A stretch of 44,283 nucleotides of DNA, from sequence record NC_073069.1; one strand, 5' to 3'. Made by a program: the position numbers and the translations under genes. The notes below the pieces were generated by a model. The model saw nothing but the letters and a program-made list of their open reading frames with translations, was not told the DNA's origin and did no database searches. This document shows, one piece after another, positions 1 to 44,283 of the stretch; the first letter of the stretch is position 1, and each line of letters opens with the position of its first letter. The stretch is from Escherichia phage B2.

Positions 1-2292
1 ATGAAAGACTTTGAACGCCTGTTTCTCGATACCGAGACATTTAGCGGGGTGGATCTGAAGAAAGTGGGCGCATACGCCTACGCGGAACACCCAACTACTG
101 AGATTATGATTTGCACATACGCCATCGACGAGGGCCGCGTGCAAACGTGGGATTGCACCGAGTCCCCCACAATGCCGCGTGAACTGCGCAAGGCGCTCCG
201 CCGGGTATCCCGCAAGAAAGCAAAAATCGTGATGGCTAACGGCCTCCTGTTTGACCGCCTGGTTATTCGCGAGAAGTGGGGCATTGACCTGCCAGTGTGC
301 CAGATCGAAGATACCATGATTATGGCCTTTCGCCACGCGCTGCCCGGTAGCCTCGATATGCAATGTCAGGTGCTGGGTGTTGACGCAGAACACGCGAAGG
401 ATAAGGCGGGCAAGGCGCTGATCAAACGATTCTGTAAGCCAACCCCTAAGACCTACAAAATCCGCCGCTACACGCGCGAGACGCACCCCGAGGAGTGGGC
501 TAAATTCCTGCGCTATGCCGCGCTGGATATCATCGCGATGAGGGAAGTCTATTGGCGCATACCGGACTGGGGTAATACGCCGAAGGAAGACGAAATCCTG
601 CTTATTGACCAGTTGATTAACGACCGCGGCTTCTATGTGGACGTTGACCTGGCGCGCGCTGCGATCAAGGCGGTACAGGCGCATAAAGAAGAGTTGAAGG
701 AAGAGGCCTGGGAGCGCTTCGGCGGTAAGCTGACCGGCAATGACTTCCTGCCAGCGCTGCGCGACCTCGCGCCTGCGTTCACAATCCACAACGCGCAGAA
801 ATCCACGCTTAACGACCTGCTGGAAGATCCAGACTTCCCCGACGAGGGCAAAGTGCTTATCGAAATGCGCCTCGGTGCGTCATCAACGGCATCGACTAAG
901 TACAATCCGCTTGTGAATGGCCTATCCGCCGATGGTCGCCGCCGTGGGTGTCTCCAGTATGGTGGCGCAAAGCGCACACTGCGTTGGGCCGGTAAAGGCT
1001 TTCAGCCTCAAAACCTGGCACGCGGCGAGTATAGTGATGACCACGAAGGGAAGATTAAACGCCGTGAAGGCGAGAGCGACGTAGCGTTTTGGGTGCGGTC
1101 GCACATGCTCACCAACGGCATCAACGCCCTGTTACGTGGGACAGCGCACTGGGCGTATGACATATCGAAGCTAACGGCCTCGACTGTTCGCGGGTGCATT
1201 ATTCCGGCGAAGGGTAAGAAGTTTGTCGTCGCGGACTACTCCAACGTGGAAGGGCGCGGCCTCGCCTGGATCGCTGGCGAGAAAACCGCGCTAATGGTAT
1301 TTAGGGCCGGTCGCGATATTTATTGTGAGACTGCCGGTAAAATGTTCGGCCTCGACCCGGAATACATTAAAGCCAACCGCAAAGACTTACGCCAGATCGG
1401 TAAGGCGTGCGAATTGGGCCTGGGCTATGGTGGTGGCGTGGCTGCGTTCTTGCAGTTCGCTAAAAACCTGGGCCTCGACCTTTATGCGATGGCTGACGTG
1501 ATGAAGGGCACATTCCCCGATCACATTTGGGCGGCGGCGAAACGTGGATATGAGTACGCCCGCATTAACGAAGCGAAGCGACCGCCGAAGCCGGGCAAGA
1601 AGGACGAGCGCCCGACTTACATACTGCCGAAAAACGTATGGCTGACGTGTGATGCGATTAAACGCATGTGGCGCGAGGCGCACCCGAAGACGGTAGCCTT
1701 TTGGGCCGAACTGGAAGATGCGGTGTTGTGTGCAATCCGCAATCCGGGCAAAGCGTACTGGGCGGGCGCGAACGTTCGCCCGGATGGAAAGAAAGCGCTC
1801 AAGATAGTCCGCACGAAGGCGAAGCATGACCCAACCTTCGACGAGGAACGCGACGACCCGAACGCCGCGGGGTGGTGGTTGAAAATTGAGTTGCCGTCGG
1901 GGCGTATTATGAGTTATCCGGGCATTGCGCTGTCAGTGACGACCGAGATCGACGAAGATACCGGCAAGAAACGCACCAGCACCCGTATTAAATATCAGGG
2001 TGAGAATCAGACGACGCGCCAGTGGGGATCCCAGTACACCTACGGCGGAAAACTCACGGAAAACATCGTGCAGGCGCTGTGTCGCGATATCCTCGCATGG
2101 TCCATGCCGGGCGTTGAAGCTGCGGGATATGAGATCGTACTGTCCGTACACGATGAACTGATAACCGAAGTGCCGGATACTGACGACTACACAACCGAGG
2201 AGTTGTGCGCGCTGATGTGCGACCTGCCGGTTTGGGCGAAAGGCTTCCCGCTTGCCGCGGAAGGCGACATTATGTACAGGTACAGAAAATAA
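1..2292 (+). CDS. DNA polymerase I (family A) with N-terminal 3'-5' exonuclease domain
   Basis: 763 aa ORF starting at window position 1; exonuclease motif LFLDTETF near N-terminus, motif B-like RQIGKACELGLGYGGG, motif C-like VHDEL. Confidence 0.9.
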   Translation: MKDFERLFLDTETFSGVDLKKVGAYAYAEHPTTEIMICTYAIDEGRVQTWDCTESPTMPRELRKALRRVSRKKAKIVMANGLLFDRLVIREKWGIDLPVCQIEDTMIMAFRHALPGSLDMQCQVLGVDAEHAKDKAGKALIKRFCKPTPKTYKIRRYTRETHPEEWAKFLRYAALDIIAMREVYWRIPDWGNTPKEDEILLIDQLINDRGFYVDVDLARAAIKAVQAHKEELKEEAWERFGGKLTGNDFLPALRDLAPAFTIHNAQKSTLNDLLEDPDFPDEGKVLIEMRLGASSTASTKYNPLVNGLSADGRRRGCLQYGGAKRTLRWAGKGFQPQNLARGEYSDDHEGKIKRREGESDVAFWVRSHMLTNGINALLRGTAHWAYDISKLTASTVRGCIIPAKGKKFVVADYSNVEGRGLAWIAGEKTALMVFRAGRDIYCETAGKMFGLDPEYIKANRKDLRQIGKACELGLGYGGGVAAFLQFAKNLGLDLYAMADVMKGTFPDHIWAAAKRGYEYARINEAKRPPKPGKKDERPTYILPKNVWLTCDAIKRMWREAHPKTVAFWAELEDAVLCAIRNPGKAYWAGANVRPDGKKALKIVRTKAKHDPTFDEERDDPNAAGWWLKIELPSGRIMSYPGIALSVTTEIDEDTGKKRTSTRIKYQGENQTTRQWGSQYTYGGKLTENIVQALCRDILAWSMPGVEAAGYEIVLSVHDELITEVPDTDDYTTEELCALMCDLPVWAKGFPLAAEGDIMYRYRK

Positions 2293-2570
2293 TGACACCA
2301 GAAGGCAAGATTCAAAGTCACCTTATGAAGCTGGTGAAAGCTGTCGGCGGATTCTGCCGTAAAGTGGCATGGGAGGGGCGCGCGGGTGCGCCCGATCTGA
2401 TTATCATCATCAACGGCAGAATAGTTTTCGTCGAAGTGAAGCGCCCCGGTGGTAAACCGAAGCCGCACCAGGTACGAGAACATGAGCGAATGGCCCGCCG
2501 CGGTGCGGACGTTCGCGTCATCGACAACATAGCCGACTGTGATTTATTGGTTGCTGAATTGGTCGCGTAG
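2292..2570 (+). CDS. VRR-NUC domain nuclease
   Basis: Start ATG 2292 overlaps the polymerase stop (TAATG); GAPDLIIIINGRIVFVEVKRPGGKPKPHQ matches the VRR-NUC signature; the track ORF from 2205 is an in-frame upstream extension inside the polymerase gene. Confidence 0.75.
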   Translation: MTPEGKIQSHLMKLVKAVGGFCRKVAWEGRAGAPDLIIIINGRIVFVEVKRPGGKPKPHQVREHERMARRGADVRVIDNIADCDLLVAELVA

Positions 2571-2577
2571 CGGTATA
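2546..2577 (+). promoter_or_regulatory. ATTGGTTGCT motif followed by TATAGT, upstream of the 2611 gene
   Basis: attggttgct at 2546-2555 with tatagt about 17 nt downstream; member of the recurrent TTGGTTGC motif family. Confidence 0.3.
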
Positions 2578-2610
2578 GTGGGCCGGTTAGCACTATCGAG
2601 GATTTTAGAA

Positions 2611-2784
2611 ATGATTGAAGAAAAACGCTGCAGTAATTGCGGCTGCGTTAAACCGATATCCCAGTTCCATAAATACACCGGGAAGACTGCGCGAAGCCCG
2701 GATGGGTATCGGGCAGAGTGCAAATCGTGCCGCAATAAAAAAGAGCGCGAACGGCAGCGCCGCTACCGCGCAGAGCAAAAATAA
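2611..2784 (+). CDS. small zinc-ribbon protein
   Basis: 57 aa from ATG 2611 with SD-like gagga upstream; two CxxC pairs (CSNCGC and CKSC) and a basic C-terminus. Confidence 0.4.
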   Translation: MIEEKRCSNCGCVKPISQFHKYTGKTARSPDGYRAECKSCRNKKERERQRRYRAEQK

Positions 2785-2791
2785 TTAATAC

Positions 2792-2815
2792 GGCGGGCTT
2801 GTCCCGCCATTTTTG
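2792..2815 (+). terminator. intrinsic terminator-like hairpin with T-run
   Basis: ggcggg-cttgt-cccgcc stem-loop followed by atttttgg directly after the stop at 2784. Confidence 0.5.
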
Positions 2816-2827
2816 GGAGACATGACG

Positions 2828-3046
2828 ATGAAAGAACACTACCGACTTACCACACTGGGCGAATGCAAACCAGGCGATCGCGTATGGTTTATCGCCGGTA
2901 TGAATTACCCGCTGCCGTTGACGGTGTGCTGGCAAAAATTTAAGAGCTTCCGGGCGACGGGTGTGCACATCGGTCACCGCACCAACTATGACGCCACAAA
3001 AAGGAACTGGAACAGTGAGACAGAAGTCTGGAAAAAGGCGGAATAA
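2828..3046 (+). CDS. hypothetical protein
   Basis: 72 aa from ATG 2828 with gggaga upstream; the track ORF from 2813 uses a TTG start. Confidence 0.35.
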   Translation: MKEHYRLTTLGECKPGDRVWFIAGMNYPLPLTVCWQKFKSFRATGVHIGHRTNYDATKRNWNSETEVWKKAE

Positions 3047-3050
3047 AGAT

Positions 3051-4475
3051 ATGGCAAGATTCCGACGTCGCGAATATCAGAAGTTGATAACCGCGTTCAT
3101 CCTCAAGCATAAGCGATGCAATATCTGGGCGACAATGGGGTCGGGTAAAACTGGCGCGACCATGTGGGCACTGAATAAAATGTTCCAGACTGGTATCCTG
3201 TCCAACCGGGAGGACCGCGTACTGGTGCTGGCCCCGCTGCGCGTTGCGTCCGGTACATGGCCCCCGGAGCAGGAGAAATGGCGCTTCCCCGCCCTGCTGG
3301 TAGTAGACGGCACAGGGCCAGAGAAGGACCGCATTGCTGCGCTTGAGAGCGACGCTAACGTGGTTTGTGTTAACTATGATGTGGTTGAGTGGCTGGTTGA
3401 CTATTACGGCGCTGCGTGGCCCTTTACGGTCGTTGTTGCCGACGAATCCACTAAGCTGAAAGGCTATAGAAGCAAGCAGGGGAGTAAGCGCGCCCGCGCA
3501 CTGGCGGCGATTGCCCATAAGCACGTCAAGCGCTGGATTAACCTTACCGGCACACCCGCGCCAAACGGACTGAAAGACCTGTGGGGTCAGACGTGGTTTG
3601 TCGATGGTGGCGAACGCCTCGGCAGTAGCTATAAGGCATTTACGGATCGCTGGTTTATTAGCAAGCCTGTTAAGCCTGGCAGCTTCACTATGCAGCACGC
3701 CCCGCTTAAGAACTCCGAGAAAGAAATACAACAACGCCTGTCTGACGTATCGCTCACCGTTGATGCGGCTGAATACTTCGGATGTGACAAGCCAATCTAT
3801 ACGCCGGTTGTTGTGGACCTGCCGAAGAAAGCCCGCAAGATTTATGACCAGTTCGAAGCGGAGCTATTTGCCGAACTGGAAAGCGGAACGGTGGAGGCGG
3901 CGAACGCTGCTTCGAAGACCATTAAGTGCCTTCAGCTTGCTTCCGGGGCCGTGTATAAGGTCGACGAAGACGGCGAACGGACCGACGAATGGGTGAAAAT
4001 TCACGACGCTAAACTGGACGCGCTGGAAAGTATCGTGGAGGAGTTGAACGGCGCACCGTTGCTCGTCGCATACCAGTACAAGCATGACCTGGCGCGTCTC
4101 AGGAAGAAATTCCCGCACGGCGTAGCGATGGGTAAGGGTAAGCAAGGCAATAAGGATATGGAAGCGTGGAACAGGGGCGAGATCCCCATCATGTTTGCGC
4201 ACCCCGCATCGGCGGGTCACGGCCTTAACTTGCAGGATGGCGGACACCACCTTGCTATCTTCTCAGACACCTGGAACTATGAGCACTTTGCGCAGATCGT
4301 GGAGCGTATCGGGCCAGTTCGCCAGATGCAAGCCGGACACCCTCGTCCCGTATTCGTCTACATTATCCAGGCGCGCGGCACACTGGATGAACTGGTCGCA
4401 GAGCGTCGAGACAGTAAGCGAGATATCCAGGACGACCTGATGGAATACATGAAAGCTAAAAAGGCGCGCAAGTGA
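3051..4475 (+). CDS. SNF2/DEAD-like superfamily 2 helicase
   Basis: Walker A GSGKTGATM, motif II VVADESTKLK, C-terminal HPASAGHGLNLQ; start trimmed to the first ATG after the upstream stop. Confidence 0.85.
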   Translation: MARFRRREYQKLITAFILKHKRCNIWATMGSGKTGATMWALNKMFQTGILSNREDRVLVLAPLRVASGTWPPEQEKWRFPALLVVDGTGPEKDRIAALESDANVVCVNYDVVEWLVDYYGAAWPFTVVVADESTKLKGYRSKQGSKRARALAAIAHKHVKRWINLTGTPAPNGLKDLWGQTWFVDGGERLGSSYKAFTDRWFISKPVKPGSFTMQHAPLKNSEKEIQQRLSDVSLTVDAAEYFGCDKPIYTPVVVDLPKKARKIYDQFEAELFAELESGTVEAANAASKTIKCLQLASGAVYKVDEDGERTDEWVKIHDAKLDALESIVEELNGAPLLVAYQYKHDLARLRKKFPHGVAMGKGKQGNKDMEAWNRGEIPIMFAHPASAGHGLNLQDGGHHLAIFSDTWNYEHFAQIVERIGPVRQMQAGHPRPVFVYIIQARGTLDELVAERRDSKRDIQDDLMEYMKAKKARK

Positions 4476-5167
4476 TTATATGGTCATTATTTGACGGCAG
4501 CGGCTTGATGATTGAGCGTGCTGCCGAGATGGGGCATAAGTGTTATTGCTTCAACTACTCCGAAGCCGATCACGGGTCTTACCTTGATTACCGGATCTAT
4601 GGGCGCGGTATCCGATATCGTAATGAGTTTATCGATCTGGACTTCGTGGACCGCGCGATGAATGGTGATTTCGGCACGCCGGATATCATTTACGCATTCC
4701 CGCCGTGTACGGATCTGGCGGTTAGCGGTGCGCCAGCTTTCCCGCGCAAACGCGCCCGCGACCCTGCCTTCCAGCTTAAGGCAGTGCGCACCGCGAAGAT
4801 AGCCGCTTACCTGGGTGATTTCTTCGAAGTGCCGTATATGATTGAGAATCCGCGCAGCGTGCTCTCCACTCAATGGCGTAAGCCGGACCACTCGTTTGAC
4901 CCGTGGGAGTATGGCGGCTATTTGCCAGAGGATGACGTACACCCGTTATTCCCTGAATACATCAACGCCCGCGATTCATATCCGAAGCTGACCTGCTTAT
5001 GGACCGGCAACGGCTTCCGTATGCCAGAGAAGAAACCTGTTTTCGTTGAAAAAGGGTACTCGAAACAGTATAGTCGCCTCGGTGGTAAATCCGCTCGTAC
5101 AAAATTAATCCGCTCACTCACCCCGCGCGGCTTCGCGATAGCGGTTAACGAGGAAAATTTAAAATGA
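4472..5167 (+). CDS. DNA (cytosine-5)-methyltransferase-like protein, unusually short
   Basis: GTG start overlapping the helicase stop; motif I-like LFDGSGL, PC motif FPPCTDLAVSG, ENV-like MIENP; only 231 aa so no obvious target recognition domain. Confidence 0.5.
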   Translation: MIIWSLFDGSGLMIERAAEMGHKCYCFNYSEADHGSYLDYRIYGRGIRYRNEFIDLDFVDRAMNGDFGTPDIIYAFPPCTDLAVSGAPAFPRKRARDPAFQLKAVRTAKIAAYLGDFFEVPYMIENPRSVLSTQWRKPDHSFDPWEYGGYLPEDDVHPLFPEYINARDSYPKLTCLWTGNGFRMPEKKPVFVEKGYSKQYSRLGGKSARTKLIRSLTPRGFAIAVNEENLK

Positions 5168-5487
5168 ATACTACATTCGACGCCATCGACTTTTCAGTGG
5201 CAATGACCAATCAGCTTTTTTCCTACGACAGCAAGACCGGCGTCATTCGCCTGAAGTCCACAGGCTGCAAGATTGGCAACCTTAACACTGCCGATGGCGG
5301 AACACGTATCGAATACAACGGTAAGACGCTGTCTGGCGCACGCGTGGCGTGGATTATTGAGACAGGCAATACAATCCCCCCAGGCTTCGCCGTTGTGTGC
5401 CGCCAGCGCACGCCAGGGCACTACGGCAACCGGATCAGCAATCTGTATCTGGTAGACGTAGCGCGCGACCCAAACTTTTATGCGTAA
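5164..5487 (+). CDS. HNH_3-like domain protein with substituted catalytic histidines
   Basis: ATGA start/stop overlap; ARVAWIIETGNTIPPGFAVVCRQRTPGHYGNRISNLYLV follows the HNH_3 pattern but has AR and CR where the conserved His residues are expected. Confidence 0.4.
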   Translation: MNTTFDAIDFSVAMTNQLFSYDSKTGVIRLKSTGCKIGNLNTADGGTRIEYNGKTLSGARVAWIIETGNTIPPGFAVVCRQRTPGHYGNRISNLYLVDVARDPNFYA

Positions 5488-5520
5488 ATTGGTTGCATAA
5501 TCATATTGGTTGCATTATAT
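5488..5520 (+). promoter_or_regulatory. tandem ATTGGTTGCA motifs followed by TATATT
   Basis: attggttgca at 5488-5497 and 5505-5514, upstream of the 5569 gene. Confidence 0.4.
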
Positions 5521-5568
5521 TGAGGGTGTCCGGTTTGGACGCCCTTTTTAATACCTGGAGACAACACG

Positions 5569-6033
5569 ATGAAAATTTTACAAGAAGAGAAAAATTACTG
5601 GGCCGCGCAATGCCTCGAAGCCCGCGAGCAAACGGCCAACGCGAAACAATCGGCCGAAATCTTCCGGTCAGGTTATGAAACGGAAGAAAAGCGTCGCATG
5701 GAGTTAGAGGAGCGCTTCGAACTGCTATTCGAACTGATGGGGATTATGCAGCGCACCGGATACACCACCAGCGTTGCACTAAACCGCATCACTGCCGACG
5801 GGCTGCGTGAGCATTGCAAACGGGCCGAGGAGTACGTGCGTCCGAAGGGCCGCCAGTCTTCGATCGCCCGGAAAGACCTTGTGCTCATGGCGTGGCGCAA
5901 CCCTACAAACGGCAGCATCTACCCAGACGCGCGCCCGCTTAGTGCCGAGGAATCAAAGCGCGTGCAACGCATTCTCAAAACCGGCAATAAAATCGCCCTG
6001 TATGCGATAGACACCGACCATGCAGAAGAGTGA
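5569..6033 (+). CDS. hypothetical protein
   Basis: 154 aa ORF with ggaga SD upstream; no recognised motif. Confidence 0.45.
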   Translation: MKILQEEKNYWAAQCLEAREQTANAKQSAEIFRSGYETEEKRRMELEERFELLFELMGIMQRTGYTTSVALNRITADGLREHCKRAEEYVRPKGRQSSIARKDLVLMAWRNPTNGSIYPDARPLSAEESKRVQRILKTGNKIALYAIDTDHAEE

Positions 6034-6505
6034 GCAAAAAGATAGCTGGCGCACGCCGCCAGCTTTATTTAAACCGCTGCGCCGGAAGTACCGATTCCGT
6101 TATGACATGGCGGCAAGCGACGCCAACCATCTGCTACCGCGTTACTTCACGGCAGAGCACAGCGCGCTTGAGGTGGACTGGTCAGAGTTGAAAGGGTGGA
6201 AGTGGTGCAACCCGCCGTATTCCGATCCGCTGCCGTGGGTTAAGTGCGCAGCGCACGGACGCCGGACCGTCATGCTACTGAATCAGGACACGTCGACAAA
6301 GTGGGCGCGGTTGGCCCGGAAGACTGCAAACCTGATAATTCTTCTGGACTGGCGGATCCGATTTATACATGCCGTCACCGGTGAAGTCGGGCCGAGCAAT
6401 AACAAGTGCCAGCAATTGATAATCTTTGGCGAAGCGCCACCCATCGGCAGCGCACAAATTGAAATAATGAGCGAAGGAGAACTCCTTGAATATCTTAATC
6501 GTTGA
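6020..6505 (+). CDS. phage Dam-type DNA N6-adenine methyltransferase
   Basis: WRTPPALF near N-terminus, DMAASDANH, and catalytic NPPY (WCNPPYSD); characteristic small phage Dam family. Confidence 0.8.
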   Translation: MQKSEQKDSWRTPPALFKPLRRKYRFRYDMAASDANHLLPRYFTAEHSALEVDWSELKGWKWCNPPYSDPLPWVKCAAHGRRTVMLLNQDTSTKWARLARKTANLIILLDWRIRFIHAVTGEVGPSNNKCQQLIIFGEAPPIGSAQIEIMSEGELLEYLNR

Positions 6506-6710
6506 CCGCGACCCCGCGGTCGTAGACCAAATGCAAAGAGACTACTGTATTGATCCGCGACGCAATCGGGTAGTGCGCGCGTCTCGCCCCGAATACATCC
6601 TGGGCCTTGACCTCACCGGTTGGCTTGTCATGACTCAGCGTTGCCATTTCGTGTGCAACTCCTTTACTGCGCGAAGCGCCCGTTACACCCTTATTGAGAG
6701 TTTAAAATGA
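6486..6710 (+). CDS. hypothetical protein
   Basis: 74 aa ORF from a TTG start with strong aaggaga SD 6 nt upstream; overlaps the preceding gene end. Confidence 0.3.
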   Translation: MNILIVDRDPAVVDQMQRDYCIDPRRNRVVRASRPEYILGLDLTGWLVMTQRCHFVCNSFTARSARYTLIESLK

Positions 6711-7177
6711 AATTACTGATTTGCGATTTGGATGGCGTTATTAACGGTTCAAGCGATGCGCGTGCCGACTTGGTGCCTGGCATAAAAACTAAATCCACCT
6801 TTTGGGCGAAGTGGCACAAAGCGCACGTCCGCGAAGACCTGAACATGGATATGCTGCCGCTACTGCGCATGTATAAAGAGCAAGGCTTCGAGATCGCGTA
6901 TCTGACCAACCGGCAGCGAGAATGTTGGGACACCACCGCCGAGCAATTGGAGGTCTTCCCGGTAGGCCGGTTGTTTATGCGCCACATGTTGGACGACACC
7001 CCGCCGCCTGAGTTTAAAGCGTGCGCCGTGTTCAAAATGGTATGTTACGCGGACGTGTCTGAACTGGTCATCATTGAAGATTGCGAGAAGAACATCGCGG
7101 CAATTCGTCGGGCGTGTGGTGATTTGGTCCCGAAAATTTACGCAATAAACGTTGCAAAATTCACTTGCAACCAATAG
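6707..7177 (+). CDS. HAD-superfamily hydrolase-like protein (putative phosphatase/nucleotidase)
   Basis: ATGA overlap start; HAD motif I LLICDLDGVI, YLTNR and a later acidic motif IIEDCEKN. Confidence 0.5.
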   Translation: MKLLICDLDGVINGSSDARADLVPGIKTKSTFWAKWHKAHVREDLNMDMLPLLRMYKEQGFEIAYLTNRQRECWDTTAEQLEVFPVGRLFMRHMLDDTPPPEFKACAVFKMVCYADVSELVIIEDCEKNIAAIRRACGDLVPKIYAINVAKFTCNQ

Positions 7178-7196
7178 GTTGGTTGCACTATAGTAA
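7166..7196 (+). promoter_or_regulatory. perfect inverted repeat TGCAACCAA-tagg-TTGGTTGCA followed by TATAGT
   Basis: 9-bp arms at 7166-7174 and 7179-7187 spanning the stop of the HAD-like gene, upstream of the 7242 gene. Confidence 0.4.
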
Positions 7197-7241
7197 ACGT
7201 GTCGGGGCAATACCGCCCCTCGCTAAAAAAAGGGTAATACT

Positions 7242-7796
7242 GTGAAAGCATACGAATACTGCAAAAACGCCGCCACCACTATGGAACAGCGCGGGAAAGA
7301 AAACGGCTATGACAACGCGAAAGAAGAACGCAGCGCTAAACAAATCGCTGCCGTGTTTAACGCGCTTACCGGGCGCGACCTTACCGAGCAAGAAGCCTGG
7401 ACCTTCCTGATCTGCCTGAAGCTGGTGCGCCAGCACCGTAAGCACCAGGAAGATAACATCGTGGACCTGGTGGCGTATGCCGCCCTGCTGGGCGAGTCTT
7501 ACATGACCGTGCATGACGAGATTCAGATCGATACAACGGCCGCACAATTCGACAGCCTCAAAGGCCTGTCCGTGCGCCTGGACGGCGAGATTAATGCGTA
7601 TAACAGCGCAATTCGCGTTGCAGAGGACACGGTAGCCTCGTTCGGCAAGACGGTTAAGGCCCGCGATTTTGGAGTTGTAGCCCAGGACGTCCAGCCTATG
7701 GTCGTGCTCACCGGCGAAGACGGATCGAAAATCTGCATGACGCAGGAAGACTTCCGTAACATGGAAAAAACACTGGTGACGGGCGCACTTAAATAA
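7242..7796 (+). CDS. conserved phage protein of unknown function
   Basis: 184 aa, GTG start; N-terminal YDN...IAAVFNALTG...LTEQEAWTFLICLKLVRQ block looks like a conserved phage domain but I cannot name it with confidence. Confidence 0.45.
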   Translation: MKAYEYCKNAATTMEQRGKENGYDNAKEERSAKQIAAVFNALTGRDLTEQEAWTFLICLKLVRQHRKHQEDNIVDLVAYAALLGESYMTVHDEIQIDTTAAQFDSLKGLSVRLDGEINAYNSAIRVAEDTVASFGKTVKARDFGVVAQDVQPMVVLTGEDGSKICMTQEDFRNMEKTLVTGALK

Positions 7797-7838
7797 TTCT
7801 AATCGCGGGCTTCGGCCCGCATCAATGAGGGATTCACA

Positions 7839-8414
7839 ATGTACGGCGAATATGAAATAACCGGTAAACAATTCCACCTGGCGGCAATGATTGCAAGCAT
7901 CGAGTTTGAACAGTGGCGATACAAGTCTGACGCGTGCAAGCAAAGCAGACTCGTCGGTGTGCTGGGCGAAATGTTTGCAGGCATGTACCTCGAAGGGCAG
8001 GCGGGCGGGCGTAGCTGTATCCCGCAAGGTTTGCTAATGCGTACCGGCCTGTTTAGCGCTAACACTATCGACCGCGGCGATATTATCATGGTTGGCAAGC
8101 GCAAGGTAAAATCCGGTCCCGACTTCCGCGAACATATGATTGATGCCGTCTGGACCTACGAGGTTAAGGCTACCAGCGGCATCCGTCGTGGGCTGGTTGA
8201 GGCACGTTGCGCTCGCGAGTATCTCACTCGTCGAGTTGCCGGTGTTATTCTGGTGGGGGTGTCGTTCGGGCAGCATAGCGCCAGCGGCGTGATTGAGGAT
8301 ATTGCGGAGCCATACGTGATAGTTAACGATTGGCCCCTGGTGGAAGTGGACGGTAAGGAATATTACGAAAGCCCGCTTGTGCGGCGCAAAATGGACTGGG
8401 AAAACTCAAACTAA
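7839..8414 (+). CDS. hypothetical protein, possible PD-(D/E)xK-like fold
   Basis: 191 aa with gaggga SD; GDIIMVG followed by TYEVK suggests a nuclease-like D...ExK arrangement, weakly supported. Confidence 0.4.
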   Translation: MYGEYEITGKQFHLAAMIASIEFEQWRYKSDACKQSRLVGVLGEMFAGMYLEGQAGGRSCIPQGLLMRTGLFSANTIDRGDIIMVGKRKVKSGPDFREHMIDAVWTYEVKATSGIRRGLVEARCAREYLTRRVAGVILVGVSFGQHSASGVIEDIAEPYVIVNDWPLVEVDGKEYYESPLVRRKMDWENSN

Positions 8415-8445
8415 AAATAGGGGCCATATGGCCCCTTATCCTTAT
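8412..8445. terminator. bidirectional intrinsic terminator between convergent genes
   Basis: aggggcc-atat-ggcccct hairpin flanked by A-run on one side and T-rich run on the other. Confidence 0.6.
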
Positions 8446-10265
8446 TTCTCCGCTAACTTACTTTCTAACGCCTCAACCTTCGCCGCCAAATGCTGAACAG
8501 TAGCGATGAGGTCAAGTAGCAGGACGTTTTCGTCTAATGCCAGAAACTCTTTACCCGTTGCGCTGGTGTACTTACGAACATACTGCGGGTCGATCTCTTC
8601 CAACTGCTGCGCGATAAAACCACGTCTGACCGTTTCCTTTTTGTCGTAGTTATAAACAAAGGAAGAGTATTCCATTGCCATAACGTTATCGAACGCAACT
8701 TGAGTGCCGATCCTGGCGATATCATGCTTCAGCGCCCTGTCGGACACAGGGGACTTTGAGAAAAGATAGTTAACAGTCCCGGAGTTGTTGCCAAAGGTAA
8801 TTTCGTAGCCTTCTGGGTTAAAGGTAGTATTTCGAATGATATCGCCGTTAGGCTGTACTCCTGACGCCATATCATAGTCAAAGACCTGCGAAATCATAGC
8901 GTGAGGGTGGGACGACGCCGATACGGGGTGAATCAACGCCCCGAACGAAATAAAGTTACGCCACCCGCCACCTGTCGTACCAGTGCCGCCGCCGACAAAA
9001 CCTACGTGACCCGCGTATTGACCGCTATTCCATGTATTCGCGAGGGTGACGTAGGTATTACCCGGCGACGCCGCGGTGGACGATGGATTCAGTCCTTTGT
9101 TGAAAATGATCTTGCCATCATATTTAAAGTCCCACGACGGCGAGGTCACCGGGTTGAGGGCGTTAACGGTCGCCAAACGGGTCCAGGCGTCTACGTTATT
9201 ACGGCCTTGAATCTGTAGCGACGTTCTGTATTTTTCGGCCCCAGCAACGATCACAGATGAGTCAAATCTACCGCCGTATACTTCTGTGCCATTCGCCGGA
9301 TCTGAAGCGTAATTATTGCGTAATCCCCAAAGTCCCACGTCATCAAGGCCGCGCCACACCCACCCTTTAGTCGCAGAGTCGAGAGGGTCGACTGGATCCG
9401 CTCCTACGCGAAGCGGTCCTGACGGCATAAGGTTAGCCCACGACGCACTTTTGTCCGCAAGCCCGGCGAGGTTGCCGGATTTAGTAAGCAGATTGTCGGG
9501 GTTTACGCTTTGCGCCCATTCTTCGGCCTGATCGCGAAATCCCTGCGCGGCAGTGCTGGCGGCTTGCGCTTCAGCCTTCGCGGCGTTGGCCTCGTCGCGA
9601 ATAGCGCCGGTGTCAGTCTTGATCTGGTTAGTCTGGTCTTTGATCGCCTGCGTATCTGCCTTAATCTGGTCAGTCTGCGTCTTGATGGTATTAGTGGCGT
9701 CGCGAATGCCTGCCGTCTCTGCCTTAATCTGATTGGTGGCGTCGCGAATACCAGCCGTCTCAGTCTTGAAGCCTTCGGCCTCATTGCGAAATCCGTGCGC
9801 TGCTGCTTCAGATGCCGCGGCTTGTTGTTGCAGGTTGCGCATTTCAACGGGGTCAACTTGCTTCATTAATTGCGACAGATAGCCCCAGGACATACCCTGC
9901 ATAACTTGCCCGTTCGGCAGCGTTACCGTGATTTCTTCTTCGTCTCCGAAGATTGCGCGCCAGTTGTTTTCGTCCGCGAGCATCAAGCGCAACGCTTTCT
10001 GCGCCTGGACTGTTACGCCCATCGTTGCCAGCGACATGGTATCGCGCTTAACGCCATCCCACGCGAGGCCAGTTGCCGTTGGGCCGTCGAACGGCAGCAC
10101 CAGCGTAAGCGCGGTGTCACTTTCGACTGACGCGATAGCAACAGTGTATGGGACTTGCCCCACTACCAGCGATAAGAAGTCGCCTGCTGTAAACAAGGTA
10201 AACGTCGTGCCTACCCCGACAACCGCCTTGCTGTTATTCGTTACGGATAGTGTACCCGCTGCCAT
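8442..10265 (-). CDS. tail fibre with C-terminal intramolecular chaperone (peptidase S74-like) domain
   Basis: Start at second ATG (10265) with gagga SD; central heptad-like repeats TAGIRDATNQIK; C-terminal SPVSDRALKHDIARIG matches the autoproteolytic chaperone signature. Confidence 0.8.
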   Translation of the reverse strand: MAAGTLSVTNNSKAVVGVGTTFTLFTAGDFLSLVVGQVPYTVAIASVESDTALTLVLPFDGPTATGLAWDGVKRDTMSLATMGVTVQAQKALRLMLADENNWRAIFGDEEEITVTLPNGQVMQGMSWGYLSQLMKQVDPVEMRNLQQQAAASEAAAHGFRNEAEGFKTETAGIRDATNQIKAETAGIRDATNTIKTQTDQIKADTQAIKDQTNQIKTDTGAIRDEANAAKAEAQAASTAAQGFRDQAEEWAQSVNPDNLLTKSGNLAGLADKSASWANLMPSGPLRVGADPVDPLDSATKGWVWRGLDDVGLWGLRNNYASDPANGTEVYGGRFDSSVIVAGAEKYRTSLQIQGRNNVDAWTRLATVNALNPVTSPSWDFKYDGKIIFNKGLNPSSTAASPGNTYVTLANTWNSGQYAGHVGFVGGGTGTTGGGWRNFISFGALIHPVSASSHPHAMISQVFDYDMASGVQPNGDIIRNTTFNPEGYEITFGNNSGTVNYLFSKSPVSDRALKHDIARIGTQVAFDNVMAMEYSSFVYNYDKKETVRRGFIAQQLEEIDPQYVRKYTSATGKEFLALDENVLLLDLIATVQHLAAKVEALESKLAEK

Positions 10266-10281
10266 AGCTGAATCCTCATAA

Positions 10282-10305
10282 ATTGGTTGCATTAATGGTT
10301 AAGCA
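10282..10305 (+). promoter_or_regulatory. ATTGGTTGCA motif upstream of the lipoprotein gene
   Basis: attggttgca at 10282-10291, about 55 nt upstream of ATG 10346. Confidence 0.4.
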
Positions 10306-10345
10306 GTGCAATACTAAAACTAAACCAAATATAGGAGATGATACC

Positions 10346-10630
10346 ATGAAAACTTTAATTATGATTTGTGCGGTTCTTTTGTCCGGTTGTGCCGACATGC
10401 CGTCTAAAATCTGCGACGCAACATACATGAATAGTGGTATGGAGTATTCCGTCCCGGTGTTTGGGGTCGCCGACTTTAGCGGACATAAAATGTTACGGGC
10501 GGGATACCCATTCAACTTCCAGTATGTGTCGGTCGACCACTTCAAAAGCACCACCTGCGAATACGCCCCGAAAGGGGCTTTTTATATCCCGTCCACGTTA
10601 ATTGCGGTCAGCGCAACTCCGGTGTTTTGA
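10346..10630 (+). CDS. lipoprotein (candidate receptor-blocking superinfection exclusion protein)
   Basis: aggaga SD then ATG 10346; signal peptide MKTLIMICAVLLSGC with lipobox LSGC; opposite strand to flanking tail genes. Confidence 0.55.
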   Translation: MKTLIMICAVLLSGCADMPSKICDATYMNSGMEYSVPVFGVADFSGHKMLRAGYPFNFQYVSVDHFKSTTCEYAPKGAFYIPSTLIAVSATPVF

Positions 10631-11253
10631 TACCCAGCGATGCTACCGGACCCAGCCTGCGTAGCGACTGCGTTAATGCGAGTGCCGCTTCCGTTGTCGT
10701 AAGCCCCTGCCCCCGCCGAGATCTGGATAATCTGCGGCTGACCTTGTACAAAGATCTGGATCAGAGTGGCGCCCATTAACATAGGTGATACCGCGTACTT
10801 ACCCGGCAGCGTCTGGTCTATGTTGATACCGCCGTTATTTCCGAAGCTGCCGACAGTGACTAGATCGGTGAGCACCTTGCTCTCGTTGGTGAGTATGCAC
10901 GTCCCACTGGCGTCCCAAATAGCAAACCCCCATCTCGGCAGCGGTTGCGGGAATCGCGCGAATATGTACGCCGTGACGGTAAAATGTGGGTTATTCTGAC
11001 CCTGAATGCTTCCGCTAAATATAATCCGGTTACCTGATCGTGACGCCGCCAGGACGCAACGGTTATTGGACCGCATGAACACCATCGCCGGATAGTTCGC
11101 TGGGATATCCACTGCGCCACTAGCCGTCTTATAATCCGCGCCTGCGTCAACTGAATTTGCGGACACCTTAGCATAGAGCACGAATGGCGTTGAGTTTGGC
11201 GTGACGAATGGGTTGCCGTTGTTGTTATCGATTAACGCGCCGAAGTTTGCCAT
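10582..11253 (-). CDS. hypothetical tail-associated protein
   Basis: 223 aa ORF in the tail gene block, G/N/S-rich; 3' end converges on and overlaps the lipoprotein gene. Confidence 0.45.
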   Translation of the reverse strand: MANFGALIDNNNGNPFVTPNSTPFVLYAKVSANSVDAGADYKTASGAVDIPANYPAMVFMRSNNRCVLAASRSGNRIIFSGSIQGQNNPHFTVTAYIFARFPQPLPRWGFAIWDASGTCILTNESKVLTDLVTVGSFGNNGGINIDQTLPGKYAVSPMLMGATLIQIFVQGQPQIIQISAGAGAYDNGSGTRINAVATQAGSGSIAGYQNTGVALTAINVDGI

Positions 11254-11255
11254 TT

Positions 11256-11558
11256 TTACGCTTTCTCCACAAAAACTACTACCTCACATTCTGATGCTGG
11301 GTAGTTTCCAATACCGACGCTGTTTGCGGCAGATACTGTTATCGTGTTCCCGCTGGCACGGATCGCCCGACCGACCGTAGTGCCGCCTACGTCCAGCGTA
11401 ACCGCAAAACCTACTTTCATACCTGACGGAATATCGAACGACCACGCCCCCGATGTTTGACCTTGTACCAGTTTAATAATTCCGACAACCGAAACGGGCT
11501 TGATCCCGTAGTTGTTTGGTCGCCCTTGCGCGTCCCATGTTGCGACACCGAAAGCCAT
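11256..11558 (-). CDS. hypothetical small tail-region protein
   Basis: First ATG with gggagg SD at 11558; the track ORF extends to a GTG at 11621 across a terminator hairpin. Confidence 0.4.
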   Translation of the reverse strand: MAFGVATWDAQGRPNNYGIKPVSVVGIIKLVQGQTSGAWSFDIPSGMKVGFAVTLDVGGTTVGRAIRASGNTITVSAANSVGIGNYPASECEVVVFVEKA

Positions 11559-11570
11559 GCTATACCTCCC

Positions 11571-11591
11571 TAAGAAAGGGGCCGAAGCCCC
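11571..11591 (-). terminator. hairpin with T-run downstream of the J-like gene
   Basis: ggggc-ttcg-gcccc on the minus strand followed by tttctt. Confidence 0.45.
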
Positions 11592-11595
11592 TGTG

Positions 11596-14500
11596 TTACC
11601 AATAACCTGTGATTTCACCAATTTGCACGCGGAGCACGCCGTTTCCGTCCCTAACGCTGATTTGCGTGTTTGTCTGTTTCATCCCGCCACCGTTACCGGT
11701 TCCCAGGTTGATAAACGTTCCGTCTTTCCCTAAGCGCCAACCACGCGAGTAACCGTCATAGTTATTCGATTGCAGCGTGTCCGTGATCTGCGCGAAGTTG
11801 ATAGTCGCGTCTTTGATGCGTGCCGTGTCAATATACACCGCGCCGCCGTCTACGATAAACGCGGACGAAAGCGACCCGTTAGATGGGTGCATGATGTAGA
11901 ACTGGTCCGCCTTGAACGCGATGCGGGATTTAACCGCGCCACCTTCCGCAACAACTGAAAGCAGCATACCGGCATCGTAGTAAGTCCCGTTATACGTCAC
12001 GCCAGCCTTAAGGCTATATGTGGCGCTGCCACCGGAGTGGTTAAACGAAGACGTCATCTTCTGCTCGATAGCTGCGGACTGCTGACCGAACTGTGCCGCC
12101 ACCTGGGTCTTGTACTCCGCAAGTGCGCCCGCCACGTCCGCCGTTGCCATTTGCACCTGCTGGATGGCGGCCTCCTGATCGGCGAACTTAGCGGCAACAG
12201 TTTGCTGGTACTGGGCGAACGCTTGTTCCTGCGTACTCTGCGCCGTCTGCAACGTGTGGATTGCCGCTTCCGCATCGTCAAGGCGCGTGCCGATCAACGT
12301 TTCCAGTTGAGCTACCGCCTTGTGGGCGTCCGCCGCCACGTTATACGCGACCGAGATTTCTGCATAAATACCCTTGTACTCGGCGCGGGCGTTGAACAAT
12401 TGCTGCGCGTCGGTGAGCATCGCCTCGTAAATACCCTGCGGGACCGTGTCGATTGCTTCCTGGAAGCGTTTACCATCCTCGGAAGTCAAGAACTCGTCAT
12501 CAAGCCCCTTCATGTACTCGTCAACTTTGTCACTCACCTGCCCTTCAAACGGGGCCGACCAGTCCGACAGGTTGCCGATTTTATCCGCTACACGGGCGCG
12601 CAACTGCTGGTAAATTCCGAACTCAAGCGACGTTTGCGCATAATCGGACCCAGGGTATGGGACGTTGGTCAGGAATTTCCATTCCGTTTCTCCCGTCTTG
12701 CGCACTTCTAGCTCGGTGTATGAAATATCCGTCGCGGCGTTGTTGTGGTTCCACTTCCACAAGATCTGGTGAAGGCCTGAAATCGCGTTGGTGATGATAG
12801 GTGCGTTAAGCCCGCCGAGACGACCTTCCACCGGCGTGATTTCGGAAGACACCCACGGGGATGAAATCTCACCCATACCGATTGCGCGGACGCGTGCCTG
12901 GTAGTTGCCGGAGAACACGTTAGGGATGTGCGCCCCATTCGACGCCGTGCGTGGGATATTCACCCAGTCGTTACCCCACTGGATTTCCATATTCTGAAGG
13001 CTTGTACGCCGCCACTGGATTTCATACACCACGGCATCCTTCACCGGCGGGAAAACAATATCCACGTTGGTGATTAGCTGGCCTTGCGATGAGATCTGCG
13101 ACGGGGTGATGGTAACAGATTCCGGCCCCTTCATTACGCCGTCTGGCACTTGCGTGAAGATACCCGGATCTAGACGCGCGCCATTATCAACGGCGTCATA
13201 TTTGCTGTCGTTGTATTCAATCCCGCGCACCGAAAAAGTGCAGGTAGAGTCGTCATACTCCAGGTCGGTGATGCGGAATTTCTGCAACTGGATATCGTCG
13301 CCATCAACGCAAAACGGTTGGTCTGGAATCGGGTCGGCATCCAGTGCGGTTTTTAGAGTGACCTTGTTGCCGTTGACGCTGGCGATCTCGCGAGTCTCCA
13401 CATTACCGCTATCGGTGCGCACCAGGAACTTATCGCCGGGTCGGAACGTGATTTCGCTGTCCGTGTTCAGCACGGTACGCGTCCCAGGGTCCGACAACAG
13501 CCGACCGCCGCGAGTCTCGAATCCGCCAGAAATGTTTGTATCCGCGATCGCGACTACGCTACCCGGAATAAAGAATAGCCCCTCCATGCCAACCTTAAAA
13601 CTAACTTGCTGGTCAAGCTGGTTGGATATTAGCGCCCAATGCCCGCGGCGTTGCGCTTCGGATTCGCGCGTACAGCCGATCGCCGTAATATCAAGACGGT
13701 TAATCTTATGGCGGCGCACCAGTTCGACGCGCTGGCCTGTCGCGATGGCGTCATCGTAGTGGTTTTTCGGGTTGCCGTATGCTACCGCGAATGTGGAATA
13801 GCGCGTTTTCTGGCTGCCAGATGCGTAGTCGAATCGCCCATCAATAACAGATGCGTTGGTAATAGTGTGTGACACCGCGGCTACCGGTTGGTCACTGACG
13901 ATATTCAACATCTGGTTTCCCCACCAGGTCATCCCGGCGAAGATGGCAGCTAAATCCTTAAGCACGGTCCATGCGTCTGTCTGCGACTGGATGTACATAT
14001 CATTCTTAAAGCGGATTTCTCGACCACCGTTGCCGTCGCTGACCAACTGATCGCAGCGCTGCGCGATCTGGTAGAGCGCGTACCGGTTCAGCATTTGCGG
14101 TTTGATCCGGCGACCGAGGCCGAAGCGTTCAGTAATACAAATATCGTACCAGTGCCACGCAGGGTTATCCGTCCATGCGCGTTTGAACGTACCATCCCAG
14201 TCGCCCGAATAGGTATGATTAATCGGGTCGTAGTTGTTCGGGATCAACACCTTGCGACCTTTGCACTTAATGGACACGCGCGGGATGTTCTGGAACGCTT
14301 TAGCGTCGAACTCCACGAACAACAGCGCGGTTAGCGGGTAACGCAGGCGGGCGTCGATAATCTCAGTTATGGATTGCACCTGGATACCATTAACCACTTT
14401 CGCCGATGTGGAGTCTGCCGTTATGCGGTGCACCTCCACGCGCCAGCCGGTGTTAACGTTCGGCGGTAGCTCGATGCGGTGGTCGCGCTCATATAGCGAC

Positions 14501-15015
14501 ATTGTTTTACCAACGGCGGCGAATCTGAACTCACGCGGGTCGGCGTTATCCGTATACACAACGATTTTATAGTCGATGCGCCCACCCACCAGGTCGCCGT
14601 TGTCTTCGTTTGTGTACAGGGCCGGAATGCCGATTCTAATGCGCACGGCGTCAAGACTGGTGTCGTTAATCTGGCGCACCCACGGCGTGCCGTATTCCAG
14701 TTTTACGCCTACGGTTTGCTCACTTTCCACCGCGGAAAATCCGTGAATCACGTCCTGGTGCTGTGTGCCGGGGCGGAACTCCACGCGCGCGCCGGGGAAG
14801 TTTTCGGATCGGTCGGCGTTCTGGATCGGTGTGCCGTCCAGATAAACGCGCTGCCGTAATTCGTTGGGGTCGGGAATGCCTTCGAACTCACCTTCACCCA
14901 GTGCGAGCAAGATGCGGATTTTAGCCAGCGAATGCAGGCTATCGGGCGTCTCCTGTGGGGTGTGCTGTTTGCCACCGCCGCCTTTATGGCCCGCGACGTC
15001 GTATACAATCGTCAT
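11596..15015 (-). CDS. tail tip host-specificity protein (lambda gpJ-like)
   Basis: 1139 aa; N-terminus HKGGGGKQHTPQETPDSLHS resembles the lambda J N-terminus; follows the gpI/K/L/M-like genes. Confidence 0.85.
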   Translation of the reverse strand: MTIVYDVAGHKGGGGKQHTPQETPDSLHSLAKIRILLALGEGEFEGIPDPNELRQRVYLDGTPIQNADRSENFPGARVEFRPGTQHQDVIHGFSAVESEQTVGVKLEYGTPWVRQINDTSLDAVRIRIGIPALYTNEDNGDLVGGRIDYKIVVYTDNADPREFRFAAVGKTMSLYERDHRIELPPNVNTGWRVEVHRITADSTSAKVVNGIQVQSITEIIDARLRYPLTALLFVEFDAKAFQNIPRVSIKCKGRKVLIPNNYDPINHTYSGDWDGTFKRAWTDNPAWHWYDICITERFGLGRRIKPQMLNRYALYQIAQRCDQLVSDGNGGREIRFKNDMYIQSQTDAWTVLKDLAAIFAGMTWWGNQMLNIVSDQPVAAVSHTITNASVIDGRFDYASGSQKTRYSTFAVAYGNPKNHYDDAIATGQRVELVRRHKINRLDITAIGCTRESEAQRRGHWALISNQLDQQVSFKVGMEGLFFIPGSVVAIADTNISGGFETRGGRLLSDPGTRTVLNTDSEITFRPGDKFLVRTDSGNVETREIASVNGNKVTLKTALDADPIPDQPFCVDGDDIQLQKFRITDLEYDDSTCTFSVRGIEYNDSKYDAVDNGARLDPGIFTQVPDGVMKGPESVTITPSQISSQGQLITNVDIVFPPVKDAVVYEIQWRRTSLQNMEIQWGNDWVNIPRTASNGAHIPNVFSGNYQARVRAIGMGEISSPWVSSEITPVEGRLGGLNAPIITNAISGLHQILWKWNHNNAATDISYTELEVRKTGETEWKFLTNVPYPGSDYAQTSLEFGIYQQLRARVADKIGNLSDWSAPFEGQVSDKVDEYMKGLDDEFLTSEDGKRFQEAIDTVPQGIYEAMLTDAQQLFNARAEYKGIYAEISVAYNVAADAHKAVAQLETLIGTRLDDAEAAIHTLQTAQSTQEQAFAQYQQTVAAKFADQEAAIQQVQMATADVAGALAEYKTQVAAQFGQQSAAIEQKMTSSFNHSGGSATYSLKAGVTYNGTYYDAGMLLSVVAEGGAVKSRIAFKADQFYIMHPSNGSLSSAFIVDGGAVYIDTARIKDATINFAQITDTLQSNNYDGYSRGWRLGKDGTFINLGTGNGGGMKQTNTQISVRDGNGVLRVQIGEITGYW

Positions 15016-15629
15016 TCGTTCAAATCCTCGGTTACGATTCCTGCTGAAATAATAGCGCCGCCGATCTCACGCTCGCCCCATAATACACCAAGCGCCGTAC
15101 CTTGCGCGGTCGTGTTTACAGGCCCACCGAACGCATACGACGCTTTGTTGTCAACGTCCTGCCGTGTCTGCAATCCTTTCGGCTGCGGCGACAGCAATTG
15201 CATAGCCCCGCCCAGCGCCATCGACACCCCGAACGAAAACGTCGCTGTACCGATAGCGGCAGCGGTCGCAGCCGAAGCCCCGAAAGCGGCAGTAGCAAGT
15301 CCGCCCGTATAGAACGACGCCACTACGATCGCGACACCCGCCAGCAATTGCCCCAACCCTCTTTTTGCGCCAGTCATAACCGGCGCGATGGTAACGACGC
15401 GGTTTCCGTGGAACTCGCCCAGCTCATCATAACCTGTCATCGTGTGGTTGCCTTTGCGCACCTTGAACATCATATTGTCCAGGTGGGCTGACATTAAAAA
15501 GTCCTGTAATCCTGGCAACTTCACACACAAGCCGGTGATTCCTTCGCCCGGTGTGAAGCAGTCCAGCTTATGCACTTTACCAAAACGACGCCCTAAGACG
15601 CCGTACAATTTAAACGTGGTCATTGCCAT
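15012..15629 (-). CDS. tail assembly protein (lambda gpI-like)
   Basis: 205 aa, glycine/alanine-rich hydrophobic C-terminal half, position between K-like and J-like genes. Confidence 0.7.
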   Translation of the reverse strand: MAMTTFKLYGVLGRRFGKVHKLDCFTPGEGITGLCVKLPGLQDFLMSAHLDNMMFKVRKGNHTMTGYDELGEFHGNRVVTIAPVMTGAKRGLGQLLAGVAIVVASFYTGGLATAAFGASAATAAAIGTATFSFGVSMALGGAMQLLSPQPKGLQTRQDVDNKASYAFGGPVNTTAQGTALGVLWGEREIGGAIISAGIVTEDLNE

Positions 15630-16360
15630 TCTGTGATATTCCCCGGTAGGTCTTTATGACGCACCCATTTAACCACATTGTCACGGAAAAATCCTGCCCG
15701 GAAGGGGATGACGCTCGACAGGCTGCCGTAGATATGGTGCAGTAATTGGTTGCCCGGGAGGAATATCCCAGCATGGTTAGGTACTGGAGCGCTGATTTGC
15801 ATGATGACCATTGCCCCCGGAGTATCCTCCTCGCACTCCCGGAAGCCCGCGCCGTACCAATTATCCATATACAGATTTTCGCCTGTCTCCCACCAGTTAT
15901 ACGGCACGCGGAAGTCTGGCAGGTTTACACCCTGCTTTTTGTGCCAGTCCATTACGAGGCCGTAACAATCCGTAATTCCGAGAACAAATCGGCGGCCTAC
16001 CAGCGGCGGGTCTTCAGGGTCGATCTCGATAAAGTCGCCATATTCGTTAGTGATGGTCCAGACTACGCCGCTGCCGTTGCATCCGTTAACGTCGCCCAGT
16101 GAGGGGGTAAGCTCTCGCTGTCCTGGATGCGAGTGGACTACGCGCACGACGTCGCCCATATCCTCGGCATCCATCCAGGCCATATCGCTGATTGTAAACG
16201 CGTCCTTTCGCGAGCGCACGCCGGTAGGGTCTTCGAATACGTTCATGCACGGGACAAATACTTGTTTGCGGCCTACCATGACGACCAACCCGCAGGCTTC
16301 TTCCGGCAGACAGGCCGCAACGTGCGCGGCGATATCGCTTTTAACCTTCTTCGTTAACAT
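15620..16360 (-). CDS. tail assembly protein (lambda gpK-like, JAB/MPN plus NlpC/P60 domains)
   Basis: JAMM-like VVRVVHSHPG motif and C-terminal Cys/His peptidase-like region. Confidence 0.75.
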   Translation of the reverse strand: MLTKKVKSDIAAHVAACLPEEACGLVVMVGRKQVFVPCMNVFEDPTGVRSRKDAFTISDMAWMDAEDMGDVVRVVHSHPGQRELTPSLGDVNGCNGSGVVWTITNEYGDFIEIDPEDPPLVGRRFVLGITDCYGLVMDWHKKQGVNLPDFRVPYNWWETGENLYMDNWYGAGFRECEEDTPGAMVIMQISAPVPNHAGIFLPGNQLLHHIYGSLSSVIPFRAGFFRDNVVKWVRHKDLPGNITEWQ

Positions 16361-16362
16361 GG

Positions 16363-17151
16363 CTACCCCTTAATCAATTTGGACCCAGGAAAACCACCGA
16401 AGTCCAACACCGCAGCTTTAGGATCGGCAAGCCCCTGACCAAAACGAAGATAACAATCAGACAGGCAGCCGCCGCATCGGTCCATATCCATTGCTATGAC
16501 TTCGTTCCCTCGTTCGTCGTAATACTTGATCCCCGGCTTCGCAAGGTTCCACGTACACCCGTCCCCGCTGGCATACTTCCCATTGAGCGCCCATTCGCAC
16601 ATATTCATGATTTGGCGACGGGGAACGACCTGCCCTTCCATATCCGCAGGTGAGGATAGTGCGAAGGTGATTTGCTTGCCCGGATTGCGCCCGACCTGCG
16701 AGTCGATGTAATACTCCTGAACTCGTTTCTGCGTCGGGTCTGGATCGGTCCCGTTGTCCAGGAACTTCGCGAACGTATCAATGATCTCAACCTTCGCGCC
16801 CAGTAGCTGGTCGTGATTCAGCGACAGCCGGGTGATTATGCCGCCAATATCGACAATGGTTAGCTGCGGTTCCGCTGCCGTTGACGTGGAGAAGTTGAGG
16901 CCGGACAAATCGAAGGGCCAAAATTCGAACTCCTGCCCGCCGAAGAAGATGGATTTGGGCTTCAGCTTATCCTCGTCACCCCCAGCGGCAGCAATATCCT
17001 CGGCAGTGTGCGGAATAAAGCAGTAGTGGAAATAGTGATGGCCCGCGCCGATCGCACCGTCTCCTGGTTCCACGTCCTGCGCGTCAATGTGAATCAGGCG
17101 AACGCGACCGGATGGGTCAAATCGCGTCGCTTCACGATATAATTTATTCAT
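16363..17151 (-). CDS. minor tail protein (lambda gpL-like)
   Basis: 262 aa with C-terminal cysteine cluster CGGCLSDCY as in gpL-like tail tip proteins. Confidence 0.7.
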   Translation of the reverse strand: MNKLYREATRFDPSGRVRLIHIDAQDVEPGDGAIGAGHHYFHYCFIPHTAEDIAAAGGDEDKLKPKSIFFGGQEFEFWPFDLSGLNFSTSTAAEPQLTIVDIGGIITRLSLNHDQLLGAKVEIIDTFAKFLDNGTDPDPTQKRVQEYYIDSQVGRNPGKQITFALSSPADMEGQVVPRRQIMNMCEWALNGKYASGDGCTWNLAKPGIKYYDERGNEVIAMDMDRCGGCLSDCYLRFGQGLADPKAAVLDFGGFPGSKLIKG

Positions 17152-17747
17152 CTTACAAACCCGATAGCAGTCTTAAGGGTGGCGGATACCGTTGCCGTGT
17201 AGTGTCCGTTGTCAGTGTACGACAAGCTCGAGCGCTCGACCACGAATAAACCTGTCTCGCCATCCGGCGCGGTGACGATGAACGGTTTTACAAAGTGCCC
17301 GCGAAGGAAGTTGTATACCAGCTTAGGGTCGCACCATTTGTCAGTAGTCAGCCCGACGAATTGCACGGGGAACTGTTTCGTTTCGGCGTTCGGGCCGTCC
17401 GCGATGTTCTGTCCGTAGCCATTGCCGAATTGCAATTCCTCCGACCGGAAAGCTAACTGCACGTCGCCGCCGCCCTGCAATTGCATGTGCCAGTAATAGG
17501 GCCATTCGTTTGATCGCGGGTCGTGTGCTTCGATTAGCTCATATGCCGCACCGGATTTCGATGGACCGGCCCAGTTATCTTTCAGTGTAATGACCGTGTT
17601 CGAGTTGAATGCTGCAATTTTGCCGGTGTAGTCGTTGCCGTCGATGCGGGCGAATACGAGTACCTTCCCGATCTCGCTAAGGAACGCCGTCCCCGCGCCT
17701 GTAACGGTCTTACTTCCTTTCGTTAATGTGATTGTACCTTGTGACAT
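17148..17747 (-). CDS. minor tail protein (lambda gpM-like)
   Basis: 199 aa, position immediately downstream of the tape measure gene, overlapping stop/start with the L-like gene. Confidence 0.65.
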   Translation of the reverse strand: MSQGTITLTKGSKTVTGAGTAFLSEIGKVLVFARIDGNDYTGKIAAFNSNTVITLKDNWAGPSKSGAAYELIEAHDPRSNEWPYYWHMQLQGGGDVQLAFRSEELQFGNGYGQNIADGPNAETKQFPVQFVGLTTDKWCDPKLVYNFLRGHFVKPFIVTAPDGETGLFVVERSSLSYTDNGHYTATVSATLKTAIGFVR

Positions 17748-17783
17748 AAAAAAGCCCCCACGATGGATGTGAGGGCCATTTTA

Positions 17784-20426
17784 TCATCGTTTGTACAGTA
17801 CACCACCCGGTTTCGTCGCTTTCACGATCTCGGCCTTCACCGCCTCGGTGATTTGCTTGCCGAACGCCTGCGCGGTACGGGGGTCCGGCCCGCTGACACT
17901 GGTATCCGTTTTACCGGTCCCAGTGTAAACGTTAGTCGTCACGACCATACCACCGCCTGCGCCAGACGCGGCAACGCCCAGTTTACCGTCCGGCCCGCGC
18001 TTCAGTGGCATGATGGCCTCGGGTCCAGCCTCACCCATCAACCCTGCGCCCTTAGCGAACGCCTGGACGCCATAACTGAAAAAGGTAGGCTGGCTTACCA
18101 CTTTCCCCGAATAGGCCGCTAGATTGCCTCCTGCGTACGCTCCGCCGTCCGCATTCTTAGTCAGGCCAGAGAAGATAGCGCCGAACAATCCGTTTTTGCC
18201 GCCGTCACCACCGAATGCGCTAACGATGGACTTGAATGCCTGCGATGTAGCCAGCTTGATTAATTCGCTCAGGATGGATTTGACCATATCCTTCGCGTTA
18301 ATCTTGCCCGTCTCGAAAAACTCGTTCATCGTGTCTTGCATAGCGCTGAACGTGAATTTAGTGAGCGACGCCATCTGCGTATATCCGTTACCCATTTCAT
18401 CCACGCTATCCTTAAGCCCGCGACTGAATCCATCCCATAGCGAGGCGTTAGCGCCGGTCTGCGCCTCCTGCACTTCCCGCAGCTTAGACACCGCCTTGTC
18501 TATATCAGTATCGTTAGCGCCAACCCTCTTCAGACGGTCGATTAGCTGCAATTCTTCGCGCAGGTTTGCCGCTTCGCGAGTGGAAAGCGCATAGCCCGCG
18601 GCGGTAGCTTTTAGTTCGGCGTTCTGGTTCTTAACGAAGGCATCGATCTGCGCGTGCGCCTTAACCTGCTTTTCTTTCGCGTCCAGCAATTTGGCTTCTT
18701 CGACGATCTGCTCGCGCACTTCCTTCACGCGTCCGAATTCTGCCATCTGCTGCTTTTCGGCCGCCGTTAGCGCTCTTTCTTTGCTCGCGGCGATTAACTG
18801 CTCATTGTCGGCGATCAGCTTGTTTAAGGCCGCTTGAGCGCGTTGCGTGCGGGTCTGCGTAGACGCGTTGGCTTCGATCTGCCTGCCGGATTCTCGAAGC
18901 TGGGCCAGTTCGCTCCGTGCGACTTCCAGCATTTTCATACCGGCATCCACGCGAACAGCCGCGGCCTTCTTCGGGGCCGGGTCTTTGTAACGCTCGTTTA
19001 CCTGCTTAACCGCCTCAGCAAGCTCTTTCTCGTCAATAACGCCGCGCTTATTCAGCAAATTGAGGCGGGCGATCTCGTCTGCGCGCTTCTTCGCGTTGGT
19101 TGCGTACTCCTTCTCGAACGCGGCGCGGTCACGGGCAGTGCGGTTGGCCTCCTCGTTCGCCTTTGCGGATTCGTCTGCGGCGCGGGCGTTGTCTCGCTCC
19201 GCACGGTTACGCAGGGTTAGCGACGCCACCACTTTTTCCTGGGCGACCAGTTCGCTGTAAAGCATGTTAATACGTGCTTTCTGCGCTTCAGTCATTACCC
19301 CACCGGCAGCGTTTACCGCTTTCATCTCGGCATAATAAGCCGTGGTCATGCGCTGCAATGACTCACGCGCTTTCATCTCTGACTCATTCGAGGACTGCGC
19401 GCGGCCCACATCCAGGATGGCATCCCACATTGATTTGGCTGCCGATGTGACGACGTTCATCGACCGCTCAAGCGTACCCATGTTGGACTTGATTTCATGG
19501 GTCATGCTGGTGAACGACGCAGCGGCTGTTTTGTTAGCCAACGCAACTGCGTCTGTCTCGCGACCCGCATCAACGAGCGACTGTACCTGCTGGATCTGCG
19601 CTTCGTTTACGACGTGATACTTATCCGCCAGCGCACGCAGTCCGCCAACGGGGTCGGTTGACAGCTTCGCCACCGCCGCTACCACATCCTCGATCGGCTG
19701 GCTGGACACCTTCGCGAAATCATTAACTACCTTAGCCAATGCGCCGAAGTCACCGCCCGCTTTCACACCCGCCGCCGCCAGCGCCTGGATTGTGTCACGC
19801 GTCTTGCGAAATGACCCGCCCATGCGCTCGGCGTTCTCGGACAGCACCAGGATCTGGTTAGCGGTGAGGCCGGAGATATTACCAGACAGCGCCAGCGTCT
19901 TATTAAGCGCCGCTACCTGGTTCTCGGCCCGTGACGTAATTGCCACGCCCACGCCTAACGTCGCCGTCACTGCCGCAAGTCCGATCCCTACTGGGCCGAG
20001 GAAGCCCGCAACATAACGCAGCGTGTTACCCAGTCCGCCAAACGCCCCAGTAAGCTGCGGTAGCTGCTGAAGCATAACGCGGTGCACCGGCATACCCATC
20101 TCAAGCGTTACCGCAATATCCTGCAACTGGAATGCGGCGTTCCGCGATGCGAATCCCAGGTTTTTGGTCGACATGCCTAATCGGCTGGCGAGTCGCTCCT
20201 GTTTCGTCATGCCATCTGCGGCACGCTGCGATTCAGTCGCTAACTTTTCCATTCCGCCCGCGGCGTCGCCAGTAACCTTTTTCGACTTGCCGAGTGTGTC
20301 GTTTAATTTCTTTACTTTCTGTTCTGTGTTCTCGGATTTCTGCGCAAATGTGTCCAGCACAGTATTAGCCGTTTTAATTTGCGCGACGTCCGCCTTGAGC
20401 GTGATGCCCGCTGCCTGATCTGCCAT
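17784..20426 (-). CDS. tail tape measure protein
   Basis: 880 aa, long alpha-helical and alanine-rich repeats, G-rich C-terminus; aggggga SD before ATG 20426. Confidence 0.85.
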   Translation of the reverse strand: MADQAAGITLKADVAQIKTANTVLDTFAQKSENTEQKVKKLNDTLGKSKKVTGDAAGGMEKLATESQRAADGMTKQERLASRLGMSTKNLGFASRNAAFQLQDIAVTLEMGMPVHRVMLQQLPQLTGAFGGLGNTLRYVAGFLGPVGIGLAAVTATLGVGVAITSRAENQVAALNKTLALSGNISGLTANQILVLSENAERMGGSFRKTRDTIQALAAAGVKAGGDFGALAKVVNDFAKVSSQPIEDVVAAVAKLSTDPVGGLRALADKYHVVNEAQIQQVQSLVDAGRETDAVALANKTAAASFTSMTHEIKSNMGTLERSMNVVTSAAKSMWDAILDVGRAQSSNESEMKARESLQRMTTAYYAEMKAVNAAGGVMTEAQKARINMLYSELVAQEKVVASLTLRNRAERDNARAADESAKANEEANRTARDRAAFEKEYATNAKKRADEIARLNLLNKRGVIDEKELAEAVKQVNERYKDPAPKKAAAVRVDAGMKMLEVARSELAQLRESGRQIEANASTQTRTQRAQAALNKLIADNEQLIAASKERALTAAEKQQMAEFGRVKEVREQIVEEAKLLDAKEKQVKAHAQIDAFVKNQNAELKATAAGYALSTREAANLREELQLIDRLKRVGANDTDIDKAVSKLREVQEAQTGANASLWDGFSRGLKDSVDEMGNGYTQMASLTKFTFSAMQDTMNEFFETGKINAKDMVKSILSELIKLATSQAFKSIVSAFGGDGGKNGLFGAIFSGLTKNADGGAYAGGNLAAYSGKVVSQPTFFSYGVQAFAKGAGLMGEAGPEAIMPLKRGPDGKLGVAASGAGGGMVVTTNVYTGTGKTDTSVSGPDPRTAQAFGKQITEAVKAEIVKATKPGGVLYKR

Positions 20427-20494
20427 TATGCAGTCCCCCTTTTTATGCAGTTGCCGTCGGTCATTGTATCAGCGAATTTAAAACAAACCTTATT

Positions 20495-20816
20495 CAGTCT
20501 CAGACGAGGGGGGCCAATAACCCCCGTCTAGTCTGAAAGACTGGGCTTTGTCCCGCCTGTCCCGATCGGCTAAAACCCGCGGCAGCACTGGCGGGGACAG
20601 GGGTGCTGTCCCGCTTTGTCCCGCCTCATTCTGTCCCGCTTTCTGTCCCGTTTGTTTTATGCAGAAAAACTGAATAGGCATTCACATTTTGGGGCGGGAC
20701 AGATCGGGACAGCACCCCTGTCCCGCTTTTAATTTATGCAATGTAGGTGGGTAAATATGCAGTTTTTAGAGGTGCGGGACGGAACGGGACAAAACGGGAC
20801 GTCCCGCCTGTCCCGT
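20495..20816. repeat. hairpin plus GTCCCGC iteron array, copy A
   Basis: First 70 nt (20495-20564) are 68/70 identical to 37292-37361; about 14 GTCCCG(C) units in both orientations up to 20816. Confidence 0.75.
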
Positions 20817-20820
20817 TCCG

Positions 20821-21146
20821 TTATGCGGGGTTCTGCCGCGCCATCTCATCCAGCGCAACGCGTTCCATTAGCTTGATATCTTTAAACGCACGTTGCGCGT
20901 TTTCGATACCGTGCATCTTAAACAGCCATTCTAAAACACCGTAGTCGATGCCGTATGCACCACCGAATCCGGTGCGCCATTGCGTGGAGCAATCTGTGAA
21001 GACTGCGACTACCTTCGCGTTGTCGGGCCATAGCGCAACGGGAGGACACACGTCTTCAGGTGTCGCACCCCATAAACTCGCGGCTAAATCTTCGGAGGGT
21101 GGCGGCGGGCCATAAAAGCGCCGCGCCGCCTCAATTAGTTTTTTTC
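20821..21146 (-). CDS. tail assembly chaperone -1 frame extension (gpT-like part of a G/GT-type fusion)
   Basis: Frame downstream of the G-like gene stays open in -1 from the slippery site through to 20821. Confidence 0.55.
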
Positions 21147-21497
21147 ACGCAACCCCATCAGTTCGAGGTAGTACGACGTATGGAACACGCCGAACGCGCG
21201 CGGGTAGTTGACCACCAGGCGGCGGACGTTCTCCGCGTTAAATTCGTCTGGAAGATTCCAGCCTTCAGCTACGTGCATGATGGCCTCGACCATAACGTTA
21301 AAGCCGTCCGGGTCATTGTCGTCATATTCCGACAACTTGCGCTCAGTATCCTGCATGGTCTGTGAGAATTCGTCGATGGGGCGGTGGCGCACGGTAAACG
21401 TCATTTTGCCTGGTTCGTTTTCGCCGGGGCGCGGGATTTCAATCGGCAGCTTAAAAGTCGGCTTAGGGTCAAGTGTAAAGAGTGGTGCTTTAGCCAT
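21135..21497 (-). CDS. tail assembly chaperone (gpG-like)
   Basis: 120 aa from ATG 21497 with ggaga SD; ends ...GLREKN at a GAAAAAAAC slippery run. Confidence 0.6.
   Translation of the reverse strand: MAKAPLFTLDPKPTFKLPIEIPRPGENEPGKMTFTVRHRPIDEFSQTMQDTERKLSEYDDNDPDGFNVMVEAIMHVAEGWNLPDEFNAENVRRLVVNYPRAFGVFHTSYYLELMGLREKN
21138..21144 (-). other. putative -1 programmed ribosomal frameshift heptamer A AAA AAC
   Basis: Slippery X XXY YYZ heptamer in the zero frame just before the G-like stop; the -1 frame continues into the 20821..21051 ORF. Confidence 0.55.
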
Positions 21498-21512
21498 TGT
21501 AGTATTCTCCAA

Positions 21513-21536
21513 TAAAAAAGGGGCCGTACTGGCCCC
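21513..21536 (-). terminator. intrinsic terminator between major tail gene and chaperone gene
   Basis: ggggcc-agtac-ggcccc on the minus strand followed by ttttttatt. Confidence 0.6.
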
Positions 21537-21566
21537 ATATTAACACCCGCTATTTAAGCGACCAAA

Positions 21567-22292
21567 TTACGACAGCGCCTCAACCAGGTCCTTACGGTAA
21601 ATAACCATATCGGACTGCATGGTCAGAGTGGACTCCACCGTCTCCACGTTGTTTACTTCAGCAGATGGAATCTTCCGGAAAGACACCTTAGCCGGGTAAA
21701 TGCGGATCTCACCTTTGCCGCTTGCCGCTGCCGGGTTAGTGAACTTAATCACAGTGGTTTTCTGTGTGTCGTCCAGGTCTTCCAGAATCGGGCGGATCGG
21801 GTCTTCTTCGTCGTGGGTGAATGTGTAGGTCTGGACCAACGGGTTTTTCGTGGTGTTCAGACTGATCGCGGTATTCACCTGCAACGGCTGGAATGTGGTG
21901 GTCTGCTGGTCGCCACCCGACACGGCAACGTTAGTGATATACGGGAAGTCGACAAAGCTAGATACCTTCACCACCTCACCCGGTGTGCCTGTGCTGAAAG
22001 CGCCGGTAGGGTATTTGGTGACGTCTTTAGTATCGAAGCGCGCCAGTGTAACGTCGTTAGTCGCCACTTTGCCCACAATGAACGCGCGGTTCAGCGCACG
22101 GACCCACGGGGTTTTAGTGAACATAACCACGTCACCAACTTTCAGGCCATGAGAAGCCGCGCAGGTGATAACGCAACCTTTCGTAAGATCAGAGATCGAC
22201 GCGGCGGCGTTGGTGGCTGCCGTAACAGCGATGCCGGTGCCCAGTACGGACCCAATCTGGACGCTGGACCCGTTAGGAAGTTGATAACCCAT
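21567..22292 (-). CDS. major tail protein
   Basis: 241 aa, position upstream of chaperone/tape measure genes, aggagcg SD, terminator immediately downstream. Confidence 0.6.
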   Translation of the reverse strand: MGYQLPNGSSVQIGSVLGTGIAVTAATNAAASISDLTKGCVITCAASHGLKVGDVVMFTKTPWVRALNRAFIVGKVATNDVTLARFDTKDVTKYPTGAFSTGTPGEVVKVSSFVDFPYITNVAVSGGDQQTTTFQPLQVNTAISLNTTKNPLVQTYTFTHDEEDPIRPILEDLDDTQKTTVIKFTNPAAASGKGEIRIYPAKVSFRKIPSAEVNNVETVESTLTMQSDMVIYRKDLVEALS

Positions 22293-22353
22293 AATGAACG
22301 CTCCTGTTTAGATATACGGTTCAATGATACAGCACGCGCAGAATAGCGCCAAA

Positions 22354-22776
22354 TCAGACGCAACAGGTGTAGGGGACTGTAACCACGATGCGGGCGCGAT
22401 CAACATCCTCCACCACTGAACTGGTATAGGGCGCGTCCTGAAGTTGGAAGGCCGCACCGGAAATCTTGACCCCCTGCCACTTATCCGACGTCGCGATGGT
22501 GTCCGCCAGTTCGCTCGCATACTGTGTACCAGTACCCGCGGGGAACACTACGGCAACCTGATAAACGCCTGCATAGATCCGTCCCTTCTGCTGGAAGCCC
22601 ACAAACTGGGTCGGGGCCGGTAGCAGGTACGGCTCCAGGTAGACACCGCTGCCGTTTGCGTGGTCGCCGCTAACGTTCTCCCAGTTAACCTGGATCGGGC
22701 GCTGGCTAGTGCTCAGGTTTACCGATAACTCTTCTACCACGCTGTTAAGCGCTTTGCGGATTGCGGTATTGCTCAT
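22354..22776 (-). CDS. tail terminator-like protein (positional call)
   Basis: 140 aa ORF between the neck-like and major tail genes. Confidence 0.4.
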   Translation of the reverse strand: MSNTAIRKALNSVVEELSVNLSTSQRPIQVNWENVSGDHANGSGVYLEPYLLPAPTQFVGFQQKGRIYAGVYQVAVVFPAGTGTQYASELADTIATSDKWQGVKISGAAFQLQDAPYTSSVVEDVDRARIVVTVPYTCCV

Positions 22777-23369
22777 TATTTCACCTTCGAATTAATTTCT
22801 GCCGCTACGACGCGAACAATCCCCGCGGGCGCTTGTTTACTCCAGCCATATTCAAGTCGCTTCGCGTATGGCACGTTGTTAGTAAACCAGATCGACCCGT
22901 ATTCACCGGAATCGTAATGCGCCAGCACTTCACGCCCCGCGGCTAAGGTTGCCGTTCCCGCCTTGTCAACGCGGTCAATAGCGCCGACAGCCGGGCGATC
23001 AAACGTCACCTGCCAGTTTCCCCGGAAGCGCCCCCCGGTGTAATTCTTCGCGGCCCAGCCGCGCTGGCGGAATGTTACATTGCCGTTTTTAGTCTTGAAT
23101 GATACCAGCACACTGGCGTGCTTCTTCTGTCCACGCTTCAGTTTGCCACCATTCTTGCGACGCTGTGCGGCGTTCACCTTGTTCGCGTGCTGGCGGGCGA
23201 GCGCGTAAGCCCTGTTAATTTTCCACCGGCGGGGGTCGCCCACCGGGGAGATCTCAATAAGGCGTCCAAGTATTTGCATCCCGTACGCCCGCACCGCCTT
23301 ATCGTTGTTCTCCTTCGTCTTATCCACCCACGTAGCAATAGTGGCGGCGAATGAGTAGACCTCAGCCAC
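22776..23369 (-). CDS. head-tail joining/neck protein (HK97 gp10-like, positional call)
   Basis: 197 aa ORF with a basic middle segment; stop/start overlap with neighbours. Confidence 0.45.
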   Translation of the reverse strand: MAEVYSFAATIATWVDKTKENNDKAVRAYGMQILGRLIEISPVGDPRRWKINRAYALARQHANKVNAAQRRKNGGKLKRGQKKHASVLVSFKTKNGNVTFRQRGWAAKNYTGGRFRGNWQVTFDRPAVGAIDRVDKAGTATLAAGREVLAHYDSGEYGSIWFTNNVPYAKRLEYGWSKQAPAGIVRVVAAEINSKVK

Positions 23370-23370
23370 A

Positions 23371-23724
23371 TTAGCCCCTTAGCTGTAATTGAAACAGCAT
23401 GGTTGTGCCGGCCGGTTGCAGGGGGTTGGTATTGATAACCCGGTAGTCTGTATTGTTCAGGCTAACCAAATCCCCGACCTTTACCTGCTTGGCGGCCTGA
23501 CACAAAAACTTCACATCCCCGGCAACGATACGCGTCCCGTCGATCTCGCTTGGCTTGTACTCCTCGCGAAGTCCGATGACGTCAAACGAGGTCGGAGGGA
23601 TGACCACTTCGTCGCCTTCTACGCGGTCGACTGTACCGGGCCGCGTCACCGTAGCCGTCATTCCGAACTTTTTAATCAGCGGATTGACTTTCCGCTTCAA
23701 GCCAGCGTAATTAAAGCCCGCCAT
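23371..23724 (-). CDS. head closure/head-tail joining protein (positional call)
   Basis: Start at ATG 23724 with aggagg SD; 117 aa. Confidence 0.45.
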   Translation of the reverse strand: MAGFNYAGLKRKVNPLIKKFGMTATVTRPGTVDRVEGDEVVIPPTSFDVIGLREEYKPSEIDGTRIVAGDVKFLCQAAKQVKVGDLVSLNNTDYRVINTNPLQPAGTTMLFQLQLRG

Positions 23725-23827
23725 TATCATCCTCCTGTACCGGTGGTTCCGGTTCTGGCGCTGGTTCCGGTTCTGGTTGGCGTTTAGTATTTGCGGCGAT
23801 AATAGCCGCCAGTAATGCAGGATTCAT
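23711..23827 (-). CDS. small proline/glutamate-rich protein
   Basis: 38 aa ORF (MNPALLAAIIAANTKRQPEPEPAPEPEPPVQEDDNGGL) with ggggg SD, exactly filling the gap between neighbouring genes; below the track size cutoff. Confidence 0.3.
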   Translation of the reverse strand: MNPALLAAIIAANTKRQPEPEPAPEPEPPVQEDDNGGL

Positions 23828-23828
23828 A

Positions 23829-24329
23829 TCACCCCCGGAATACGTCAAAATTGCCTGCTGCGTTGCCGTCTGAGTCAATCCAGTGGCCCAGCAAGCCATC
23901 CCACCACGGGAACGAGACACCGCAGCCAATCGTCGCAGGGTCATATTCCATCGTGATCGGGCCAACAGTTTCGCGGATAGTCTCCTTACCACTGCCAACA
24001 GGAGAAATATCGACCTCGTCAGCCACTAACAGCGCCAACCTGTAAACGGCTTGCTCAACGGCAACGGGGATTGATGCGAAGTCTACTATTTGCCCTGCAG
24101 GCACTACTGCCACAACTTCAGTGAGCGTGTCGCGCACCGGCTTACCGTCCGATGGGTAATTGATGCGGGGCCATGCGTCGATGCCAGTCTGGTCTGCGGG
24201 TTCGCCGATCCAGTTTATGCCGTTAAGGAAGTCATTAACGACGGTAAGGTGTCGCGTTGCATCGCCAAGCGTGACTTCAACGCCTCGCGCAGCGGCATAA
24301 TCGACAAAGGTTTGCGGGTCGCCATACAT
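23829..24329 (-). CDS. head-tail adaptor/connector-like protein (positional call)
   Basis: Start at ATG 24329 with aggagtg SD directly after the terminator downstream of the capsid gene. Confidence 0.4.
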   Translation of the reverse strand: MYGDPQTFVDYAAARGVEVTLGDATRHLTVVNDFLNGINWIGEPADQTGIDAWPRINYPSDGKPVRDTLTEVVAVVPAGQIVDFASIPVAVEQAVYRLALLVADEVDISPVGSGKETIRETVGPITMEYDPATIGCGVSFPWWDGLLGHWIDSDGNAAGNFDVFRG

Positions 24330-24343
24330 TTCATTCACTCCTA

Positions 24344-24369
24344 TAAAAAAGGCGGGCATAAGCCCGCCC
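24344..24369 (-). terminator. strong intrinsic terminator after the major capsid gene
   Basis: ggcgggc-ttat-gcccgcc on the minus strand followed by ttttttatagg. Confidence 0.7.
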
Positions 24370-24387
24370 CTTTGGGATGTGCGCCCG

Positions 24388-25488
24388 TTAAGACGCGGTA
24401 GTCTCAGTCAGCGTAACCAGTACGCCCGCCGTTTCCTTGATGTGACGGGTCGGCACTTCCTGTGCGGCCTGGGTCTTACGACGGCCTTTAGTATCGCCGT
24501 CACCAACAGCGCCAACATCCTGAACGGTTGCCGGTGCGTTGTCTACCTGGCCTTGATCCAGTTCCCAGTTAGCGGAAGTGGTGATATCGGACAGCTTGAA
24601 CGAGCGAACGCCTTCGACCGGAGTACGAGCGGACGCCTTCAGACGATAGCCTTTAACCGCCACGTTGAAGTCGAACTCGCCCTGCCACCAGCGCTCAATG
24701 TTCTCGTTACCGCCTTTTTCCTGTGCCAGCATATCAAGGCCGTTGGTGGTGACTGCAACAGCGCCAGGGACCAGACCCAGCATTTTACCCGCGCCCATAG
24801 CATCGGCAGCGGCATCCGAGATAATGAAACGACGGCCCAGGCCATCACCCATTACCTGCAGATCGCCGATCGCGAATACCTGCTCGGCAGACGGAAGCGC
24901 CTGATAAGCGATGAAGTTTGCCCATGTAACGCCGTCCATAAACCAGGACTTAATCAAAGACGCCTGATCGCCGAACTTAGAAGCCGCCAGCGGGAAGTCT
25001 GCCAGGGTCGGGAAGGTACGACCGCCAACGCCGTCTACGCGCGCCGGTTGGGTGTATTTTGCCGCTGCGTTGCTTTCGATCGCCGCTTTACTTGCGCCAA
25101 TACCGGCTTTCAGGTAATGCAGCATAATCGCTTGAGTAGCCTGTGCCGCAATCTCAGCCGCAACGCTGTTAACGTTGGTTTCGATCTTAGCCATCATGGC
25201 CTTAGTGATTGCTACCGGACCCACTTTCGCGGAAAGGTTAACCGAGTTGGTCAGCATACGCGCCAGCACTTTTGCGGTCGCCGGAGTACCGACGGGGGCA
25301 TAGGCGTTACGGTCGGTAACGAGGTTGGCGATCAAGCCTACGGACATTTTTTCTACAACGTCCTTCAGCACTTCACCCGTGCCGAGAACAACAGCGCCGT
25401 TAGCGGCAGCGTTGAACACGTTCAGGTTATCGGGGATCATTTGCGTAACCGCGGTGACGAGTTTACGCTGGAACACTGTTAAAGACAT
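24388..25488 (-). CDS. major capsid protein
   Basis: 366 aa, downstream of scaffold gene and followed by a strong terminator; composition and position typical of a major head subunit. Confidence 0.75.
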   Translation of the reverse strand: MSLTVFQRKLVTAVTQMIPDNLNVFNAAANGAVVLGTGEVLKDVVEKMSVGLIANLVTDRNAYAPVGTPATAKVLARMLTNSVNLSAKVGPVAITKAMMAKIETNVNSVAAEIAAQATQAIMLHYLKAGIGASKAAIESNAAAKYTQPARVDGVGGRTFPTLADFPLAASKFGDQASLIKSWFMDGVTWANFIAYQALPSAEQVFAIGDLQVMGDGLGRRFIISDAAADAMGAGKMLGLVPGAVAVTTNGLDMLAQEKGGNENIERWWQGEFDFNVAVKGYRLKASARTPVEGVRSFKLSDITTSANWELDQGQVDNAPATVQDVGAVGDGDTKGRRKTQAAQEVPTRHIKETAGVLVTLTETTAS

Positions 25489-25585
25489 ATCGAAATCCTT
25501 TGAGTTGTGAGCATTCGCCCAGTACCGTTAATGTTACCTTAGATTTACGCGCTCGCAAAATTGCCCGCTTTCGCGGGCAATGTGC

Positions 25586-26287
25586 TTACTCGTCGCCCAT
25601 CTTAGCGATGATTTCACCGGCCTGTTTCGTTAAGTCAGTGATACCGAAGCTGTGGCCCATAGTGATTTTAGACTTCACATCCTCGACGACCTGCGTCGGT
25701 TTGCTCGGCGCACCACCGGCTGGCGTGCCTGCCAGGACGGATGCAAAATCGGCGTTATTACGGAACTCTTTTTCAAGCTCTTCCATAGTCAGCGCGGACG
25801 GTTTGCCATCCTGCAAGACACGCACCTTCAGGCTGCCGTCTTCGCCGTCTTCCAGCGTGAGGCGGTCCATAACGTGGCGTTGCATGATTCCGGCATTCTT
25901 ACCAAATAGCTTCGATGCCAGGTCTTTGGCAGCGCTGCCGATGGTTAGGTCGTGGATCTGCTTGCGATAGGCTTCGATTTTTCCCGATGTGTCTGCTTCG
26001 TGTTTCGCAAACTTATCTTTCCAGGACTTGTCGATCGCTTCGAGGTCGCCATTTTTGCGCGCGGCGGCTTCCTCTTTCTCTTTCGCAAGGCGCTCGGCTT
26101 CGGCGCGACGTTCGGCTTCTGCTTTCTTCTCGCTAACCAGCTTCGCGTTGTTGTCTTTCAGACCCTTGATCTCCGCCTGTACTTCTTCGGCGGTCATGAA
26201 CGTTGATTTGTACCCGTCACCATCGGCAACAAATAAAGCCTTCATGCCTTCCGGCAACGCGTCATATTCTGCTTTAGTAAGTTTCAT
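25586..26287 (-). CDS. scaffolding protein
   Basis: Start at ATG 26287 with aggggg SD; highly charged alpha-helical KAEAERRAEAERLAKEKEE segment; immediately upstream of the capsid gene. Confidence 0.55.
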   Translation of the reverse strand: MKLTKAEYDALPEGMKALFVADGDGYKSTFMTAEEVQAEIKGLKDNNAKLVSEKKAEAERRAEAERLAKEKEEAAARKNGDLEAIDKSWKDKFAKHEADTSGKIEAYRKQIHDLTIGSAAKDLASKLFGKNAGIMQRHVMDRLTLEDGEDGSLKVRVLQDGKPSALTMEELEKEFRNNADFASVLAGTPAGGAPSKPTQVVEDVKSKITMGHSFGITDLTKQAGEIIAKMGDE

Positions 26288-26390
26288 GCTATCCCCCTGG
26301 GATTGTGGCAAAGCGGGCCACCCGCTTGACTTCACGCCTTAATATTATCAGCGATAAAAATAATCGCAAAATTCGCTTGCATTGCGGATG

Positions 26391-26418
26391 TTGGTTGCAG
26401 TATATTGGTTGCACACCA
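26391..26418 (+). promoter_or_regulatory. tandem TTGGTTGCA motifs upstream of the + strand moron cassette
   Basis: ttggttgcagtatattggttgcacaccaaca; the 18-nt ATTGGTTGCACACCAACA also occurs upstream of the 37075 gene. Confidence 0.45.
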
Positions 26419-26441
26419 ACAGAGATATGAAGGAAGACAAA

Positions 26442-26756
26442 ATGGCTAACATGACCGTAGCAACTCCAGTAGACGCCGCAATGGCCCGTTTCAATAAAGC
26501 TACCGTAGCGAATACCTTTACCTTTCACGCAATGCGTAACGCGGAAGCGCTGAATCTGTGCCAGAGCATGAATGCATCTGAAGCGGCAAAAGCGGCGATC
26601 AACTCCGCGACATTCGATAATCCGGCTTGCGGCCTGGTCCCGGCATCTTTCATAAACGCGCTGGTCGAAGCCTTTAACGATTTCATGTGCGTCGATGCCG
26701 TTGAAGCGGTATGTGCTCGCTTAACTTCCACCGGCGGTAACATCAAATTCAACTAA
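26442..26756 (+). CDS. hypothetical protein (moron gene 1)
   Basis: gaaggaag SD then ATG 26442; about 105 aa, alanine-rich, no recognised motif. Confidence 0.45.
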   Translation: MANMTVATPVDAAMARFNKATVANTFTFHAMRNAEALNLCQSMNASEAAKAAINSATFDNPACGLVPASFINALVEAFNDFMCVDAVEAVCARLTSTGGNIKFN

Positions 26757-26795
26757 ACCAATCGGGGCGAAAGCCCCTAAAATTAGGACACAAAA

Positions 26796-27560
26796 ATGAG
26801 ACTGACGAAAGATATTAAAAATCAGATTCTGGCTAACATTCTGCGCGATCACGAAATCGCATCCGAAGCCAAACAAATCATGATGGACTCTCGCGACCTG
26901 GCGTACGCAATCACGCTGGACTGTATGCCGGACGGCATTCGCACATTCGCCGCGCTACGCGAGCATATCCTGCTAATCCGCGATGACCAGTCGCAGATGT
27001 ACGGCGTCAGCGTATACACCAACAAGGCGACGTATAGTTATAACTCCGACCGCCCGAAGGGTATCGGCAGCGTCTATAACGCCACCTTTGAAATCAACGC
27101 AGGCGGCAATGTTCGCACCTTGTCATTGAGCGGCGACGGTCGCCAACACCGCATACATCGCGGGTACTGGGAAGAGAAATATATGAATAAGCTCTCGCCT
27201 GATCTCGGCGATATCGTTCCGGGGTTCGAGACAGTTATGCTGGCTTCAGTGTGTGAAGTGGACGAGGACGGGAAAGCGCTGCCGATATATCTCCCTCGCG
27301 GTCGCGTAGACTACCCGGCAGATCATGATTTCTGCAAGCGCCTGGACCGCAACGACAAGGCACGTCGCGAGTTGCGCGCGAAGTATGACGCGTTCAAACT
27401 CACCGTTACCGGCTTGCTGGATATGCACAATACGGACAAGAAGCTGATTAAGGTATGGCCTAAAGTTGAGCAATTCATCCCGTACCCGGACAAGCCAAAA
27501 TCCACGGCGGTGGCGCTGGATGTGAAAACACTCAACGAGATTTGCGGCATTCCGCGCTAA
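26796..27560 (+). CDS. hypothetical protein (moron gene 2)
   Basis: 254 aa ORF, no recognised motif; followed by a bidirectional terminator. Confidence 0.5.
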   Translation: MRLTKDIKNQILANILRDHEIASEAKQIMMDSRDLAYAITLDCMPDGIRTFAALREHILLIRDDQSQMYGVSVYTNKATYSYNSDRPKGIGSVYNATFEINAGGNVRTLSLSGDGRQHRIHRGYWEEKYMNKLSPDLGDIVPGFETVMLASVCEVDEDGKALPIYLPRGRVDYPADHDFCKRLDRNDKARRELRAKYDAFKLTVTGLLDMHNTDKKLIKVWPKVEQFIPYPDKPKSTAVALDVKTLNEICGIPR

Positions 27561-27563
27561 CGA

Positions 27564-27585
27564 AAAGGGGCCATTACGGCCCCTT
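27564..27585. terminator. bidirectional intrinsic terminator
   Basis: aaggggcc-atta-cggcccctt hairpin with T-rich runs on both strands; overlaps the o-spanin stop codon. Confidence 0.6.
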
Positions 27586-27813
27586 AATTATTTGCTGCAA
27601 CTCCAGCACCTGCGCCCTTAGCTTCGCGCCGCATTCCATATTTTTCACGTCAATCATCAAATCTTCGTCGGGGTCTGCGGACGGGCTATCGAACTTGCAC
27701 GGCGGTCGCAGTGCCGACTCCGTTAGCGGCATCAACGGCACGTTGCTTGATCCGCACGCGCTCAGCATCAAAACTACAATCAGGGCGGTTAGGGCGCGTA
27801 ACATATTTAACAA
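27574..27813 (-). CDS. o-spanin (Rz1-like outer membrane lipoprotein)
   Basis: Signal peptide with lipobox LSAC, proline-rich short mature region; starts inside the i-spanin gene in another frame. Confidence 0.6.
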   Translation of the reverse strand: MLNMLRALTALIVVLMLSACGSSNVPLMPLTESALRPPCKFDSPSADPDEDLMIDVKNMECGAKLRAQVLELQQIIKGP

Positions 27814-28015
27814 CCTCTTTCGTGATAGTCCGGTATTCTACGTCGCGGGCCTGTTCGGCCTGCACGGAGCGCTCAACAACTTTAGTTTGCTGCCGTTGGG
27901 CTTGGGCTTGCGCTTCTTGCGCCGCCTCCGCCACTACGCCAGCGCGATAGGAGTCACCTAGCCAGAATCCTACCGCCAGACCGATAACCAGTCCAATCGC
28001 TGCATATTTAATCAC
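27686..28015 (-). CDS. i-spanin (Rz-like)
   Basis: N-terminal transmembrane helix IGLVIGLAVGFWLG followed by Q/A-rich coiled-coil-like segment. Confidence 0.55.
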   Translation of the reverse strand: MIKYAAIGLVIGLAVGFWLGDSYRAGVVAEAAQEAQAQAQRQQTKVVERSVQAEQARDVEYRTITKEVVKYVTRPNRPDCSFDAERVRIKQRAVDAANGVGTATAVQVR

Positions 28016-29111
28016 GCCATAACCCCCGGTTTTTAAGCTGTGCGATAGTCATTAGTTCGCCGGAATCGGTGAACATCTTCGGCACTTTCACGCCGCGCAT
28101 AATCTGGTCGGCGCGTTGCACTCCGTATAACTCTTCCAGGATATGGCGCGGCTGGCGCTGCACCCATGAGAAGAAATCAGTCTGCGCGTCAACCTGCTCA
28201 CTCAGCAATCTGCCCGCGTCAGCCTTCAGTGCCGGACGCTTACCACTGGGCCAATCTTCCATGCCTTTAACCACCCACGTCTCCGTCGACCGGCAACAAT
28301 AATGCAACTTGCCCGGACCAGCGCCGTATTGTGACCCCGCCACCATTTTCCCGCCGCGCTTTCCTTTGGTGTCGGGAGTAACATCAACCGGATAAAACAG
28401 GCGATCGCGTAGCTGGCACATGGGAGAAGTATGCGTGTCCAATGTAGATAACCATTGGCGACCTTCGAGAATATCGTCATTTGCTTTTACCATTAGTTCG
28501 CGGGCTGTCGCCGCATAGTGGTTGACTGCGGACTTAACAACGCTTGAGATGGCTTGCGCACTACGACCGCCGAGCGCGCGCCTCACGTCCGCTATAATTT
28601 CCATAGTTGGCTTGCCCTGGATGAATCCAGCGCGCACCTGATTACCGATCTGCGTCCTGGTCCACTCAGAAAGGGAGTCAGGCCATTGCGTCATCGTATT
28701 GCCCTGGAACGGGTTTTTCATCGCAGTCGCTGCGATCTGCGCACCTGTCACCACGCCCACCACCTCGATCGCAGGTACGGCGGCCACCGGCTGGATCGCT
28801 GCCGTTAATGTGTCGGTGAGATAATCAGCCTCCGTGTCGGCGAACTCCTGAAGGCTTTCAGCCAACGCCTTAAACTCGGTGCGCAATTCTGATTTAACGG
28901 TCTTGTCGATTTGCGTTAGCAGGGTGGAAAGTGCCCGGTTATTCATTGACGATTTGCCATCAAGCAACTCGGTAAGCTTCCCCAGTAATGTAGGCCGGAA
29001 CTTCTCCCACATGGACAGCACCCTTCGCGCCTGGTCATTGCTCAGGCGCTGGGTGAAGATGTGACGGCGAATCATTCGATCCGCCAAATGTTGATTAATT
29101 GTCTTCGCCAT
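28008..29111 (-). CDS. head morphogenesis/minor capsid protein (Mu gpF / SPP1 gp7-like)
   Basis: 367 aa directly downstream of the portal gene with overlapping start/stop; typical order. Confidence 0.65.
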   Translation of the reverse strand: MAKTINQHLADRMIRRHIFTQRLSNDQARRVLSMWEKFRPTLLGKLTELLDGKSSMNNRALSTLLTQIDKTVKSELRTEFKALAESLQEFADTEADYLTDTLTAAIQPVAAVPAIEVVGVVTGAQIAATAMKNPFQGNTMTQWPDSLSEWTRTQIGNQVRAGFIQGKPTMEIIADVRRALGGRSAQAISSVVKSAVNHYAATARELMVKANDDILEGRQWLSTLDTHTSPMCQLRDRLFYPVDVTPDTKGKRGGKMVAGSQYGAGPGKLHYCCRSTETWVVKGMEDWPSGKRPALKADAGRLLSEQVDAQTDFFSWVQRQPRHILEELYGVQRADQIMRGVKVPKMFTDSGELMTIAQLKNRGLWRD

Positions 29112-30615
29112 TGTCCGCTACCTTGTCCGGGTCTTCTTCGGTATATTCTACCGCATCCGGGGACATTTGGGGCAATGGATTCTGATTTCGCAGTTCGTCT
29201 TCCACCTGCTCGACGGTTTGCGAGTCGTCAATAACGCCCTGGGCCATCATCCACTTGATGAAGTCGGCCAGACGGACAGTACCGGTCTGCACACCTGCCA
29301 TCATCGCGGTCATAAGCTGTGCGTCCACCGTGATCTCGGTGTAAAACTTATTCAACGTGACTTGCTGGGTTGCGGTGTCGCCAGTGAACAGCTTAACGAT
29401 TTGCAGCGCACGGTTGAAAGCCTTCTCAACGTTACCGGCAATCAGTGACAGGATACTGTTATCTGTCTGCGCATCGTAGGCCGCTTCCGTTGCCGTCTTA
29501 GGTGCGGTCCCCTTCTCGACCAGGGCCGCGCCCAGTTTAGCCATTTGTAACTCGCGTCGCTCACACAGCGCAACTGACAGGTTTCTCTCCTCAGCCTGAA
29601 GCAGTTTAGCGTCCATGTTCTGGCCCAGGATAACGCCCTTAGTTGCTCCGAGCGCGATGCCGCCCTTCAGGTTTTTATCCGCCCATGATTGGGTTAGCCC
29701 CGTCGCGATAAGAGTAGGCTGTCCCACGATGTGCGCAATCTCGGCGACGTCAGCTTCGGCGTTGTAGTGCTTAATGTTGATGGACGCGATATCTGCCAGC
29801 GGTGCGGCATCCGGCGACGCATTGTTATCCACCGCGCCACACCAACAGAAAGGCAGTTGCGTAAGCGCGTTACCGGCGGCATCCACCAGCGGCACAAGGT
29901 CGGTGCGGGTGAATCCACGCGGCAAGTCCATTTGCACCTCGGACGTGTCCGCGTTGTAAAACCAGCGGCGGGCGTGTGCCGCACCGTTAATCATGCGAAG
30001 CTCAGTCCAGATCGTTACTTCGTGGTTTGCGAAGTCGTCCGGGTCTTCAGTGCTGATTTCGTCCGTCTCCTTCAGCACGATTAGCGTGTCAATACCGTGG
30101 GTCTGCCGCCAGTTAATGATCTGTTCAGCCGTATACAGGCGGATAAGCGGGCGGTGTGCAGCCATTTCAGCGGCTGTCTGCGGCACTACGTTACCCAGTT
30201 CGTCAAAATGCGCCTGGCGGTCGTAGTCCACCATAAAACCGGCACGGCCTGATTGCAGCACTTCCGACATAGCGCCGCGCAGGAGTTGCGCCAGGGGCAT
30301 CCCGCTGCCGTCTACGTCATCAATCAGGTCAGCCATTGTCCCGGAAAGGTCCATACTCACCGGCTTGGCGAAGGCCACGCCTAACAGTGCATTCAGTGTG
30401 CGGGCGGTGGCGTTCAGGAAGACGGCGCGCTGCTTATACGCCTTATAACGCGCACGCGATTTAGGGTCGGTGGTGTCGCCGCTTGCGGGGTGTGGCAGGT
30501 ATAATGGGCCGCACGCCTTCACGGCGCGCTCCCCGGCTACGCAGTCACGGATCATTTTCCACTCTGGCGCGATGCGCGCATATAGTGGGTGCTGGTTGTC
30601 AACGTTAACGGTCAT
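29095..30615 (-). CDS. portal protein
   Basis: 506 aa directly downstream of the large terminase gene, acidic C-terminus. Confidence 0.75.
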   Translation of the reverse strand: MTVNVDNQHPLYARIAPEWKMIRDCVAGERAVKACGPLYLPHPASGDTTDPKSRARYKAYKQRAVFLNATARTLNALLGVAFAKPVSMDLSGTMADLIDDVDGSGMPLAQLLRGAMSEVLQSGRAGFMVDYDRQAHFDELGNVVPQTAAEMAAHRPLIRLYTAEQIINWRQTHGIDTLIVLKETDEISTEDPDDFANHEVTIWTELRMINGAAHARRWFYNADTSEVQMDLPRGFTRTDLVPLVDAAGNALTQLPFCWCGAVDNNASPDAAPLADIASINIKHYNAEADVAEIAHIVGQPTLIATGLTQSWADKNLKGGIALGATKGVILGQNMDAKLLQAEERNLSVALCERRELQMAKLGAALVEKGTAPKTATEAAYDAQTDNSILSLIAGNVEKAFNRALQIVKLFTGDTATQQVTLNKFYTEITVDAQLMTAMMAGVQTGTVRLADFIKWMMAQGVIDDSQTVEQVEDELRNQNPLPQMSPDAVEYTEEDPDKVADNGEDN

Positions 30616-30626
30616 GGTCGGTTTCC

Positions 30627-32012
30627 TTAGTAGAAGTCTACAGTAGGAACAACGGCGATTGGGCGAATCACAGGGAACAGGTGCGCAACAGGATAGCCCG
30701 CTGCATCATTCATGTGGTCCACACCGGCAGTTTTATCCGGCTCGCCTTTCTTCAGGTCGTAAACCTGCTGTTCCAGACATTTCGCTAGTGTAGGGCATTT
30801 ATCCAGGTTGACAAAATACTGGCGCACGCCCTTCGAGTTGCACATCATCGTATTCATCGCGATCAATCGGTCTTTCACAGGGGGGTTAACGCTGTCGTAT
30901 TCCACCTCGAAGCCCGCATCTTCCAGTTGCGCGATATCGGACGACGACGCGTTGACCGTTTTGCGGGATTTTCCGCTGCTATCCGGGTACACGACGACCT
31001 TACCGGCAGCACAATGATCGGGGTAGCGCTCCTCGATCGCCTCAATCATAGCCGGGGTGTCAAACAGGTCCACAAATTCATCCACCGCGTGAATCTCGTC
31101 GCGGAACTCCTTGTTCTCGGTGACTCGCTGCCGTCTGACATACACAACCGCCGCCATCTTAGTGACGTTAAAGTCCATACCGATAATCAGCGTGTCGTCC
31201 GGCTGCACTTCTTCGGTGCTGGCGTTCTCCTCGCGGTTGAACATCTTGTACACCGCGCCCGACGTAAGGTTAACAAACAGGCCGTTCAGGTACGCATCAA
31301 TCAGGTTAGCCGGGTACTGACTGCGCAGCGTGTCGATAAAGTCTGCCGGTAGGTGGTGGTTGTCCGTGGTCTTCGCCCGGATCAGGCGCTTCTGGCTACC
31401 CTTCTCCACCTCGAAAATTTGATACATCGCCCGGTAGCCTTCCGGCGTGGACACGATGACAAACTGGCGGACGAAGCCCGCACGCAGACGACCGAGCAAT
31501 TTGTGGTATGCCGCCATTGCGACGTCTTGTTTCGTGGTGTCGAACTCGTCGGCAACAATCCACGCGGCGTTGACCCCGATCAGGCGGGTATAGTTCTCCA
31601 TTGATTCACAGATAACGCGGGTCCATTTGCCTTTCACCAGCACGTTATAGATCTTGTCCTGCTTATTGAACTTCCACCGGAATCCGGCCTCATCGAATGC
31701 CTTCTCCAGTTCCGGATACATGATTTTAACCAGGAGTGGAATAGTCGGTTCGGTCACGATGCCGTCATAACCGGGGTTAAGTGTCAGGAGCTGGATGACC
31801 TTACGCGCAGCTACCCACGACTTGCCGCCACCGAAGCCAGAACACAGGCCGAGGATTTTAGTCTTCGTGTCGCGCAGTAGTTCAACCTGGTGCGGCAAGC
31901 AATCAGGCTGGTAAAGGCGGACGGCCTGCGCAACGCGTGTCGGGCGTGGCGGTCGGTTACGCTTTGCGATCGCGCGTTCCAGTGCGCGGTGTTCTGCCGC
32001 ATAGTTACGCAT
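30627..32012 (-). CDS. terminase large subunit
   Basis: 461 aa; Walker A-like GLCSGFGGGKSW; ATPase then nuclease-like half; flanked by small terminase and portal. Confidence 0.85.
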   Translation of the reverse strand: MRNYAAEHRALERAIAKRNRPPRPTRVAQAVRLYQPDCLPHQVELLRDTKTKILGLCSGFGGGKSWVAARKVIQLLTLNPGYDGIVTEPTIPLLVKIMYPELEKAFDEAGFRWKFNKQDKIYNVLVKGKWTRVICESMENYTRLIGVNAAWIVADEFDTTKQDVAMAAYHKLLGRLRAGFVRQFVIVSTPEGYRAMYQIFEVEKGSQKRLIRAKTTDNHHLPADFIDTLRSQYPANLIDAYLNGLFVNLTSGAVYKMFNREENASTEEVQPDDTLIIGMDFNVTKMAAVVYVRRQRVTENKEFRDEIHAVDEFVDLFDTPAMIEAIEERYPDHCAAGKVVVYPDSSGKSRKTVNASSSDIAQLEDAGFEVEYDSVNPPVKDRLIAMNTMMCNSKGVRQYFVNLDKCPTLAKCLEQQVYDLKKGEPDKTAGVDHMNDAAGYPVAHLFPVIRPIAVVPTVDFY

Positions 32013-32563
32013 TAATCACCCTGACCTTTGCCGGTAGGTTCCACAACGACGTCGCCGTTATCATCTTCGTCGTCATCCAGAGGCACATCGTCGCGGACGC
32101 CGTGGTTGGCTTTAAGCAGGAATGTAGCGAAGCCCGCCGCGATGGTCACGCCGCCAGCTTCCATCAGGAAAGTTTTCTGCAACTCCATAGCATCCGCCAT
32201 CGCCTCGGCGAACTCCTCATGTGCGCGCGCCCAGCGATACAGGCAAGCGACGCCAACGCCTATTTCCGCGGCAAATCGACCGAAGGTTGGCATTTTGTTG
32301 CGAGGGATTACTTGCGCAGCGCCTTTATCGGAGTAGTTGACCTGCCAGGCGTCGGCGTCGGCAAAATAGCGGCGAAGCTGGTCGCAGTAAACGGATCGGT
32401 AGTCAGTAGGGCGTCCACATTTGCCGCCTTTACGGCGCTTTCCGTACTCGATTTCCGGTCCAAGATTGGTGTGCTCGGTTTGCTCGCCTGGTTTACGGCG
32501 CGGGGTTACTGCTACTCGTCCGTCCAGTTTGGCGCGTCGGCCCTTAACTTTGATTTCTGCCAT
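32012..32563 (-). CDS. terminase small subunit
   Basis: Start at ATG 32563 with aaaggg SD; HTH-like FGRFAAEIGVGVACLYRWA; acidic C-terminus; overlaps large terminase start. Confidence 0.55.
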   Translation of the reverse strand: MAEIKVKGRRAKLDGRVAVTPRRKPGEQTEHTNLGPEIEYGKRRKGGKCGRPTDYRSVYCDQLRRYFADADAWQVNYSDKGAAQVIPRNKMPTFGRFAAEIGVGVACLYRWARAHEEFAEAMADAMELQKTFLMEAGGVTIAAGFATFLLKANHGVRDDVPLDDDEDDNGDVVVEPTGKGQGD

Positions 32564-32627
32564 GATATAAGCCCTTTTGTTCATATGCGCCGACCATCGG
32601 CAACATAGGAGACGGCCCTGCCATCTA

Positions 32628-32668
32628 ATGGGGATTATAACAGGCACAAAAAAGCCCACCAAATCGGC
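32628..32668 (-). promoter_or_regulatory. sigma70-like extended -10 promoter upstream of the terminase genes
   Basis: tgttataat on the minus strand (TGn-TATAAT) about 65 nt upstream of the small terminase start. Confidence 0.4.
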
Positions 32669-32693
32669 AGGCTGGGAGTATTACTGGTTGTCG

Positions 32694-33836
32694 TTACTTC
32701 AACATTTCTGGGCTAATGGTTAAGCGCGCTACTTCGCCGTAGTTGGCGCTGTAGGTAATGACGTTGGCGCTGCGACCGGACATCCAACCGCCACGACTGG
32801 CGTAGGCGTCTTTCGCTGCTAGCGTCCGGTGCTGTTCAACAATCATGTTGCGAGACTCGACAATCTTCTGGTGGTGCAAATGACCTACGTGCGCGTAGCT
32901 GTATTCGCTCGACCCGAACGCCTGTCTGAATTTAGCGATCATAACCTGCTCGATAGCATCGAATCGCGCTTTGTGCCCGTGGTGGAAAAACAGCGTGGTC
33001 TTACCGTGCTGCACCATTTTGTAGACGTCCGGGGACGTGTCCACATCGATGCGCGGCTCGTTCTCGTACAGGGTATTGAACATCTCGGCAAGCCAAATCA
33101 TACCCGATTCGTCATGATTACCCTGGACGATTAGCAGTTTTACTTTGTGGTGTTTTTGCAGCGCCAGGTCTACCACGTTGCGCACCATGCGAATCATGTA
33201 GCGGACCAACTTCTGGTATCGGGTGTCGGCGTCAAGTACGTGACCGCTTGCCGGTGTGACGGCATCGAGGCTATCAAAGTGCGCCATATCGCCGAGGATA
33301 TTGATCACGGCAGTGCCTGCGTCTGGTGCGCGTGCGAAGGCTTCGACAAACCAGCGGTAGAACAGGTCTTCGGCGATCGCCATATCCCAGTCTTCGCCAG
33401 TCTCCTCACCCCATGCCAACATGCCCAGGTGGAAGTCTGACACGGTGTACAGGTTGAGCAAGTCGAGCGCCTGGATCGGGACTGGCGGGGCTTTTACTGG
33501 CGCTGCCGGTGTGATTTCGCTGTTCATACCCTCGACAACAGCGCGCATGGCTTCGAGTTGGCGCTCTTTGTCCTGCTCGGTGATGACCCACGACATGACC
33601 TCTTCACCATTGCCGCGCACCAGGGCCGATACGCGCTTAACCCCGAAGCCATCTGCAACTCGCTTACGGATCACGGCATCATTACCGTGACCAATCCCCT
33701 TTTTTGACAGGCGGGCTTTGCGCATGTAGACATTTCGAAGTGCAATGCCGTACTTCTTCGCAATCTCTTTAACCGTAGTTCCGGCCTGAATTTCTGCGAT
33801 CAATTGCTCATCGGTAATTTTAGTTTGCGGGTGCAT
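32694..33836 (-). CDS. calcineurin-like metallophosphoesterase with N-terminal HTH
   Basis: Metallophosphatase motifs SDFHLG, ILGDMAHFD, IVQGNHDES; N-terminal HTH-like region EQLIAEIQAGTTVKEIAKKYGI. Confidence 0.65.
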   Translation of the reverse strand: MHPQTKITDEQLIAEIQAGTTVKEIAKKYGIALRNVYMRKARLSKKGIGHGNDAVIRKRVADGFGVKRVSALVRGNGEEVMSWVITEQDKERQLEAMRAVVEGMNSEITPAAPVKAPPVPIQALDLLNLYTVSDFHLGMLAWGEETGEDWDMAIAEDLFYRWFVEAFARAPDAGTAVINILGDMAHFDSLDAVTPASGHVLDADTRYQKLVRYMIRMVRNVVDLALQKHHKVKLLIVQGNHDESGMIWLAEMFNTLYENEPRIDVDTSPDVYKMVQHGKTTLFFHHGHKARFDAIEQVMIAKFRQAFGSSEYSYAHVGHLHHQKIVESRNMIVEQHRTLAAKDAYASRGGWMSGRSANVITYSANYGEVARLTISPEMLK

Positions 33837-33857
33837 ATTTAATTAATTCCTGATTAG

Positions 33858-33885
33858 TGGACCGTGGACAATATACCACGGTCCA
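33858..33885. promoter_or_regulatory. perfect inverted repeat upstream of the phosphoesterase gene
   Basis: tggaccgtgg-acaatata-ccacggtcca, 10-bp arms, about 20 nt upstream of the ATG at 33836. Confidence 0.4.
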
Positions 33886-33998
33886 TATGGCGGCGGGCTA
33901 TATCAATTCGCAAATAACCATGCCGATAAAAGCCGCGGTGGTCCAGATCGCTAATACCCAAATATCTTTACGTGCCATCTTGATTACTCCTCTCGTCG

Positions 33999-34031
33999 AT
34001 TGGTTGCAGTATGACCCCTGTGTTGGTTGCG
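33999..34031 (+). promoter_or_regulatory. ATTGGTTGCA motif and a second TTGGTTGCG copy
   Basis: attggttgcagtatga at 33999 and ttggttgcg at 34023, both + orientation, inside the leftward late region just before the 34042-34067 hairpin. Confidence 0.35.
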
Positions 34032-34041
34032 AGTCAAGCAA

Positions 34042-34067
34042 TAAAAAGCCCGGTTAATTCCGGGCTT
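34042..34067 (-). terminator. intrinsic terminator downstream of the lysis cassette
   Basis: aagcccgg-aattaa-ccgggctt on the minus strand followed by tttttatt. Confidence 0.6.
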
Positions 34068-34073
34068 AATTGT

Positions 34074-34241
34074 TTACGCTGCGGGGCCAGATTCCTCCTG
34101 CGGTGGTGGGCTTGGCAGCTTCGCATCGAAGACCCCGGCGTGGTTGATAGAGTCCGCGATGATAGCGCGTGCGCCTGGGTCTTCGGTTTTAGCCAGTGCG
34201 GCAAGCGCGTCCGCATTATGATCAAGAATACTTTTTAACAT
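34074..34241 (-). CDS. small hypothetical protein downstream of the endolysin gene
   Basis: 55 aa ORF (MLKSILDHNADALAALAKTEDPGARAIIADS...) with gaggt SD; below the track size cutoff. Confidence 0.35.
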   Translation of the reverse strand: MLKSILDHNADALAALAKTEDPGARAIIADSINHAGVFDAKLPSPPPQEESGPAA

Positions 34242-34257
34242 ACTGTGTTACCTCGTA

Positions 34258-34749
34258 TTATGCTGCGTTACGTCCGATTTTCTCGGCAACGTCCCACTGC
34301 TTGCCATCGAATAGTGCTTGCCTGCCGATTGCGCGACGGACCAGACCTAAGAGCACCGATCCACCTTGCTTGCGGAACTGCGGCAGAATAGCACGGACCT
34401 TCGCCCAATCGCCCAGTCGCACCGCATCATCGAAATCGTTCGCGACGTCATCCGGCACGATCGGACCCGGACCGGCGTTGATTACCAGATCCACCAGCGC
34501 GTCGAATTGCGCCTGGTTAATGCTCGGATGTGCGTATTTGTTCACCCAGTCCTCGGCATACGCCACATCTCGCCTGAGCAGTTCCAGCGCTTCCGCACGG
34601 GTAATGCTTCGTGGCGGATTAGTGCCGGTGTGACCATAGCCCCAGGTGTACAGGCCGCGGGCCTGCTCTTTCTTGGTCGCGAAATACGGCACTGGGCTGA
34701 AAGTCTCCCATGCTGCCGTAAATCGTAGACCGTTGTCACTGAATCGCAT
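34258..34749 (-). CDS. endolysin (phage lysozyme-like, GH24-type)
   Basis: N-terminal catalytic region TAAWETFSPVPYF...GLYTWGYGHTG resembles phage lysozymes; adjacent to holin genes. Confidence 0.7.
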   Translation of the reverse strand: MRFSDNGLRFTAAWETFSPVPYFATKKEQARGLYTWGYGHTGTNPPRSITRAEALELLRRDVAYAEDWVNKYAHPSINQAQFDALVDLVINAGPGPIVPDDVANDFDDAVRLGDWAKVRAILPQFRKQGGSVLLGLVRRAIGRQALFDGKQWDVAEKIGRNAA

Positions 34750-34981
34750 GTTTTACCCCATTCAAAACAGCATTACGCAGGGTGCGCAATGCAAACAGCC
34801 AGATTAACGCGGTCCAGGTGGTATCAGATACGTCTCCTGTTTGCAGCAATCCGATAAAACAGACCATTGCCGTTAACAGATACAGCACCCGACCGAAAAT
34901 GCCATCCTGGACGGACGGCGCATACACGTTAAACAGGGACGAAGCCCCTATGATAACAAACAACAGGACGGAGATAATCAT
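34736..34981 (-). CDS. holin-like small membrane protein
   Basis: 81 aa with two hydrophobic helices; ATGA overlap with the upstream holin gene; overlaps the endolysin start. Confidence 0.5.
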   Translation of the reverse strand: MIISVLLFVIIGASSLFNVYAPSVQDGIFGRVLYLLTAMVCFIGLLQTGDVSDTTWTALIWLFALRTLRNAVLNGVKHAIQ

Positions 34982-35268
34982 TTTGCACCCCCCGGAAGTC
35001 GGAACGACGCAATAGTCTCCCTGATCCGGTCGGCGATTGGCATCCAGAAGATTGCGGTTACGAAGCCTAAACCGGCGACAGTGCGCTCACCCGACAAACC
35101 AGCCCACTCGGCAATAGCCGGTGCGCCAAATATGGCACACAGGAAGCCAACTACAACATACAAAACGAAGTTTAGCGGCCCCTTCGTAGCCTCACCATGA
35201 ATGCGTGCGCCTACGAAGCCACCCGCCAGACATGCCAGGGCGAATAGCCACTCGTTTAGCTTATCCAT
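34978..35268 (-). CDS. holin
   Basis: 96 aa with three predicted transmembrane segments and a charged C-terminus. Confidence 0.55.
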   Translation of the reverse strand: MDKLNEWLFALACLAGGFVGARIHGEATKGPLNFVLYVVVGFLCAIFGAPAIAEWAGLSGERTVAGLGFVTAIFWMPIADRIRETIASFRLPGGAK

Positions 35269-35322
35269 AAAAAAAAGTCCCAGTAAGTTTTAGCTCACTG
35301 GGACTATATCACGCTTGCATAA

Positions 35323-35622
35323 TTAATCGAAAACGGACCACTTGCCGACGCCTTTCCACTCCCACCCGGATGAGCGGACGGCTTCGAATGTTCGCCCGCC
35401 TATCATATCCCGATACCACAGCCACCACATGCGCAACCTGGTTGGGTGCTCCGTGATTCCACGGCGCTTGTATATTTCGAACGTCATGCGGGTAATGCTG
35501 GCTGCTTCCACGGCGGGCCATACTACGAACATCAGGACGACCAACAGTACCACAGTAAGCAGGCACAGTCCCCAGATCAAACCAAACCAATAAATCACAT
35601 CATGAATCATAATCTGCCCCAT
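35323..35622 (-). CDS. membrane protein
   Basis: N-terminal hydrophobic helix FGLIWGLCLLTVVLLVVLMFVVW; start uncertain (35622 or 35610); W/R-rich C-terminus lowers confidence. Confidence 0.3.
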   Translation of the reverse strand: MGQIMIHDVIYWFGLIWGLCLLTVVLLVVLMFVVWPAVEAASITRMTFEIYKRRGITEHPTRLRMWWLWYRDMIGGRTFEAVRSSGWEWKGVGKWSVFD

Positions 35623-35829
35623 AGGTATTTAACCAGACTAATAACCGACGCCAACAGCACCAGGGCCGCCAGACTACCGCCACATACTACCGCGAAGACG
35701 TATAGCATCGAATTGCCCCTTCCGGTTTGCCAATATGGCGCGCCCATGCACGCGCCACGAAGTAATTGCGAAATACCCGACCGCCTATCTCGAAGCGGTT
35801 ATGCTGAAGCATATCACGGATCGTCGCAC

Positions 35830-36363
35830 TCATTTCAGAATCACCGAGCGCGGGTCAATGGCTTTCATGCTGCCGTCTTGTTCCACCTGGATGAATCCAA
35901 AACCATACTCCTGCGCATGGCGCTGTGCATTCGTCACGGCATCAAAGCGATTGACGATTTCGTGTACGGCGCGGCCCATCTTCGCCTGCACCTGGTGGGA
36001 GTCGTAGCGGGTGTTCGCTCGCTCATGCGGCTGGCGTTCGCGAAGGTGGTATTTGCGGCCCACTCGTTCATAGTTGACAAGGCCGAAGTAAGTCATACCG
36101 GCGACGCCATCCTTGCGGTTCTGCATACGCAGGCCATGAAGACCGACATATTCAACGATCCACATACTACCGTCGCGGATATCACGCAGCACATCGCCGC
36201 GCTCAATATCGTGCGTGAGTACGTCGAAGAACTGCGGCAGCGTGTGTTTCGGCGCCCGCCACACCCGATTGCCTGCCGCGTTTTGTAAGCGGACGTAGGA
36301 ATCCAGGGTCTGGATCGGCTTCAGGATGCGACCATCGTGCTTACGACGGAATAGTAATTTCAT
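35830..36363 (-). CDS. hypothetical protein
   Basis: 177 aa ORF with balanced composition; the antisense 280 aa + strand ORF over the same region is H/R-rich and judged spurious. Confidence 0.5.
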   Translation of the reverse strand: MKLLFRRKHDGRILKPIQTLDSYVRLQNAAGNRVWRAPKHTLPQFFDVLTHDIERGDVLRDIRDGSMWIVEYVGLHGLRMQNRKDGVAGMTYFGLVNYERVGRKYHLRERQPHERANTRYDSHQVQAKMGRAVHEIVNRFDAVTNAQRHAQEYGFGFIQVEQDGSMKAIDPRSVILK

Positions 36364-36484
36364 TGCTCTGTCTCCTCAATCTCATCGATAGTTTTCGTGT
36401 CGCCATCGCATACGGTGGCGATGCCGTTTTGTTCGTAGTCCCACACGCACATGTGCAGGTCGATTTGTTCCTGCGGGAAGTCGC

Positions 36485-36760
36485 CTAAGAACATTTGCGC
36501 AGTCTCCAGTGTTTGCCTACCCGCTCAACCGCGGGCTTACGGCGTAATGTAATACGGATCCCCATTGGTTGCAAGGAGGTCCGCACATAGAAATCATGTT
36601 GTGCTGCGAACTGGTGCAGATAGCGGGTCTGCGTTAATGGCTTCACATCGTCGCGATAACCCCAGAACACAGAATCGCCCTCATTCGCATTCTTAGCCCA
36701 TATTCGTATGCAATGCAGTGGAATACTCCATGAAAGGCGTTTTGCGTGTCTGCGGTCCAT
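36485..36760 (-). CDS. questionable hypothetical ORF
   Basis: 91 aa, R/W/H-rich, no SD; contains a + strand ATTGGTTGCA motif and hairpins; a 44 aa ORF in another frame (36360..36494) couples to the next gene. Confidence 0.2.
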   Translation of the reverse strand: MDRRHAKRLSWSIPLHCIRIWAKNANEGDSVFWGYRDDVKPLTQTRYLHQFAAQHDFYVRTSLQPMGIRITLRRKPAVERVGKHWRLRKCS

Positions 36761-36769
36761 TTTGGCCCA

Positions 36770-37075
36770 TTATTTCGCAAGCTGGGAGAATAGTTCGCGC
36801 TGGGCTTTAATCCGGGCGACGTTTGTCACTGCCTTATCGCCAATGCCGAAGCGATACGCCAGGCGCTCGCGGGAGAATGCCTGCGCGTATGCGTGGATGG
36901 CATTACGCAACGGACTCAGTTCGTCCATGCTGGCGCCCATACCGTAAAGCGCGCTGCGAAGTGATTGATGCGCCAGTATCGCGACCTGAAGCGCCGAGTC
37001 TACGTTGCCGTTTAGTGCCTTCGCTTCGTCCAGCTTTGCCACGGCCAGGGTGTAATTCCAGATAATCGCTTTCAT
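36770..37075 (-). CDS. hypothetical protein
   Basis: 101 aa with gagga SD; preceded by the 18-nt ATTGGTTGCACACCAACA motif. Confidence 0.45.
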   Translation of the reverse strand: MKAIIWNYTLAVAKLDEAKALNGNVDSALQVAILAHQSLRSALYGMGASMDELSPLRNAIHAYAQAFSRERLAYRFGIGDKAVTNVARIKAQRELFSQLAK

Positions 37076-37096
37076 TGTTCAGTCCTCGTGTTGGTG

Positions 37097-37137
37097 TGCA
37101 ACCAATATAGCAGGGTGCGGGGGTGGGCGCAACCAAT
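37097..37137 (-). promoter_or_regulatory. two ATTGGTTGC motifs upstream of the 37075 gene
   Basis: On the minus strand ATTGGTTGCGC...ATTGGTTGCACACCAACA then SD and ATG. Confidence 0.45.
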
Positions 37138-37291
37138 ATTAATCACGCGCATGAAAAAGTCGATCGCTATCTGCTGCAACTGCAAACTGCATTTCTCACT
37201 CACCATTCTGCAACTCGCATTGGTTGCCTAGTTCAGCGACGACCGCAATTTCCAATATGCTGCCGTGTATTATGCAATCCCGGATTTTATG

Positions 37292-37448
37292 CAGTCTCAG
37301 ACGAGGGGGGCCATTGACCCCCGTCTAGTCTGAAAGACTGGGCTTTGTCCCGCCTGTCCCGCTCCCCGCCAGGCCGCGTCATCCGTGGCGGGACGGGGGT
37401 GCTGTCCCGCTTTGTCCCGCCCCTGGTCTGTCCCGCTTTTTGTCCCGC
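37292..37448. repeat. hairpin plus GTCCCGC iteron array, copy B
   Basis: 37292-37361 is 68/70 identical to 20495-20564; followed by about 7 GTCCCGC units; lies downstream of the primase gene. Confidence 0.75.
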
Positions 37449-37498
37449 TTACTTTATGCAGTTTTATTGCATAACTATGCATTATATTCACACTACAC

Positions 37499-37614
37499 GG
37501 CAACCAATACGACCGACTAAAAGCACGCAAAATGGCAACCAATGCGCGCAGAATTTAATCATTTACCGATATGGGGATCCCCATAACGGCAACCAATGCA
37601 CGCAAAATTTAATC
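37499..37614. repeat. GGCAACCAAT direct repeats flanking a 16-bp perfect palindrome
   Basis: 30-bp repeats at 37531-37560 and 37585-37614 (27/30 identical), a third core copy at 37499-37508, palindrome tatggggatccccata at 37570-37585; overlaps the primase stop. Confidence 0.6.
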
Positions 37615-39861
37615 TTTTAAGTCTTCATCGGTCGCTGAAAGCGTGATAGGGATATCCGATTTGATGACCAAATTAGACGACCCATAGATGGCCCCGGTGT
37701 GCGGATCGGTGTAAAAACCTATCACTCCGCGCTCCACCATATCGTCGATTGCCTTCGTCGAAGTGCCACCTTTCGCGAGTCCCGCCTGGCGGACAATTGC
37801 CGATTTACTGAATCCAGTATGGTCTGGGTTATCTTCCATCAGTTTTTCCAGGGCCGCATAAAGCACTTTCTCTTTTTCGTTGCGCGGTCCGGCGGTGTTC
37901 TCTTCCTTAACTGCGGCCTTTGCCTGTTCAATAGCGAACGGTGCCAGGGCAACCGGTACGAGGTAGAGAGTCTCGTCGCGTGGCGTGGAGGCAATCGGCT
38001 TGACGTCCCATCCGGCAACCACGTCGCCGAAGTCTGGACCGGTGCTGGTGGACTGGTGCGCCTCGAACGCTTCTGACTTGCGGAGATCCACCTTCACCTT
38101 GCACTTGAGCAGGACGAAGCCGCGCGGCGCTTGCTTGATGCCGTTACGTGACTTCTCATGATACAGGTTCAATTGTCCGGGCTGGTTGTCGTCCGGCTGT
38201 TCCAGGAAGAACGCAGAATCGACAGCACCATGCAGCGCGCCGGACCCGCGTGGGGTTCTGCTGCCGTTTGCACCTTTAGCCGGGTGGTGGATGACGCCCG
38301 CACTGCCACCTGTATTTTCCGCGATGGCCTTCAGCGCTTTGACCACTTCACCCATATCGCTGGCATTGTTCTCGTCGAACGGTTTAGCCTCGGCGGACCG
38401 CAACGCAACAGTCTGGTTGAGTGAGTCGAACGCCACCAGGCCAACCGGTTCGCCGTTAGCGGTGCGGTTGATAAAGCTGATAACTTCACGCAAACCGGAC
38501 TTGCTGGTGATATCCCAGCCGCGGGATTGCAGATCGATAATGTGCAGCTTGTCCAGGTCGTGCTCATATTTAATCTGCAATGCTTCTTTACGCTGGTTGG
38601 AGGCCTCACCACCTTCCGCATCGAAATAGAAGCAATGAGACTGGACGACCTTCGCACCGCCAAACGGGATCCCCGCGGCAACCGCGCCCATCTGCCCCAG
38701 CACGTAGAAGGACTTACCGATATTCGACTCACCCGCCATATACCAGGTCGATTTAAAGTTAATCAACCCCTCGATGATCGGGTCGTGCTTACTGAACAGC
38801 GCAACCGGCTCGTTATCTAGGTCCGCATCGGTGCACACGCCGTATTCTTCGCCGTCGCCAACCGCATCAACAATATGTTCATATAAGGACTCGACTTCCT
38901 CGTCGTCCAGACCAGGCAGGATGGCGGCGATTTGTTTACGTGACATGTTGTGCGGCTCGACGTTCAGGTAGTCTGGTATCCCGAGAAGACGTAGCGCCAG
39001 GTGCTGGTGTCTATTTAGCTCCGAGCAACACTCGTTGCCGGTGTGCATACACTTGAAACGGATCTCGCCATCCTTGACCATGATAGCCGTCGACCCTTCG
39101 CCGCTGTGCAGATGTTCGTTCGGGCACGGAACTTCATAACCGCGACCGGACGATAACGGCTCGAATCCGGCCTGAAAGCACCAATCAAGAATGCCGTCAG
39201 CCACTGCGGCGTCGCCCTGGGTAAGCTCGCGGCGTACTTCCTCTTTCTCCACCCCCAGCTTGTCCGCCAGGCGGAGCAGACGCCGCACATTGGCGCGTTT
39301 GCCGTAGTGGCACTTAATAACCGATTGCTGGTGCGGCAGGTACATCAGGCGGTTTGTGTCTTTCGTGCAATCGTCGAAGTCCACATCTGACAGACCAAGT
39401 TGGTGTAATAGCGCATACTGGACACGGCCCAGGTCTTCCGCCGGGACAGGCTTGTCCGTCAACACCAGGAAACGGGCGCAACGCGTGCCGCCTTTCAGTG
39501 GGTGACGGTCGCCGGTTGTGGTGTGGAATACGTGTTCCAGACCCGCGTCGATGAAAGCCTTACGGCAGCGGCGCAAGGTGCGAGTGTCGGTGCGGTCAAT
39601 ATCAAAGAACAGGATCGAGCGGTCCACCGCGCTGGTCTTACGGCGTAGGCCGTCACTGGTATATGCCACGATGCCATCGGCCTTGCGCTTGCGGCGCGCA
39701 TACTCGGCTTTATCCTCGGTCTTGTTGATGTGCACCGATGAGATTTCTTTCGCGTCATTGATAAATTCGAAAAATTCATCAGTTGTCATCTGGAAGTTTT
39801 CCGCCCTGGCTTTTTCGCCTTTTTTAGCGGGTCTTGTTACAGCGAATTTAATTAAGCTCAT
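37609..39861 (-). CDS. primase-polymerase/helicase-like replication protein
   Basis: 750 aa; N-terminal AEP-like ILFFDIDRTD and HTTTGDRH motifs; central Walker A GESNIGKS with RecA/DnaB-like ATPase region; C-terminal region reads as a possible wHTH. Confidence 0.7.
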   Translation of the reverse strand: MSLIKFAVTRPAKKGEKARAENFQMTTDEFFEFINDAKEISSVHINKTEDKAEYARRKRKADGIVAYTSDGLRRKTSAVDRSILFFDIDRTDTRTLRRCRKAFIDAGLEHVFHTTTGDRHPLKGGTRCARFLVLTDKPVPAEDLGRVQYALLHQLGLSDVDFDDCTKDTNRLMYLPHQQSVIKCHYGKRANVRRLLRLADKLGVEKEEVRRELTQGDAAVADGILDWCFQAGFEPLSSGRGYEVPCPNEHLHSGEGSTAIMVKDGEIRFKCMHTGNECCSELNRHQHLALRLLGIPDYLNVEPHNMSRKQIAAILPGLDDEEVESLYEHIVDAVGDGEEYGVCTDADLDNEPVALFSKHDPIIEGLINFKSTWYMAGESNIGKSFYVLGQMGAVAAGIPFGGAKVVQSHCFYFDAEGGEASNQRKEALQIKYEHDLDKLHIIDLQSRGWDITSKSGLREVISFINRTANGEPVGLVAFDSLNQTVALRSAEAKPFDENNASDMGEVVKALKAIAENTGGSAGVIHHPAKGANGSRTPRGSGALHGAVDSAFFLEQPDDNQPGQLNLYHEKSRNGIKQAPRGFVLLKCKVKVDLRKSEAFEAHQSTSTGPDFGDVVAGWDVKPIASTPRDETLYLVPVALAPFAIEQAKAAVKEENTAGPRNEKEKVLYAALEKLMEDNPDHTGFSKSAIVRQAGLAKGGTSTKAIDDMVERGVIGFYTDPHTGAIYGSSNLVIKSDIPITLSATDEDLKD

Positions 39862-39871
39862 TGCCGTTGCC

Positions 39872-40201
39872 TTATTTGGAAGTTTTATTATTGCGTACCC
39901 AGGATCGCACTGTGCTCTGGTTGATTCCGGTTAGCTCGGCGATCATAGCCCATGATTTACCCTCATCACGTAAACGGATAACCTGTTTTTTGTATTCTTC
40001 CATTTCTTCATTGTGCTTTTGCAGCTTGCTTGCTGCCGTACCGTTGAGTAATTCCAGCTTCGCGCGCAATTCTTTTTCGGTAAGTCGCAGACGTTCGATT
40101 TCAAATAGCACCGCACCCACGGCATCGGTATATGCCCAGGACCGGCTTGTCTCACTGCAAACAGTCTTAGTTAACATTTCGATTGCGTCGTCGATATTCA
40201 T
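39872..40201 (-). CDS. small HTH-domain protein (putative regulator)
   Basis: 109 aa with ggaga SD; C-terminal HTH-like SWAMIAELTGINQSTVRSWV; first gene of the leftward block. Confidence 0.45.
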   Translation of the reverse strand: MNIDDAIEMLTKTVCSETSRSWAYTDAVGAVLFEIERLRLTEKELRAKLELLNGTAASKLQKHNEEMEEYKKQVIRLRDEGKSWAMIAELTGINQSTVRSWVRNNKTSK

Positions 40202-40332
40202 TGTTCTGTCTCCGGTTGGTTAATGACCAACGAAACTACACCTAAAACCGCGGGGTGTCAACTCCTTTGGAATATTGAAACGGGCGCGCACGCGTGTAAT
40301 AATACTCCCGTCTCATTGTCTCTTATTGGTTA

Positions 40333-40366
40333 GCGCCGTCGCATTTTGCTTCGGCGCTTTTTTTTT
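40333..40366 (+). terminator. hairpin followed by a 9-T run in the divergent control region
   Basis: gcgccg...cggcgc stem followed by ttttttttt, directly upstream of the -35 of the rightward promoter. Confidence 0.5.
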
Positions 40367-40377
40367 GAAATTAGTTG

Positions 40378-40407
40378 TTGACACCTATCCTGCAACCAAT
40401 CTATTAT
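40378..40407 (+). promoter_or_regulatory. sigma70-like promoter for the rightward early operon
   Basis: TTGACA (40378-40383), 18-nt spacer, TATTAT (40402-40407); the spacer contains tgcaaccaat (40391-40400). Confidence 0.5.
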
Positions 40408-40603
40408 TCACCCCGTCGACAGGATGCAGGACGCAAACTGGAGAGGGGCAACGCAGGGGCCGGATCGAAGTGTCAGGATTCCCAACCGTGATTATATAAC
40501 CAGGTCCACTACCCGAAAGGGAGAACGCGTAACCTGGCAATATGTTAAGGCCACCGACGAAGTTTACTGCCGACACCTAAACTTAACCAATCGGAGATAC
40601 ACC

Positions 40604-41032
40604 ATGTTTGAACAAATCGTAAACCTGATCACTCGCGGCGTAGTAGCACTGGAAATCATCGCTAAACATTATGAAACCGTTGGCGCTGCCGTTGGTAAGC
40701 AGGAAGACAAGAAGCCGTCTAAGGCCAAAAAAGAAGTCGTAGAAGATGACGACGATGAAACCGAAGACGAAAAACCGGCGAAGGGTAAAAAAGCACCTGC
40801 GAAAGGCAAAGGTAAGAAAGATGCCGACCCGCTGGCAGAGATGCGCGACGAGATCAAACAATACGCCGCGATTATCGCAGGTGGTGACGACGACGACGCG
40901 AACGACGAATTTGACGACCTGCTGGAGGCGTTCGAGATCAAATCAATCGCCAAGCTGGAAGATGACGACGTGGAAGATTTCCACAAAGATCTGAAAGAAA
41001 TCGTCGAAACTTATTTCGAATTGGAAGATTAA
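40604..41032 (+). CDS. highly acidic low-complexity protein (first rightward gene)
   Basis: ggaga SD then ATG 40604; 143 aa with D/E runs (EDDDDETEDE, GGDDDDANDEFDD) and a lysine-rich segment; the track ORF from 40424 is an R-rich upstream extension. Confidence 0.5.
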   Translation: MFEQIVNLITRGVVALEIIAKHYETVGAAVGKQEDKKPSKAKKEVVEDDDDETEDEKPAKGKKAPAKGKGKKDADPLAEMRDEIKQYAAIIAGGDDDDANDEFDDLLEAFEIKSIAKLEDDDVEDFHKDLKEIVETYFELED

Positions 41033-41040
41033 TACTATCC

Positions 41041-41068
41041 GGCCCGCTAATCTGCGGGCCTCTTTTTA
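41041..41068 (+). terminator. intrinsic terminator
   Basis: ggcccgc-taatct-gcgggcc followed by tcttttta. Confidence 0.6.
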
Positions 41069-41080
41069 GAGGACGAGACA

Positions 41081-41332
41081 ATGGCACGCTTCACGCTAAT
41101 CGAGGCGGTGGATTCCCGCGACCAGCGCCCATATTATTGGCTATTCGAACGCATCGGCAGCTTTCAGTCACGCGTTGCCGTAATAGATAAACGCCGTAAC
41201 ACCCCCGCGCAAATTAAGCGCACCACCTTTACTAATCCCGACTTTTATATTTGGGCGGATTCCAATCTGGAATATGTTCGTTTCGCCGTCGCATCCGAAG
41301 CAAAAACAATTGACCGCTGGGAGACAAAATAA
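41081..41332 (+). CDS. hypothetical protein
   Basis: 83 aa with gagga SD. Confidence 0.4.
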   Translation: MARFTLIEAVDSRDQRPYYWLFERIGSFQSRVAVIDKRRNTPAQIKRTTFTNPDFYIWADSNLEYVRFAVASEAKTIDRWETK

Positions 41333-41521
41333 ATGGCTATATTTTTCGTTTTATTTCGCTGCCGTATTACCGGCGATGAGCAACCGGAAATCGTTATGAA
41401 TCAGAACTGGAATGGCTGCTGGACTCAAGCCAGAGGTTTGGCGGCTACCATGAACGAAGCCGCGAAGCGGGCCGGTGTTAAACATGAATATTACATTGCT
41501 CAGTTTTCAAGGGTGGAATAA
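41333..41521 (+). CDS. hypothetical protein
   Basis: 62 aa ORF starting right after the upstream stop with ggaga SD. Confidence 0.3.
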   Translation: MAIFFVLFRCRITGDEQPEIVMNQNWNGCWTQARGLAATMNEAAKRAGVKHEYYIAQFSRVE

Positions 41522-42951
41522 TGGCGATTAAACCAAAACGTAAAACGCAATCCGGCAGCAATACGGAACACTCATTACTCGGGCCATCCGGTGCTAAAAA
41601 ATGGATGGGTTGCCCTGCGGCCCTGGTGGTCGAAAAAGATATCCCGAACGAATCTGGACAGGCCGCGATTAATGGTACGAGTATGCACACCGTATCTGAA
41701 GTGGTGCTAAACCGCATTATCGCCGGTGAAAAGCTAATAACAGCAAAGACGTATAAAGGATGTTACGTCGAGAATGAAGGCAAGGGGCCAGTAAAGGCGC
41801 ACCCGAAAGCACCGAAAGGCGGCGTACTGGTCAACGACGACATGGTGAAACAGTGCGACGCGTACATCGACCACTGGCGACCACTCCTCGAGGTGGCGGA
41901 GTTTGTCCAGCTTGAGATGCGCGCCGATCTGACCCGCGTCCTTCATTCAGGCGTCGAGATAGACGGTAACAAGGTTAAGACGTTCGGCACTGCCGATATG
42001 GTCATGGTCATGAAGAAGACCGATGGCACGTACATGCTGATTGTTGGCGACTTGAAGACCGGGCGACATAAGGTCGAGGCGAAAGAAAACAAACAGCTTA
42101 TGTTGTACGCGCTCGGCCTGCTGCGCAAACTGCAAACCATGTATGACATTACGACCGTGCGCCTGGTCATCTTCCAGCCGTATTGCGGCGGGGCGTCAGA
42201 GTGGGATATCTCAGTGGAAGCGCTGGAGATATTCGCGAAGTTTGCGTCCAAGCGTGCTATCGCCGCGCTCGATGCATACGCCCGCGGCAAGAAGGGACTA
42301 ACCCGCGCCGACTTCCGGCCCAGCGTCGATGCGTGCCAGTGGTGCAGATTTGCGGACCAGTGCAGCGTCCGGGCGAAGGCCGCAATCGACACGATGACGC
42401 CACCAACGGCAACCGACGAAGACCTGGGCGACGACGTGAGCGTGGCAACCGAGGAAGAGTGCGCCAACCACGACCGCAATATGGCCCGCGAAGCCCGGAA
42501 GGCTGCCCGACGTGCTAAACGGGGCAAGAAGGAATCCACCCCAGGCGCTATGAGCGCGGCGGAACTGCGCAAGGCTTATGAAGGACTTGACGCAATGCGC
42601 CAGCACATCAAAGCTATCGAATCCGCGGTATTCAAGGCGGTCATGGCGGGCGATGGCGAATCGTTGGGCCTTAAGATGGTTGCCGGTAAGGAAGGGATCC
42701 GTAAGTGGGCGGACGAGAGCGAAGTGATTGAAATATTCACGAAGGCCCGGATCAAGCGCGATGTGATGTACAAAGAAACATTGCTCAGCCCTACGGATGC
42801 CGAGAAGGTGTTGAAGGACGAAAAACCGAAAGTGTGGGCGAAGCTGTGTGCTAAAATCACGCGCGCACCCGCTAAACCGGTGTTAGCACCCATCGACGAC
42901 CCTCGCCCTGCGTGGTCGGAAGCTACTGACGAGGACTTAAGCAATGAATAA
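41521..42951 (+). CDS. PD-(D/E)XK nuclease with Cas4-like cysteine cluster (DUF2800-like)
   Basis: N-terminal Cys (MGCPAA), core TADMVMV...IVGDLKTG, C-terminal CQWCRFADQC cluster; charged C-terminal extension. Confidence 0.6.
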   Translation: MAIKPKRKTQSGSNTEHSLLGPSGAKKWMGCPAALVVEKDIPNESGQAAINGTSMHTVSEVVLNRIIAGEKLITAKTYKGCYVENEGKGPVKAHPKAPKGGVLVNDDMVKQCDAYIDHWRPLLEVAEFVQLEMRADLTRVLHSGVEIDGNKVKTFGTADMVMVMKKTDGTYMLIVGDLKTGRHKVEAKENKQLMLYALGLLRKLQTMYDITTVRLVIFQPYCGGASEWDISVEALEIFAKFASKRAIAALDAYARGKKGLTRADFRPSVDACQWCRFADQCSVRAKAAIDTMTPPTATDEDLGDDVSVATEEECANHDRNMAREARKAARRAKRGKKESTPGAMSAAELRKAYEGLDAMRQHIKAIESAVFKAVMAGDGESLGLKMVAGKEGIRKWADESEVIEIFTKARIKRDVMYKETLLSPTDAEKVLKDEKPKVWAKLCAKITRAPAKPVLAPIDDPRPAWSEATDEDLSNE

Positions 42952-43186
42952 AGTATTCGCATTCTTATTGATGATTATGCTCGGTGCGCTGGGCTTTATC
43001 CTGCATTGCGTGCAATGCGTGTTAATGGTGGCCTGGATGATTCGCCATCCGACCCGCTGGCTGGACGATGGATATAGTGCCGCCGTCGTCGACTGGGTGG
43101 AGAAGAACATCGACCGACCGCCGTTAAGCTGGATCGAGAACGTCATCAACTACGTGACCAGAAATCTTTTTAATGAAAATGCTTGA
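42944..43186 (+). CDS. small membrane protein
   Basis: ATGAATAA start/stop overlap; N-terminal hydrophobic helix FAFLLMIMLGALGFIL. Confidence 0.35.
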   Translation: MNKVFAFLLMIMLGALGFILHCVQCVLMVAWMIRHPTRWLDDGYSAAVVDWVEKNIDRPPLSWIENVINYVTRNLFNENA

Positions 43187-43276
43187 CCACCCAGGCGCAA
43201 CCAAGTAGATTAGCAACCAAGCCGAACGGGGTGGCTCACAATAACCCCGATACATGTGAAACTGAGGAATTGGAAA

Positions 43277-44059
43277 ATGGCTAAAGTCAACCTGAAAAAT
43301 GTGCGCGTATGTTTCCTTAAAATTTGGGAGCGCGATACCCCTAAACAGGATGGACAAAAACCGGCATACCGTGCAGTGATTCTTCTTGATAAAGAAGATC
43401 CGCAGGTGGACAAAGTGGAAGCGGCAGCGCGCGCAGTGCTCACCGACAAGCTGAAATCCGAGAAGAATGCTGATAAGTGGATGGACCGCCATTACGCCCA
43501 GGATTCTAAGGAATGCGCAGTTCGCGACGGTGACGAGCGCGACGAAGTGACCGAAGAATTCGAAGGCATGTTGTACATCAACGCCAAATCGTTCAAGCAG
43601 CCAAACATTCAAACGTCACTCGGCGAGAAGCAGACTGAACAAGGTCTGACTGTAGAAGGCGACGAGATCGAAGGCCAGGAGATCTACTCCGGTTGTTATT
43701 GCAATGTGTCCCTGGATATTTGGGCGTGGAACAATACCAACGGCAAGGGACTCGGTGCTGGTCTTTTAGGTCTGCGCTTCCGTGATGACGGCGAAGCCTT
43801 CGGCGGTGGCGGTTCTTCTTGCTCCGACGAAGACCTGGACAACGATGACGAAGATGAAAGCCCGCGCAAGTCCAAAAAGTCAAAACGTCGTGATGACGAC
43901 GACGATGACGACAAGCCGCGCAAGTCCAAAAAGTCCAAGCGCCGCGATGACGACGACGATGAGGAAGATGAAAAACCTCGCAAACGTCGTAAGCCACGCG
44001 ATGACGAAGATGAGGACGACGACGAAGACGAAGCGCCACGTAAACGTCGCCGCCGTTAA
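43277..44059 (+). CDS. DUF2815-like protein (putative ssDNA-binding) with acidic/basic tandem-repeat tail
   Basis: Start MAKVNLKNVRVCF typical of the family, with gagga SD; C-terminal about 3 copies of an 18-aa PRKSKKSKRRDDDDD unit. Confidence 0.6.
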   Translation: MAKVNLKNVRVCFLKIWERDTPKQDGQKPAYRAVILLDKEDPQVDKVEAAARAVLTDKLKSEKNADKWMDRHYAQDSKECAVRDGDERDEVTEEFEGMLYINAKSFKQPNIQTSLGEKQTEQGLTVEGDEIEGQEIYSGCYCNVSLDIWAWNNTNGKGLGAGLLGLRFRDDGEAFGGGGSSCSDEDLDNDDEDESPRKSKKSKRRDDDDDDDKPRKSKKSKRRDDDDDEEDEKPRKRRKPRDDEDEDDDEDEAPRKRRRR

Positions 44060-44077
44060 GGGCAAAGCCCACTATTC

Positions 44078-44102
44078 AAGCCCGCTTAATGCGGGCTTTT
44101 TA
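44078..44102 (+). terminator. intrinsic terminator
   Basis: aagcccgc-ttaat-gcgggctt followed by ttttaat. Confidence 0.65.
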
Positions 44103-44116
44103 ATAGGACAATGAAA

Positions 44117-44283
44117 ATGCGTATTAAAGCCAGCGAAGTAAAAGTCGGAATGCAAGTATGGTCCAAAATGCTGGGCGAATATTTCACAGTTGCCGAGATT
44201 CGCAACAACGGCGAGGAGATTACCCTTTCCGACGGTATCTTCTCCATGATCGGCAGTGCTGACGCCGTGGTGAGGATTAAGCA
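44117..44283 (+). CDS. hypothetical protein, truncated by the window end (or closing onto position 1 if circular)
   Basis: ORF MRIKASEVKVGMQVW... runs to the last base; joined to position 1 it would end with a TGA overlapping the polymerase ATG. Confidence 0.3.
   Translation, partial: MRIKASEVKVGMQVWSKMLGEYFTVAEIRNNGEEITLSDGIFSMIGSADAVVRIK

Follow-up and report, generated by a model that had tools for sequence, protein, structure and literature searches.

P4 relies on a single primase-helicase, alpha, that has a C-terminal winged helix and recognises octamer repeats at two sites, ori and the distant crr (PMC4234260). The oriV of RSF1010 and the IncQ group contains iterons, GC-rich and AT-rich segments, and the hairpins ssiA and ssiB, and is served by the proteins RepC, RepA and RepBʹ (PMC4234260). 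In pRN1, ORF904 is a PrimPol-helicase with a winged helix; the origin stem-loop is located just 3ʹ of its gene, which is co-transcribed with that of a small repressor (PMC4234260).

The stretch of DNA analysed here, termed the window, is the complete, circularly permuted genome of the Dhillonvirus Escherichia phage B2 (NC_073069.1; 44,283 bp), an HK578/SO-1-like virulent E. coli siphophage. Dhillonviruses and their relatives, which feature in therapy and biocontrol collections, rank among the coliphages and Salmonella phages that are isolated most often; to our knowledge, no replication origin has so far been defined for any of them. The B2 genome carries two copies of a module that combines an octamer array, an AT-rich block and a hairpin. 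The best-supported reading of this module, drawn from comparison with the systems above, is that it may work like the origins of P4 (ori/crr), RSF1010 (oriV) and pRN1 yet belongs to none of these families, because of its AEP primase, RepA-like helicase and 8-mer units and the absence of sequence similarity.

The likeness to P4 lies in octamers used in both orientations at two cis sites, which in B2 carry GCGGGACA and are 16.8 kb apart, and in a primase-helicase with a C-terminal winged helix, predicted in the case of the B2 protein. However, alpha joins a Toprim primase to an SF3 helicase, whereas the B2 protein joins an AEP PrimPol to a RepA/AAA_25-type helicase. Moreover, P4 lacks a conserved long hairpin of the kind found in the B2 module, and the repeat sequences of the two are unrelated. 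Given the AEP PrimPol N-terminus and the AAA_25/RepA-like helicase, the resemblance to P4 ori/crr is an analogy and not family membership.

RSF1010 may resemble B2 in combining a repeat array and GC-rich and AT-rich segments with a conserved hairpin. Additionally, the B2 helicase belongs to the Pfam family of RepA, and its primase is AEP-related like RepBʹ. Unlike the three separate Rep proteins of RSF1010, the three functions are apparently fused in one B2 protein. The iterons of RSF1010 are 20 bp long, whereas the B2 units are 8-mers; its two defined ssi sites lie on opposite strands, whereas B2 has a single palindrome in which wobble changes favour one strand; and the B2 module, unlike oriV, is present as two dispersed copies in a virulent phage. 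With pRN1 and Bordetella phage BIP-1, B2 shares a large stem-loop 3ʹ of the replication gene and a small DNA-binding-protein gene upstream in the operon, a layout that recurs in six other lineages. The B2 protein also resembles ORF904 in pairing an AEP primase with a winged helix, here a predicted one, at the C terminus. However, pRN1 has an SF3 helicase, no iterons and a stem-loop of ~100 nt, whereas B2 has an AAA_25 RecA/RepA helicase and a duplicated 49-nt hairpin with octamer arrays.

Gene order around the two gaps

The minus-strand gene block of B2 starts at ~40.2 kb and ends at 8.4 kb, running from a small helix-turn-helix (HTH) gene through the helicase-primase gene, small genes, and the lysis, terminase and head/tail genes to the tail-tip genes. 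All genes flanking the two module copies are on the minus strand, and the module is described here in gene sense, that is, as it reads on that strand. GC skew tracks transcription, flipping at ~40.2 kb and 8.4 kb, with no switch at either copy. The first gene of the helicase-primase operon (39872-40201, minus strand) encodes a 109-aa protein resembling sigma-70 region 4 and HTH_23, an alternative candidate for the protein that binds the repeats. The helicase-primase gene (37609-39861, minus strand) encodes the candidate initiator, a 750-aa protein of PHROG 3228.

Module copy B and other repeats occupy the 533-bp non-coding gap B (37076-37608). The second non-coding region, gap A (394 bp, 20427-20820), is bordered by the tail-assembly-chaperone genes (21135-21512 and 20821-21051) and the tape-measure gene (17784-20426), all on the minus strand. 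A gap of this kind between chaperone and tape-measure genes is unusual.

Anatomy of the module

Copy B (37287-37461) and copy A (20490-20664) each span 175 nt of the minus strand, in gene sense, at an offset of 16,797 bp. This agrees with a sequence-only reading of the locus, in which copy B was described as a second, co-oriented copy about 16.8 kb from the first. Column identity between the copies is 89% across an alignment of ~210 columns, and a repeat search returned families of 106 nt at 86%, 32 nt at 97% and 35 nt at 89%. The hairpin segment is identical at 68 of 70 positions in a base-by-base alignment of 37292-37361 with 20495-20564, exactly as that reading had it, with both mismatches in the hairpin loop. 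The shared block that it pointed out is a 26-mer, ggggtgctgtcccgctttgtcccgcc, present in both copies. Its placement of copy B immediately downstream of the primase gene needs qualification: the module does lie 3ʹ of the helicase-primase gene but begins 161 nt past the stop codon, and the intervening stretch holds further repeats (GCAACCAAT).

The iteron array of copy B (37347-37448) contains exactly seven GTCCCGC/GCGGGACA units, where about seven had been estimated, starting at 37347, 37356, 37388, 37404, 37414, 37430 and 37442. Six read GTCCCGC on the plus strand and one, at 37388, is inverted; start-to-start spacings are 9, 10, 12 and 16 bp, and a head-to-head pair occupies 37388-37410. Copy A has its hairpin at 20495-20543 and units at 20550, 20559, 20608, 20618, 20633 and 20645. 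Inverted unit clusters found only in gap A (20690-20816) lie at 20694-20726 and 20774-20816, separated by AT-rich blocks, and the arm at 20690-20724 is the inverted partner of 20594-20628. The units total 7 in B and 14 in A, in both orientations and with spacings of 9-12 bp, and are flanked by blocks of 70-77% AT. GTCCCGC occurs 18 times in the whole genome, compared with 9.2 ± 2.9 expected (0 of 100 shuffles reached 18), and 21 of the 37 genomic copies of the 6-mer core GTCCCG fall in gaps A and B, together 2% of the genome.

In gene sense, the module opens with an AT-rich block containing TGCATAA motifs and continues with TGCATAAA, which is found 4 nt upstream of the first unit and again directly after the hairpin in both copies. 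Four GCGGGACA octamers follow at start-to-start distances of 12, 16 and 10 bp, the fourth forming the head-to-head pair with the inverted unit (GCGGGACAGCACCCCnGTCCCGC). Next come a 25-nt spacer with wholly different sequences in A-type and B-type copies, a further pair of octamers at a distance of 9 bp, the imperfect 49-nt hairpin, and (C/A)ATAA. Alignment shows that the A/B similarity ends directly after the hairpin. In copy B, the AT-rich block (37449-37498) is 72% AT, compared with 45% for the genome, and contains the palindrome TTATGCA-N7-TGCATAA at 37454-37474; the adjoining array is 72% GC. The hairpin of copy B (37292-37340, gene sense) has a 20-bp imperfect stem, CAGTCTTTCAGACTAGACGGGGG-loop-CCCCCCTCGTCTGAGACTG, for which RNAfold gives energies of -27.6 to -31.7 kcal/mol (z = -3.7 to -4.7). 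This single palindrome folds on both strands.

Other repeats surround the module. Gap B contains six GCAACCAAT motifs (37098, 37129, 37220, 37500, 37535 and 37589) and two 38-nt direct repeats (37528-37565 and 37582-37619). Genome-wide, GCAACCAAT is found 22 times against 2.3 expected, nearly always between genes, and TTATGCA 14 times against 5.7 expected, with 8 of the 14 in gaps A and B. A DnaA-dependent origin was considered and rejected: TTATNCACA boxes are not enriched (27 versus 26 expected genome-wide at no more than one mismatch, one per gap), and the enriched TTATGCA motif matches the box at only 7-8 of 9 positions.

Conservation within Dhillonvirus

GenBank holds 157 records of relatives at 80-96% identity (megablast). 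Both copies are present in essentially all of them, at 353 places in the 157 records, and all sampled complete Dhillonvirus genomes retain both with their invariant blocks. The one single-copy record in the sample, ST-T-K (28.6 kb), is a partial genome that corresponds to window positions 41825-44283 plus 1-26274 rather than to a deletion junction. It was the sole candidate for recombinational loss of the 17 kb between the copies, an event that the sequence-only reading had thought possible and that is thus left unsupported.

Within the genus, the alignment comprised 29 distinct copies drawn from GenBank and IMG/VR (13 B, 18 A) as well as further metagenome copies. Copy B is conserved in the 13 B copies of relatives. 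The octamers and hairpin stems are essentially invariant, whereas the flanks show 80-90% identity and the internal spacer varies freely. In a second set of 46 copies, picked by an upstream anchor and hence unbiased with respect to the hairpin, the stem sequence is kept in 45, with variation confined to the apical loop; the L052 copy carries a wholly different, equally stable hairpin at the same position. Pair counting found 98% of cells paired and no double-sided compensatory changes within Dhillonvirus, where the stems are invariant. The constraint therefore lies on the hairpin sequence itself and not on the fold alone. Four one-sided changes retain pairing (G-C to G-U, U-G to U-A, and C-G to U-G twice), and three of the four do so solely on the gene-sense strand; thus any functional single-stranded form would be the sense strand, as either ssDNA or RNA. 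Stems and octamers that are the same in A and B and across 29-46 diverged copies, next to a spacer that differs, bear the signature of purifying selection on specific blocks.

The repeat pair had been noticed before. The record of Sodalis phage SO-1 (NC_013600) annotates the orthologous loci as repeat_region features, "region A" (11214-11597) and "region B" (40178-40657), describing them as direct, inverted and palindromic repeats with mutual similarity. This entry consists of annotation alone, and we found no functional study of such regions in the searchable literature. The cis element is thus real, strongly conserved and previously annotated but uncharacterised.

The same design with different repeat units

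At greater distance, seven lineages with helicase-primases 44-69% identical to that of B2 were compared. Each has a non-coding region of 350-900 bp directly 3ʹ of the helicase-primase gene, and these regions follow a common design, in which a short repeat used in both orientations is combined with AT-rich blocks and a long, GC-rich hairpin. The repeat itself differs. Lineage L038, whose helicase-primase is the closest (69%), uses GCGGGACA and has a hairpin nearly identical to that of B2. L039 and L040 (48-49%) use ACTCGCAA/TTGCGAG with a hairpin of their own, L041 (47%) has other repeats and its own hairpin, and L042 (46%) has TTCCGCACA in palindromic pairs with a 90-nt hairpin. In Edwardsiella phage eiAU (46%), the unit is TCGCCCCG, and a Dhillonvirus-like hairpin core (GACGGGGGT...CCCCTCGTC) is found in the chaperone/tape-measure gap only. 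Salmonella phage vB_STM-ZS of the Guernseyvirinae (44%) has GGGGGAGA, with an inverted copy, and its own hairpin. The replacement of the unit sequence lineage by lineage within a retained architecture points to a co-evolving phage-encoded binding protein.

The primase-adjacent site is found in every lineage examined; the second site is not universal. eiAU has a second copy in the same chaperone/tape-measure gap as Dhillonvirus. L040 has one after a head-morphogenesis gene, 85% identical across 78 bp and in the same orientation; this copy arose independently. The sequence-only reading held that relatives with a single copy and no loss of fitness would weigh against an origin role. Within Dhillonvirus no complete single-copy relative was found in the sample, whereas the complete vB_STM-ZS genome has one cluster only, next to the primase gene. 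In the preferred reading of the module, copy B would be the ancestral site and copy A its duplicate.

A candidate initiator

The helicase-primase matches the Pfam family AAA_25 (PF13481; E 2.3e-19), the RSF1010 RepA-type helicase family; the direct match to RepA (PDB 1g8y) is weak (E 0.47). HMM searches of the termini against Pfam, NCBIfam and PDB sequences gave nothing beyond AAA_25. In an alignment of 43 homologues, the N-terminal third contains invariant DxD, TSGDRH and Cys/His motifs. An AlphaFold model of aa 1-350 (pLDDT 84) matches AEP PrimPol structures, with cyanophage S-2L PrimPol as the best fold match (E 1e-5), followed by Prim-PolC and the LigD polymerase domain. At the other end, a winged helix (aa ~655-740) is predicted from a model with pLDDT 85-90 for only ~75 residues and a weak Foldseek match (E 0.13); the protein ends in a conserved acidic tail. 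The predicted architecture is thus an AEP PrimPol with a Zn motif, a RepA-like helicase and a C-terminal winged helix.

The recognition helix of the winged helix is alike among lineages that share a unit and unlike among the others, a correlation that is confounded by phylogeny. The repeat units are absent from the divergent early promoter region. Because this is where a small HTH or Cro-like protein would be expected to act, their absence argues against such a protein as the binder.

A replication origin as the preferred reading

We give a probability of about one-half to the module being the cis-acting core of the phage replication origin, in which case copy A would be a second origin or an auxiliary site of the crr kind. 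The most likely form of this arrangement is a fused PrimPol-helicase-winged helix initiator acting on an iteron-plus-hairpin origin that was duplicated into the tail operon. The phage PrimPol-helicase would bind the GCGGGACA octamers through its C-terminal winged helix, and direct and head-to-head units about one helical turn apart would promote its oligomerisation and helicase loading. The adjacent 50-bp AT-rich block would then melt, and the GC-rich imperfect palindrome would be extruded as a hairpin on the unwound gene-sense strand, this strand being chosen on account of the wobble-only substitutions. The extruded hairpin could serve as a structure-specific priming or loading signal, like RSF1010 ssiA/ssiB or the pRN1 stem-loop, with primers then passing to the Pol A replisome of the phage. 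This scheme builds on the observed anatomy and conservation of the module, on an architecture that recurs across lineages and on predicted domain folds; we infer from them that the module may be bound, melted, primed and active as an origin.

Several observations speak for an origin. The architecture is kept while its sequence is swapped, always 3ʹ of helicase-primase genes whose products are 44-69% identical to that of B2, and the two-copy design recurs in eiAU and L040. The selection on stems and octamers, the match between recognition helix and unit, and the lack of units at the early promoters count on the same side. A dense mixed-orientation array flanked by AT-rich blocks is typical of origins. 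Furthermore, the OLD defence system senses ssDNA hairpins at ori-lambda, and Dhillonviruses are OLD-sensitive (bioRxiv 10.64898/2026.07.10.737580); two of the three HK578 mutants that escape OLD map to the helicase-primase gene and its operon promoter (bioRxiv 10.64898/2026.07.10.737580), positions that lend indirect support. Against an origin, GC skew flips at neither copy, DnaA boxes are not enriched, the hairpin shows no double-sided compensatory changes within Dhillonvirus, and the octamers are shorter than classical iterons of 17-22 bp. Moreover, co-orientation with transcription and the early/late-boundary position of copy B fit a transcription element equally well. The proposal of an origin-like or iteron-regulated site analogous to P4 ori/crr thus gains from the array and hairpin 3ʹ of the helicase-primase in every lineage, from the predicted winged helix and from the recurrent two-copy layout, and loses from the lack of a GC-skew switch at either copy and from facts that suit an early/late transcription boundary as well.

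The defined cis module and candidate initiator make origin function a directly testable hypothesis, with natural specificity variants. If correct, it would supply a natural series of co-evolving initiator/iteron pairs for studies of specificity and a site for phage engineers to avoid or exploit, and it could explain how HK578 helicase-primase mutants escape a defence that senses origin hairpins. A broader proposal, unlikely to hold in full, is that Dhillonvirus, Eiauvirus, Guernseyvirinae and uncultured relatives have in common a self-contained initiation system. In it, one polypeptide would do the work of RepBʹ, RepA and RepC, reading lineage-specific octamers and a strand-specific hairpin; the late structural operon would have received the module as a second origin on more than one occasion; and the extruded hairpin could be what OLD- or Lamassu-type defences detect.

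Possible control of late transcription and other rival explanations

The strongest competitor, a tenable if doubtful one, is that the module controls late transcription. The octamers would bind a phage regulator such as the 109-aa HTH protein, starting or raising leftward late transcription at the early/late boundary (B) and again within the long structural operon (A). Once transcribed, the hairpin would affect mRNA processing or stability or serve antitermination, as lambda nut and HK022 put do. In every lineage, copy B separates the replication genes from those for lysis and morphogenesis, and in each of the three lineages with two copies (Dhillonvirus, eiAU and L040) both copies point in the direction of transcription. 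Furthermore, a scan for sigma-70 promoters (at least 9 of 12 matching positions in the -35 and -10 hexamers, with 16-18-nt spacing) came up empty for both strands of 36500-38000 and for the minus strand of gap A, and the minus strand of the rest of the 20-kb late region has marginal 9/12 matches only, fewer than shuffled sequences. The late region also contains several good intrinsic terminators, so that an activator or antiterminator would be needed. TGCATAA(A/T) motifs beside the module, conserved across lineages, resemble a -10 element; the type of small HTH gene differs between lineages with different units; and the one-sided substitutions preserve G-U pairing on the gene-sense strand only.

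However, activator-dependent promoters rarely use 7-14 sites in mixed orientation, and no promoter geometry is common to A and B, given that their similarity ends directly after the hairpin. The chaperone/tape-measure location of copy A would be odd for a promoter, and the units are missing from the early promoters, the expected place of action of a Cro-like HTH protein. The hairpin lacks a U-run and hence is no intrinsic terminator; none was found at the module on either strand, and the sequence directly after the hairpin is GCATAAAATCC in gene sense and, on the opposite strand, GGCTTTGTCCC. Lambda nutL/nutR and HK022 putL/putR are similar in being pairs of co-oriented cis elements with a conserved hairpin in long transcription units, but they share no sequence or Rfam similarity with the module. 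They also have no counterpart to its dense DNA repeats in both orientations, and the B2 sites are not just downstream of early promoters. Searches of Rfam 15 gave no match at the gathering threshold, and permissive settings gave only miRNA-like hairpins far below it. Origins often include promoters, so the origin and transcription readings are not mutually exclusive. Were the module a late-transcription element instead, it would define the missing late-gene control system of Dhillonviruses and their relatives.

A two-copy sRNA gene is highly improbable. Such a gene would yield a ~150-nt transcript starting just past the upstream TGCATAAA, containing six GCGGGACA motifs and ending in the hairpin, and would act as a protein sponge or anti-defence decoy. 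TGCATAAA does delimit the module on both sides in both copies, wobble substitutions are tolerated on the sense strand only, and a stable terminal hairpin could protect the 3ʹ end. However, the locus matches neither promoter and terminator consensus sequences nor an Rfam family; units in both orientations, with the inverted clusters of copy A outside the putative transcript, suit recognition of dsDNA better than of RNA; and the units change wholesale between lineages alongside the phage DNA-binding proteins.

Least probable of all is a non-essential repeat, whether a selfish or MITE-like element, a recombination hotspot or a pac signal. In its favour are the two dispersed copies, the 8-9-nt direct repeat that flanks the module (CTGCATAAA / CTG(C/A)ATAA) and the headful packaging of these phages, one isolate of which reportedly has a preferred pac site (PMC13348001). 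However, the module has no terminal inverted repeats, and its flanking motif also turns up elsewhere in the gaps and so is not a target-site duplication. Searches of E. coli chromosomes, of plasmids and of other phage groups found no copies, and no deletion junction came to light. Both copies lie away from the terminase genes, and both keep their invariant blocks in all sampled complete Dhillonvirus genomes.

Other identities considered

Further candidates were tried and rejected. Several GenBank records happen to start near gap B; a packaging site was nevertheless discarded in view of the headful packaging reported in papers and the distance of both copies from the terminase genes. A mobile element or host origin was rejected because neither 5,426 E. 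coli genomes nor 72,556 plasmids contained a match, and ARAGORN found no tRNA at the module. A protein-coding gene was rejected because the indels that separate A from B, and those seen among relatives, break the reading frame, their lengths not being multiples of three. Finally, concerted evolution of the two copies was rejected: for one variant in the arrangement of units, copies A and B agree in ~6 of 10 genomes compared by eye, close to the ~50% expected by chance.

Genome-Wide and Intergenic Repeats

Beyond the hairpin-iteron modules, the window is rich in the heptamer CGGCAGC, which occurs in 52 copies over both strands of the whole window; the expected number is 11.2 +/- 3.3, and the richest shuffle contained 18. 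These sites are both intragenic and intergenic, often take the fuller form ACGGCAGCR, and include 37259-37265 on the minus strand and 20580-20586 on the plus strand. Near the modules, one copy lies 30 nt past the copy B hairpin (37292-37340) and another falls within the spacer specific to copy A. Distant relatives are also rich in the heptamer, one lineage (L039) having 48 copies in 21.6 kb. Mean spacing in the window is approximately 1.7 kb per strand, comparable in scale to Okazaki fragments; CGGCAGC could therefore serve as a recognition site for primase, a Chi-like sequence or a modification site.

A second motif, GCAACCAA(T/C), is nearly all intergenic, with 22 sites in the whole window versus 2.3 expected. 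Examples lie at 5489, 5506, 7167/7179, 26391/26405, 34000/34023, 37098-37589, 40392 and 43197/43213. On the coding strand of the gene that follows it, the motif usually appears as ATTGGTTGC, and the strongest early promoter (40378-40407) carries one copy in its spacer. Other lineages contain the related forms GCGGCCAAC, GCTGCCAAC and GCAGCCAAC. The motif is probably a promoter or operator element of the phage transcription programme.

Sequence Features in the Late Genes and in Gaps A and B

Within the long leftward late gene block, strong hairpins with T-runs resembling intrinsic terminators are present on the minus strand at 35276-35305, 34046-34067 (which is bidirectional), 32653-32673 and 21520-21536; one of the set directly follows the major tail protein gene. 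No consensus sigma-70 promoters come after these hairpins. At the edge of gap A, the noncoding region that houses copy A, the tape-measure start codon is enclosed by CTGCATAATG (20424-20449), and a second such motif, CTGCATAA, lies 17 nt upstream. Together, they bracket the Shine-Dalgarno sequence (GGGGGA), an arrangement suggesting that the tape-measure gene may be under translational or transcriptional control via the TGCATAA motif.

Gap B, 3ʹ of the helicase-primase gene, has a pair of 38-nt direct repeats (37528-37565 and 37582-37619; 87% identical, 54 bp apart) that is specific to this gap. Both include GCAACCAAT and AATTTAAT, and the second overlaps the helicase-primase stop codon.

Variants in Relatives and Other Coding Features

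In a Dhillonvirus metagenome contig (ERZ1034949 NODE-185), copy B keeps its octamers, and its hairpin is swapped for a different, equally stable one whose loop bears a GTCCCGCC unit; this natural hairpin-swap variant would be useful for specificity tests. The RefSeq record of Edwardsiella phage eiAU (NC_042029) was opened within its region A (42121-43015 and 1-221), where the gap also holds a reverse-strand gene (42365-42718) with a promoter that overlaps GCAACCAAC repeats.

In phage SO-1, the annotation places a group I intron within the DNA polymerase gene (30312-33500), and this intron contains an HNH endonuclease; the window's DNA polymerase gene, which starts at position 1, appears uninterrupted. 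Elsewhere in the window, three tandem 54-60-nt repeats (43842-44009) inside the open reading frame at 43256-44059 encode a repeated acidic/basic peptide, and GA-rich codon repeats (GACGACGA...) span 40747-40909.

Follow-up and report, generated by a model that had tools for sequence, protein, structure and literature searches.

In the P1 origin oriR, as in other iteron plasmids, DnaA boxes lie on both sides of the RepA iterons. The satellite phage P4 has ori and crr and an alpha primase-helicase with a C-terminal DNA-binding domain. T4 origins combine a MotA-dependent middle promoter with an unwinding element, and MotA boxes replace the -35 element; transcription at origins is known from T4 middle promoters and from lambda pR at ori. 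Arrays of operators, finally, are found as the lambda CI/Cro operators and the Mu Mor/C sites.

The locus analysed here belongs to Escherichia phage B2, whose complete 44,283-bp genome (the window of this study, at its full length) is that of a Dhillonvirus, an HK578-like virulent siphophage of E. coli. The proposed functional core of its repeats is a 9-10-bp box, ATTGGTTGC(C) on the coding (minus) strand, found after the primase-helicase gene. Like P1 oriR, B2 has a short box, distinct from the iterons, in few copies on both flanks of the array by an AT-rich stretch; unlike in P1 oriR, the box is not a DnaA box, is also present in most promoters, and varies in number. The likeness to P4 lies in a single primase-helicase with a predicted C-terminal DNA-binding domain and in two separated iteron clusters (37.35-37.45 kb and 20.5-20.8 kb), one near the gene. 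The B2 primase, however, has no detectable sequence relation to solved structures, its fold search gives generic winged helices and not the P4 domain, and to our knowledge P4 has no counterpart of the B2 boxes. The two-site arrangement resembles P4 ori/crr or SPP1 oriL/oriR, a likeness of layout that does not imply family membership. As in T4, a phage-specific box holds the -35 position of many promoters with a good -10, and one copy, box 3, stands just upstream of the AT-rich stretch at the presumed origin. In contrast to T4, the box also occurs reversed inside promoters with a consensus -35, box 3 is paired with a weak -10, the presumed origin has iterons, and no homologues of MotA or AsiA were found. 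As in operator arrays, one short motif recurs at several promoters, where it overlaps core elements, and a small HTH protein heads the early operon beside a divergent, box-bearing promoter region; unlike operator sites, the B2 boxes appear to be single 9-mers of variable spacing and orientation and not dyads, the phage is virulent, and the HTH candidate is not kept in the other box-bearing genus. The kind of element is familiar, and the motif itself appears undescribed. The literature searched held no transcription, binding or replication data, promoter class, regulatory element or origin for any Dhillonvirus, and searches by sequence string and by topic returned only primers or unrelated papers.

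The boxes lie in a non-coding gap (Table 1), a region matched by 157 phage records at 75-93% identity. As both flanking genes and all neighbours are on the minus strand, the gap is best read on that strand. A sequence-only reading of the window had described two near-identical 30-bp direct repeats, a perfect 16-bp palindrome and a third core upstream, overlapping the primase 3' end, and all of these are present. A repeat search recovered the two copies, identical at 27/30 positions and 54 bp apart; such a repeat within 54 bp is far beyond chance. With the primase-helicase ORF ending at 37609, one copy spans its stop and last sense codon. The other holds a small palindrome, TGCGCGCA, immediately ahead of box 2 and, outside any gene, GATTAAAT, which repeats the final sense codon and the stop of the primase gene and shows that the unit arose by duplication of the end of that gene. 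The 16-bp palindrome begins 24 nt past the primase stop. Taken alone it is not beyond chance (a shuffled genome is expected to hold 0.7 perfect palindromes of at least 16 bp, and one turned up in half of the shuffles); we count it as real because of the relatives, several of which have an 18-22-bp version.

The gap holds six boxes. Three are primase-side, a fourth is reversed, and the other two belong to the promoter of the 101-aa gene, which reads TTGCGC, a 17-bp spacer and TATATT, the last overlapping the second box. Box 3 overlaps TGCCGTGT, the inverted partner of ACACGGCA (37261-37268) on the other side of the iterons, and the reversed box with its flank pairs with box 2 in a perfect 13-bp inverted repeat (37216-37228 / 37534-37546). 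A CDS at 37297..37554 in the GenBank record of CEC_Kaz_2018 was rejected as spurious, with its start within the variable 54-bp unit and 1-bp indels in relatives.

Table 1. Coordinates of the repeats, boxes and neighbouring features in the B2 genome (window positions)
Feature	Position	Strand	Description
Non-coding gap	37076-37608		533 bp, between primase-helicase gene and 101-aa gene
Primase-helicase gene	37609..39861	-	AAA_25 domain, predicted C-terminal winged helix, acidic tail DEDLxD
Primase-helicase stop codon	37609-37611		TAA, inside repeat copy 1
101-aa gene	36770..37075	-	
Repeat copy 1	37585-37614	-	aacggcaaccaatgcacgcaaaatttaatc; minus strand reads GATTAAATTTTGCGTGC-ATTGGTTGCC; box 1 core 37588-37597
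Palindrome	37570-37585		TATGGGGATCCCCATA, perfect 16 bp; imperfect extension to about 37566-37589
Repeat copy 2	37531-37560	-	aatggcaaccaatgcgcgcagaatttaatc; box 2 core 37534-37543
54-bp unit	37533..37586		One repeat copy and palindrome; variable among relatives
Box 3	37489..37512	-	Core 37499-37508 (GGCAACCAAT); minus strand reads ATTGGTTGCCGTGTAGTG
Weak promoter-like site	37474..37503	-	TTGCCG (37503-37498), 18-bp spacer, CATAGT (37479-37474), 8/12
AT-rich stretch	37450..37487		About 24% G+C; convergent TTATGCA boxes
Iteron array	37346..37448	-	GCGGGACA: six direct, one inverted (37388-37394)
Hairpin block	37292..37340	-	cagtctttcagact-agacggggg...cccccctcgtct-gagactg; conserved, loop varies among relatives
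Reversed box	37219..37228	+	Plus strand reads ATTGGTTGCC
Two boxes in 101-aa gene promoter	37098..37137	-	One is the -35, TTGCGC
Second iteron and hairpin module	20450..20830	-	Non-coding gap after tape-measure gene
109-aa protein	39872..40201	-	C-terminal HTH resembling sigma region 4

The sequence-only reading had further placed the minus-strand core ATTGGTTGCC in a family of intergenic motifs, and genome-wide motif counts confirmed this. The exact 10-mer GGCAACCAAT occurs five times, four of them in the 533-bp gap, with about 0.08 expected (random 10-mer, both strands); when one mismatch is allowed there are 20 matches against 3.7 expected, a number that none of 100 shuffles reached. Although non-coding DNA makes up 7.2% of the genome, it holds 17 of the 22 copies of the 8-mer TTGGTTGC (P about 7e-16), and 17 copies stand at the same coordinate in CEC_Kaz_2018. 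Sigma70-like promoter matches overlap 16 of the 22, compared with 12% coverage expected (P about 5e-11), a statistic with some circularity, since the TTGC within the box is already part of a -35.

Two arrangements recur among these promoters. In the first, the box provides the -35 (ATTGG-TTGCAT/TTGCTG/TTGCGC), 17-18 bp from TATATT or TATAGT, frequently with a second box that adjoins or overlaps the -10 (P2551, P5493, P7165, P26377 and P37132). In the second, a near-consensus -35 (TTGACA/T/C) is accompanied by a reversed box, either in the spacer or just past the -10 (P40378, P34037 and P43183). Box position, spacing (12-54 bp) and orientation vary, which argues for the site of a DNA-binding factor and not for a fixed promoter element. 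The pattern is that of a box regulon, the same short sequence standing at several promoters and overlapping core elements. To judge by the base that follows TTGC, the origin-side boxes form a subclass: they read GYATTGGTTGCC, with C in all four, and the promoter boxes read ATTGGTTGCA, with C in 0/10. The DnaA box TTATNCACA (or TTWTNCACA) has no match in the B2 genome, and ATTGGTTGC has only 4/9 positions in common with the DnaA-box consensus.

Several other candidates were tried and rejected. Host-factor sites compared by eye (IHF, CytR GTTGCATT, lambda CII TTGC-N6-TTGC and sigma54) were unfit for the box in spacing or conservation, as was a sigma32 -10, CCCCATNT, in the palindrome. The 8-mer ACGGCAGC, which seemed over-represented in all relatives, is merely frequent in coding sequence (26 copies in B2). 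A switch of box polarity at the origin was also set aside; a two-block partition fits 12/13 clusters, and random orientations do so 15% of the time.

Box-like sequences were also noted elsewhere in the window. Within the 91-aa gene (36485..36760), at 36550-36575, a box is fused to GGGGATCC to give GCAACCAATGGGGATCC, which has the 10-mer ATGGGGATCC in common with the palindrome; this may be chance. At 10283-10346 a box promoter, ATTGG-TTGCAT-17-AATACT, stands ahead of a lipoprotein-like gene (10346..10630, plus strand, signal sequence MKTLIMICAVLLSGC) amid minus-strand tail genes. A palindrome, TTGGT-N5-ACCAAC, lies directly upstream of the Shine-Dalgarno of three genes (starts 37075, about 26442 and 40201; palindromes at 37085-37106, 26405-26425 and 40205-40235), and its equivalent in the metagenomic contig L027 is ACAGCCAACAGGAGA. 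On the plus strand at 40270-40370, just upstream of the strong promoter P40378, a promoter-like TTGAAA-16/17-TAATAAT is followed about 60 nt on by a hairpin, AGCGCCG...CGGCGCT, and a T9 run; this element contains a near-box, ATTGGTTAGC, and may be a short RNA or leader.

Comparison with related phages, which the sequence-only reading had suggested, covered a close set of 18 (14 IMG/VR loci, CEC_Kaz_2018, PTXU06, bob and B2) and the most divergent Dhillonviruses, EE09 (L151) and LM40P1 (L152), at about 75-77% identity. The 54-bp unit, one repeat copy with the palindrome, is missing from 9/18 close genomes. One of these nine, L005, is additionally without box 2 and has a single box left. The number of primase-side boxes runs from 1 to 3 among viable isolates, and box 3 is identical in all genomes compared. 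Where the palindrome is present, its centre is GGATCC, GAATCC, GGATTC or GAATTC, and PTXU06 and EE09 have a perfect 22-bp version (CGATATGGGAATTCCCATATCG); it is missing from 10/20 genomes when EE09 and LM40P1 are added to the close set. Both of these divergent phages keep 6/6 gap boxes with diverged sequence between them. In LM40P1 a 22-bp deletion has removed palindrome sequence and spared the three primase-side boxes; in EE09 a 56-bp deletion has reduced the iteron array to four iterons. This retention where the flanks diverge argues that the boxes, box 3 above all, are under constraint. The palindrome and the box number are not, and one repeat with the palindrome is dispensable.

Two features of the database records were noted during this comparison. 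B2 and MK728541.1 (CEC_Kaz_2018, L002) have the same length of 44,283 bp and the same ORF coordinates; they differ by 3,960 substitutions with no indel, about 85-90% of them at third codon positions (two genes checked), and the GenBank record has 70 N. One of the two records is probably a reference-guided consensus. The records of PTXU06, BMA1, SP1 and 101114B2 are all linearised at about 37180, within the gap, which is probably a convention. Genome termini at that position were considered and rejected, as the PTXU06 junction looks arbitrary and its paper gives no end determination.

The box extends beyond the genus. In Edwardsiella phage eiAU-183 (Eiauvirus), whose primase is 46% identical, GCAACCAA occurs 23 times against 1.2 expected; ten copies are in the non-coding stretch after the primase gene, one is in the last codons of that gene, and others are in promoters with the same geometry, TTGG[TTGCAT]-17-TATAGT. 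In contig L027 the box takes a variant form, (C)AGCCAAC(A), present as an inverted pair within the 3' end of the primase gene, as a single copy among the iterons and as two copies ahead of the next gene. In two further contigs, L023 and L025, no such box was found in the stretches of about 7 kb compared. Because the genera differ in how the boxes at the origin are oriented, the comparison supports no precise geometry. A paired-box scan of public viral contigs was swamped by chance matches and tandem repeats.

The boxes flank, on both sides, a core with the parts of an iteron origin. An iteron array beside an AT-rich stretch is formed by the GCGGGACA array and not by the 30-bp repeats, which differ from the iterons in sequence and lie outside the array. 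The core also includes ACACGGCAGCA, and the AT-rich stretch contains an element, GAATAGTTATGCA, that is kept in distant relatives. L023, L025 and L027 (primases 37-44% identical) have the same order of parts after the primase gene, each with an iteron sequence of its own (TCCGACA, GGGATAA and GGGGATGA, respectively). About 170 bp near-identical to 37300-37460 recur in the second module of B2, which has at least 12 CGGGACA copies, four TTATGCA boxes and, over 20450-20830, no TTGGTTGC box. TTATGCA(A/G)T boxes flank both modules (37270, 37287, 37454 and 37468; 20426, 20443, 20657 and 20734), and TTATGCA boxes are also found in the origin-like regions of L023, L025, L027 and eiAU. Their match to the DnaA consensus TTATNCACA is 7/9 positions in B2 and, by eye, as good as 8/9 in relatives, so they may recruit host DnaA. 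Switches in the GC skew, near 40 kb and near 9 kb, track gene orientation and do not pick out 37.4 kb as an origin.

What might read these sequences can be approached through the neighbouring proteins. In a model built on a 25-sequence alignment (the single-sequence model was too poor), the last ~90 residues of the primase-helicase are predicted to form a winged helix (pLDDT 80-88). Their best structural matches are all winged-helix domains (MarR family, ORC2), at fold-class level with E 0.01-0.2, and the putative recognition helix differs among lineages with different iterons. A homologue search with this C-terminal fragment found nothing, and a PDB sequence search with the primase found nothing significant. 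The protein ends in a conserved acidic (D/E)DLxD before the stop (37612-37632) in nearly all lineages (L018 and L021 end in DLE), a tail reminiscent of the acidic C-terminal tails of T7 that tether replication proteins.

The best-placed candidate for binding the boxes is the 109-aa HTH protein. Its gene is the first of the primase operon, beside a divergent promoter region with a box, and its HTH is conserved as far as HK578, whose protein is otherwise different. No homologue was found in eiAU, though eiAU has the box; a Cro/C1-type HTH protein takes the position of the gene there. An XRE-type HTH homologue of the eiAU/L023/L027 protein was sought in B2 and none was found. Small proteins common to B2 and eiAU, a 107-aa HNH-like protein (5164-5487), a 57-aa zinc-ribbon protein (2611-2784) and DUF6378, do not look like obvious regulators, the common proteins being HNH- or zinc-ribbon-like, and a host factor is equally possible as the binder. 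The product of the gene at 40424 was rejected as a binder since it is highly acidic and unlikely to bind DNA. Its ORF (40424-41032, 202 aa) is probably annotated too long, most homologues being 140-170 aa and beginning at ATG 40604; with that start, the non-coding region 40202-40603 is about 400 bp.

We tentatively favour, with slightly less than even confidence, the reading that the repeats are an accessory array of one to three boxes for a promoter-associated factor, set on the primase-side border of an iteron origin, and that they probably control transcription entering the origin or couple origin use to the transcription programme. On this best reading the array is neither the core origin nor a strong promoter.

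The sequence-only reading had instead proposed leftward promoters, and that the boxes are promoters is the first alternative. Each ATTGG-TTGCCN would then be a -35-type element, possibly activator-dependent, and box 3 would drive leftward transcription that activates or primes the origin or adds to that of the 37075 gene. What stands of this proposal is that the core is common to most sigma70-like promoters: the same box gives the -35 at five or more other places, 17-18 bp from a good -10, eiAU has the same geometry, and all three primase-side boxes face downstream genes. At the repeats themselves, however, -35 and -10 elements at the sigma70 spacing of 16-18 bp were not found. A consensus promoter scan of both strands over 36400-37900 gave 0 sites, and in a relaxed scan boxes 1 and 2 were without a -10 hexamer (TAnnnT) at 16-18 bp. 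Only box 3, with a weak -10, gave a promoter-like site in the relaxed scan, not in the stricter one; it points into the AT-rich stretch and the iterons, and box 3 and its spacing are invariant in all genomes compared. Yet the candidate -10 lies inside GAATAGTTATGCA, which distant relatives keep without the upstream box, so its conservation has another cause, and the boxes that flank the origin are oriented otherwise in eiAU and L027. On balance we regard promoters as an unlikely account of the array.

A second proposal of the sequence-only reading, that the repeats are part of an origin together with the iterons, holds insofar as they border a conserved origin-like element. In its strict form the boxes would be an integral part, as a second iteron set or as loading sites for the primase-helicase or a host initiator, and would be required for initiation. 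Boxes do stand at the primase 3' end and on both flanks of the iteron core in Dhillonvirus, eiAU and L027, the 13-bp inverted repeat brackets the core, the box is the most abundant repeat in the presumed eiAU origin region, and box 3 is invariant. The absence of the 54-bp unit from half of the close set, the single-box genome and the boxless second module, on the other hand, show that boxes 1 and 2 are dispensable and not required in cis for an origin, with box 3 standing outside this argument. L023 and L025 have the same architecture without the box, most boxes are in promoters far from any iteron, and the winged-helix tail of the primase differs between Dhillonvirus and eiAU while the box is the same. 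We consider this account doubtful, and somewhat more so than the promoter one.

The palindrome and repeats could also act as RNA, forming a 3'-end structure, a weak terminator or a stabiliser of the primase operon transcript. The position of the palindrome just past the stop suits this, the minus-strand RNA of 37480-37640 folds better than shuffles (-48.5 versus -38.7 kcal/mol, z = -2.9), and other relatives (L018, L020-L022 and L024) have canonical terminator hairpins right after the primase stop. Against it, a terminator scan gave nothing relevant over 36400-37900 and nothing at 37560-37600, where the hairpin is followed by AAAUGAUUAAAUU and not by a U-tract, and Rfam gave 0 matches at E <= 1 over 36900-37800. 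The palindrome is absent from half of the 20 genomes, and changes at its centre are not strictly compensated; what stays constant is the boxes, and these are also found at promoter positions that are not transcribed. An RNA role is improbable on these grounds. Still less credible is that the repeats are neutral remnants without function, left when the end of the primase gene was duplicated in tandem: GATTAAAT does betray a duplication, and one copy is easily lost between direct repeats, but the boxes are invariant in EE09 and LM40P1 where flanks diverge, the same 9-mer is enriched 20-fold in another genus, and the core is common to promoter sites.

Returning to the accessory array, whose anatomy, conservation, variation among relatives and association with promoters are observed, we infer the following sequence of events. 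Each 30-bp repeat would be an imperfect tandem copy of a unit built around the box, which a DNA-binding factor would recognise by its sequence; the same factor would also have sites that overlap most B2 promoters. Bound at the array, the factor may act on transcription arriving from the primase operon, either blocking it or converting it to a weak box-3-dependent start that would fire into the AT-rich region. It could thereby couple origin firing to the transcription programme, or insulate it from that programme. The iterons would be read by the predicted winged-helix tail of the primase-helicase, and the palindrome and second repeat are dispensable additions that alter box number and spacing.

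A bolder version, which we offer as speculation and think unlikely to hold in full, is that the TTGGTTGC boxes form an undescribed regulon common to Dhillonvirus and Eiauvirus. One factor would repress consensus early promoters that have a reversed box in their spacer, activate those in which the box serves as the -35, and gate the transcript into the AT-rich stretch and iterons of the origin via box 3 and its neighbours, so timing origin firing. If true, transcription would be tied to replication in a MotA-like way, in a siphophage whose two-site iteron origin resembles that of P4.

Among therapeutic and model coliphages Dhillonviruses are common, and the BASEL collection includes them. In B2 a 9-bp box is found at most promoters and on either side of the likely origin, and the proteins named above provide a short list of candidate binders. 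Isolates differ naturally in whether they carry one, two or three boxes and in having or lacking the palindrome, and so offer a ready-made allelic series. If a box factor does tie the timing of transcription to origin use, this would be useful for engineering these phages.

Follow-up and report, generated by a model that had tools for sequence, protein, structure and literature searches.

Divergent promoters, a repeated box and two predicted non-coding RNAs in the putative early control region of Escherichia phage B2

The only divergent intergenic region in the genome of Escherichia phage B2, as judged by mapping onto phage PaulFeyerabend, lies at 40202-40603 and is rather likely, on a reading that includes inferred steps, to be an early control region carrying four transcription signals and two non-coding RNAs. 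The larger of these RNAs, a structured leader of 163 nt (40415-40577, + strand) running from +1 of the early rightward promoter, takes up ~40% of the interval and recurs in phages well outside the genus. The window analysed (the whole stretch of 44,283 nt) is the complete genome of a virulent coliphage of the genus Dhillonvirus (HK578-like). Members of the genus, among them HK578, PaulFeyerabend and KarlBarth of the BASEL collection, and SECphi18, serve as standard laboratory phages in studies of bacterial immunity and phage therapy, and a literature search turned up no paper that maps their transcription signals. The region offers a testable wiring diagram made up of a pair of early promoters facing away from each other, a short RNA ended by a terminator and a genus-wide box with ~20 sites.

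Divergent promoters and a short terminated transcription unit

Start codons on either side of the interval, an ATG at 40201 on the minus strand for a helix-turn-helix (HTH) protein and an ATG at 40604 on the plus strand for the rightward gene, agree with a sequence-only reading of this DNA in which the leftward and rightward gene blocks diverge here; the palindrome, hairpin with T9, promoter and overlapping motif that it listed were likewise all found in place and are kept in relatives. Conservation was profiled over 21 distinct relatives as the fraction of invariant alignment columns per element and reached 86% for promoter P2, 95% for the seed region of the candidate small RNA (40312-40331) and 100% for the box, by comparison with 25% for adjacent coding sequence and 29-38% for spacers. 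Promoters were scanned by counting matches out of 12 to the -35 and -10 consensus hexamers, and a site with a weak -10 falls under the scanner's rule.

The early rightward promoter PR (40378-40407, + strand), previously read as TTGACA-N18-TATTAT, was confirmed with 11/12 matches as the top site within 39000-42000. Relatives have TTGACW, a spacer of 17 or 18 nt and a -10 of TATTAT, TAATAT or TATCAT, with the gap between box and -10 fixed at 1 nt. Having hexamers near consensus and a spacer within 16-18 nt, PR is by its sequence a strong, conserved sigma70-type promoter, with a start predicted at ~40414-40415 (+).

A 117-bp core separates PR from PL, a candidate leftward promoter (40233-40261, - strand) with a -35 of TTGACA (40261-40256), a 17 nt spacer and a -10 of TAGTTT (40238-40233). 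PL scores 9/12 with only 3/6 in the -10, which puts it under the scanner rule, and it was read directly from the sequence; among the 21 relatives its TGTCAA is invariant and its AAACTA almost invariant. The predicted start at ~40226 (-) would give a leader of 25 nt, and this stretch holds TTAACCAACCGGAGA (40226-40212, - strand), which is near-identical to TTAACCAATCGGAGA in the unstructured linker (40583-40603, + strand) that precedes the ATG at 40604 and contains a box-like heptamer plus a Shine-Dalgarno sequence. The first leftward gene (39872-40201, - strand) encodes a protein of 109 aa (PHROG 9366) with a C-terminal HTH, residues 65-105 of which match Pfam HTH_23 (4.6e-7) and Sigma70_r4_2 (2.1e-6). 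Its AlphaFold model is all-helical (pLDDT 73.8), and searches for solved relatives by sequence or fold gave nothing informative, only generic HTH fold matches with E>0.5.

A third promoter-like site, promoter P2 (40275-40303, + strand), combines TTGAAA, a 17 nt spacer and AATAAT with an extended -10 TG (10/12 matches). Its spacer contains the palindrome CACGCGTG (40289-40296), which is unchanged in most of the 21 relatives (L012 has a substitution and L016 a 2 nt deletion). A role for the palindrome as a repeated site was ruled out, its count in the genome being at expectation (two copies versus 1.8). From promoter P2, a candidate small RNA or attenuated leader of ~55 nt (40310-40366, + strand) would comprise CCGUCUCAUUGUCUCUUAUUGGUUA, an invariant 5' part without pairing, and then the hairpin of the terminator, and promoter P2 and the terminator would together form a conserved ~55 nt transcription unit; alternatively, promoter P2 could be an upstream regulatory site of PL instead of a promoter. 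The candidate small RNA matched no Rfam family at threshold, nor any at E<=10, a duplex scan for targets inside the phage stayed at chance level, and 9-mers complementary to it in the phage were not enriched (6 versus 6.2 expected). A 36-aa ORF at 40223-40333, annotated as gp49 in PaulFeyerabend, was rejected as a gene, with stops or frameshifts in 11/16 relatives and invariant nucleotides.

The intrinsic terminator (40332-40366, + strand) has a 7-bp GC stem and an inner 3-bp stem followed by T9 (40358-40366); GCGCCG (40333-40338) pairs with CGGCGC (40352-40357), and A40332 with T40358. The hairpin and 9-T run proposed earlier hold up on folding (-16.2 kcal/mol, z = -2.8, with 3/200 shuffles folding as well), and the consensus scanner had missed them because the outer loop is 13 nt. 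In the divergent relative L016 the stem is retained through two compensatory changes (AGCGCCG/CGGCGCT to ATCCCCG/CGGGGAT). The GC-rich hairpin thus stands directly before a U-run on the transcribed strand, as in intrinsic terminators; no T-run follows the hairpin on the minus strand.

This terminator lies 11 nt upstream of the PR -35, an arrangement that had been taken to suggest insulation, or that the physical end of the genome or the start of packaging is close by. As the promoter of the leader RNA is also preceded by a terminator in several other phages, shielding of PR from read-through is plausible. A nearby genome end is not supported: terS (32012-32662) is ~8 kb from the interval; the only published end for the genus, a cos predicted by PhageTerm in phage EE09 (PMC10673088), has a flank that maps to ~5517 of the window, ~9.4 kb away (the exact EE09 cos sequence was not found in the window); and headful packaging has been reported for another member of the genus (PMC9022532). 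Moreover, the only plus-strand promoter able to feed the terminator is the highly conserved promoter P2, ~30 nt upstream, and the terminated RNA would therefore be a dedicated short transcript and not read-through from a gene block. Taken whole, the view of the terminator as an insulator or a marker of the genome end is quite improbable. The terminator would most simply be the 3' end of a short promoter P2 transcript, a role in which it would also define where PR transcripts begin, and its place just upstream of PR would be explained by the conserved promoter P2-terminator unit ending there.

A repeated box within PR and across the genome

The motif said to overlap the promoter is indeed inside the PR spacer: TGCAACCAAT (40391-40400, + strand) occupies about -22 to -13 of PR, one base upstream of the -10, and all ten of its positions are invariant in the 21 relatives, the rest of the spacer being variable. 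Exact copies number nine in the window versus 0.04 expected, and copies with <=1 mismatch 18 versus 2.4; for the core, GCAACCAAY, the genome has 20 copies versus 0.6 expected. Gene mapping placed nearly all copies between genes, and PaulFeyerabend has 19 copies at matching orthologous positions. Six of the boxes are clustered just 3' of the helicase-primase gene. The box is specific to Dhillonvirus and, being over-represented, intergenic and orthologously conserved, has the properties of the shared site of an operator or activator-box regulon. Its orientation is not uniformly matched to gene direction, so that the box may instead serve replication or some other DNA transaction.

Given that the box is over-represented, conserved and inside the PR spacer, it is reasonable to infer that a protein binding it would occlude PR. 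A somewhat unlikely alternative is that the box mainly replaces the -35 at activator-dependent middle or late promoters, the copy at PR belonging to an overlapping leftward promoter. At seven of the 20 boxes the reverse complement, TTGCNN, is followed after 16-18 nt by a good -10 (background rate 3.7%), and promoters of this kind face the neighbouring genes at 2546, 5488, 10282 (the Cor gene), 37106, 37137 and 37508; at PR itself the reverse complement reads leftward as TTGCAG-16-TAATTT. This leftward -10 is, however, poor (3/6), and at least four boxes abut a -10 with a 1 nt gap (PR, 5505, 7178 and 26390), a typical position for a repressor. The two roles are in any case able to coexist, and the box may both repress and activate according to its position at the promoter.

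We propose that on phage entry host RNA polymerase would fire PL and PR, and that a phage DNA-binding protein, for which the 109-aa HTH protein encoded first on the PL transcript is the best candidate, would then occupy the boxes. Binding to the box in the PR spacer would shut PR, and at the other sites, at least seven in number, where the reverse complement of the box supplies a -35 before a good -10, binding would activate. The terminator would end the promoter P2 RNA and secure a native 5' end for PR transcripts, allowing helix P1 of the leader RNA to form, and PR transcripts would open with this 163 nt RNA.

Structure and distribution of the leader RNA

The fold shown by sequence comparison has a closing helix, a small AGGAY-loop hairpin, an inner helix around a hairpin of 10 bp, and a second hairpin that is long and bent and ends in a GNRA loop. 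On the plus strand of the window its closing helix, P1, pairs 40415-22 with 40567-74 and is followed 3' by ACC; helix P2 pairs 40425-27 with 40433-35 around the loop AGGAC, helix P3 40445-49 with 40550-55, helix P4 40451-53 with 40487-89, helix P5 40456-65 with 40472-83, helix P6a 40494-97 with 40542-45, helix P6b 40500-05 with 40532-37, and helix P7 40512-14 with 40519-21 around the loop GAAA. Across 39 base pairs, 95.7% were standard pairs by comparison with 31-42% in slid controls, a percentage inflated by the fold having been derived by hand from the same sequences on which it was scored; the count of compensatory pairs is unaffected by this, with 23 pairs changed on both sides versus 4-6 in slid controls and 0/500 shuffles matching. 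RNAalifold returned the same helices, and a covariance model found a single copy in the window (164.6 bits, E = 1.4e-42). Folding of the single sequence was uninformative (z = -0.25). G:U pairing is kept only when the plus strand is read, and the fold therefore belongs to the strand transcribed from PR. The single-stranded joining regions are invariant. A suspected pseudoknot of GGRGC with GCYACC was resolved as an ordinary nested helix.

Rfam 15 gave no match overlapping 40415-40577 at E<=10, and the L027 variant of the RNA likewise had none. The leader RNA was not found to be tRNA- or tmRNA-like: ARAGORN called no tRNA or tmRNA in the window, and ACC(A) follows helix P1 in many copies of the RNA and not in all.

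The downstream gene (40604-41032, + strand) encodes an acidic protein of 142 aa (PHROG 3127, unknown function), and an in-frame ATG at 40424 opens an ORF of 202 aa. This ORF, and the position of 40424-40603 between replication gene blocks, would suit a segment that encodes an N-terminal extension or whose conserved fold acts as DNA, for example as an origin. Both possibilities are very improbable, since 148 nt of the region are cleanly missing in four relatives, substitutions are compensatory across helices and lack codon periodicity, G:U pairs are strand-specific, each copy abuts a promoter, and in other phages the element lies away from replication genes. The coding extension was rejected on the clean deletion variants and compensatory substitutions, and it is not conserved.

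Within Dhillonvirus, the leader RNA is present in ~130 of ~152 records with one copy per genome, and in ~15% of the genus a plain 4-bp hairpin replaces it, L016 having the triloop AAA where B2 has 40423-40566; the covariance model found no copy in the relatives scored as lacking it. Outside the genus it occurs in at least six taxa (three Drexlerviridae lineages, Jilinvirus, Murrayvirus and Sortsnevirus). A looser pattern search added one locus, and a wider search for homologues, over 185,579 genomes, gave a single match, and metagenomes gave 14; all of these lie on phage-like contigs. An origin in the host or its plasmids was rejected, as neither the 5,426 E. coli genomes nor the 72,556 plasmids searched had a match.

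Every copy has a promoter before it and unrelated genes after it. The RNA always starts 0-3 nt from a predicted sigma70 start site; its closing helix begins 7 nt after the PR -10 in B2 and, in eleven other lineages, 9-10 nt after the -10 (8 nt in L028, one of the eleven). The distance to the next ribosome-binding site is ~25-35 nt, or ~75 nt in L018. The leader RNA is a gene-independent module, exchanged horizontally. Literature searches with sequence strings and topics found no description of it, with the bulk catalogue of >10,000 viral RNA candidates (PMC10690425) standing outside this comparison. We lean slightly towards regarding it as an undescribed, promoter-coupled class of RNA that virulent siphophages infecting Escherichia, Salmonella and Klebsiella exchange horizontally and that acts either on the RNA polymerase of the host or as a decoy for a conserved host or defence factor. 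Early transcripts in several phage genera would then be headed by a large RNA with strong covariation that is missing from current RNA catalogues. As natural variants with and without the RNA exist, its function can be tested directly, whether it lies in antitermination, in counter-defence or in sequestering a host factor.

Possible functions and relation to known systems

The leader RNA probably acts through a conserved host component that it binds; that it only stabilises or enhances the mRNA is improbable, and that it does something else again is unlikely. It resembles riboswitch aptamers in that a helix closes it at the 5' end of the mRNA, that invariant strands join the helices of a multi-helix junction, and that it has a GNRA loop. 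It differs from them in having no conserved expression platform and no Rfam riboswitch match, and assignment as a riboswitch was rejected: the fold is aptamer-like, yet the linkers are unstructured and variable and the downstream genes unrelated.

One specific reading, which we consider unlikely, is of a processive antiterminator like the put RNAs of HK022, folding as it emerges, binding the transcribing polymerase and carrying it past terminators. In HK022, base-pairing of putL starts at nucleotide 3, and put RNAs are of ~70 nt with two stem-loops that form a V (PMC9378689). The leader RNA is in a similar place, its first nucleotide falling at +1 to +3 relative to an early promoter, and like putL and putR is a cis-encoded RNA directly after an early phage promoter that needs no specific downstream gene, is indifferent to the identity of that gene and has terminators downstream. 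In the window, an intrinsic terminator directly follows the first rightward gene (41041-41067, + strand; seven GC pairs, then TCTTTTT), with essential replication genes beyond it and no strong internal promoter; four lineages have a strong intrinsic terminator at a distance of 0.46-0.7 kb downstream, past one to three small genes. However, the 41041-41067 terminator is conserved in relatives with and without the leader RNA, and Dhillonviruses lacking the RNA retain it unchanged together with the same gene order. In one lineage no terminator was present within 6 kb downstream of the RNA. The size and architecture differ as well, with 163 nt, eight helices and conserved junctions in the leader RNA versus 73 nt and two stem-loops in put.

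A second reading, possible and of a tentative kind, is that the leader RNA, once freed from the mRNA, works in trans and decoys a host protein, for example CsrA or a component of antiphage defence. The RNA is patchy and accessory, is swapped between unrelated virulent phages whose flanking genes differ, and heads cassettes of small early genes; its joining strands are invariant and single-stranded, and AU-rich linkers follow helix P1. The repeats of CsrB have the consensus CAGGA(U/C/A)G. As in CsrB and CsrC, CAGGA(U/C)G motifs of the leader RNA are presented in a short hairpin's loop and in unpaired stretches: the loop of helix P2, in a short GC hairpin, is invariantly AGGAU or AGGAC, and the Dhillonvirus RNA carries CAGGAUG and CAGGACG in tandem plus further GGA motifs, matching the CsrB repeat. 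Against this, the 3' end of the RNA has neither a terminator nor a known processing site, CsrA binding leaves the large P6/P7 domain unexplained, and no co-occurring partner gene was found; the partner-gene search by whole-genome presence and absence, a comparison of two genomes versus two and thus too small a sample to be informative, gave one other co-varying segment (33903-34037). The leader RNA has only 3-5 GGA motifs versus ~18-22 in CsrB, consists for the most part of a rigid fold of many helices that has other invariant sequences, and has no Rfam CsrB or CsrC match.

The boxes recall the middle promoters of T4, in which a MotA box takes the place of the -35. As there, some of the sites have a phage-specific motif that stands in for the -35, with an ordinary -10 after it, and the candidate factor of B2 has an HTH like that of sigma region 4. 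In contrast to T4, B2 has no AsiA or MotA homologue, its motif is unrelated, and the box is also found in spacers and at start sites.

The interval as a whole is most readily compared with control regions of the lambda type, with which it shares back-to-back early promoters, a regulator site within a promoter and a small DNA-binding protein (here a candidate) encoded first on one arm. The predicted short transcript ended by an intrinsic terminator inside the control region is likewise reminiscent of lambda OOP and P22 sar, although the candidate small RNA of B2 is antisense to no predicted transcript. B2 differs further from lambda-type phages in being virulent and lacking a repressor or integrase module, and its box is an asymmetric site of 9-10 bp at ~20 scattered places, whereas lambda has clustered palindromic operators.

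Layout of the divergent control region

The 1.3 kb around the interval 40202–40603 is matched at 80–99% identity by 173 phage records, nearly all of them Dhillonvirus (HK578-like coliphages). Alignment to phage PaulFeyerabend showed the window to be the whole genome, beginning at the DNA polymerase gene, with a rightward block of replication and modification genes running from 40604 through the window end to ~8414, and a leftward block running from 40201 to ~8442 that encodes an HTH protein, a helicase-primase, small genes, lysis, terminase and structural genes. The interval is therefore the single divergent control region, in agreement with the sequence-only reading, and the palindrome, the hairpin with its T9 run, the TTGACA-N18-TATTAT promoter and the motif in the promoter spacer that it described are each present. 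The arrangement of the control region is a variant of a familiar one, and the earlier regulatory interpretation, in which a regulator binding the motif would occlude the early promoter, is reasonable but incomplete. The further suggestion of a nearby genome end or packaging start is not supported, as no evidence points to an end near 40.3 kb: terS lies at 32012–32662; the 5' cos end predicted by PhageTerm for phage EE09 (ATCTTAAGGG; PMC10673088) maps to ~5517 in the window, adjoining twin copies of the GCAACCAAY box at 5488 and 5505; and headful packaging was reported in another study (PMC9022532). The EE09 cos aligns immediately right of ATTGGTTGCA-N7-ATTGGTTGCA, just past the HNH endonuclease gene (5488–5530), where the window has ATTATATTGAGGG; the cos 10-mer is thus not conserved.

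Across 21 distinct Dhillonvirus versions of the control region, conservation was very uneven, with invariant columns making up 25% of the 5' end of the HTH gene, 29–38% of promoter spacers, 86% of the promoter P2 site, 95% of the seed (20 nt 3' of promoter P2) and 100% of the TGCAACCAAT box. The candidate leftward promoter, PL, was read from the sequence 5' of the HTH gene on the minus strand (−35 TTGACA, 40261–40256; 17-nt spacer; −10 TAGTTT, 40238–40233); its −35 is invariant among relatives, and it was missing from the scanner list because its −10 matches at just three of six positions. Its predicted leader is ~25 nt with the 3' end GGAGACAGAACAATG. The leaders of the first genes of both arms have in common TTAACCAAYCGGAGA, a box-like heptamer fused with a Shine-Dalgarno sequence (40212–40226, minus; 40583–40597, plus), the complement of which, AUUGGUUA, is present in a candidate small RNA.

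Promoter P2, a promoter-like site on the plus strand (40275–40303; TTGAAA, 17-nt spacer, TGtAATAAT; 10/12 plus an extended −10), begins 13 bp right of the PL −35, and the palindrome sits within its spacer. The hairpin and T9 run lie ~30 nt past its −10; the hairpin is significantly stable, two compensatory changes preserve its pairing in the relative that diverges most, and the T-run follows it on the plus strand only. The simplest reading is that these would end a dedicated transcript of ~55 nt (40310–40366), the single-stranded 5' part of which, CCGUCUCAUUGUCUCUUAUUGGUUA, is invariant. A 36-amino-acid ORF annotated in some records was rejected as a conserved protein, since its frame is broken or shifted in 11 of 16 relatives, and the constraint there is therefore not on protein. 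A search inside the phage genome found no target for this small RNA, nor does it have an Rfam family; we infer both its existence and its role.

The GCAACCAAY box and its possible regulator

The early rightward promoter, PR (TTGACA-18-TATTAT), scores highest of the sigma70 matches in the region and has a box at 40391–40400, about −22 to −13. The gap from box to −10 is fixed at 1 nt in relatives and the distance from −35 to box shifts by one base. The core GCAACCAAY is specific to Dhillonvirus and occurs 20 times in the window versus 0.6 expected, with 19 copies at orthologous places in PaulFeyerabend; mapped onto annotated genomes, nearly all are intergenic. Besides PR, boxes occupy the divergent gap of two genes in the head region (26390, 26404), the gap separating the lateral tail fibre gene from the Cor gene (10282), the region upstream of a 380-amino-acid phosphoesterase gene (33999, 34022), two gaps beyond the 3' end of the helicase-primase gene (with six copies in 37098–37589) and two rightward-block gaps (5488 and 5505; 7167 and 7178).

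At PR, 5505, 7178 and 26390 the box adjoins a −10 with a one-base gap. Its reverse complement, ATTGGTTGCN, gives a −35-like TTGCNN with a good −10 16–18 nt downstream in 7 of the 20 copies (background 3.7%), and six of these seven predicted promoters point to neighbouring genes, the exception being 36564. Both recurrent placements would be accounted for by a sequence-specific phage protein acting as a repressor where the box lies in a spacer and as an activator where it replaces a −35. The obvious candidate for such a box-binding regulator is the HTH protein, the 109-amino-acid product of the first gene on the PL transcript, which has a C-terminal HTH of the sigma region 4/LuxR/resolvase type. 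The promoter model alone leaves the strand polarity of the boxes unexplained: plus-strand copies are confined to 37098–40392, except for a palindromic partner at 7167, and the other 13 are on the minus strand whatever the gene direction.

Several box copies belong to larger arrangements. Those at 37534–37560 and 37588–37614 lie within a longer direct repeat of ~27 nt, GGCAACCAATGCRCGCARAATTTAATC. Upstream of the phosphoesterase gene, 33903–34037 forms a second terminator-then-promoter module with a box in the spacer (GCCCGG hairpin, TTGACT-18-CATACT, boxes 34022 and 33999), found in both of the genomes compared that carry the leader RNA of PR and in neither of the two lacking it. A segment of ~175 bp is duplicated in the window (37287–37460 and 20490–20664), with 84–87% identity to its two counterparts in PaulFeyerabend, where the annotation gives small ORFs, gp18 and gp52. 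One copy, immediately 3' of the helicase-primase gene, has six boxes around it. The segment is made up mostly of at least six direct repeats of YTGTCCCGC and resembles a protein-binding array or an origin-type element more than it does a gene.

A structured leader RNA at the predicted start of the PR transcript

The notable result of the control region, and one that is experimentally accessible, is a 163-nt leader RNA beginning at the predicted +1 of PR (40415–40577, plus strand), which is real on the evidence of covariation, and is uncatalogued and common to several phage genera. A register-corrected alignment of 22 distinct sequences supported eight helices, in which 39 pairs were standard in 95.7% of cells versus 31–42% with the partners slid, and both-sided changes occurred in 23 pairs versus 4–6. 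None of 500 shuffles attained the observed pairing or covariation values; a separate count was made on 37 sequences. An independent RNAalifold run on the same alignment recovered the same helices, with GGRGC:GCYACC as a nested helix enclosing two large hairpins. Several positions are kept as G:U on the plus strand and would give A:C on the other, which assigns the fold to the PR transcript. The joining strands GGAGA, AACC..GUGA, CACU, AGAACGC and GACGAAG are invariant; the loop of helix P2 (distinct from promoter P2) is always AGGAU or AGGAC, and that of helix P7 is GAAA, GCAA or GAAC, or ACCA in one lineage.

The segment 40424–40571 is cleanly absent from 4 of 16 aligned relatives, and the pair A40502:T40535 becomes T:A or C:G in others. 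Searched with a covariance model, every genome that carries the RNA has a single copy (that of the window at 164.6 bits), and the four relatives without the segment gave no hit. By BLAST with the segment alone, ~130 Dhillonvirus records carry it (HK578 and UAE_MI-01 at 100% identity; CEC_Kaz_2018, MK728541.1, at 98.2%), as do, at 78–92% identity over the core, PHB17 (Drexlerviridae, Changchunvirus), JK16 (Warwickvirus), KMI8 (Drexlerviridae), PT1 (Jilinvirus), Lumpael (Murrayvirus) and IME279 (Sortsnevirus). A few further phage contigs, and no bacterial copy, came from pattern scans of IMG/VR, of metagenomes and of 185,579 genomes; E. coli genomes and plasmids gave no match. Nothing similar was present in Rfam 15, ARAGORN found nothing, and no description of it was found in the literature searched; it may have an unnamed entry in a bulk catalogue.

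Possible functions of the leader RNA

The RNA is always intergenic and shares the strand of its neighbours. Every copy is preceded by a sigma70-type promoter, the −10 of which ends 7–10 nt ahead of the first paired base, and is followed by an unstructured A/C/U-rich linker of ~25–35 nt (~75 nt in one lineage, L018) and a ribosome-binding site. The downstream genes are unrelated from lineage to lineage and there is no conserved expression platform, which together exclude an ordinary riboswitch. In relatives without the RNA a simple 5' hairpin takes its place, in one case (L016) GTCG-AAA-CGAC, the outer pairs of helix P1 closed by a triloop; the RNA is therefore a module that can be dispensed with. 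A whole-genome comparison of two genomes with and two without it found no partner gene.

By analogy, the leader RNA might act as an antiterminator like put of HK022: its position at +1 is common with putL, intrinsic terminators lie 0.46–0.7 kb downstream in four lineages, and a conserved terminator at 41041 precedes the replication genes, although this terminator is unchanged in Dhillonviruses without the RNA. The first rightward gene is followed by this terminator, whose loop (41048–41053) reads TAATCT in some relatives but AGATTA, the reverse complement, in others. Since the stem stays the same, this indicates a hairpin-loop inversion. A trans-acting decoy would fit the accessory, horizontally exchanged distribution of the leader RNA, its context of early small genes, and its CAGGA(U/C)G motifs, which resemble the repeat consensus of CsrB.

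Follow-up and report, generated by a model that had tools for sequence, protein, structure and literature searches.

A copy-number-variable tail of alternating basic and acidic blocks on the gp2.5-type SSB of Escherichia phage B2

Introduction

The C-terminal tails of SSBs, the proteins that bind single-stranded DNA, act as recruitment hubs for replication, recombination and repair proteins, and the textbook rule, restated in the work on Enc34, is that such tails are acidic in prokaryotes and phages (PMC5686142). A DNA stretch of 44,283 nt from Escherichia phage B2 (NC_073069.1; its full length being referred to here as the window) raises the question of why an SSB gene should end in tandem repeats that specify basic and acidic blocks in alternation. 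This SSB and the large clade surrounding it break the acidic-tail rule twice, through a basic oligo-arginine end and through a linker that is a blocky polyampholyte. The repeats had been noticed in an original prediction, made from the DNA letters alone, according to which they encode an unusual appendage that could mediate nucleic-acid or partner binding and whose DNA may vary in length between isolates. The present work is a computational follow-up of that prediction.

Results

The repeats are part of a gene for an Enc34/T7 gp2.5-type SSB

Placement of tandem repeats encoding an alternating basic/acidic tail at positions 43859-44056, as originally proposed, holds within the open reading frame 43277-44059 (+), the features of which are collected in Table 1. 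The assignment of this tail to a DUF2815 protein was likewise borne out by a Pfam match of residues 3-193 to PF10991 (DUF2815) at 110.1 bits (E 1.2e-31), the curated cut-off applied being 26 bits. PHROG 112 (‘Gp2.5-like ssDNA binding’) matches the protein with E 1e-54, sequence matches in the PDB are 4klk, 4jg2 and 5odj, and a CDS is annotated at identical coordinates in NC_073070.1.

Table 1 Features of the SSB gene and its flanks (window coordinates)
Feature	Coordinates	Strand	Sequence or product	Basis or distribution
Possible sigma-70-like promoter 5’ of the SSB gene	43183..43211	+	TTGACC-17-TAGATT	9/12 match; weak evidence
SSB gene, Enc34/T7 gp2.5-type	43277..44059	+	260 aa plus stop	ORF list, translation
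OB-fold ssDNA-binding domain	43277..43825	+	aa 1-183	AlphaFold2, Foldseek, pN/pS 0.057
Proximal acidic block	43826..43858	+	DEDLDNDDEDE (aa 184-194, charge -9)	All Dhillonvirus alleles, Jerseyvirus, Kagunavirus
Repeat unit 1 (U1)	43862..43915	+	PRKSKKSKRR + DDDDDDDK, 18 aa; PRKSKKSKRRDDDDDDDK	Codon-exact
Repeat unit 2 (U2)	43916..43975	+	PRKSKKSKRR + DDDDDEEDEK, 20 aa; PRKSKKSKRRDDDDDEEDEK	Codon-exact
Repeat unit 3 (U3), diverged copy	43976..44035	+	PRKRRKPR + DDEDEDDDEDEA, 20 aa; PRKRRKPRDDEDEDDDEDEA	Codon-exact
Terminal partial unit, protein C-terminus	44036..44056	+	PRKRRRR	Near-invariant in Dhillonvirus alleles
Intrinsic-terminator-like hairpin + U run, directly 3’ of the SSB stop codon	44078..44103	+		RNA fold

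In the AlphaFold2 model, mean pLDDT is 94-98 in each 10-residue block of residues 1-170, and the best Foldseek matches of this model are 4klk, 5odl, 5odj and 4jg2 (E 5e-13 to 2e-11). Among these, 5odl_A, representing the Enc34 SSB with ssDNA, is matched with E 2e-12 and a target-normalised TM of 0.76; the T7 gp2.5 structure 1je5 ranks after these four (E 1e-6). In gp2.5-type SSBs an aromatic residue that stacks on ssDNA is found at the start of beta4 (Trp150 in Enc34, Tyr158 in T7; PMC5686142), and this role would here fall to Y137/Y141 (EIYSGCY), which align with EVYSGVY of 4klk in a sequence alignment rather than a superposition, Y137 being at least 90% conserved among 82 SSB homologues. The protein thus belongs to the Enc34/T7 gp2.5 type on the grounds of its PF10991 match, its OB-fold variant, its disordered net-acidic tail and its location in a replication module. 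The acidic or acidic-hydrophobic extreme C-terminus typical of this type is replaced here by PRKRRRR. Preferential binding of ssDNA was demonstrated for Enc34 ORF6 only (PMC5686142); the same preference is predicted for the phage B2 protein, and in the case of the orthologue it has indirect support from the activation of Retron-Eco8.

Membership of the bacterial SSB family was considered and rejected, as the Pfam search of the protein returned PF10991 and no match to PF00436, E. coli SSB structures were retrieved by Foldseek only at E > 1, and the C-terminus is basic.

The SSB gene lies in a replication module in the order DUF2800/PD-(D/E)XK exonuclease (41521-42951), an 80-aa ORF, SSB, a 56-aa ORF and DNA polymerase, the last of which begins at window position 1. 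The 80-aa ORF lies at 42944-43186, the 56-aa ORF runs from 44117 onward, the polymerase spans 1-2292 and a helicase is encoded at 3051-4475. The order exonuclease, small ORF, SSB, (small ORF) and DNA polymerase recurs in Dhillonvirus, Jerseyvirus and Kagunavirus; a Loktanella phage shows it without the small ORFs. The hairpin that follows the SSB stop codon has a folding energy of -24.8 kcal/mol (z -4.9, with 0 of 200 shuffles as stable); it was not listed by a simple consensus scan. WF5505 has a terminator annotated at the corresponding position, and in CS16 and WFI the matched stretch covers an annotated terminator. Upstream of the gene, the 9/12 promoter match is no more than shuffled sequences yield. 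In the SETP3 record a promoter is annotated upstream of the SSB orthologue, and a mutation by which SECphi4 escapes Retron-Eco8 is intergenic and upstream of its SSB orthologue. PADLOC matched neither the SSB nor the neighbouring 202-aa charged protein, which is encoded at 40424-41032.

The tail consists of an acidic block, three repeat units and an oligo-arginine end

The tail that follows the OB fold is 77 aa long and comprises an acidic block, three units of 18, 20 and 20 aa and the terminal PRKRRRR, so that four basic and four acidic blocks are counted in all. The proximal block DEDLDNDDEDE lines up with the family consensus ...DDFDxxDDxD and appears from this alignment to be the counterpart of the family’s canonical acidic tail. 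The original description of about three copies of an 18-aa unit was right as to the number of units and too uniform as to their length; its near-identical 54-bp repeats apply to U1 and U2, whose DNA is identical at 47/54 positions (87%) with a 6-nt indel and a longest exact repeat of 20 nt, and not to U3, which is ~72-74% identical to both. At 43842-43966 Tandem Repeats Finder scored 178 for a period of 54, with 2.3 copies that match at 84%, and a second repeat search found the 54-nt unit in three copies at 100/81/61% identity. Comparison of U1 with U2 over the first 15 codons shows four synonymous and no non-synonymous changes, giving a synonymous divergence of ~0.44.

Overlapping ORFs at 43593-44072 (-), 43696-43983 (-, poly-Ser) and 43782-44114 (+) were rejected as genes, being mirror products of repetitive codons, and a +1-frame product of the tail was seen only in the frameshifted records P0005 and P0009. 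The whole stretch is colinear with NC_073070.1 (CEC_Kaz_2018), both being 44283 nt long with 4030 substitutions and no indels, and the copy number in the phage B2 record may therefore stem from a reference frame; the same four-block tail is present in many independent genomes.

Direct repeats at ~54-nt spacing within a replication gene could in principle act at the DNA level, whether in packaging, as an origin or in the manner of iterons, for which the lambda O gene would offer a precedent. Against such a cis element, only two copies are near-identical and their longest exact repeat is short; the differences between copies are synonymous, and what is conserved is thus the protein rather than the DNA. 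Moreover, phage welsh propagates without the whole repeat region, and distant homologues share the peptide pattern on unrelated DNA. An iteron-type origin like that in lambda gene O was rejected for the two copies, the synonymous drift and the deletion of the region in welsh. No inverted repeats were found in the repeat region, and Rfam returned only sub-threshold matches, located on the terminator hairpin; together with the absence of the repeat from a viable phage, this led us to reject a DNA-level element or structured RNA. A role of the repeats as a DNA-level cis element is close to refuted.

The number of repeat units varies among nearly identical Dhillonvirus isolates

The suspicion that isolates differ in the length of the DNA repeat proved well founded, since Dhillonvirus isolates with an OB domain that is 99.5-100% identical in DNA have 1, 2, 3 or 4 basic blocks. 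These differences go back to five or more distinct in-frame indels, the junctions of which lie within the repeats. One PRKSKKSKRR unit is absent from HK578, EK99P-1, Envy and CHD5UKE2; U3 is absent from JL1, BF9 and TheodorHerzl; EP23 is without two internal units; and welsh, a propagated isolate, has an SSB of 202 aa that is devoid of all three. SECphi18 possesses four basic blocks and SECphi4 three. The DEDLDNDDEDE block is retained in every Dhillonvirus allele at any copy number, and the PRKRRRR end is constant in alleles of one to four blocks except in the divergent L022 (PRSRRNRR). All indels seen are in frame with the exception of record 22664B1, in which a frameshift is located where the tail begins.

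Because welsh is without all three internal repeats and the Jerseyvirus and Kagunavirus orthologues have minimal tails, the internal repeats are dispensable for viability; any function of the units would be non-essential in laboratory propagation, given that welsh has lost all of them and EP23 two.

The rapid turnover of copy number would also fit a role in immune evasion, in which host defences that sense the SSB, such as Retron-Eco8 and ShosTA, select altered tail lengths. Expression of the SECphi4 SSB experimentally triggers Retron-Eco8 toxicity, and the SSB gene is a ShosTA escape locus in SECphi4 and SECphi18 (Stokar-Avihail et al., bioRxiv 10.1101/2022.08.27.505566). Yet in the covered portion of the escape data all coding mutations, namely T56P for Eco8 and N152H, F106V, T21P and F95L for ShosTA, are in the OB fold and none is in the tail, and one further escape mutation in that portion affects the promoter and not the tail. 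Alleles of three and four blocks are both sensed, since SECphi4 and SECphi18 each gave Eco8 escape mutants, and deletion of the T7 gp2.5 C-terminal tail leaves Eco8 activation unaffected (PMC13402713). The tail as the feature that defences sense was therefore rejected as the main explanation, on the OB-fold location of the mutations in that portion and on the ineffective T7 deletion, and selection by these defences is regarded as a very improbable cause of the length variation.

The tail is predicted to be disordered, is strongly patterned in charge and is under purifying selection

The AlphaFold model assigns the tail a pLDDT of 51-57; past residue 187 it contains no secondary structure, and it shows no confident contact between tail and OB fold. 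The tail is therefore predicted to be disordered. Residues 183-260 (78 aa, being the tail plus Ser183) contain 28 K/R and 36 D/E, so that a fraction of 0.82 is charged. Successive blocks carry charges of -9, +7, -7, +8, -9, +7, -11 and +6, and the kappa value of residues 183-260 is 0.54 versus 0.10 +/- 0.04 for shuffled sequences, none of 2000 shuffles having reached 0.54; the block patterning is thus far above chance expectation. The net charge of the tail, -8, equals the median of plain-tailed relatives, and the median is ~-8 whether the number of basic blocks is 0, 2, 3 or 4, the repeat modules being near charge-neutral. A Pro residue marks the N-terminal boundary of 90% of 413 basic blocks, compared with 35% of random 6-mers.

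Among 23 alleles, pN/pS is 0.12 for the tail and that of the OB domain is as given in Table 1, and the variable tail columns are mostly D/E or K/R swaps. The tail is under purifying selection, yet constraint on it is weaker than on the OB domain by a factor of about two.

These data bear on the possibility that the units are functionless, representing a neutral low-complexity expansion that arises incidentally when purine-rich, codon-repetitive DNA undergoes slippage or unequal recombination; units would be tolerated because an SSB tail need only be disordered and net acidic. Frequent gain and loss of units in near-identical phages, the viability of welsh, the sufficiency of a minimal tail in Jerseyvirus and Kagunavirus, the relaxation of the tail relative to the OB domain and the frameshifted 22664B1 record are all consistent with such neutrality. 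It is opposed by the tail pN/pS with its mostly charge-conserving replacements, by the synonymous divergence between U1 and U2 that leaves their amino acids unchanged, by the in-frame nature of all indels but one, and by clades at 28-50% OB identity, where the DNA is unrelated and the patterning of the blocks, their Pro junctions and the net charge are nevertheless maintained. On this evidence neutral expansion is judged unlikely, although it retains appreciable weight. The original prediction had named absence of the repeats from functional orthologues, together with their dispensability, as evidence against a binding role; such absence is indeed seen in welsh, Jerseyvirus and Kagunavirus, while the pN/pS value indicates that the repeats are not neutral.

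Tails with basic blocks form a minority that recurs in distinct clades

Prevalence was estimated from an HMMER search of 1.84 billion representatives with the OB domain only; a word-indexed homologue search was left out of this estimate because it is biased to shared tail words. Among the nearest 50%-identity representatives of the OB-only search, 150 in number, 136 have a tail without any basic block; most of these tails are plain acidic, and many end in, for example, DDDLPF, DDIPF or DDLI. Alternating tails were recorded in 117 proteins of the sample, in two large clades (91 and 26), and 64 of the 117 have a basic C-terminal end. The Loktanella phage pCB2051-A has an alternating tail of ~10 repeats, and the Jerseyvirus and Kagunavirus orthologues contain only the acidic block and a PRRERRRR-type end, the ends related to PRKRRRR in these two genera being PRRERRRR and PRRERRRNR. 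A scan of viral contigs yielded seven loci with the full protein, poly-Asp patterns saturating the search, and 16 loci with the OB domain alone. The designation ‘unusual appendage’ is therefore apt with regard to the 136 of 150 and too strong with regard to the recurrence of the tail in two clades and in named phages. No description of a tail of this kind was found in the literature on Enc34, DUF2815, Dhillonvirus ssDNA or alternating SSB tails.

Discussion

From the family, fold, predicted disorder, charge pattern, selection, copy-number polymorphism and distribution of this SSB, we infer how its tail could function. The explanation that we favour, and to which an approximately even chance is assigned, is that the canonical acidic SSB tail has here been lengthened in a modular and nearly charge-neutral way, and that this extension tunes electrostatic contacts of the protein with itself, with DNA and with partners. 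The canonical tail would have been extended by modules composed of a Pro-initiated basic block of +7/+8 followed by an acidic block of -7 to -11, with an oligo-arginine cap taking the place of the usual acidic-hydrophobic tip, and modules would have arisen, and would be gained and lost, when the 54-60-nt DNA repeats slip or recombine unequally in frame. The acidic blocks may serve as ssDNA mimics that, in cis or in trans, fill the basic cleft of the OB fold, as the gp2.5/Enc34 tail does, thereby holding the SSB off dsDNA and passing it to partners. Enc34 ORF6 without its acidic tail binds dsDNA, and in crystals Enc34 tails dock on the OB sheets of neighbours (PMC5686142). The interleaved basic blocks could render the tail self-complementary and multivalent, such that neighbouring SSB tails and the DNA backbone would zip together electrostatically. 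By this means ssDNA would be coated cooperatively, annealed or condensed, and copy number would set the valency and reach of the tail. The analogy to T7 gp2.5 and Enc34 ORF6 makes binding of nucleic acids or partners by the tail, as originally proposed, plausible (PMC5686142). Direct transfer of the gp2.5 model, where the polymerase is docked by an aromatic residue at the C-terminus together with an acidic tip, is precluded by the basic end of the present protein.

Alternatively, the oligo-arginine end and/or the repeated blocks may be specific docking sites that replace the tip of T7 gp2.5 or E. coli SSB, with the adjacent DNA polymerase, a helicase or primase-helicase, or the DUF2800 PD-(D/E)XK exonuclease as candidate partners. 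Such docking would be in keeping with the partner binding of T7 and E. coli SSB tails (PMC5686142; PMC13402713), with the exonuclease-SSB-polymerase order conserved across Dhillonvirus, Jerseyvirus, Kagunavirus and the Loktanella phage, and with PRKRRRR (bar L022) and the proximal acidic block being the only constant elements across copy-number variants. However, the DUF2800 protein is not singled out by any evidence in this work and, since internal units can be lost, a docking site would be at most the terminal block; partner docking is accordingly considered rather improbable as the explanation of the tail.

A bolder reading, which we treat as doubtful, is that an enterobacterial siphovirus SSB clade (Dhillonvirus, Jerseyvirus, Kagunavirus and metagenomic relatives) exchanged the supposedly universal acidic tip for a Pro-oligo-arginine tip and, in Dhillonvirus, added a copy-number-variable ‘charge zipper’ for multivalent association. 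If this were true, the zipper would promote multivalent SSB-SSB or SSB-DNA contacts at the replication fork, in the form of condensates or of filaments that assemble cooperatively, and unit number would be a fast-evolving tuning knob for replication or recombination.

The isolates constitute a natural allelic series of one to four blocks in near-identical, easily grown E. coli phages, including SECphi4, SECphi18 and, from the BASEL collection, TheodorHerzl (Bas14) and RuthEpting (Bas85). This series opens to direct testing what is otherwise difficult to approach in vivo, namely how a disordered tail, through its valency and the patterning of its charges, affects ssDNA binding, cooperativity and condensation; phenotypic read-outs are at hand because the SSB is the Retron-Eco8 trigger and a ShosTA escape locus. 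If the tail is neutral, it is merely a well-documented hypervariable coding repeat, and even then it is relevant to annotation and assembly because frameshifted records exist.

With respect to known systems, T4 gp32 carries an N-terminal (Lys/Arg)3(Ser/Thr)2 ‘LAST’ motif for cooperative self-association and an acidic, partner-binding C-terminal domain, its basic and acidic elements thus being located at opposite ends of the protein and unrepeated. PRKSKKSKRR resembles the LAST motif in composition only, and the fold family differs. E. coli SSB similarly has a disordered region linking the OB fold to the C-terminal end, and this linker is Gly/Gln/Pro-rich and nearly uncharged, followed by an acidic DDDIPF tip. 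Unlike E. coli SSB, which is tetrameric, of another OB family and without PF10991, the present protein has a linker that is 82% charged and a basic end. Published work ties the E. coli linker to cooperativity and phase separation (e.g. bioRxiv 10.1101/797431; PMC12143593).

The vertebrate Y-box proteins YB-1 and FRGY2 show a comparable design, in which a beta-barrel single-strand-binding domain is followed by a disordered tail with four alternating basic/acidic clusters that contribute to nucleic-acid (RNA) and protein binding (PMC5906478). This is an analogy of design and not membership, there being no homology between the eukaryotic cold-shock domain and the gp2.5-type OB fold; Pfam found PF10991 and no cold-shock domain in the SSB, and the structure matches the gp2.5 type. 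The YB-1 clusters moreover differ in being distributed within a ~200-aa tail and in having aromatic-rich acidic regions.

The SSB of SECphi4 and SECphi18 is a direct orthologue with the same N-terminus, OB domain and tail design, of which the C-terminal residues were called flexible and were neither shown nor analysed (bioRxiv 10.1101/2022.08.27.505566). Finally, the phage B2 protein shares with Enc34 ORF6 and T7 gp2.5 the PF10991 family, the OB-fold variant, an FGGG motif followed by a disordered net-acidic tail (PDB 5odj/5odl, 1je5) and a gene position in the replication module beside the DNA polymerase. The Enc34 tail imposes selectivity for ssDNA over dsDNA (PMC5686142). Whereas in Enc34 and T7 the tail is acidic over essentially its whole length, that of T7 ending ...EDGDF and having its two acidic tracts separated by a single short basic stretch (KASKPR), the phage B2 tail contains four basic blocks of +6 to +8, is tandemly repeated and variable in copy number, and ends with PRKRRRR.

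Identity and genomic setting of the repeat-encoded protein

The repeats constitute the 3' end of an ORF specifying a 260-aa protein (here designated SSB), residues 3-193 of which match Pfam family PF10991 (Enc34_ssDNA-bd, formerly DUF2815) with 110 bits versus a cut-off of 26, and which also matches PHROG 112 ('Gp2.5-like ssDNA binding protein'). Among solved structures, sequence matches were obtained for DUF2815 entries 4klk and 4jg2 and for Enc34 ORF6 (5odj). AlphaFold2 modelling, performed with 82 homologues as input, returned a mean pLDDT of 94-98 in each 10-residue block of residues 1-170, while the tail scored 51-57 and is devoid of predicted secondary structure beyond residue 187; a Foldseek search with this model placed the DUF2815 and Enc34 structures first (E 5e-13 to 2e-11) and T7 gp2.5 next (E 1e-6).

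The window represents a Dhillonvirus genome, matched by 153 phage records at 80-97% identity, in which the SSB gene is part of the replication module. The window boundary cuts the downstream 56-aa ORF 4 nt short of its end, its stop overlapping the DNA polymerase ATG at position 1 (ATGA). For the SECphi18 orthologue of this ORF, Table S2 of bioRxiv 10.1101/2022.08.27.505566 contains frameshift mutants (E21fs), in the same block as the DNA polymerase R171L escaper, which is ascribed to Borvo in the main text. A 202-aa protein of the same module carries its own alternating lysine-rich/acidic stretch (KPSKAKK / EVVEDDDDETEDE / KPAKGKKAPAKGKGKK / DAD…), and its C-terminal half is acidic; Pfam and PADLOC searches returned no match for it, and it may pair electrostatically with the SSB tail or represent a parallel case.

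Repeat units and neighbouring features in the window
Feature	Position	Strand	Remark
202-aa protein gene	40424-41032	+	PHROG 3127; same module as SSB
(GAC)n tract	40886-40908		within 202-aa protein gene
DUF2800/PD-(D/E)XK exonuclease gene	41521-42951		replication module
80-aa ORF			replication module; between exonuclease and SSB genes
SSB gene	43277-44059	+	replication module
Acidic block DEDLDNDDEDE	aa 184-194		followed by Ser195
U1 PRKSKKSKRRDDDDDDDK	43862-43915	+
U2 PRKSKKSKRRDDDDDEEDEK	43916-43975	+
U3 PRKRRKPRDDEDEDDDEDEA	43976-44035	+
Terminal PRKRRRR	44036-44056	+
Terminator-like hairpin	44078-44103		after SSB gene
56-aa ORF (MRIKASEVKVGMQVWSK…)	from 44117		past window end (44283), continuing at position 1
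DNA polymerase gene	from 1

Repeat architecture and charge pattern

The original prediction of an 18-aa unit in about three copies, encoded by near-identical 54-bp repeats, was roughly right, yet near-identity and a uniform length were overstated, as codon-exact delimitation resolves two close copies, a diverged one and a terminal partial one, the three full units being 18, 20 and 20 aa long. Tandem Repeats Finder reports a period of 54 with 2.3 copies (score 178); U1 and U2 agree at 47 of 54 aligned bases, differ by a 6-nt indel and have an exact core of 20 nt in common, while U3 is approximately 72-74% identical to either. Three ORFs across the repeat, 43593-44072 (-), 43696-43983 (-) and 43782-44114 (+), were rejected as genes, being by-products of repetitive GAY/AAR/CGN codons; products of other-frame or opposite-strand ORFs across the repeat are poly-Ser, Arg/His-rich or Met/Thr/Lys-rich.

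Residues 183-260 (the 77-aa tail plus Ser183, 78 aa in total) contain 28 K/R and 36 D/E, corresponding to a charged fraction of 0.82 and a net charge of -8, with successive tail blocks of -9, +7, -7, +8, -9, +7, -11 and +6. Their charge segregation (kappa) is 0.54, versus 0.10 +/- 0.04 for shuffled sequences, a value reached by none of 2000 shuffles. The feature is real and statistically robust.

The unit count in this particular record is to be taken with some reserve. The window can be aligned from end to end, without a single indel, to NC_073070.1 (Escherichia phage CEC_Kaz_2018), both being 44283 nt with the same gene coordinates; 4030 substitutions (9.1%; ts/tv 1.4) separate the two. The SSB region of the window is nonetheless closer to other phages (97.2% to SSL-2009a, 43200-44283) than to CEC_Kaz_2018 (91.8%, 43740-44115). 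Such a pattern would result from reference-guided consensus calling by substitution only, and the window looks like the product of such calling or like a re-coded sequence; natural Dhillonvirus pairs so diverged differ by indels.

Copy-number variation and selection

That the repeat may be a site of length variation was borne out when copy number was compared across relatives, Dhillonvirus alleles carrying one to four basic blocks through at least five different in-frame tail indel events.

Tail classes among Dhillonvirus alleles (basic blocks counted from the allele alignment and additional GenBank records)
Allele	Length (aa)	Basic blocks	Missing
welsh	202	1	all three internal units
EP23	224	2	U2, U3
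HK578, EK99P-1, Envy, CHD5UKE2	236-243	3	one PRKSKKSKRR unit
JL1, BF9, TheodorHerzl	240-242	3	U3
L006 (one metagenomic allele)	247	3	U2/U3 hybrid junction
Window and majority of alleles	256-263	4	nothing

These indels are recent; OB-domain DNA is 99.5% identical between welsh and a four-block allele, 100% between EP23 and Envy, and 99.8% between CHD5UKE2 and the four-block RuthEpting. Since welsh and EP23 are viable, the internal units are not essential, which lends support to a serious rival explanation in which the tail arose largely neutrally, by slippage. The proximal acidic block is kept in every allele, and all end in PRKRRRR with the exception of the divergent allele L022 (PRSRRNRR); another serious rival holds this invariant oligo-arginine end to be a specific partner-docking site.

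Selection was assessed on 23 of 24 distinct aligned Dhillonvirus alleles, L022 being excluded from the counts. Pooled Nei-Gojobori pN/pS is 0.123 in the tail, whose variable columns are mostly D/E or K/R swaps, compared with 0.057 in the OB domain. Across their first 15 codons, the only changes between U1 and U2 of the window are four synonymous ones, indicating that the duplication is not recent and that the peptide has been held constant. Because gene conversion would homogenise silent sites too, this pattern favours constraint at the protein level, leaving the proposal that the repeats act as an iteron or other cis-element poorly supported.

A few records have anomalous tails. In phage vB_EcoS-22664B1 (locus L024, MZ234008.1, 308-1117; also records P0005 and P0009), a 1-nt frameshift at the tail start puts the annotated SSB out of frame over the repeat, so that its product carries …MTKMKHRARLRSPNVV… repeatedly and extends beyond the usual stop codon, the normal tail still being encoded intact in the adjacent frame; this may reflect an error of sequencing within the repeat, or else a viable phage whose tail has genuinely been knocked out. 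In metagenomic contig L020 (IMGVR_UViG_3300045988_003101), the SSB frame ends …DDAVSYTHLRAHET at the contig edge, which we take to be the translated Nextera transposase adapter, in which case the contig end would be untrimmed adapter.

Distribution across the family

As the tail would bias a search, the OB domain alone was used to query 1.84 billion cluster representatives. A basic block is absent from the tail in 136 of the 150 best matches (approximately 9% possess at least one). Most tails without such a block are plain acidic, and a hydrophobic tip is frequent among them (DDDLPF, DDIPF, DDLI and similar). A word-indexed search, which favours proteins with a shared tail, retrieved 120 clusters at 28-99% identity, most with alternating tails of 2 to 9 blocks. 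On a rough neighbour-joining tree of OB domains only, 117 alternating-tail proteins fall mainly into two clades, one of 91 members including the window (2-4 blocks, ending in RRRR or acidic) and one of 26 (3-9 blocks, with ends such as DDVA, DDVV and DDDY), plus about six singletons. Proline occupies the N-terminal boundary of 90% of 413 basic blocks versus 35% of random 6-mers. Median net tail charge is about -8 with 0, 2, 3 or 4 basic blocks, so that the modules are near charge-neutral additions to the canonical acidic tail.

The SSBs of Salmonella phage SETP3 (Jerseyvirus, L033) and Escherichia phage L AB-2017 (Kagunavirus, L034), both 208 aa (501-1127), have minimal tails (…DDLEDDEDETPRRERRRNR and …DLEDDEEDEAPRRERRRR, respectively) in which a single acidic block is followed by PRRERRRNR or PRRERRRR. 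The one-block tail of welsh has the same form, and a basic C-terminus therefore seems common to Dhillonvirus and Guernseyvirinae. The 342-aa DUF2815 SSB of Loktanella phage pCB2051-A (Casjensviridae; L035, NC_020853.1, 692-1720) has a tail of (GSSR)n followed by approximately ten PRGRGRGR/acidic repeats and the end …GRDDDIA, an extreme RG-rich form of the alternating tail with the acidic-hydrophobic tip kept. The order exonuclease - SSB - polymerase is found in all three phages, and a small ORF precedes the SSB gene in both Guernseyvirinae phages.

Interpretation and comparison with known systems

What stands as hard fact is the protein's fold and predicted disorder, its charge pattern, and the selection, polymorphism and distribution of the tail. 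The protein is of a well-known kind, and the coding repeat on it is hypervariable. The best-supported reading is that the canonical acidic tail of SSBs has been lengthened by a disordered polyampholyte segment of blocky charge, which recombination between coding repeats would create and resize and selection for charge pattern would maintain. If they behave as in gp2.5 and Enc34, the acidic blocks are expected to compete with DNA for access to the OB cleft and to mediate transfer to partner proteins. The basic blocks would let the tail pair with itself and contact DNA, pointing to a cooperative or condensate-like self-association whose valency would be set by copy number. These roles are what we infer for the tail.

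The SECphi4 SSB, a direct orthologue with three blocks, triggers Retron-Eco8 toxicity when expressed, and its published structure figure omits 'flexible C-terminal residues' (bioRxiv 10.1101/2022.08.27.505566). That tail variation serves immune evasion is poorly supported: the escape mutations listed in that preprint for SECphi4 and the four-block SECphi18 are T56P or lie in the promoter for Eco8 and N152H, F106V, T21P and F95L for ShosTA, all coding changes read from that list being in the OB fold, and deletion of the T7 gp2.5 C-tail leaves Eco8 activation unaffected (PMC13402713).

The SSB tail departs from the stated rule of an acidic end in phage and bacterial SSBs, and the alternating form recurs across many phages, a description of which was not found in the literature searched. 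Its value is chiefly that nature supplies an experimentally tractable series of alleles with which charge-patterned disordered tails can be studied in a replication protein. Enc34 ORF6 is an SSB with a disordered acidic tail, without which ssDNA binding is the same and dsDNA binding is gained, and in crystals its tails dock on the beta-sheet of a neighbour (PMC5686142). In the tail of T7 gp2.5, two acidic tracts are separated by a short basic segment (…SAKASKPRDEES…), with a KPR-acid junction that bears a weak, maybe chance, resemblance to the KPRK/KPRD junctions of the window. Titles and abstracts of papers tie the E. coli SSB linker to cooperativity and phase separation. In design, Y-box proteins come closest, an alternating basic/acidic tail following a beta-barrel nucleic-acid-binding domain in them (PMC5906478).

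What the first reader, a model, noticed from the sequence alone, without database searches (positions are those of the whole stretch)
44117..44283. Window ends may be contiguous: terminal ORF closes onto the polymerase start
The ORF beginning at 44117 runs off the end of the window. If the last bases are joined to position 1, it terminates after 57 codons with a TGA overlapping the polymerase ATG (caATGA), a typical coupled gene junction. This suggests the window is a full circularly represented genome opened at the polymerase start.
Basis: inference. Interest (0 to 1): 0.35.

Follow-up and report, generated by a model that had tools for sequence, protein, structure and literature searches.

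The report
Phage genome record cut inside a gene
The window is a complete coliphage (Dhillonvirus) genome written as a line that was opened at the DNA polymerase start codon, which splits a small conserved gene four bases before its end; this is an ordinary bookkeeping effect.

Summary
The ORF starting at 44117 runs off the window. Joined to base 1 it closes after 56 sense codons with a TGA that overlaps the polymerase ATG (ATGA).

The end-to-start junction lies uninterrupted inside about 150 related Dhillonvirus genomes, and 12 of them align through it without a gap. The window is a rotated reverse complement of phage SSL-2009a, with window 44283|1 matching SSL 32801|32800. The joined protein matches PHROG 10102 over all 56 positions, is 100% identical to SSL-2009a gp45, and is under purifying selection (pN/pS 0.085). 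The polymerase's ribosome-binding site lies at the window's end and its ATG at the window's start. GenBank record PC2 is opened at the same base and annotates the gene as join(45035..45201,1..4).

"Circular" describes the assembly, not the virion. PhageTerm analyses of three Dhillonviruses in the literature report headful packaging, with a permuted genome stated for one. The opening point is a depositor's convention, not a physical end.

One by-product: the 56-aa protein has no known function. It models confidently as a small β-barrel resembling EF-P domain I. In the four distant relatives whose context was read, it also sits between the SSB and polymerase genes and overlaps the polymerase start.

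Nothing here is new, and interest is low.

The parts
44117..44283 (+). First 167 nt (55 codons plus 2 nt) of a conserved 56-codon gene, cut by the window end
   Evidence: phrog_10102 1-56/56, E 1.1e-42. 100% identical to SSL-2009a gp45. pN/pS 0.085 in frame against 3.2 and 1.7 in the other frames.
1..4 (+). Last base of the final Gln codon (A) plus the TGA stop of the 56-codon gene; it overlaps the polymerase ATG (ATGA)
   Evidence: The AAGCAATGAAAGAC context is kept in all full-length relatives examined apart from single synonymous or near-synonymous changes. PC2 annotates join(45035..45201,1..4).
44105..44108 (+). Shine-Dalgarno-like AGGA, 8 nt upstream of the 44117 ATG
   Evidence: Sequence; conserved in the 14 aligned sequences.
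44078..44101 (+). GC-rich hairpin (AAGCCCGC-TTAAT-GCGGGCTT) followed by a T-run: terminator-like element between the SSB gene and the small gene
   Evidence: RNA fold -24.8 kcal/mol for 44060-44116, z = -5.1. Stem conserved; the loop differs in SO-1. The consensus scan missed it, probably because the stem extension uses up the T-run.
44272..44276 (+). GAGGA Shine-Dalgarno of the DNA polymerase gene, 7 nt before the window end and so 7 nt before the ATG at position 1
   Evidence: GTGAGGAT[T/A]AAGC[A/G]ATG is present in all 14 aligned sequences.
1..2292 (+). Family A DNA polymerase gene (763 aa)
   Evidence: Pfam DNA_pol_A; annotation of MK728541.1 and SSL-2009a.
43277..44059 (+). Gp2.5-like / Enc34-type ssDNA-binding protein gene, the upstream neighbour of the small gene
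   Evidence: Pfam Enc34_ssDNA-bd, E 1.4e-31; annotations.
32012..32584 (-). Small terminase gene. The conventional opening point of most Dhillonvirus records (e.g. SSL-2009a base 1) maps just upstream of it, at window 32639|32640
   Evidence: phrog_3064 terminase, E 3.8e-73; weak P22 gp3 and Sf6 TerS Pfam hits; whole-genome alignment.
30627..32012 (-). Large terminase gene (Terminase_6N/6C)

Best explanation
The window is a complete genome of a Dhillonvirus (HK578/SO-1-like siphophage of E. coli). It has the same length and coordinates as GenBank record MK728541.1, Escherichia phage CEC_Kaz_2018.

Replication and headful packaging of such phages give linear, circularly permuted, terminally redundant virion DNAs, so sequence reads assemble into a circle. 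The depositor wrote that circle as a line starting at the ATG of the DNA polymerase gene.

In this genus the polymerase ATG overlaps (ATGA) the stop codon of a conserved 56-codon gene. The cut therefore leaves 167 nt of that gene, together with the polymerase's own ribosome-binding site, at the far end of the record, and the last 4 nt at the beginning. The gene then drops out of the annotation: MK728541.1 has no CDS after 44059.

Shown here: contiguity of the ends, completeness of the genome, reality of the gene, and conservation of the overlap. Inferred: translational coupling of the small gene to the polymerase, and headful packaging for this particular phage.
For: 1. A 605-nt query spanning end and start matches as one piece inside 149 phage records at 94-99% identity.
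2. Twelve relatives align through the junction with no gap. The nearest indel lies 170 nt upstream, in the intergenic spacer.
3. Against SSL-2009a, window 40721-44283 matches 36367-32801 and window 1-2293 matches 32800-30508, which are exactly adjacent. SSL's own record ends map to window 32639|32640.
4. SSL-2009a annotates gp45 (171 nt) overlapping the polymerase gp44 by 4 nt.
5. PC2 (ON184124.1, marked circular) ends in the same ...GGATTAAGCA and annotates the gene across the origin.
6. tblastn finds the protein in 153 records; wherever the listed records are annotated, it lies at the polymerase start.
7. Eight independent Logan/ENA assemblies have the gene order exonuclease, 80-aa gene, SSB, 56-aa gene, polymerase, with a 4-nt overlap.
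8. Coding evidence: variable sites by codon position are 8/5/27 and pN/pS is 0.085.
9. No terminal direct repeat links the two window ends.
10. Literature: Dhillonvirus assemblies close into circles and PhageTerm reports headful packaging for Opt-212, UDS3lw and BF9. The CEC_Kaz_2018 ends were set by comparison with relatives after a 48,562-bp contig was obtained.
Against: No reads or virion-end data for this exact sequence were available. The window differs from MK728541.1 at 9% of positions, so that paper's assembly history applies only by inference. One paper reports 10-nt 5' cos ends (ATCTTAAGGG) for Dhillonvirus EE09 from PhageTerm. That motif is absent here apart from chance-level one-mismatch hits far from the window ends, and even a cos genome would not place its ends at the polymerase ATG.
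Confidence: 0.95

Rival explanations
1. The window ends are genuine physical termini (cos or short terminal repeats) that happen to lie at the polymerase start.
For: One PhageTerm-based claim of cos ends in a Dhillonvirus, EE09. MK728541.1 is labelled linear.
Against: The end would fall 4 nt inside a conserved gene and between the polymerase's SD and its ATG. No terminal repeat is present. The EE09 cos motif is absent. Relatives opened elsewhere are continuous through this point. Three other studies report headful packaging. The source paper did not determine the ends experimentally.
Confidence: 0.02
2. The window is an incomplete genome, with sequence missing between its last and first base.
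For: None beyond the ORF running off the end.
Against: Base-for-base, gap-free alignment through the junction in 12 relatives. Adjacent coordinates 32801|32800 in SSL-2009a. The joined protein covers the 56-position PHROG profile exactly. The window length of 44,283 lies within the 43.0-47.1 kb range of the genus.
Confidence: 0.02
3. The terminal ORF is a chance open frame, and its closure onto the polymerase start is a coincidence.
For: Closure within two codons has a chance probability of about 9% (my arithmetic). There is no Pfam hit.
Against: pN/pS is 0.085 in frame against more than 1.7 out of frame. Full-length PHROG match. Homologues at 30-50% identity occupy the same slot and overlap the polymerase gene. 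The AF2 model is confident, at pLDDT 95.9.
Confidence: 0.01

Closest known systems
Escherichia phage PC2, GenBank ON184124.1 (Dhillonvirus)
   Same: The record is opened at the same base and ends ...GGATTAAGCA. The same small gene runs across the record origin.
   Different: PC2 is declared circular and annotates the gene as join(45035..45201,1..4). The record co-linear with the window (MK728541.1) is declared linear and omits the gene.
Escherichia phage SSL-2009a gp45 (YP_008550164.1) with gp44 DNA polymerase
   Same: The 56-aa protein is 100% identical, with the same 4-nt ATGA overlap onto the polymerase gene and the same SSB-terminator-small gene-polymerase order.
   Different: The SSL-2009a record is opened upstream of the small terminase gene, so the gene is intact there. 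The genomes are about 93-95% identical with indels.
Headful (pac) packaging phages such as P22, Sf6, SPP1 and P1
   Same: The genome maps as a circle. TerL is of the Terminase_6N/6C type and TerS has weak P22 gp3 / Sf6 similarity. PhageTerm reports headful or P1-type packaging for genus members.
   Different: The pac site and the extent of terminal redundancy were not determined for this phage, and one genus member was reported as cos.
EF-P domain I / eIF5A N-terminal domain (KOW/SH3-like β-barrel)
   Different: No sequence similarity: 11-21% identity, no Pfam or PDB sequence hit, and Foldseek E is above 0.05. It is a stand-alone 56-aa protein in a phage replication module. I did not see the EF-P modified-loop (PGKG-type) motif in the sequence. 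This is a fold resemblance only, not family membership.

Membership tests
Genus Dhillonvirus (HK578/SO-1-like siphophages) | Genome-wide nucleotide similarity and synteny with genus members | tested here: met
   124 records cover at least 80% of window 1-20000 at about 90-95% identity. Whole-genome co-linearity with SSL-2009a: 96% of the window is covered.
Circularly permuted, headful-packaged phage genome | The linear representation closes on itself: the two ends are adjacent in independently opened relatives | tested here: met
Circularly permuted, headful-packaged phage genome | No fixed terminal repeats or cohesive-end motif at the record ends | tested here: met
   No exact terminal direct repeat of 8 nt or more. 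No repeat family links the two ends other than a chance-level 26-mer. The EE09 cos motif is absent.
Circularly permuted, headful-packaged phage genome | Terminase of a headful type | tested here: inconclusive
   Terminase_6N/6C and weak P22 gp3 / Sf6 TerS hits are compatible but not diagnostic. There is no PDB sequence hit. A published tree groups Dhillonvirus K19 TerL with Jerseyvirus and P1.
Circularly permuted, headful-packaged phage genome | Read-start distribution or restriction pattern showing permuted ends with a pac fragment | not testable with these tools
   Available only from the literature, for other genus members.
PHROG 10102 (unknown function) | Full-length match to the family profile | tested here: met
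   Residues 1-56 match profile positions 1-56 of 56, E 1.1e-42, but only after the window ends are joined.
Translationally coupled overlapping gene pair (ATGA type) | The stop codon of the upstream gene overlaps the start codon of the downstream gene, and the downstream SD lies inside the upstream ORF | tested here: met
   ATGA at 44283|1-4 and GAGGA at 44272-44276, conserved in relatives. Distant homologues overlap the polymerase gene by 8-14 nt.
Translationally coupled overlapping gene pair (ATGA type) | Downstream translation depends on upstream translation | not testable with these tools
   Needs reporter fusions or ribosome profiling.
EF-P / eIF5A family | Sequence-level family signature (Pfam EFP_N / eIF-5a) and the multi-domain architecture | tested here: not met
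   No Pfam hit for any of the 31 family members. The protein has a single 56-aa domain. The similarity is at fold level only.
Ksap1 (KpAvs2-activating small protein of Dhillonviruses) | A 74-aa protein encoded between the methyltransferase and phosphatase genes | tested here: not met
   The terminal ORF is 56 aa and lies between the SSB and polymerase genes. The positional Ksap1 equivalent in the window is 6486..6710.

The most novel reading that the evidence does not exclude
The 56-aa protein split by the record break belongs to an uncharacterised family of stand-alone β-barrels resembling EF-P domain I. In Dhillonviruses and in four distant, uncultured relatives (small protein 30-40% identical; polymerase about 65% identical in the two compared), its gene always lies between the Gp2.5/Enc34-type SSB gene and the family A polymerase gene and overlaps the polymerase start. 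It could be a previously unrecognised replisome accessory subunit, for example an adaptor between the SSB and the polymerase or to a host factor.
Probability: 0.2. Interest if true: 0.4.

Novelty: already known. Interest (0 to 1): 0.08.

Why it matters
The practical value is small. It shows that a 'linear, complete genome' record can hide a real gene, and can separate a gene from its ribosome-binding site, simply through the choice of opening point. Annotation pipelines should test origin-spanning ORFs on phage genomes that assemble as circles. It reveals no new biology about genome ends. The only mildly interesting by-product is that the hidden gene encodes a conserved, confidently modelled small β-barrel of unknown function that stays tightly linked to the phage DNA polymerase gene.

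Tried and rejected
- **Ksap1.** I asked whether the terminal ORF is Ksap1, the Avs2 trigger of Dhillonviruses. It is not: Ksap1 is 74 aa and lies between the methyltransferase and phosphatase genes.
- **EE09 cos motif.** ATCTTAAGGG gave only chance-level one-mismatch hits, far from the window ends.
- **Exact-protein look-ups.** The window's polymerase and SSB are not on record, so no assembly of this exact phage could be inspected. The neighbouring 92-aa endonuclease did give eight related assemblies.
- **First AF2 run.** With 10 near-identical sequences the model was poor (pLDDT 56) and its Foldseek hits were not usable. It was replaced by a 31-sequence alignment.
- **Sequence annotation of the small protein.** Pfam, PDB sequence and profile searches found nothing. 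The TerL sequence search against PDB also found nothing.
- **Distant homologues.** IMG/VR returned only Dhillonviruses. The four scans that ran on genome and metagenome contigs found nothing. tblastn of distant homologues against GenBank phages only hit Dhillonviruses again. Their context was finally obtained through the look-up of encoding contigs.
- **Repetitive hits.** The long repetitive proteins P0013, P0015 and P0019 from the HMMER search were set aside, on reading their sequences, as probable repeat artefacts; this was not tested.
- **Artificial mutation.** I considered that the window might be an artificially mutated copy of MK728541.1. At 221 of 269 differing sites both alleles occur in natural relatives, and third-position bias holds even in the unannotated terminal ORF. 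So both sequences carry natural variation.

Full report
**Observation.** The last 167 bases of the window (44117..44283) are an open frame starting at an ATG, and they end with two spare bases, CA. The window begins ATGAAAGAC.... Joining the end to the start gives ...AAG CAA TGA. The ORF then has 56 sense codons plus a stop, and the TGA shares its TG with the polymerase ATG. The description is accurate. Closure within two codons would happen by chance about 9% of the time (my arithmetic), so the closure alone proves little. The weight comes from comparison with other genomes.

**What the window is.** Megablast of window 1-20000 against GenBank phages finds 162 records, almost all Escherichia phages of the genus Dhillonvirus, and 124 of them cover at least 80% of the query at about 90-95% identity. 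One record, MK728541.1 (Escherichia phage CEC_Kaz_2018, also NC_073070.1), has exactly the window's length of 44,283 bp. It also has the same start and the same ORF coordinates. However, it differs at 4,030 positions with no indel at all, and it carries 70 Ns.

**Contiguity of the ends.**
- A 605-nt query made of the last 245 and first 360 bases of the window matches as a single piece inside 149 records, at 99.3% identity in SSL-2009a.
- In a MAFFT alignment of the junction region with 12 relatives, no sequence has a gap at or near the junction. The closest indel is 170 nt upstream, in the spacer before the small gene.
- Over the whole genome the window is a rotated reverse complement of SSL-2009a. 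Window 40721-44283 pairs with SSL 36367-32801 and window 1-2293 with SSL 32800-30508, so window bases 44283 and 1 correspond to adjacent SSL bases. SSL's own record ends correspond to window 32639|32640, just upstream of the small terminase gene. Both records are therefore different openings of the same circle, and nothing is missing at the junction.
- Eight independent assemblies from SRA runs and ENA metagenomes show the same gene order: exonuclease, an 80-aa gene, SSB, a 56-aa gene, then the polymerase (763 aa in seven of them, 1,062 aa in L023). The last two genes overlap by 4 nt.

**Precedent.** SSL-2009a annotates the small gene as gp45 (171 nt), overlapping the polymerase gp44 by 4 nt. 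Phage PC2 (ON184124.1, declared circular) is opened at the very same base: its record ends ...GGATTAAGCA, as the window does. It annotates the gene as a CDS running from 45035 across the origin to base 4. This is exactly the reading the first-stage reader proposed. In MK728541.1 the gene is simply missing from the annotation; the last CDS ends at 44059.

**The ORF is a real gene.**
- After joining, the protein matches phrog_10102 over positions 1-56 of 56 (E 1.1e-42).
- tblastn finds it in 153 phage records, all with at least 80% coverage. Wherever the listed records are annotated, it lies at the polymerase start.
- Among 15 distinct nucleotide versions, the variable sites fall 8/5/27 by codon position. 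pN/pS is 0.085 in frame, against 3.2 and 1.7 in the other two frames.
- The in-frame ATG at 44111 is out of frame or mutated in most relatives, so 44117, preceded by AGGA at 44105-44108, is the start.
- The polymerase's own Shine-Dalgarno (GAGGA, 44272-44276) sits at the window's end, 7 nt before the ATG at position 1, and is conserved. The record break therefore separates a start codon from its ribosome-binding site.
- Upstream, a conserved GC hairpin with a T-run (44078-44101; -24.8 kcal/mol, z -5.1) follows the SSB gene.

**Why the genome closes.**
[quoted passage not shown] It also reports that PhageTerm predicted headful packaging for Opt-212.
- UDS3lw (PMC13348001) and BF9 (PMC10059673) are likewise reported as headful/pac; BF9 is described as permuted.
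- PMC10783031 groups the TerL of Dhillonvirus K19 with Jerseyvirus and P1.
- The window's TerL carries Terminase_6N/6C, and its TerS has weak similarity to P22 gp3 and Sf6 TerS.
- One dissenting report gives EE09 a 10-nt cos end. That motif is not in the window.
- The two window ends share no terminal repeat.
- For CEC_Kaz_2018 the paper says a 48,562-bp Canu contig was reduced to 44,283 bp, and that the ends were set by comparison with related genomes. The difference of about 4.3 kb is what an over-assembled circle would give; this last point is my inference.

**By-product: the small protein.**
- It has no Pfam or PDB sequence hit.
- An exhaustive HMMER search and a profile search found small homologues of 45-69 aa at 30-50% identity. 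They share the motif G(M/D)RVWS..L.E.FTV.
- In four such distant cases the gene again lies between an Enc34-type SSB gene and a family A polymerase gene, overlapping the polymerase start by 8-14 nt. The two polymerases compared (L042, L044) are about 65% identical to the window's.
- In the sister groups, Jerseyvirus lacks a gene in this slot and Cornellvirus has a Mom-like gene there.
- With the diverse alignment, AlphaFold2 gives a confident six/seven-stranded β-barrel (pLDDT 95.9).
- This is a fold resemblance only. The function is unknown, and a role as a replisome adaptor is speculation based on the conserved linkage.

**Verdict.** The phenomenon is a known, ordinary consequence of writing a circularly assembling phage genome as a line. 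It is not a novel feature.

Noticed in passing
window 1-44283 versus L001 (MK728541.1 1-44283): The window and the GenBank record of phage CEC_Kaz_2018 have the same length, start and ORF coordinates and no indel at all. Yet they differ at 4,030 positions (9.1%), mostly at third codon positions, and the record carries 70 Ns, some in runs of 3-4. At 221 of 269 differing sites near the junction, both alleles occur in natural relatives. Every other relative at 93-96% identity shows indels. One sequence was probably built as a reference-guided consensus on the coordinates of the other.
   Followed up: partly
window 20549-20726 and 37346-37448 (direct repeat 20490-20664 / 37287-37461): The 8-mer TGTCCCGC occurs 13 times against 2.0±1.3 expected. 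Twelve copies lie in two clusters that are also a ~175-nt direct repeat pair (86-97% identity). The clusters are conserved at syntenic positions in SSL-2009a and MK728541.1. They could be iterons or regulator-binding arrays.
   Followed up: partly
window 43842-44033 (3' part of the SSB gene 43277..44059): The Gp2.5/Enc34-type SSB ends in a 54-nt tandem repeat (about 2.3-3 copies). It encodes alternating basic (PRKSKKSKRR) and acidic (DDDDDD/E) blocks, and relatives carry 3-nt indels here. This is an unusual mixed-charge C-terminal tail compared with the purely acidic tail of T7 gp2.5 (comparison from my own knowledge).
   Followed up: no
window 6486-6710 (+): A 74-aa ORF between the Dam-type methyltransferase gene (6020..6505) and a 156-aa phosphatase-like gene (6707..7177). 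It is the positional equivalent of Ksap1, the small protein that activates the Klebsiella Avs2 defence against Dhillonviruses (PMC11564622). The sequences were not compared.
   Followed up: no
L004 (phage Ioannina) 1501-1623; L005 (phage Zumzum) 1501-1669: Two natural variants of the small gene. Ioannina has a 16-codon internal deletion giving a 40-aa product, with the ATGA overlap kept. Zumzum has a frameshift that ends the ORF 22 nt before the polymerase ATG. The full-length protein may therefore be dispensable, or these may be sequencing errors.
   Followed up: partly
L006 (Sodalis phage SO-1) 1668-3168; L023 1813-5001: Some relatives have interrupted polymerase genes. SO-1 is annotated with a group I intron carrying an ORF, L023 encodes a 1,062-aa polymerase, and Pubbukkers is annotated as intein-containing. 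The window's polymerase (763 aa) is uninterrupted.
   Followed up: no
L001 annotation (MK728541.1), e.g. 37609-39861 and 21135-21497: Several product names in the co-linear GenBank record look wrong. For example, the 750-aa protein called 'DNA recombination nuclease inhibitor gamma' is annotated as replicative helicase-primase in SSL-2009a, and a tail-chaperone-region ORF is noted as 'Terminase small subunit'.
   Followed up: no
window 2292 (polymerase stop / next gene start); L021 and L027 4813-5004: SSL-2009a and two Logan assemblies carry an extra 63-aa gene between the polymerase gene and the VRR-NUC-like endonuclease gene. In the window the endonuclease gene starts at the polymerase stop (2292), so the extra gene is absent.
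   Followed up: no
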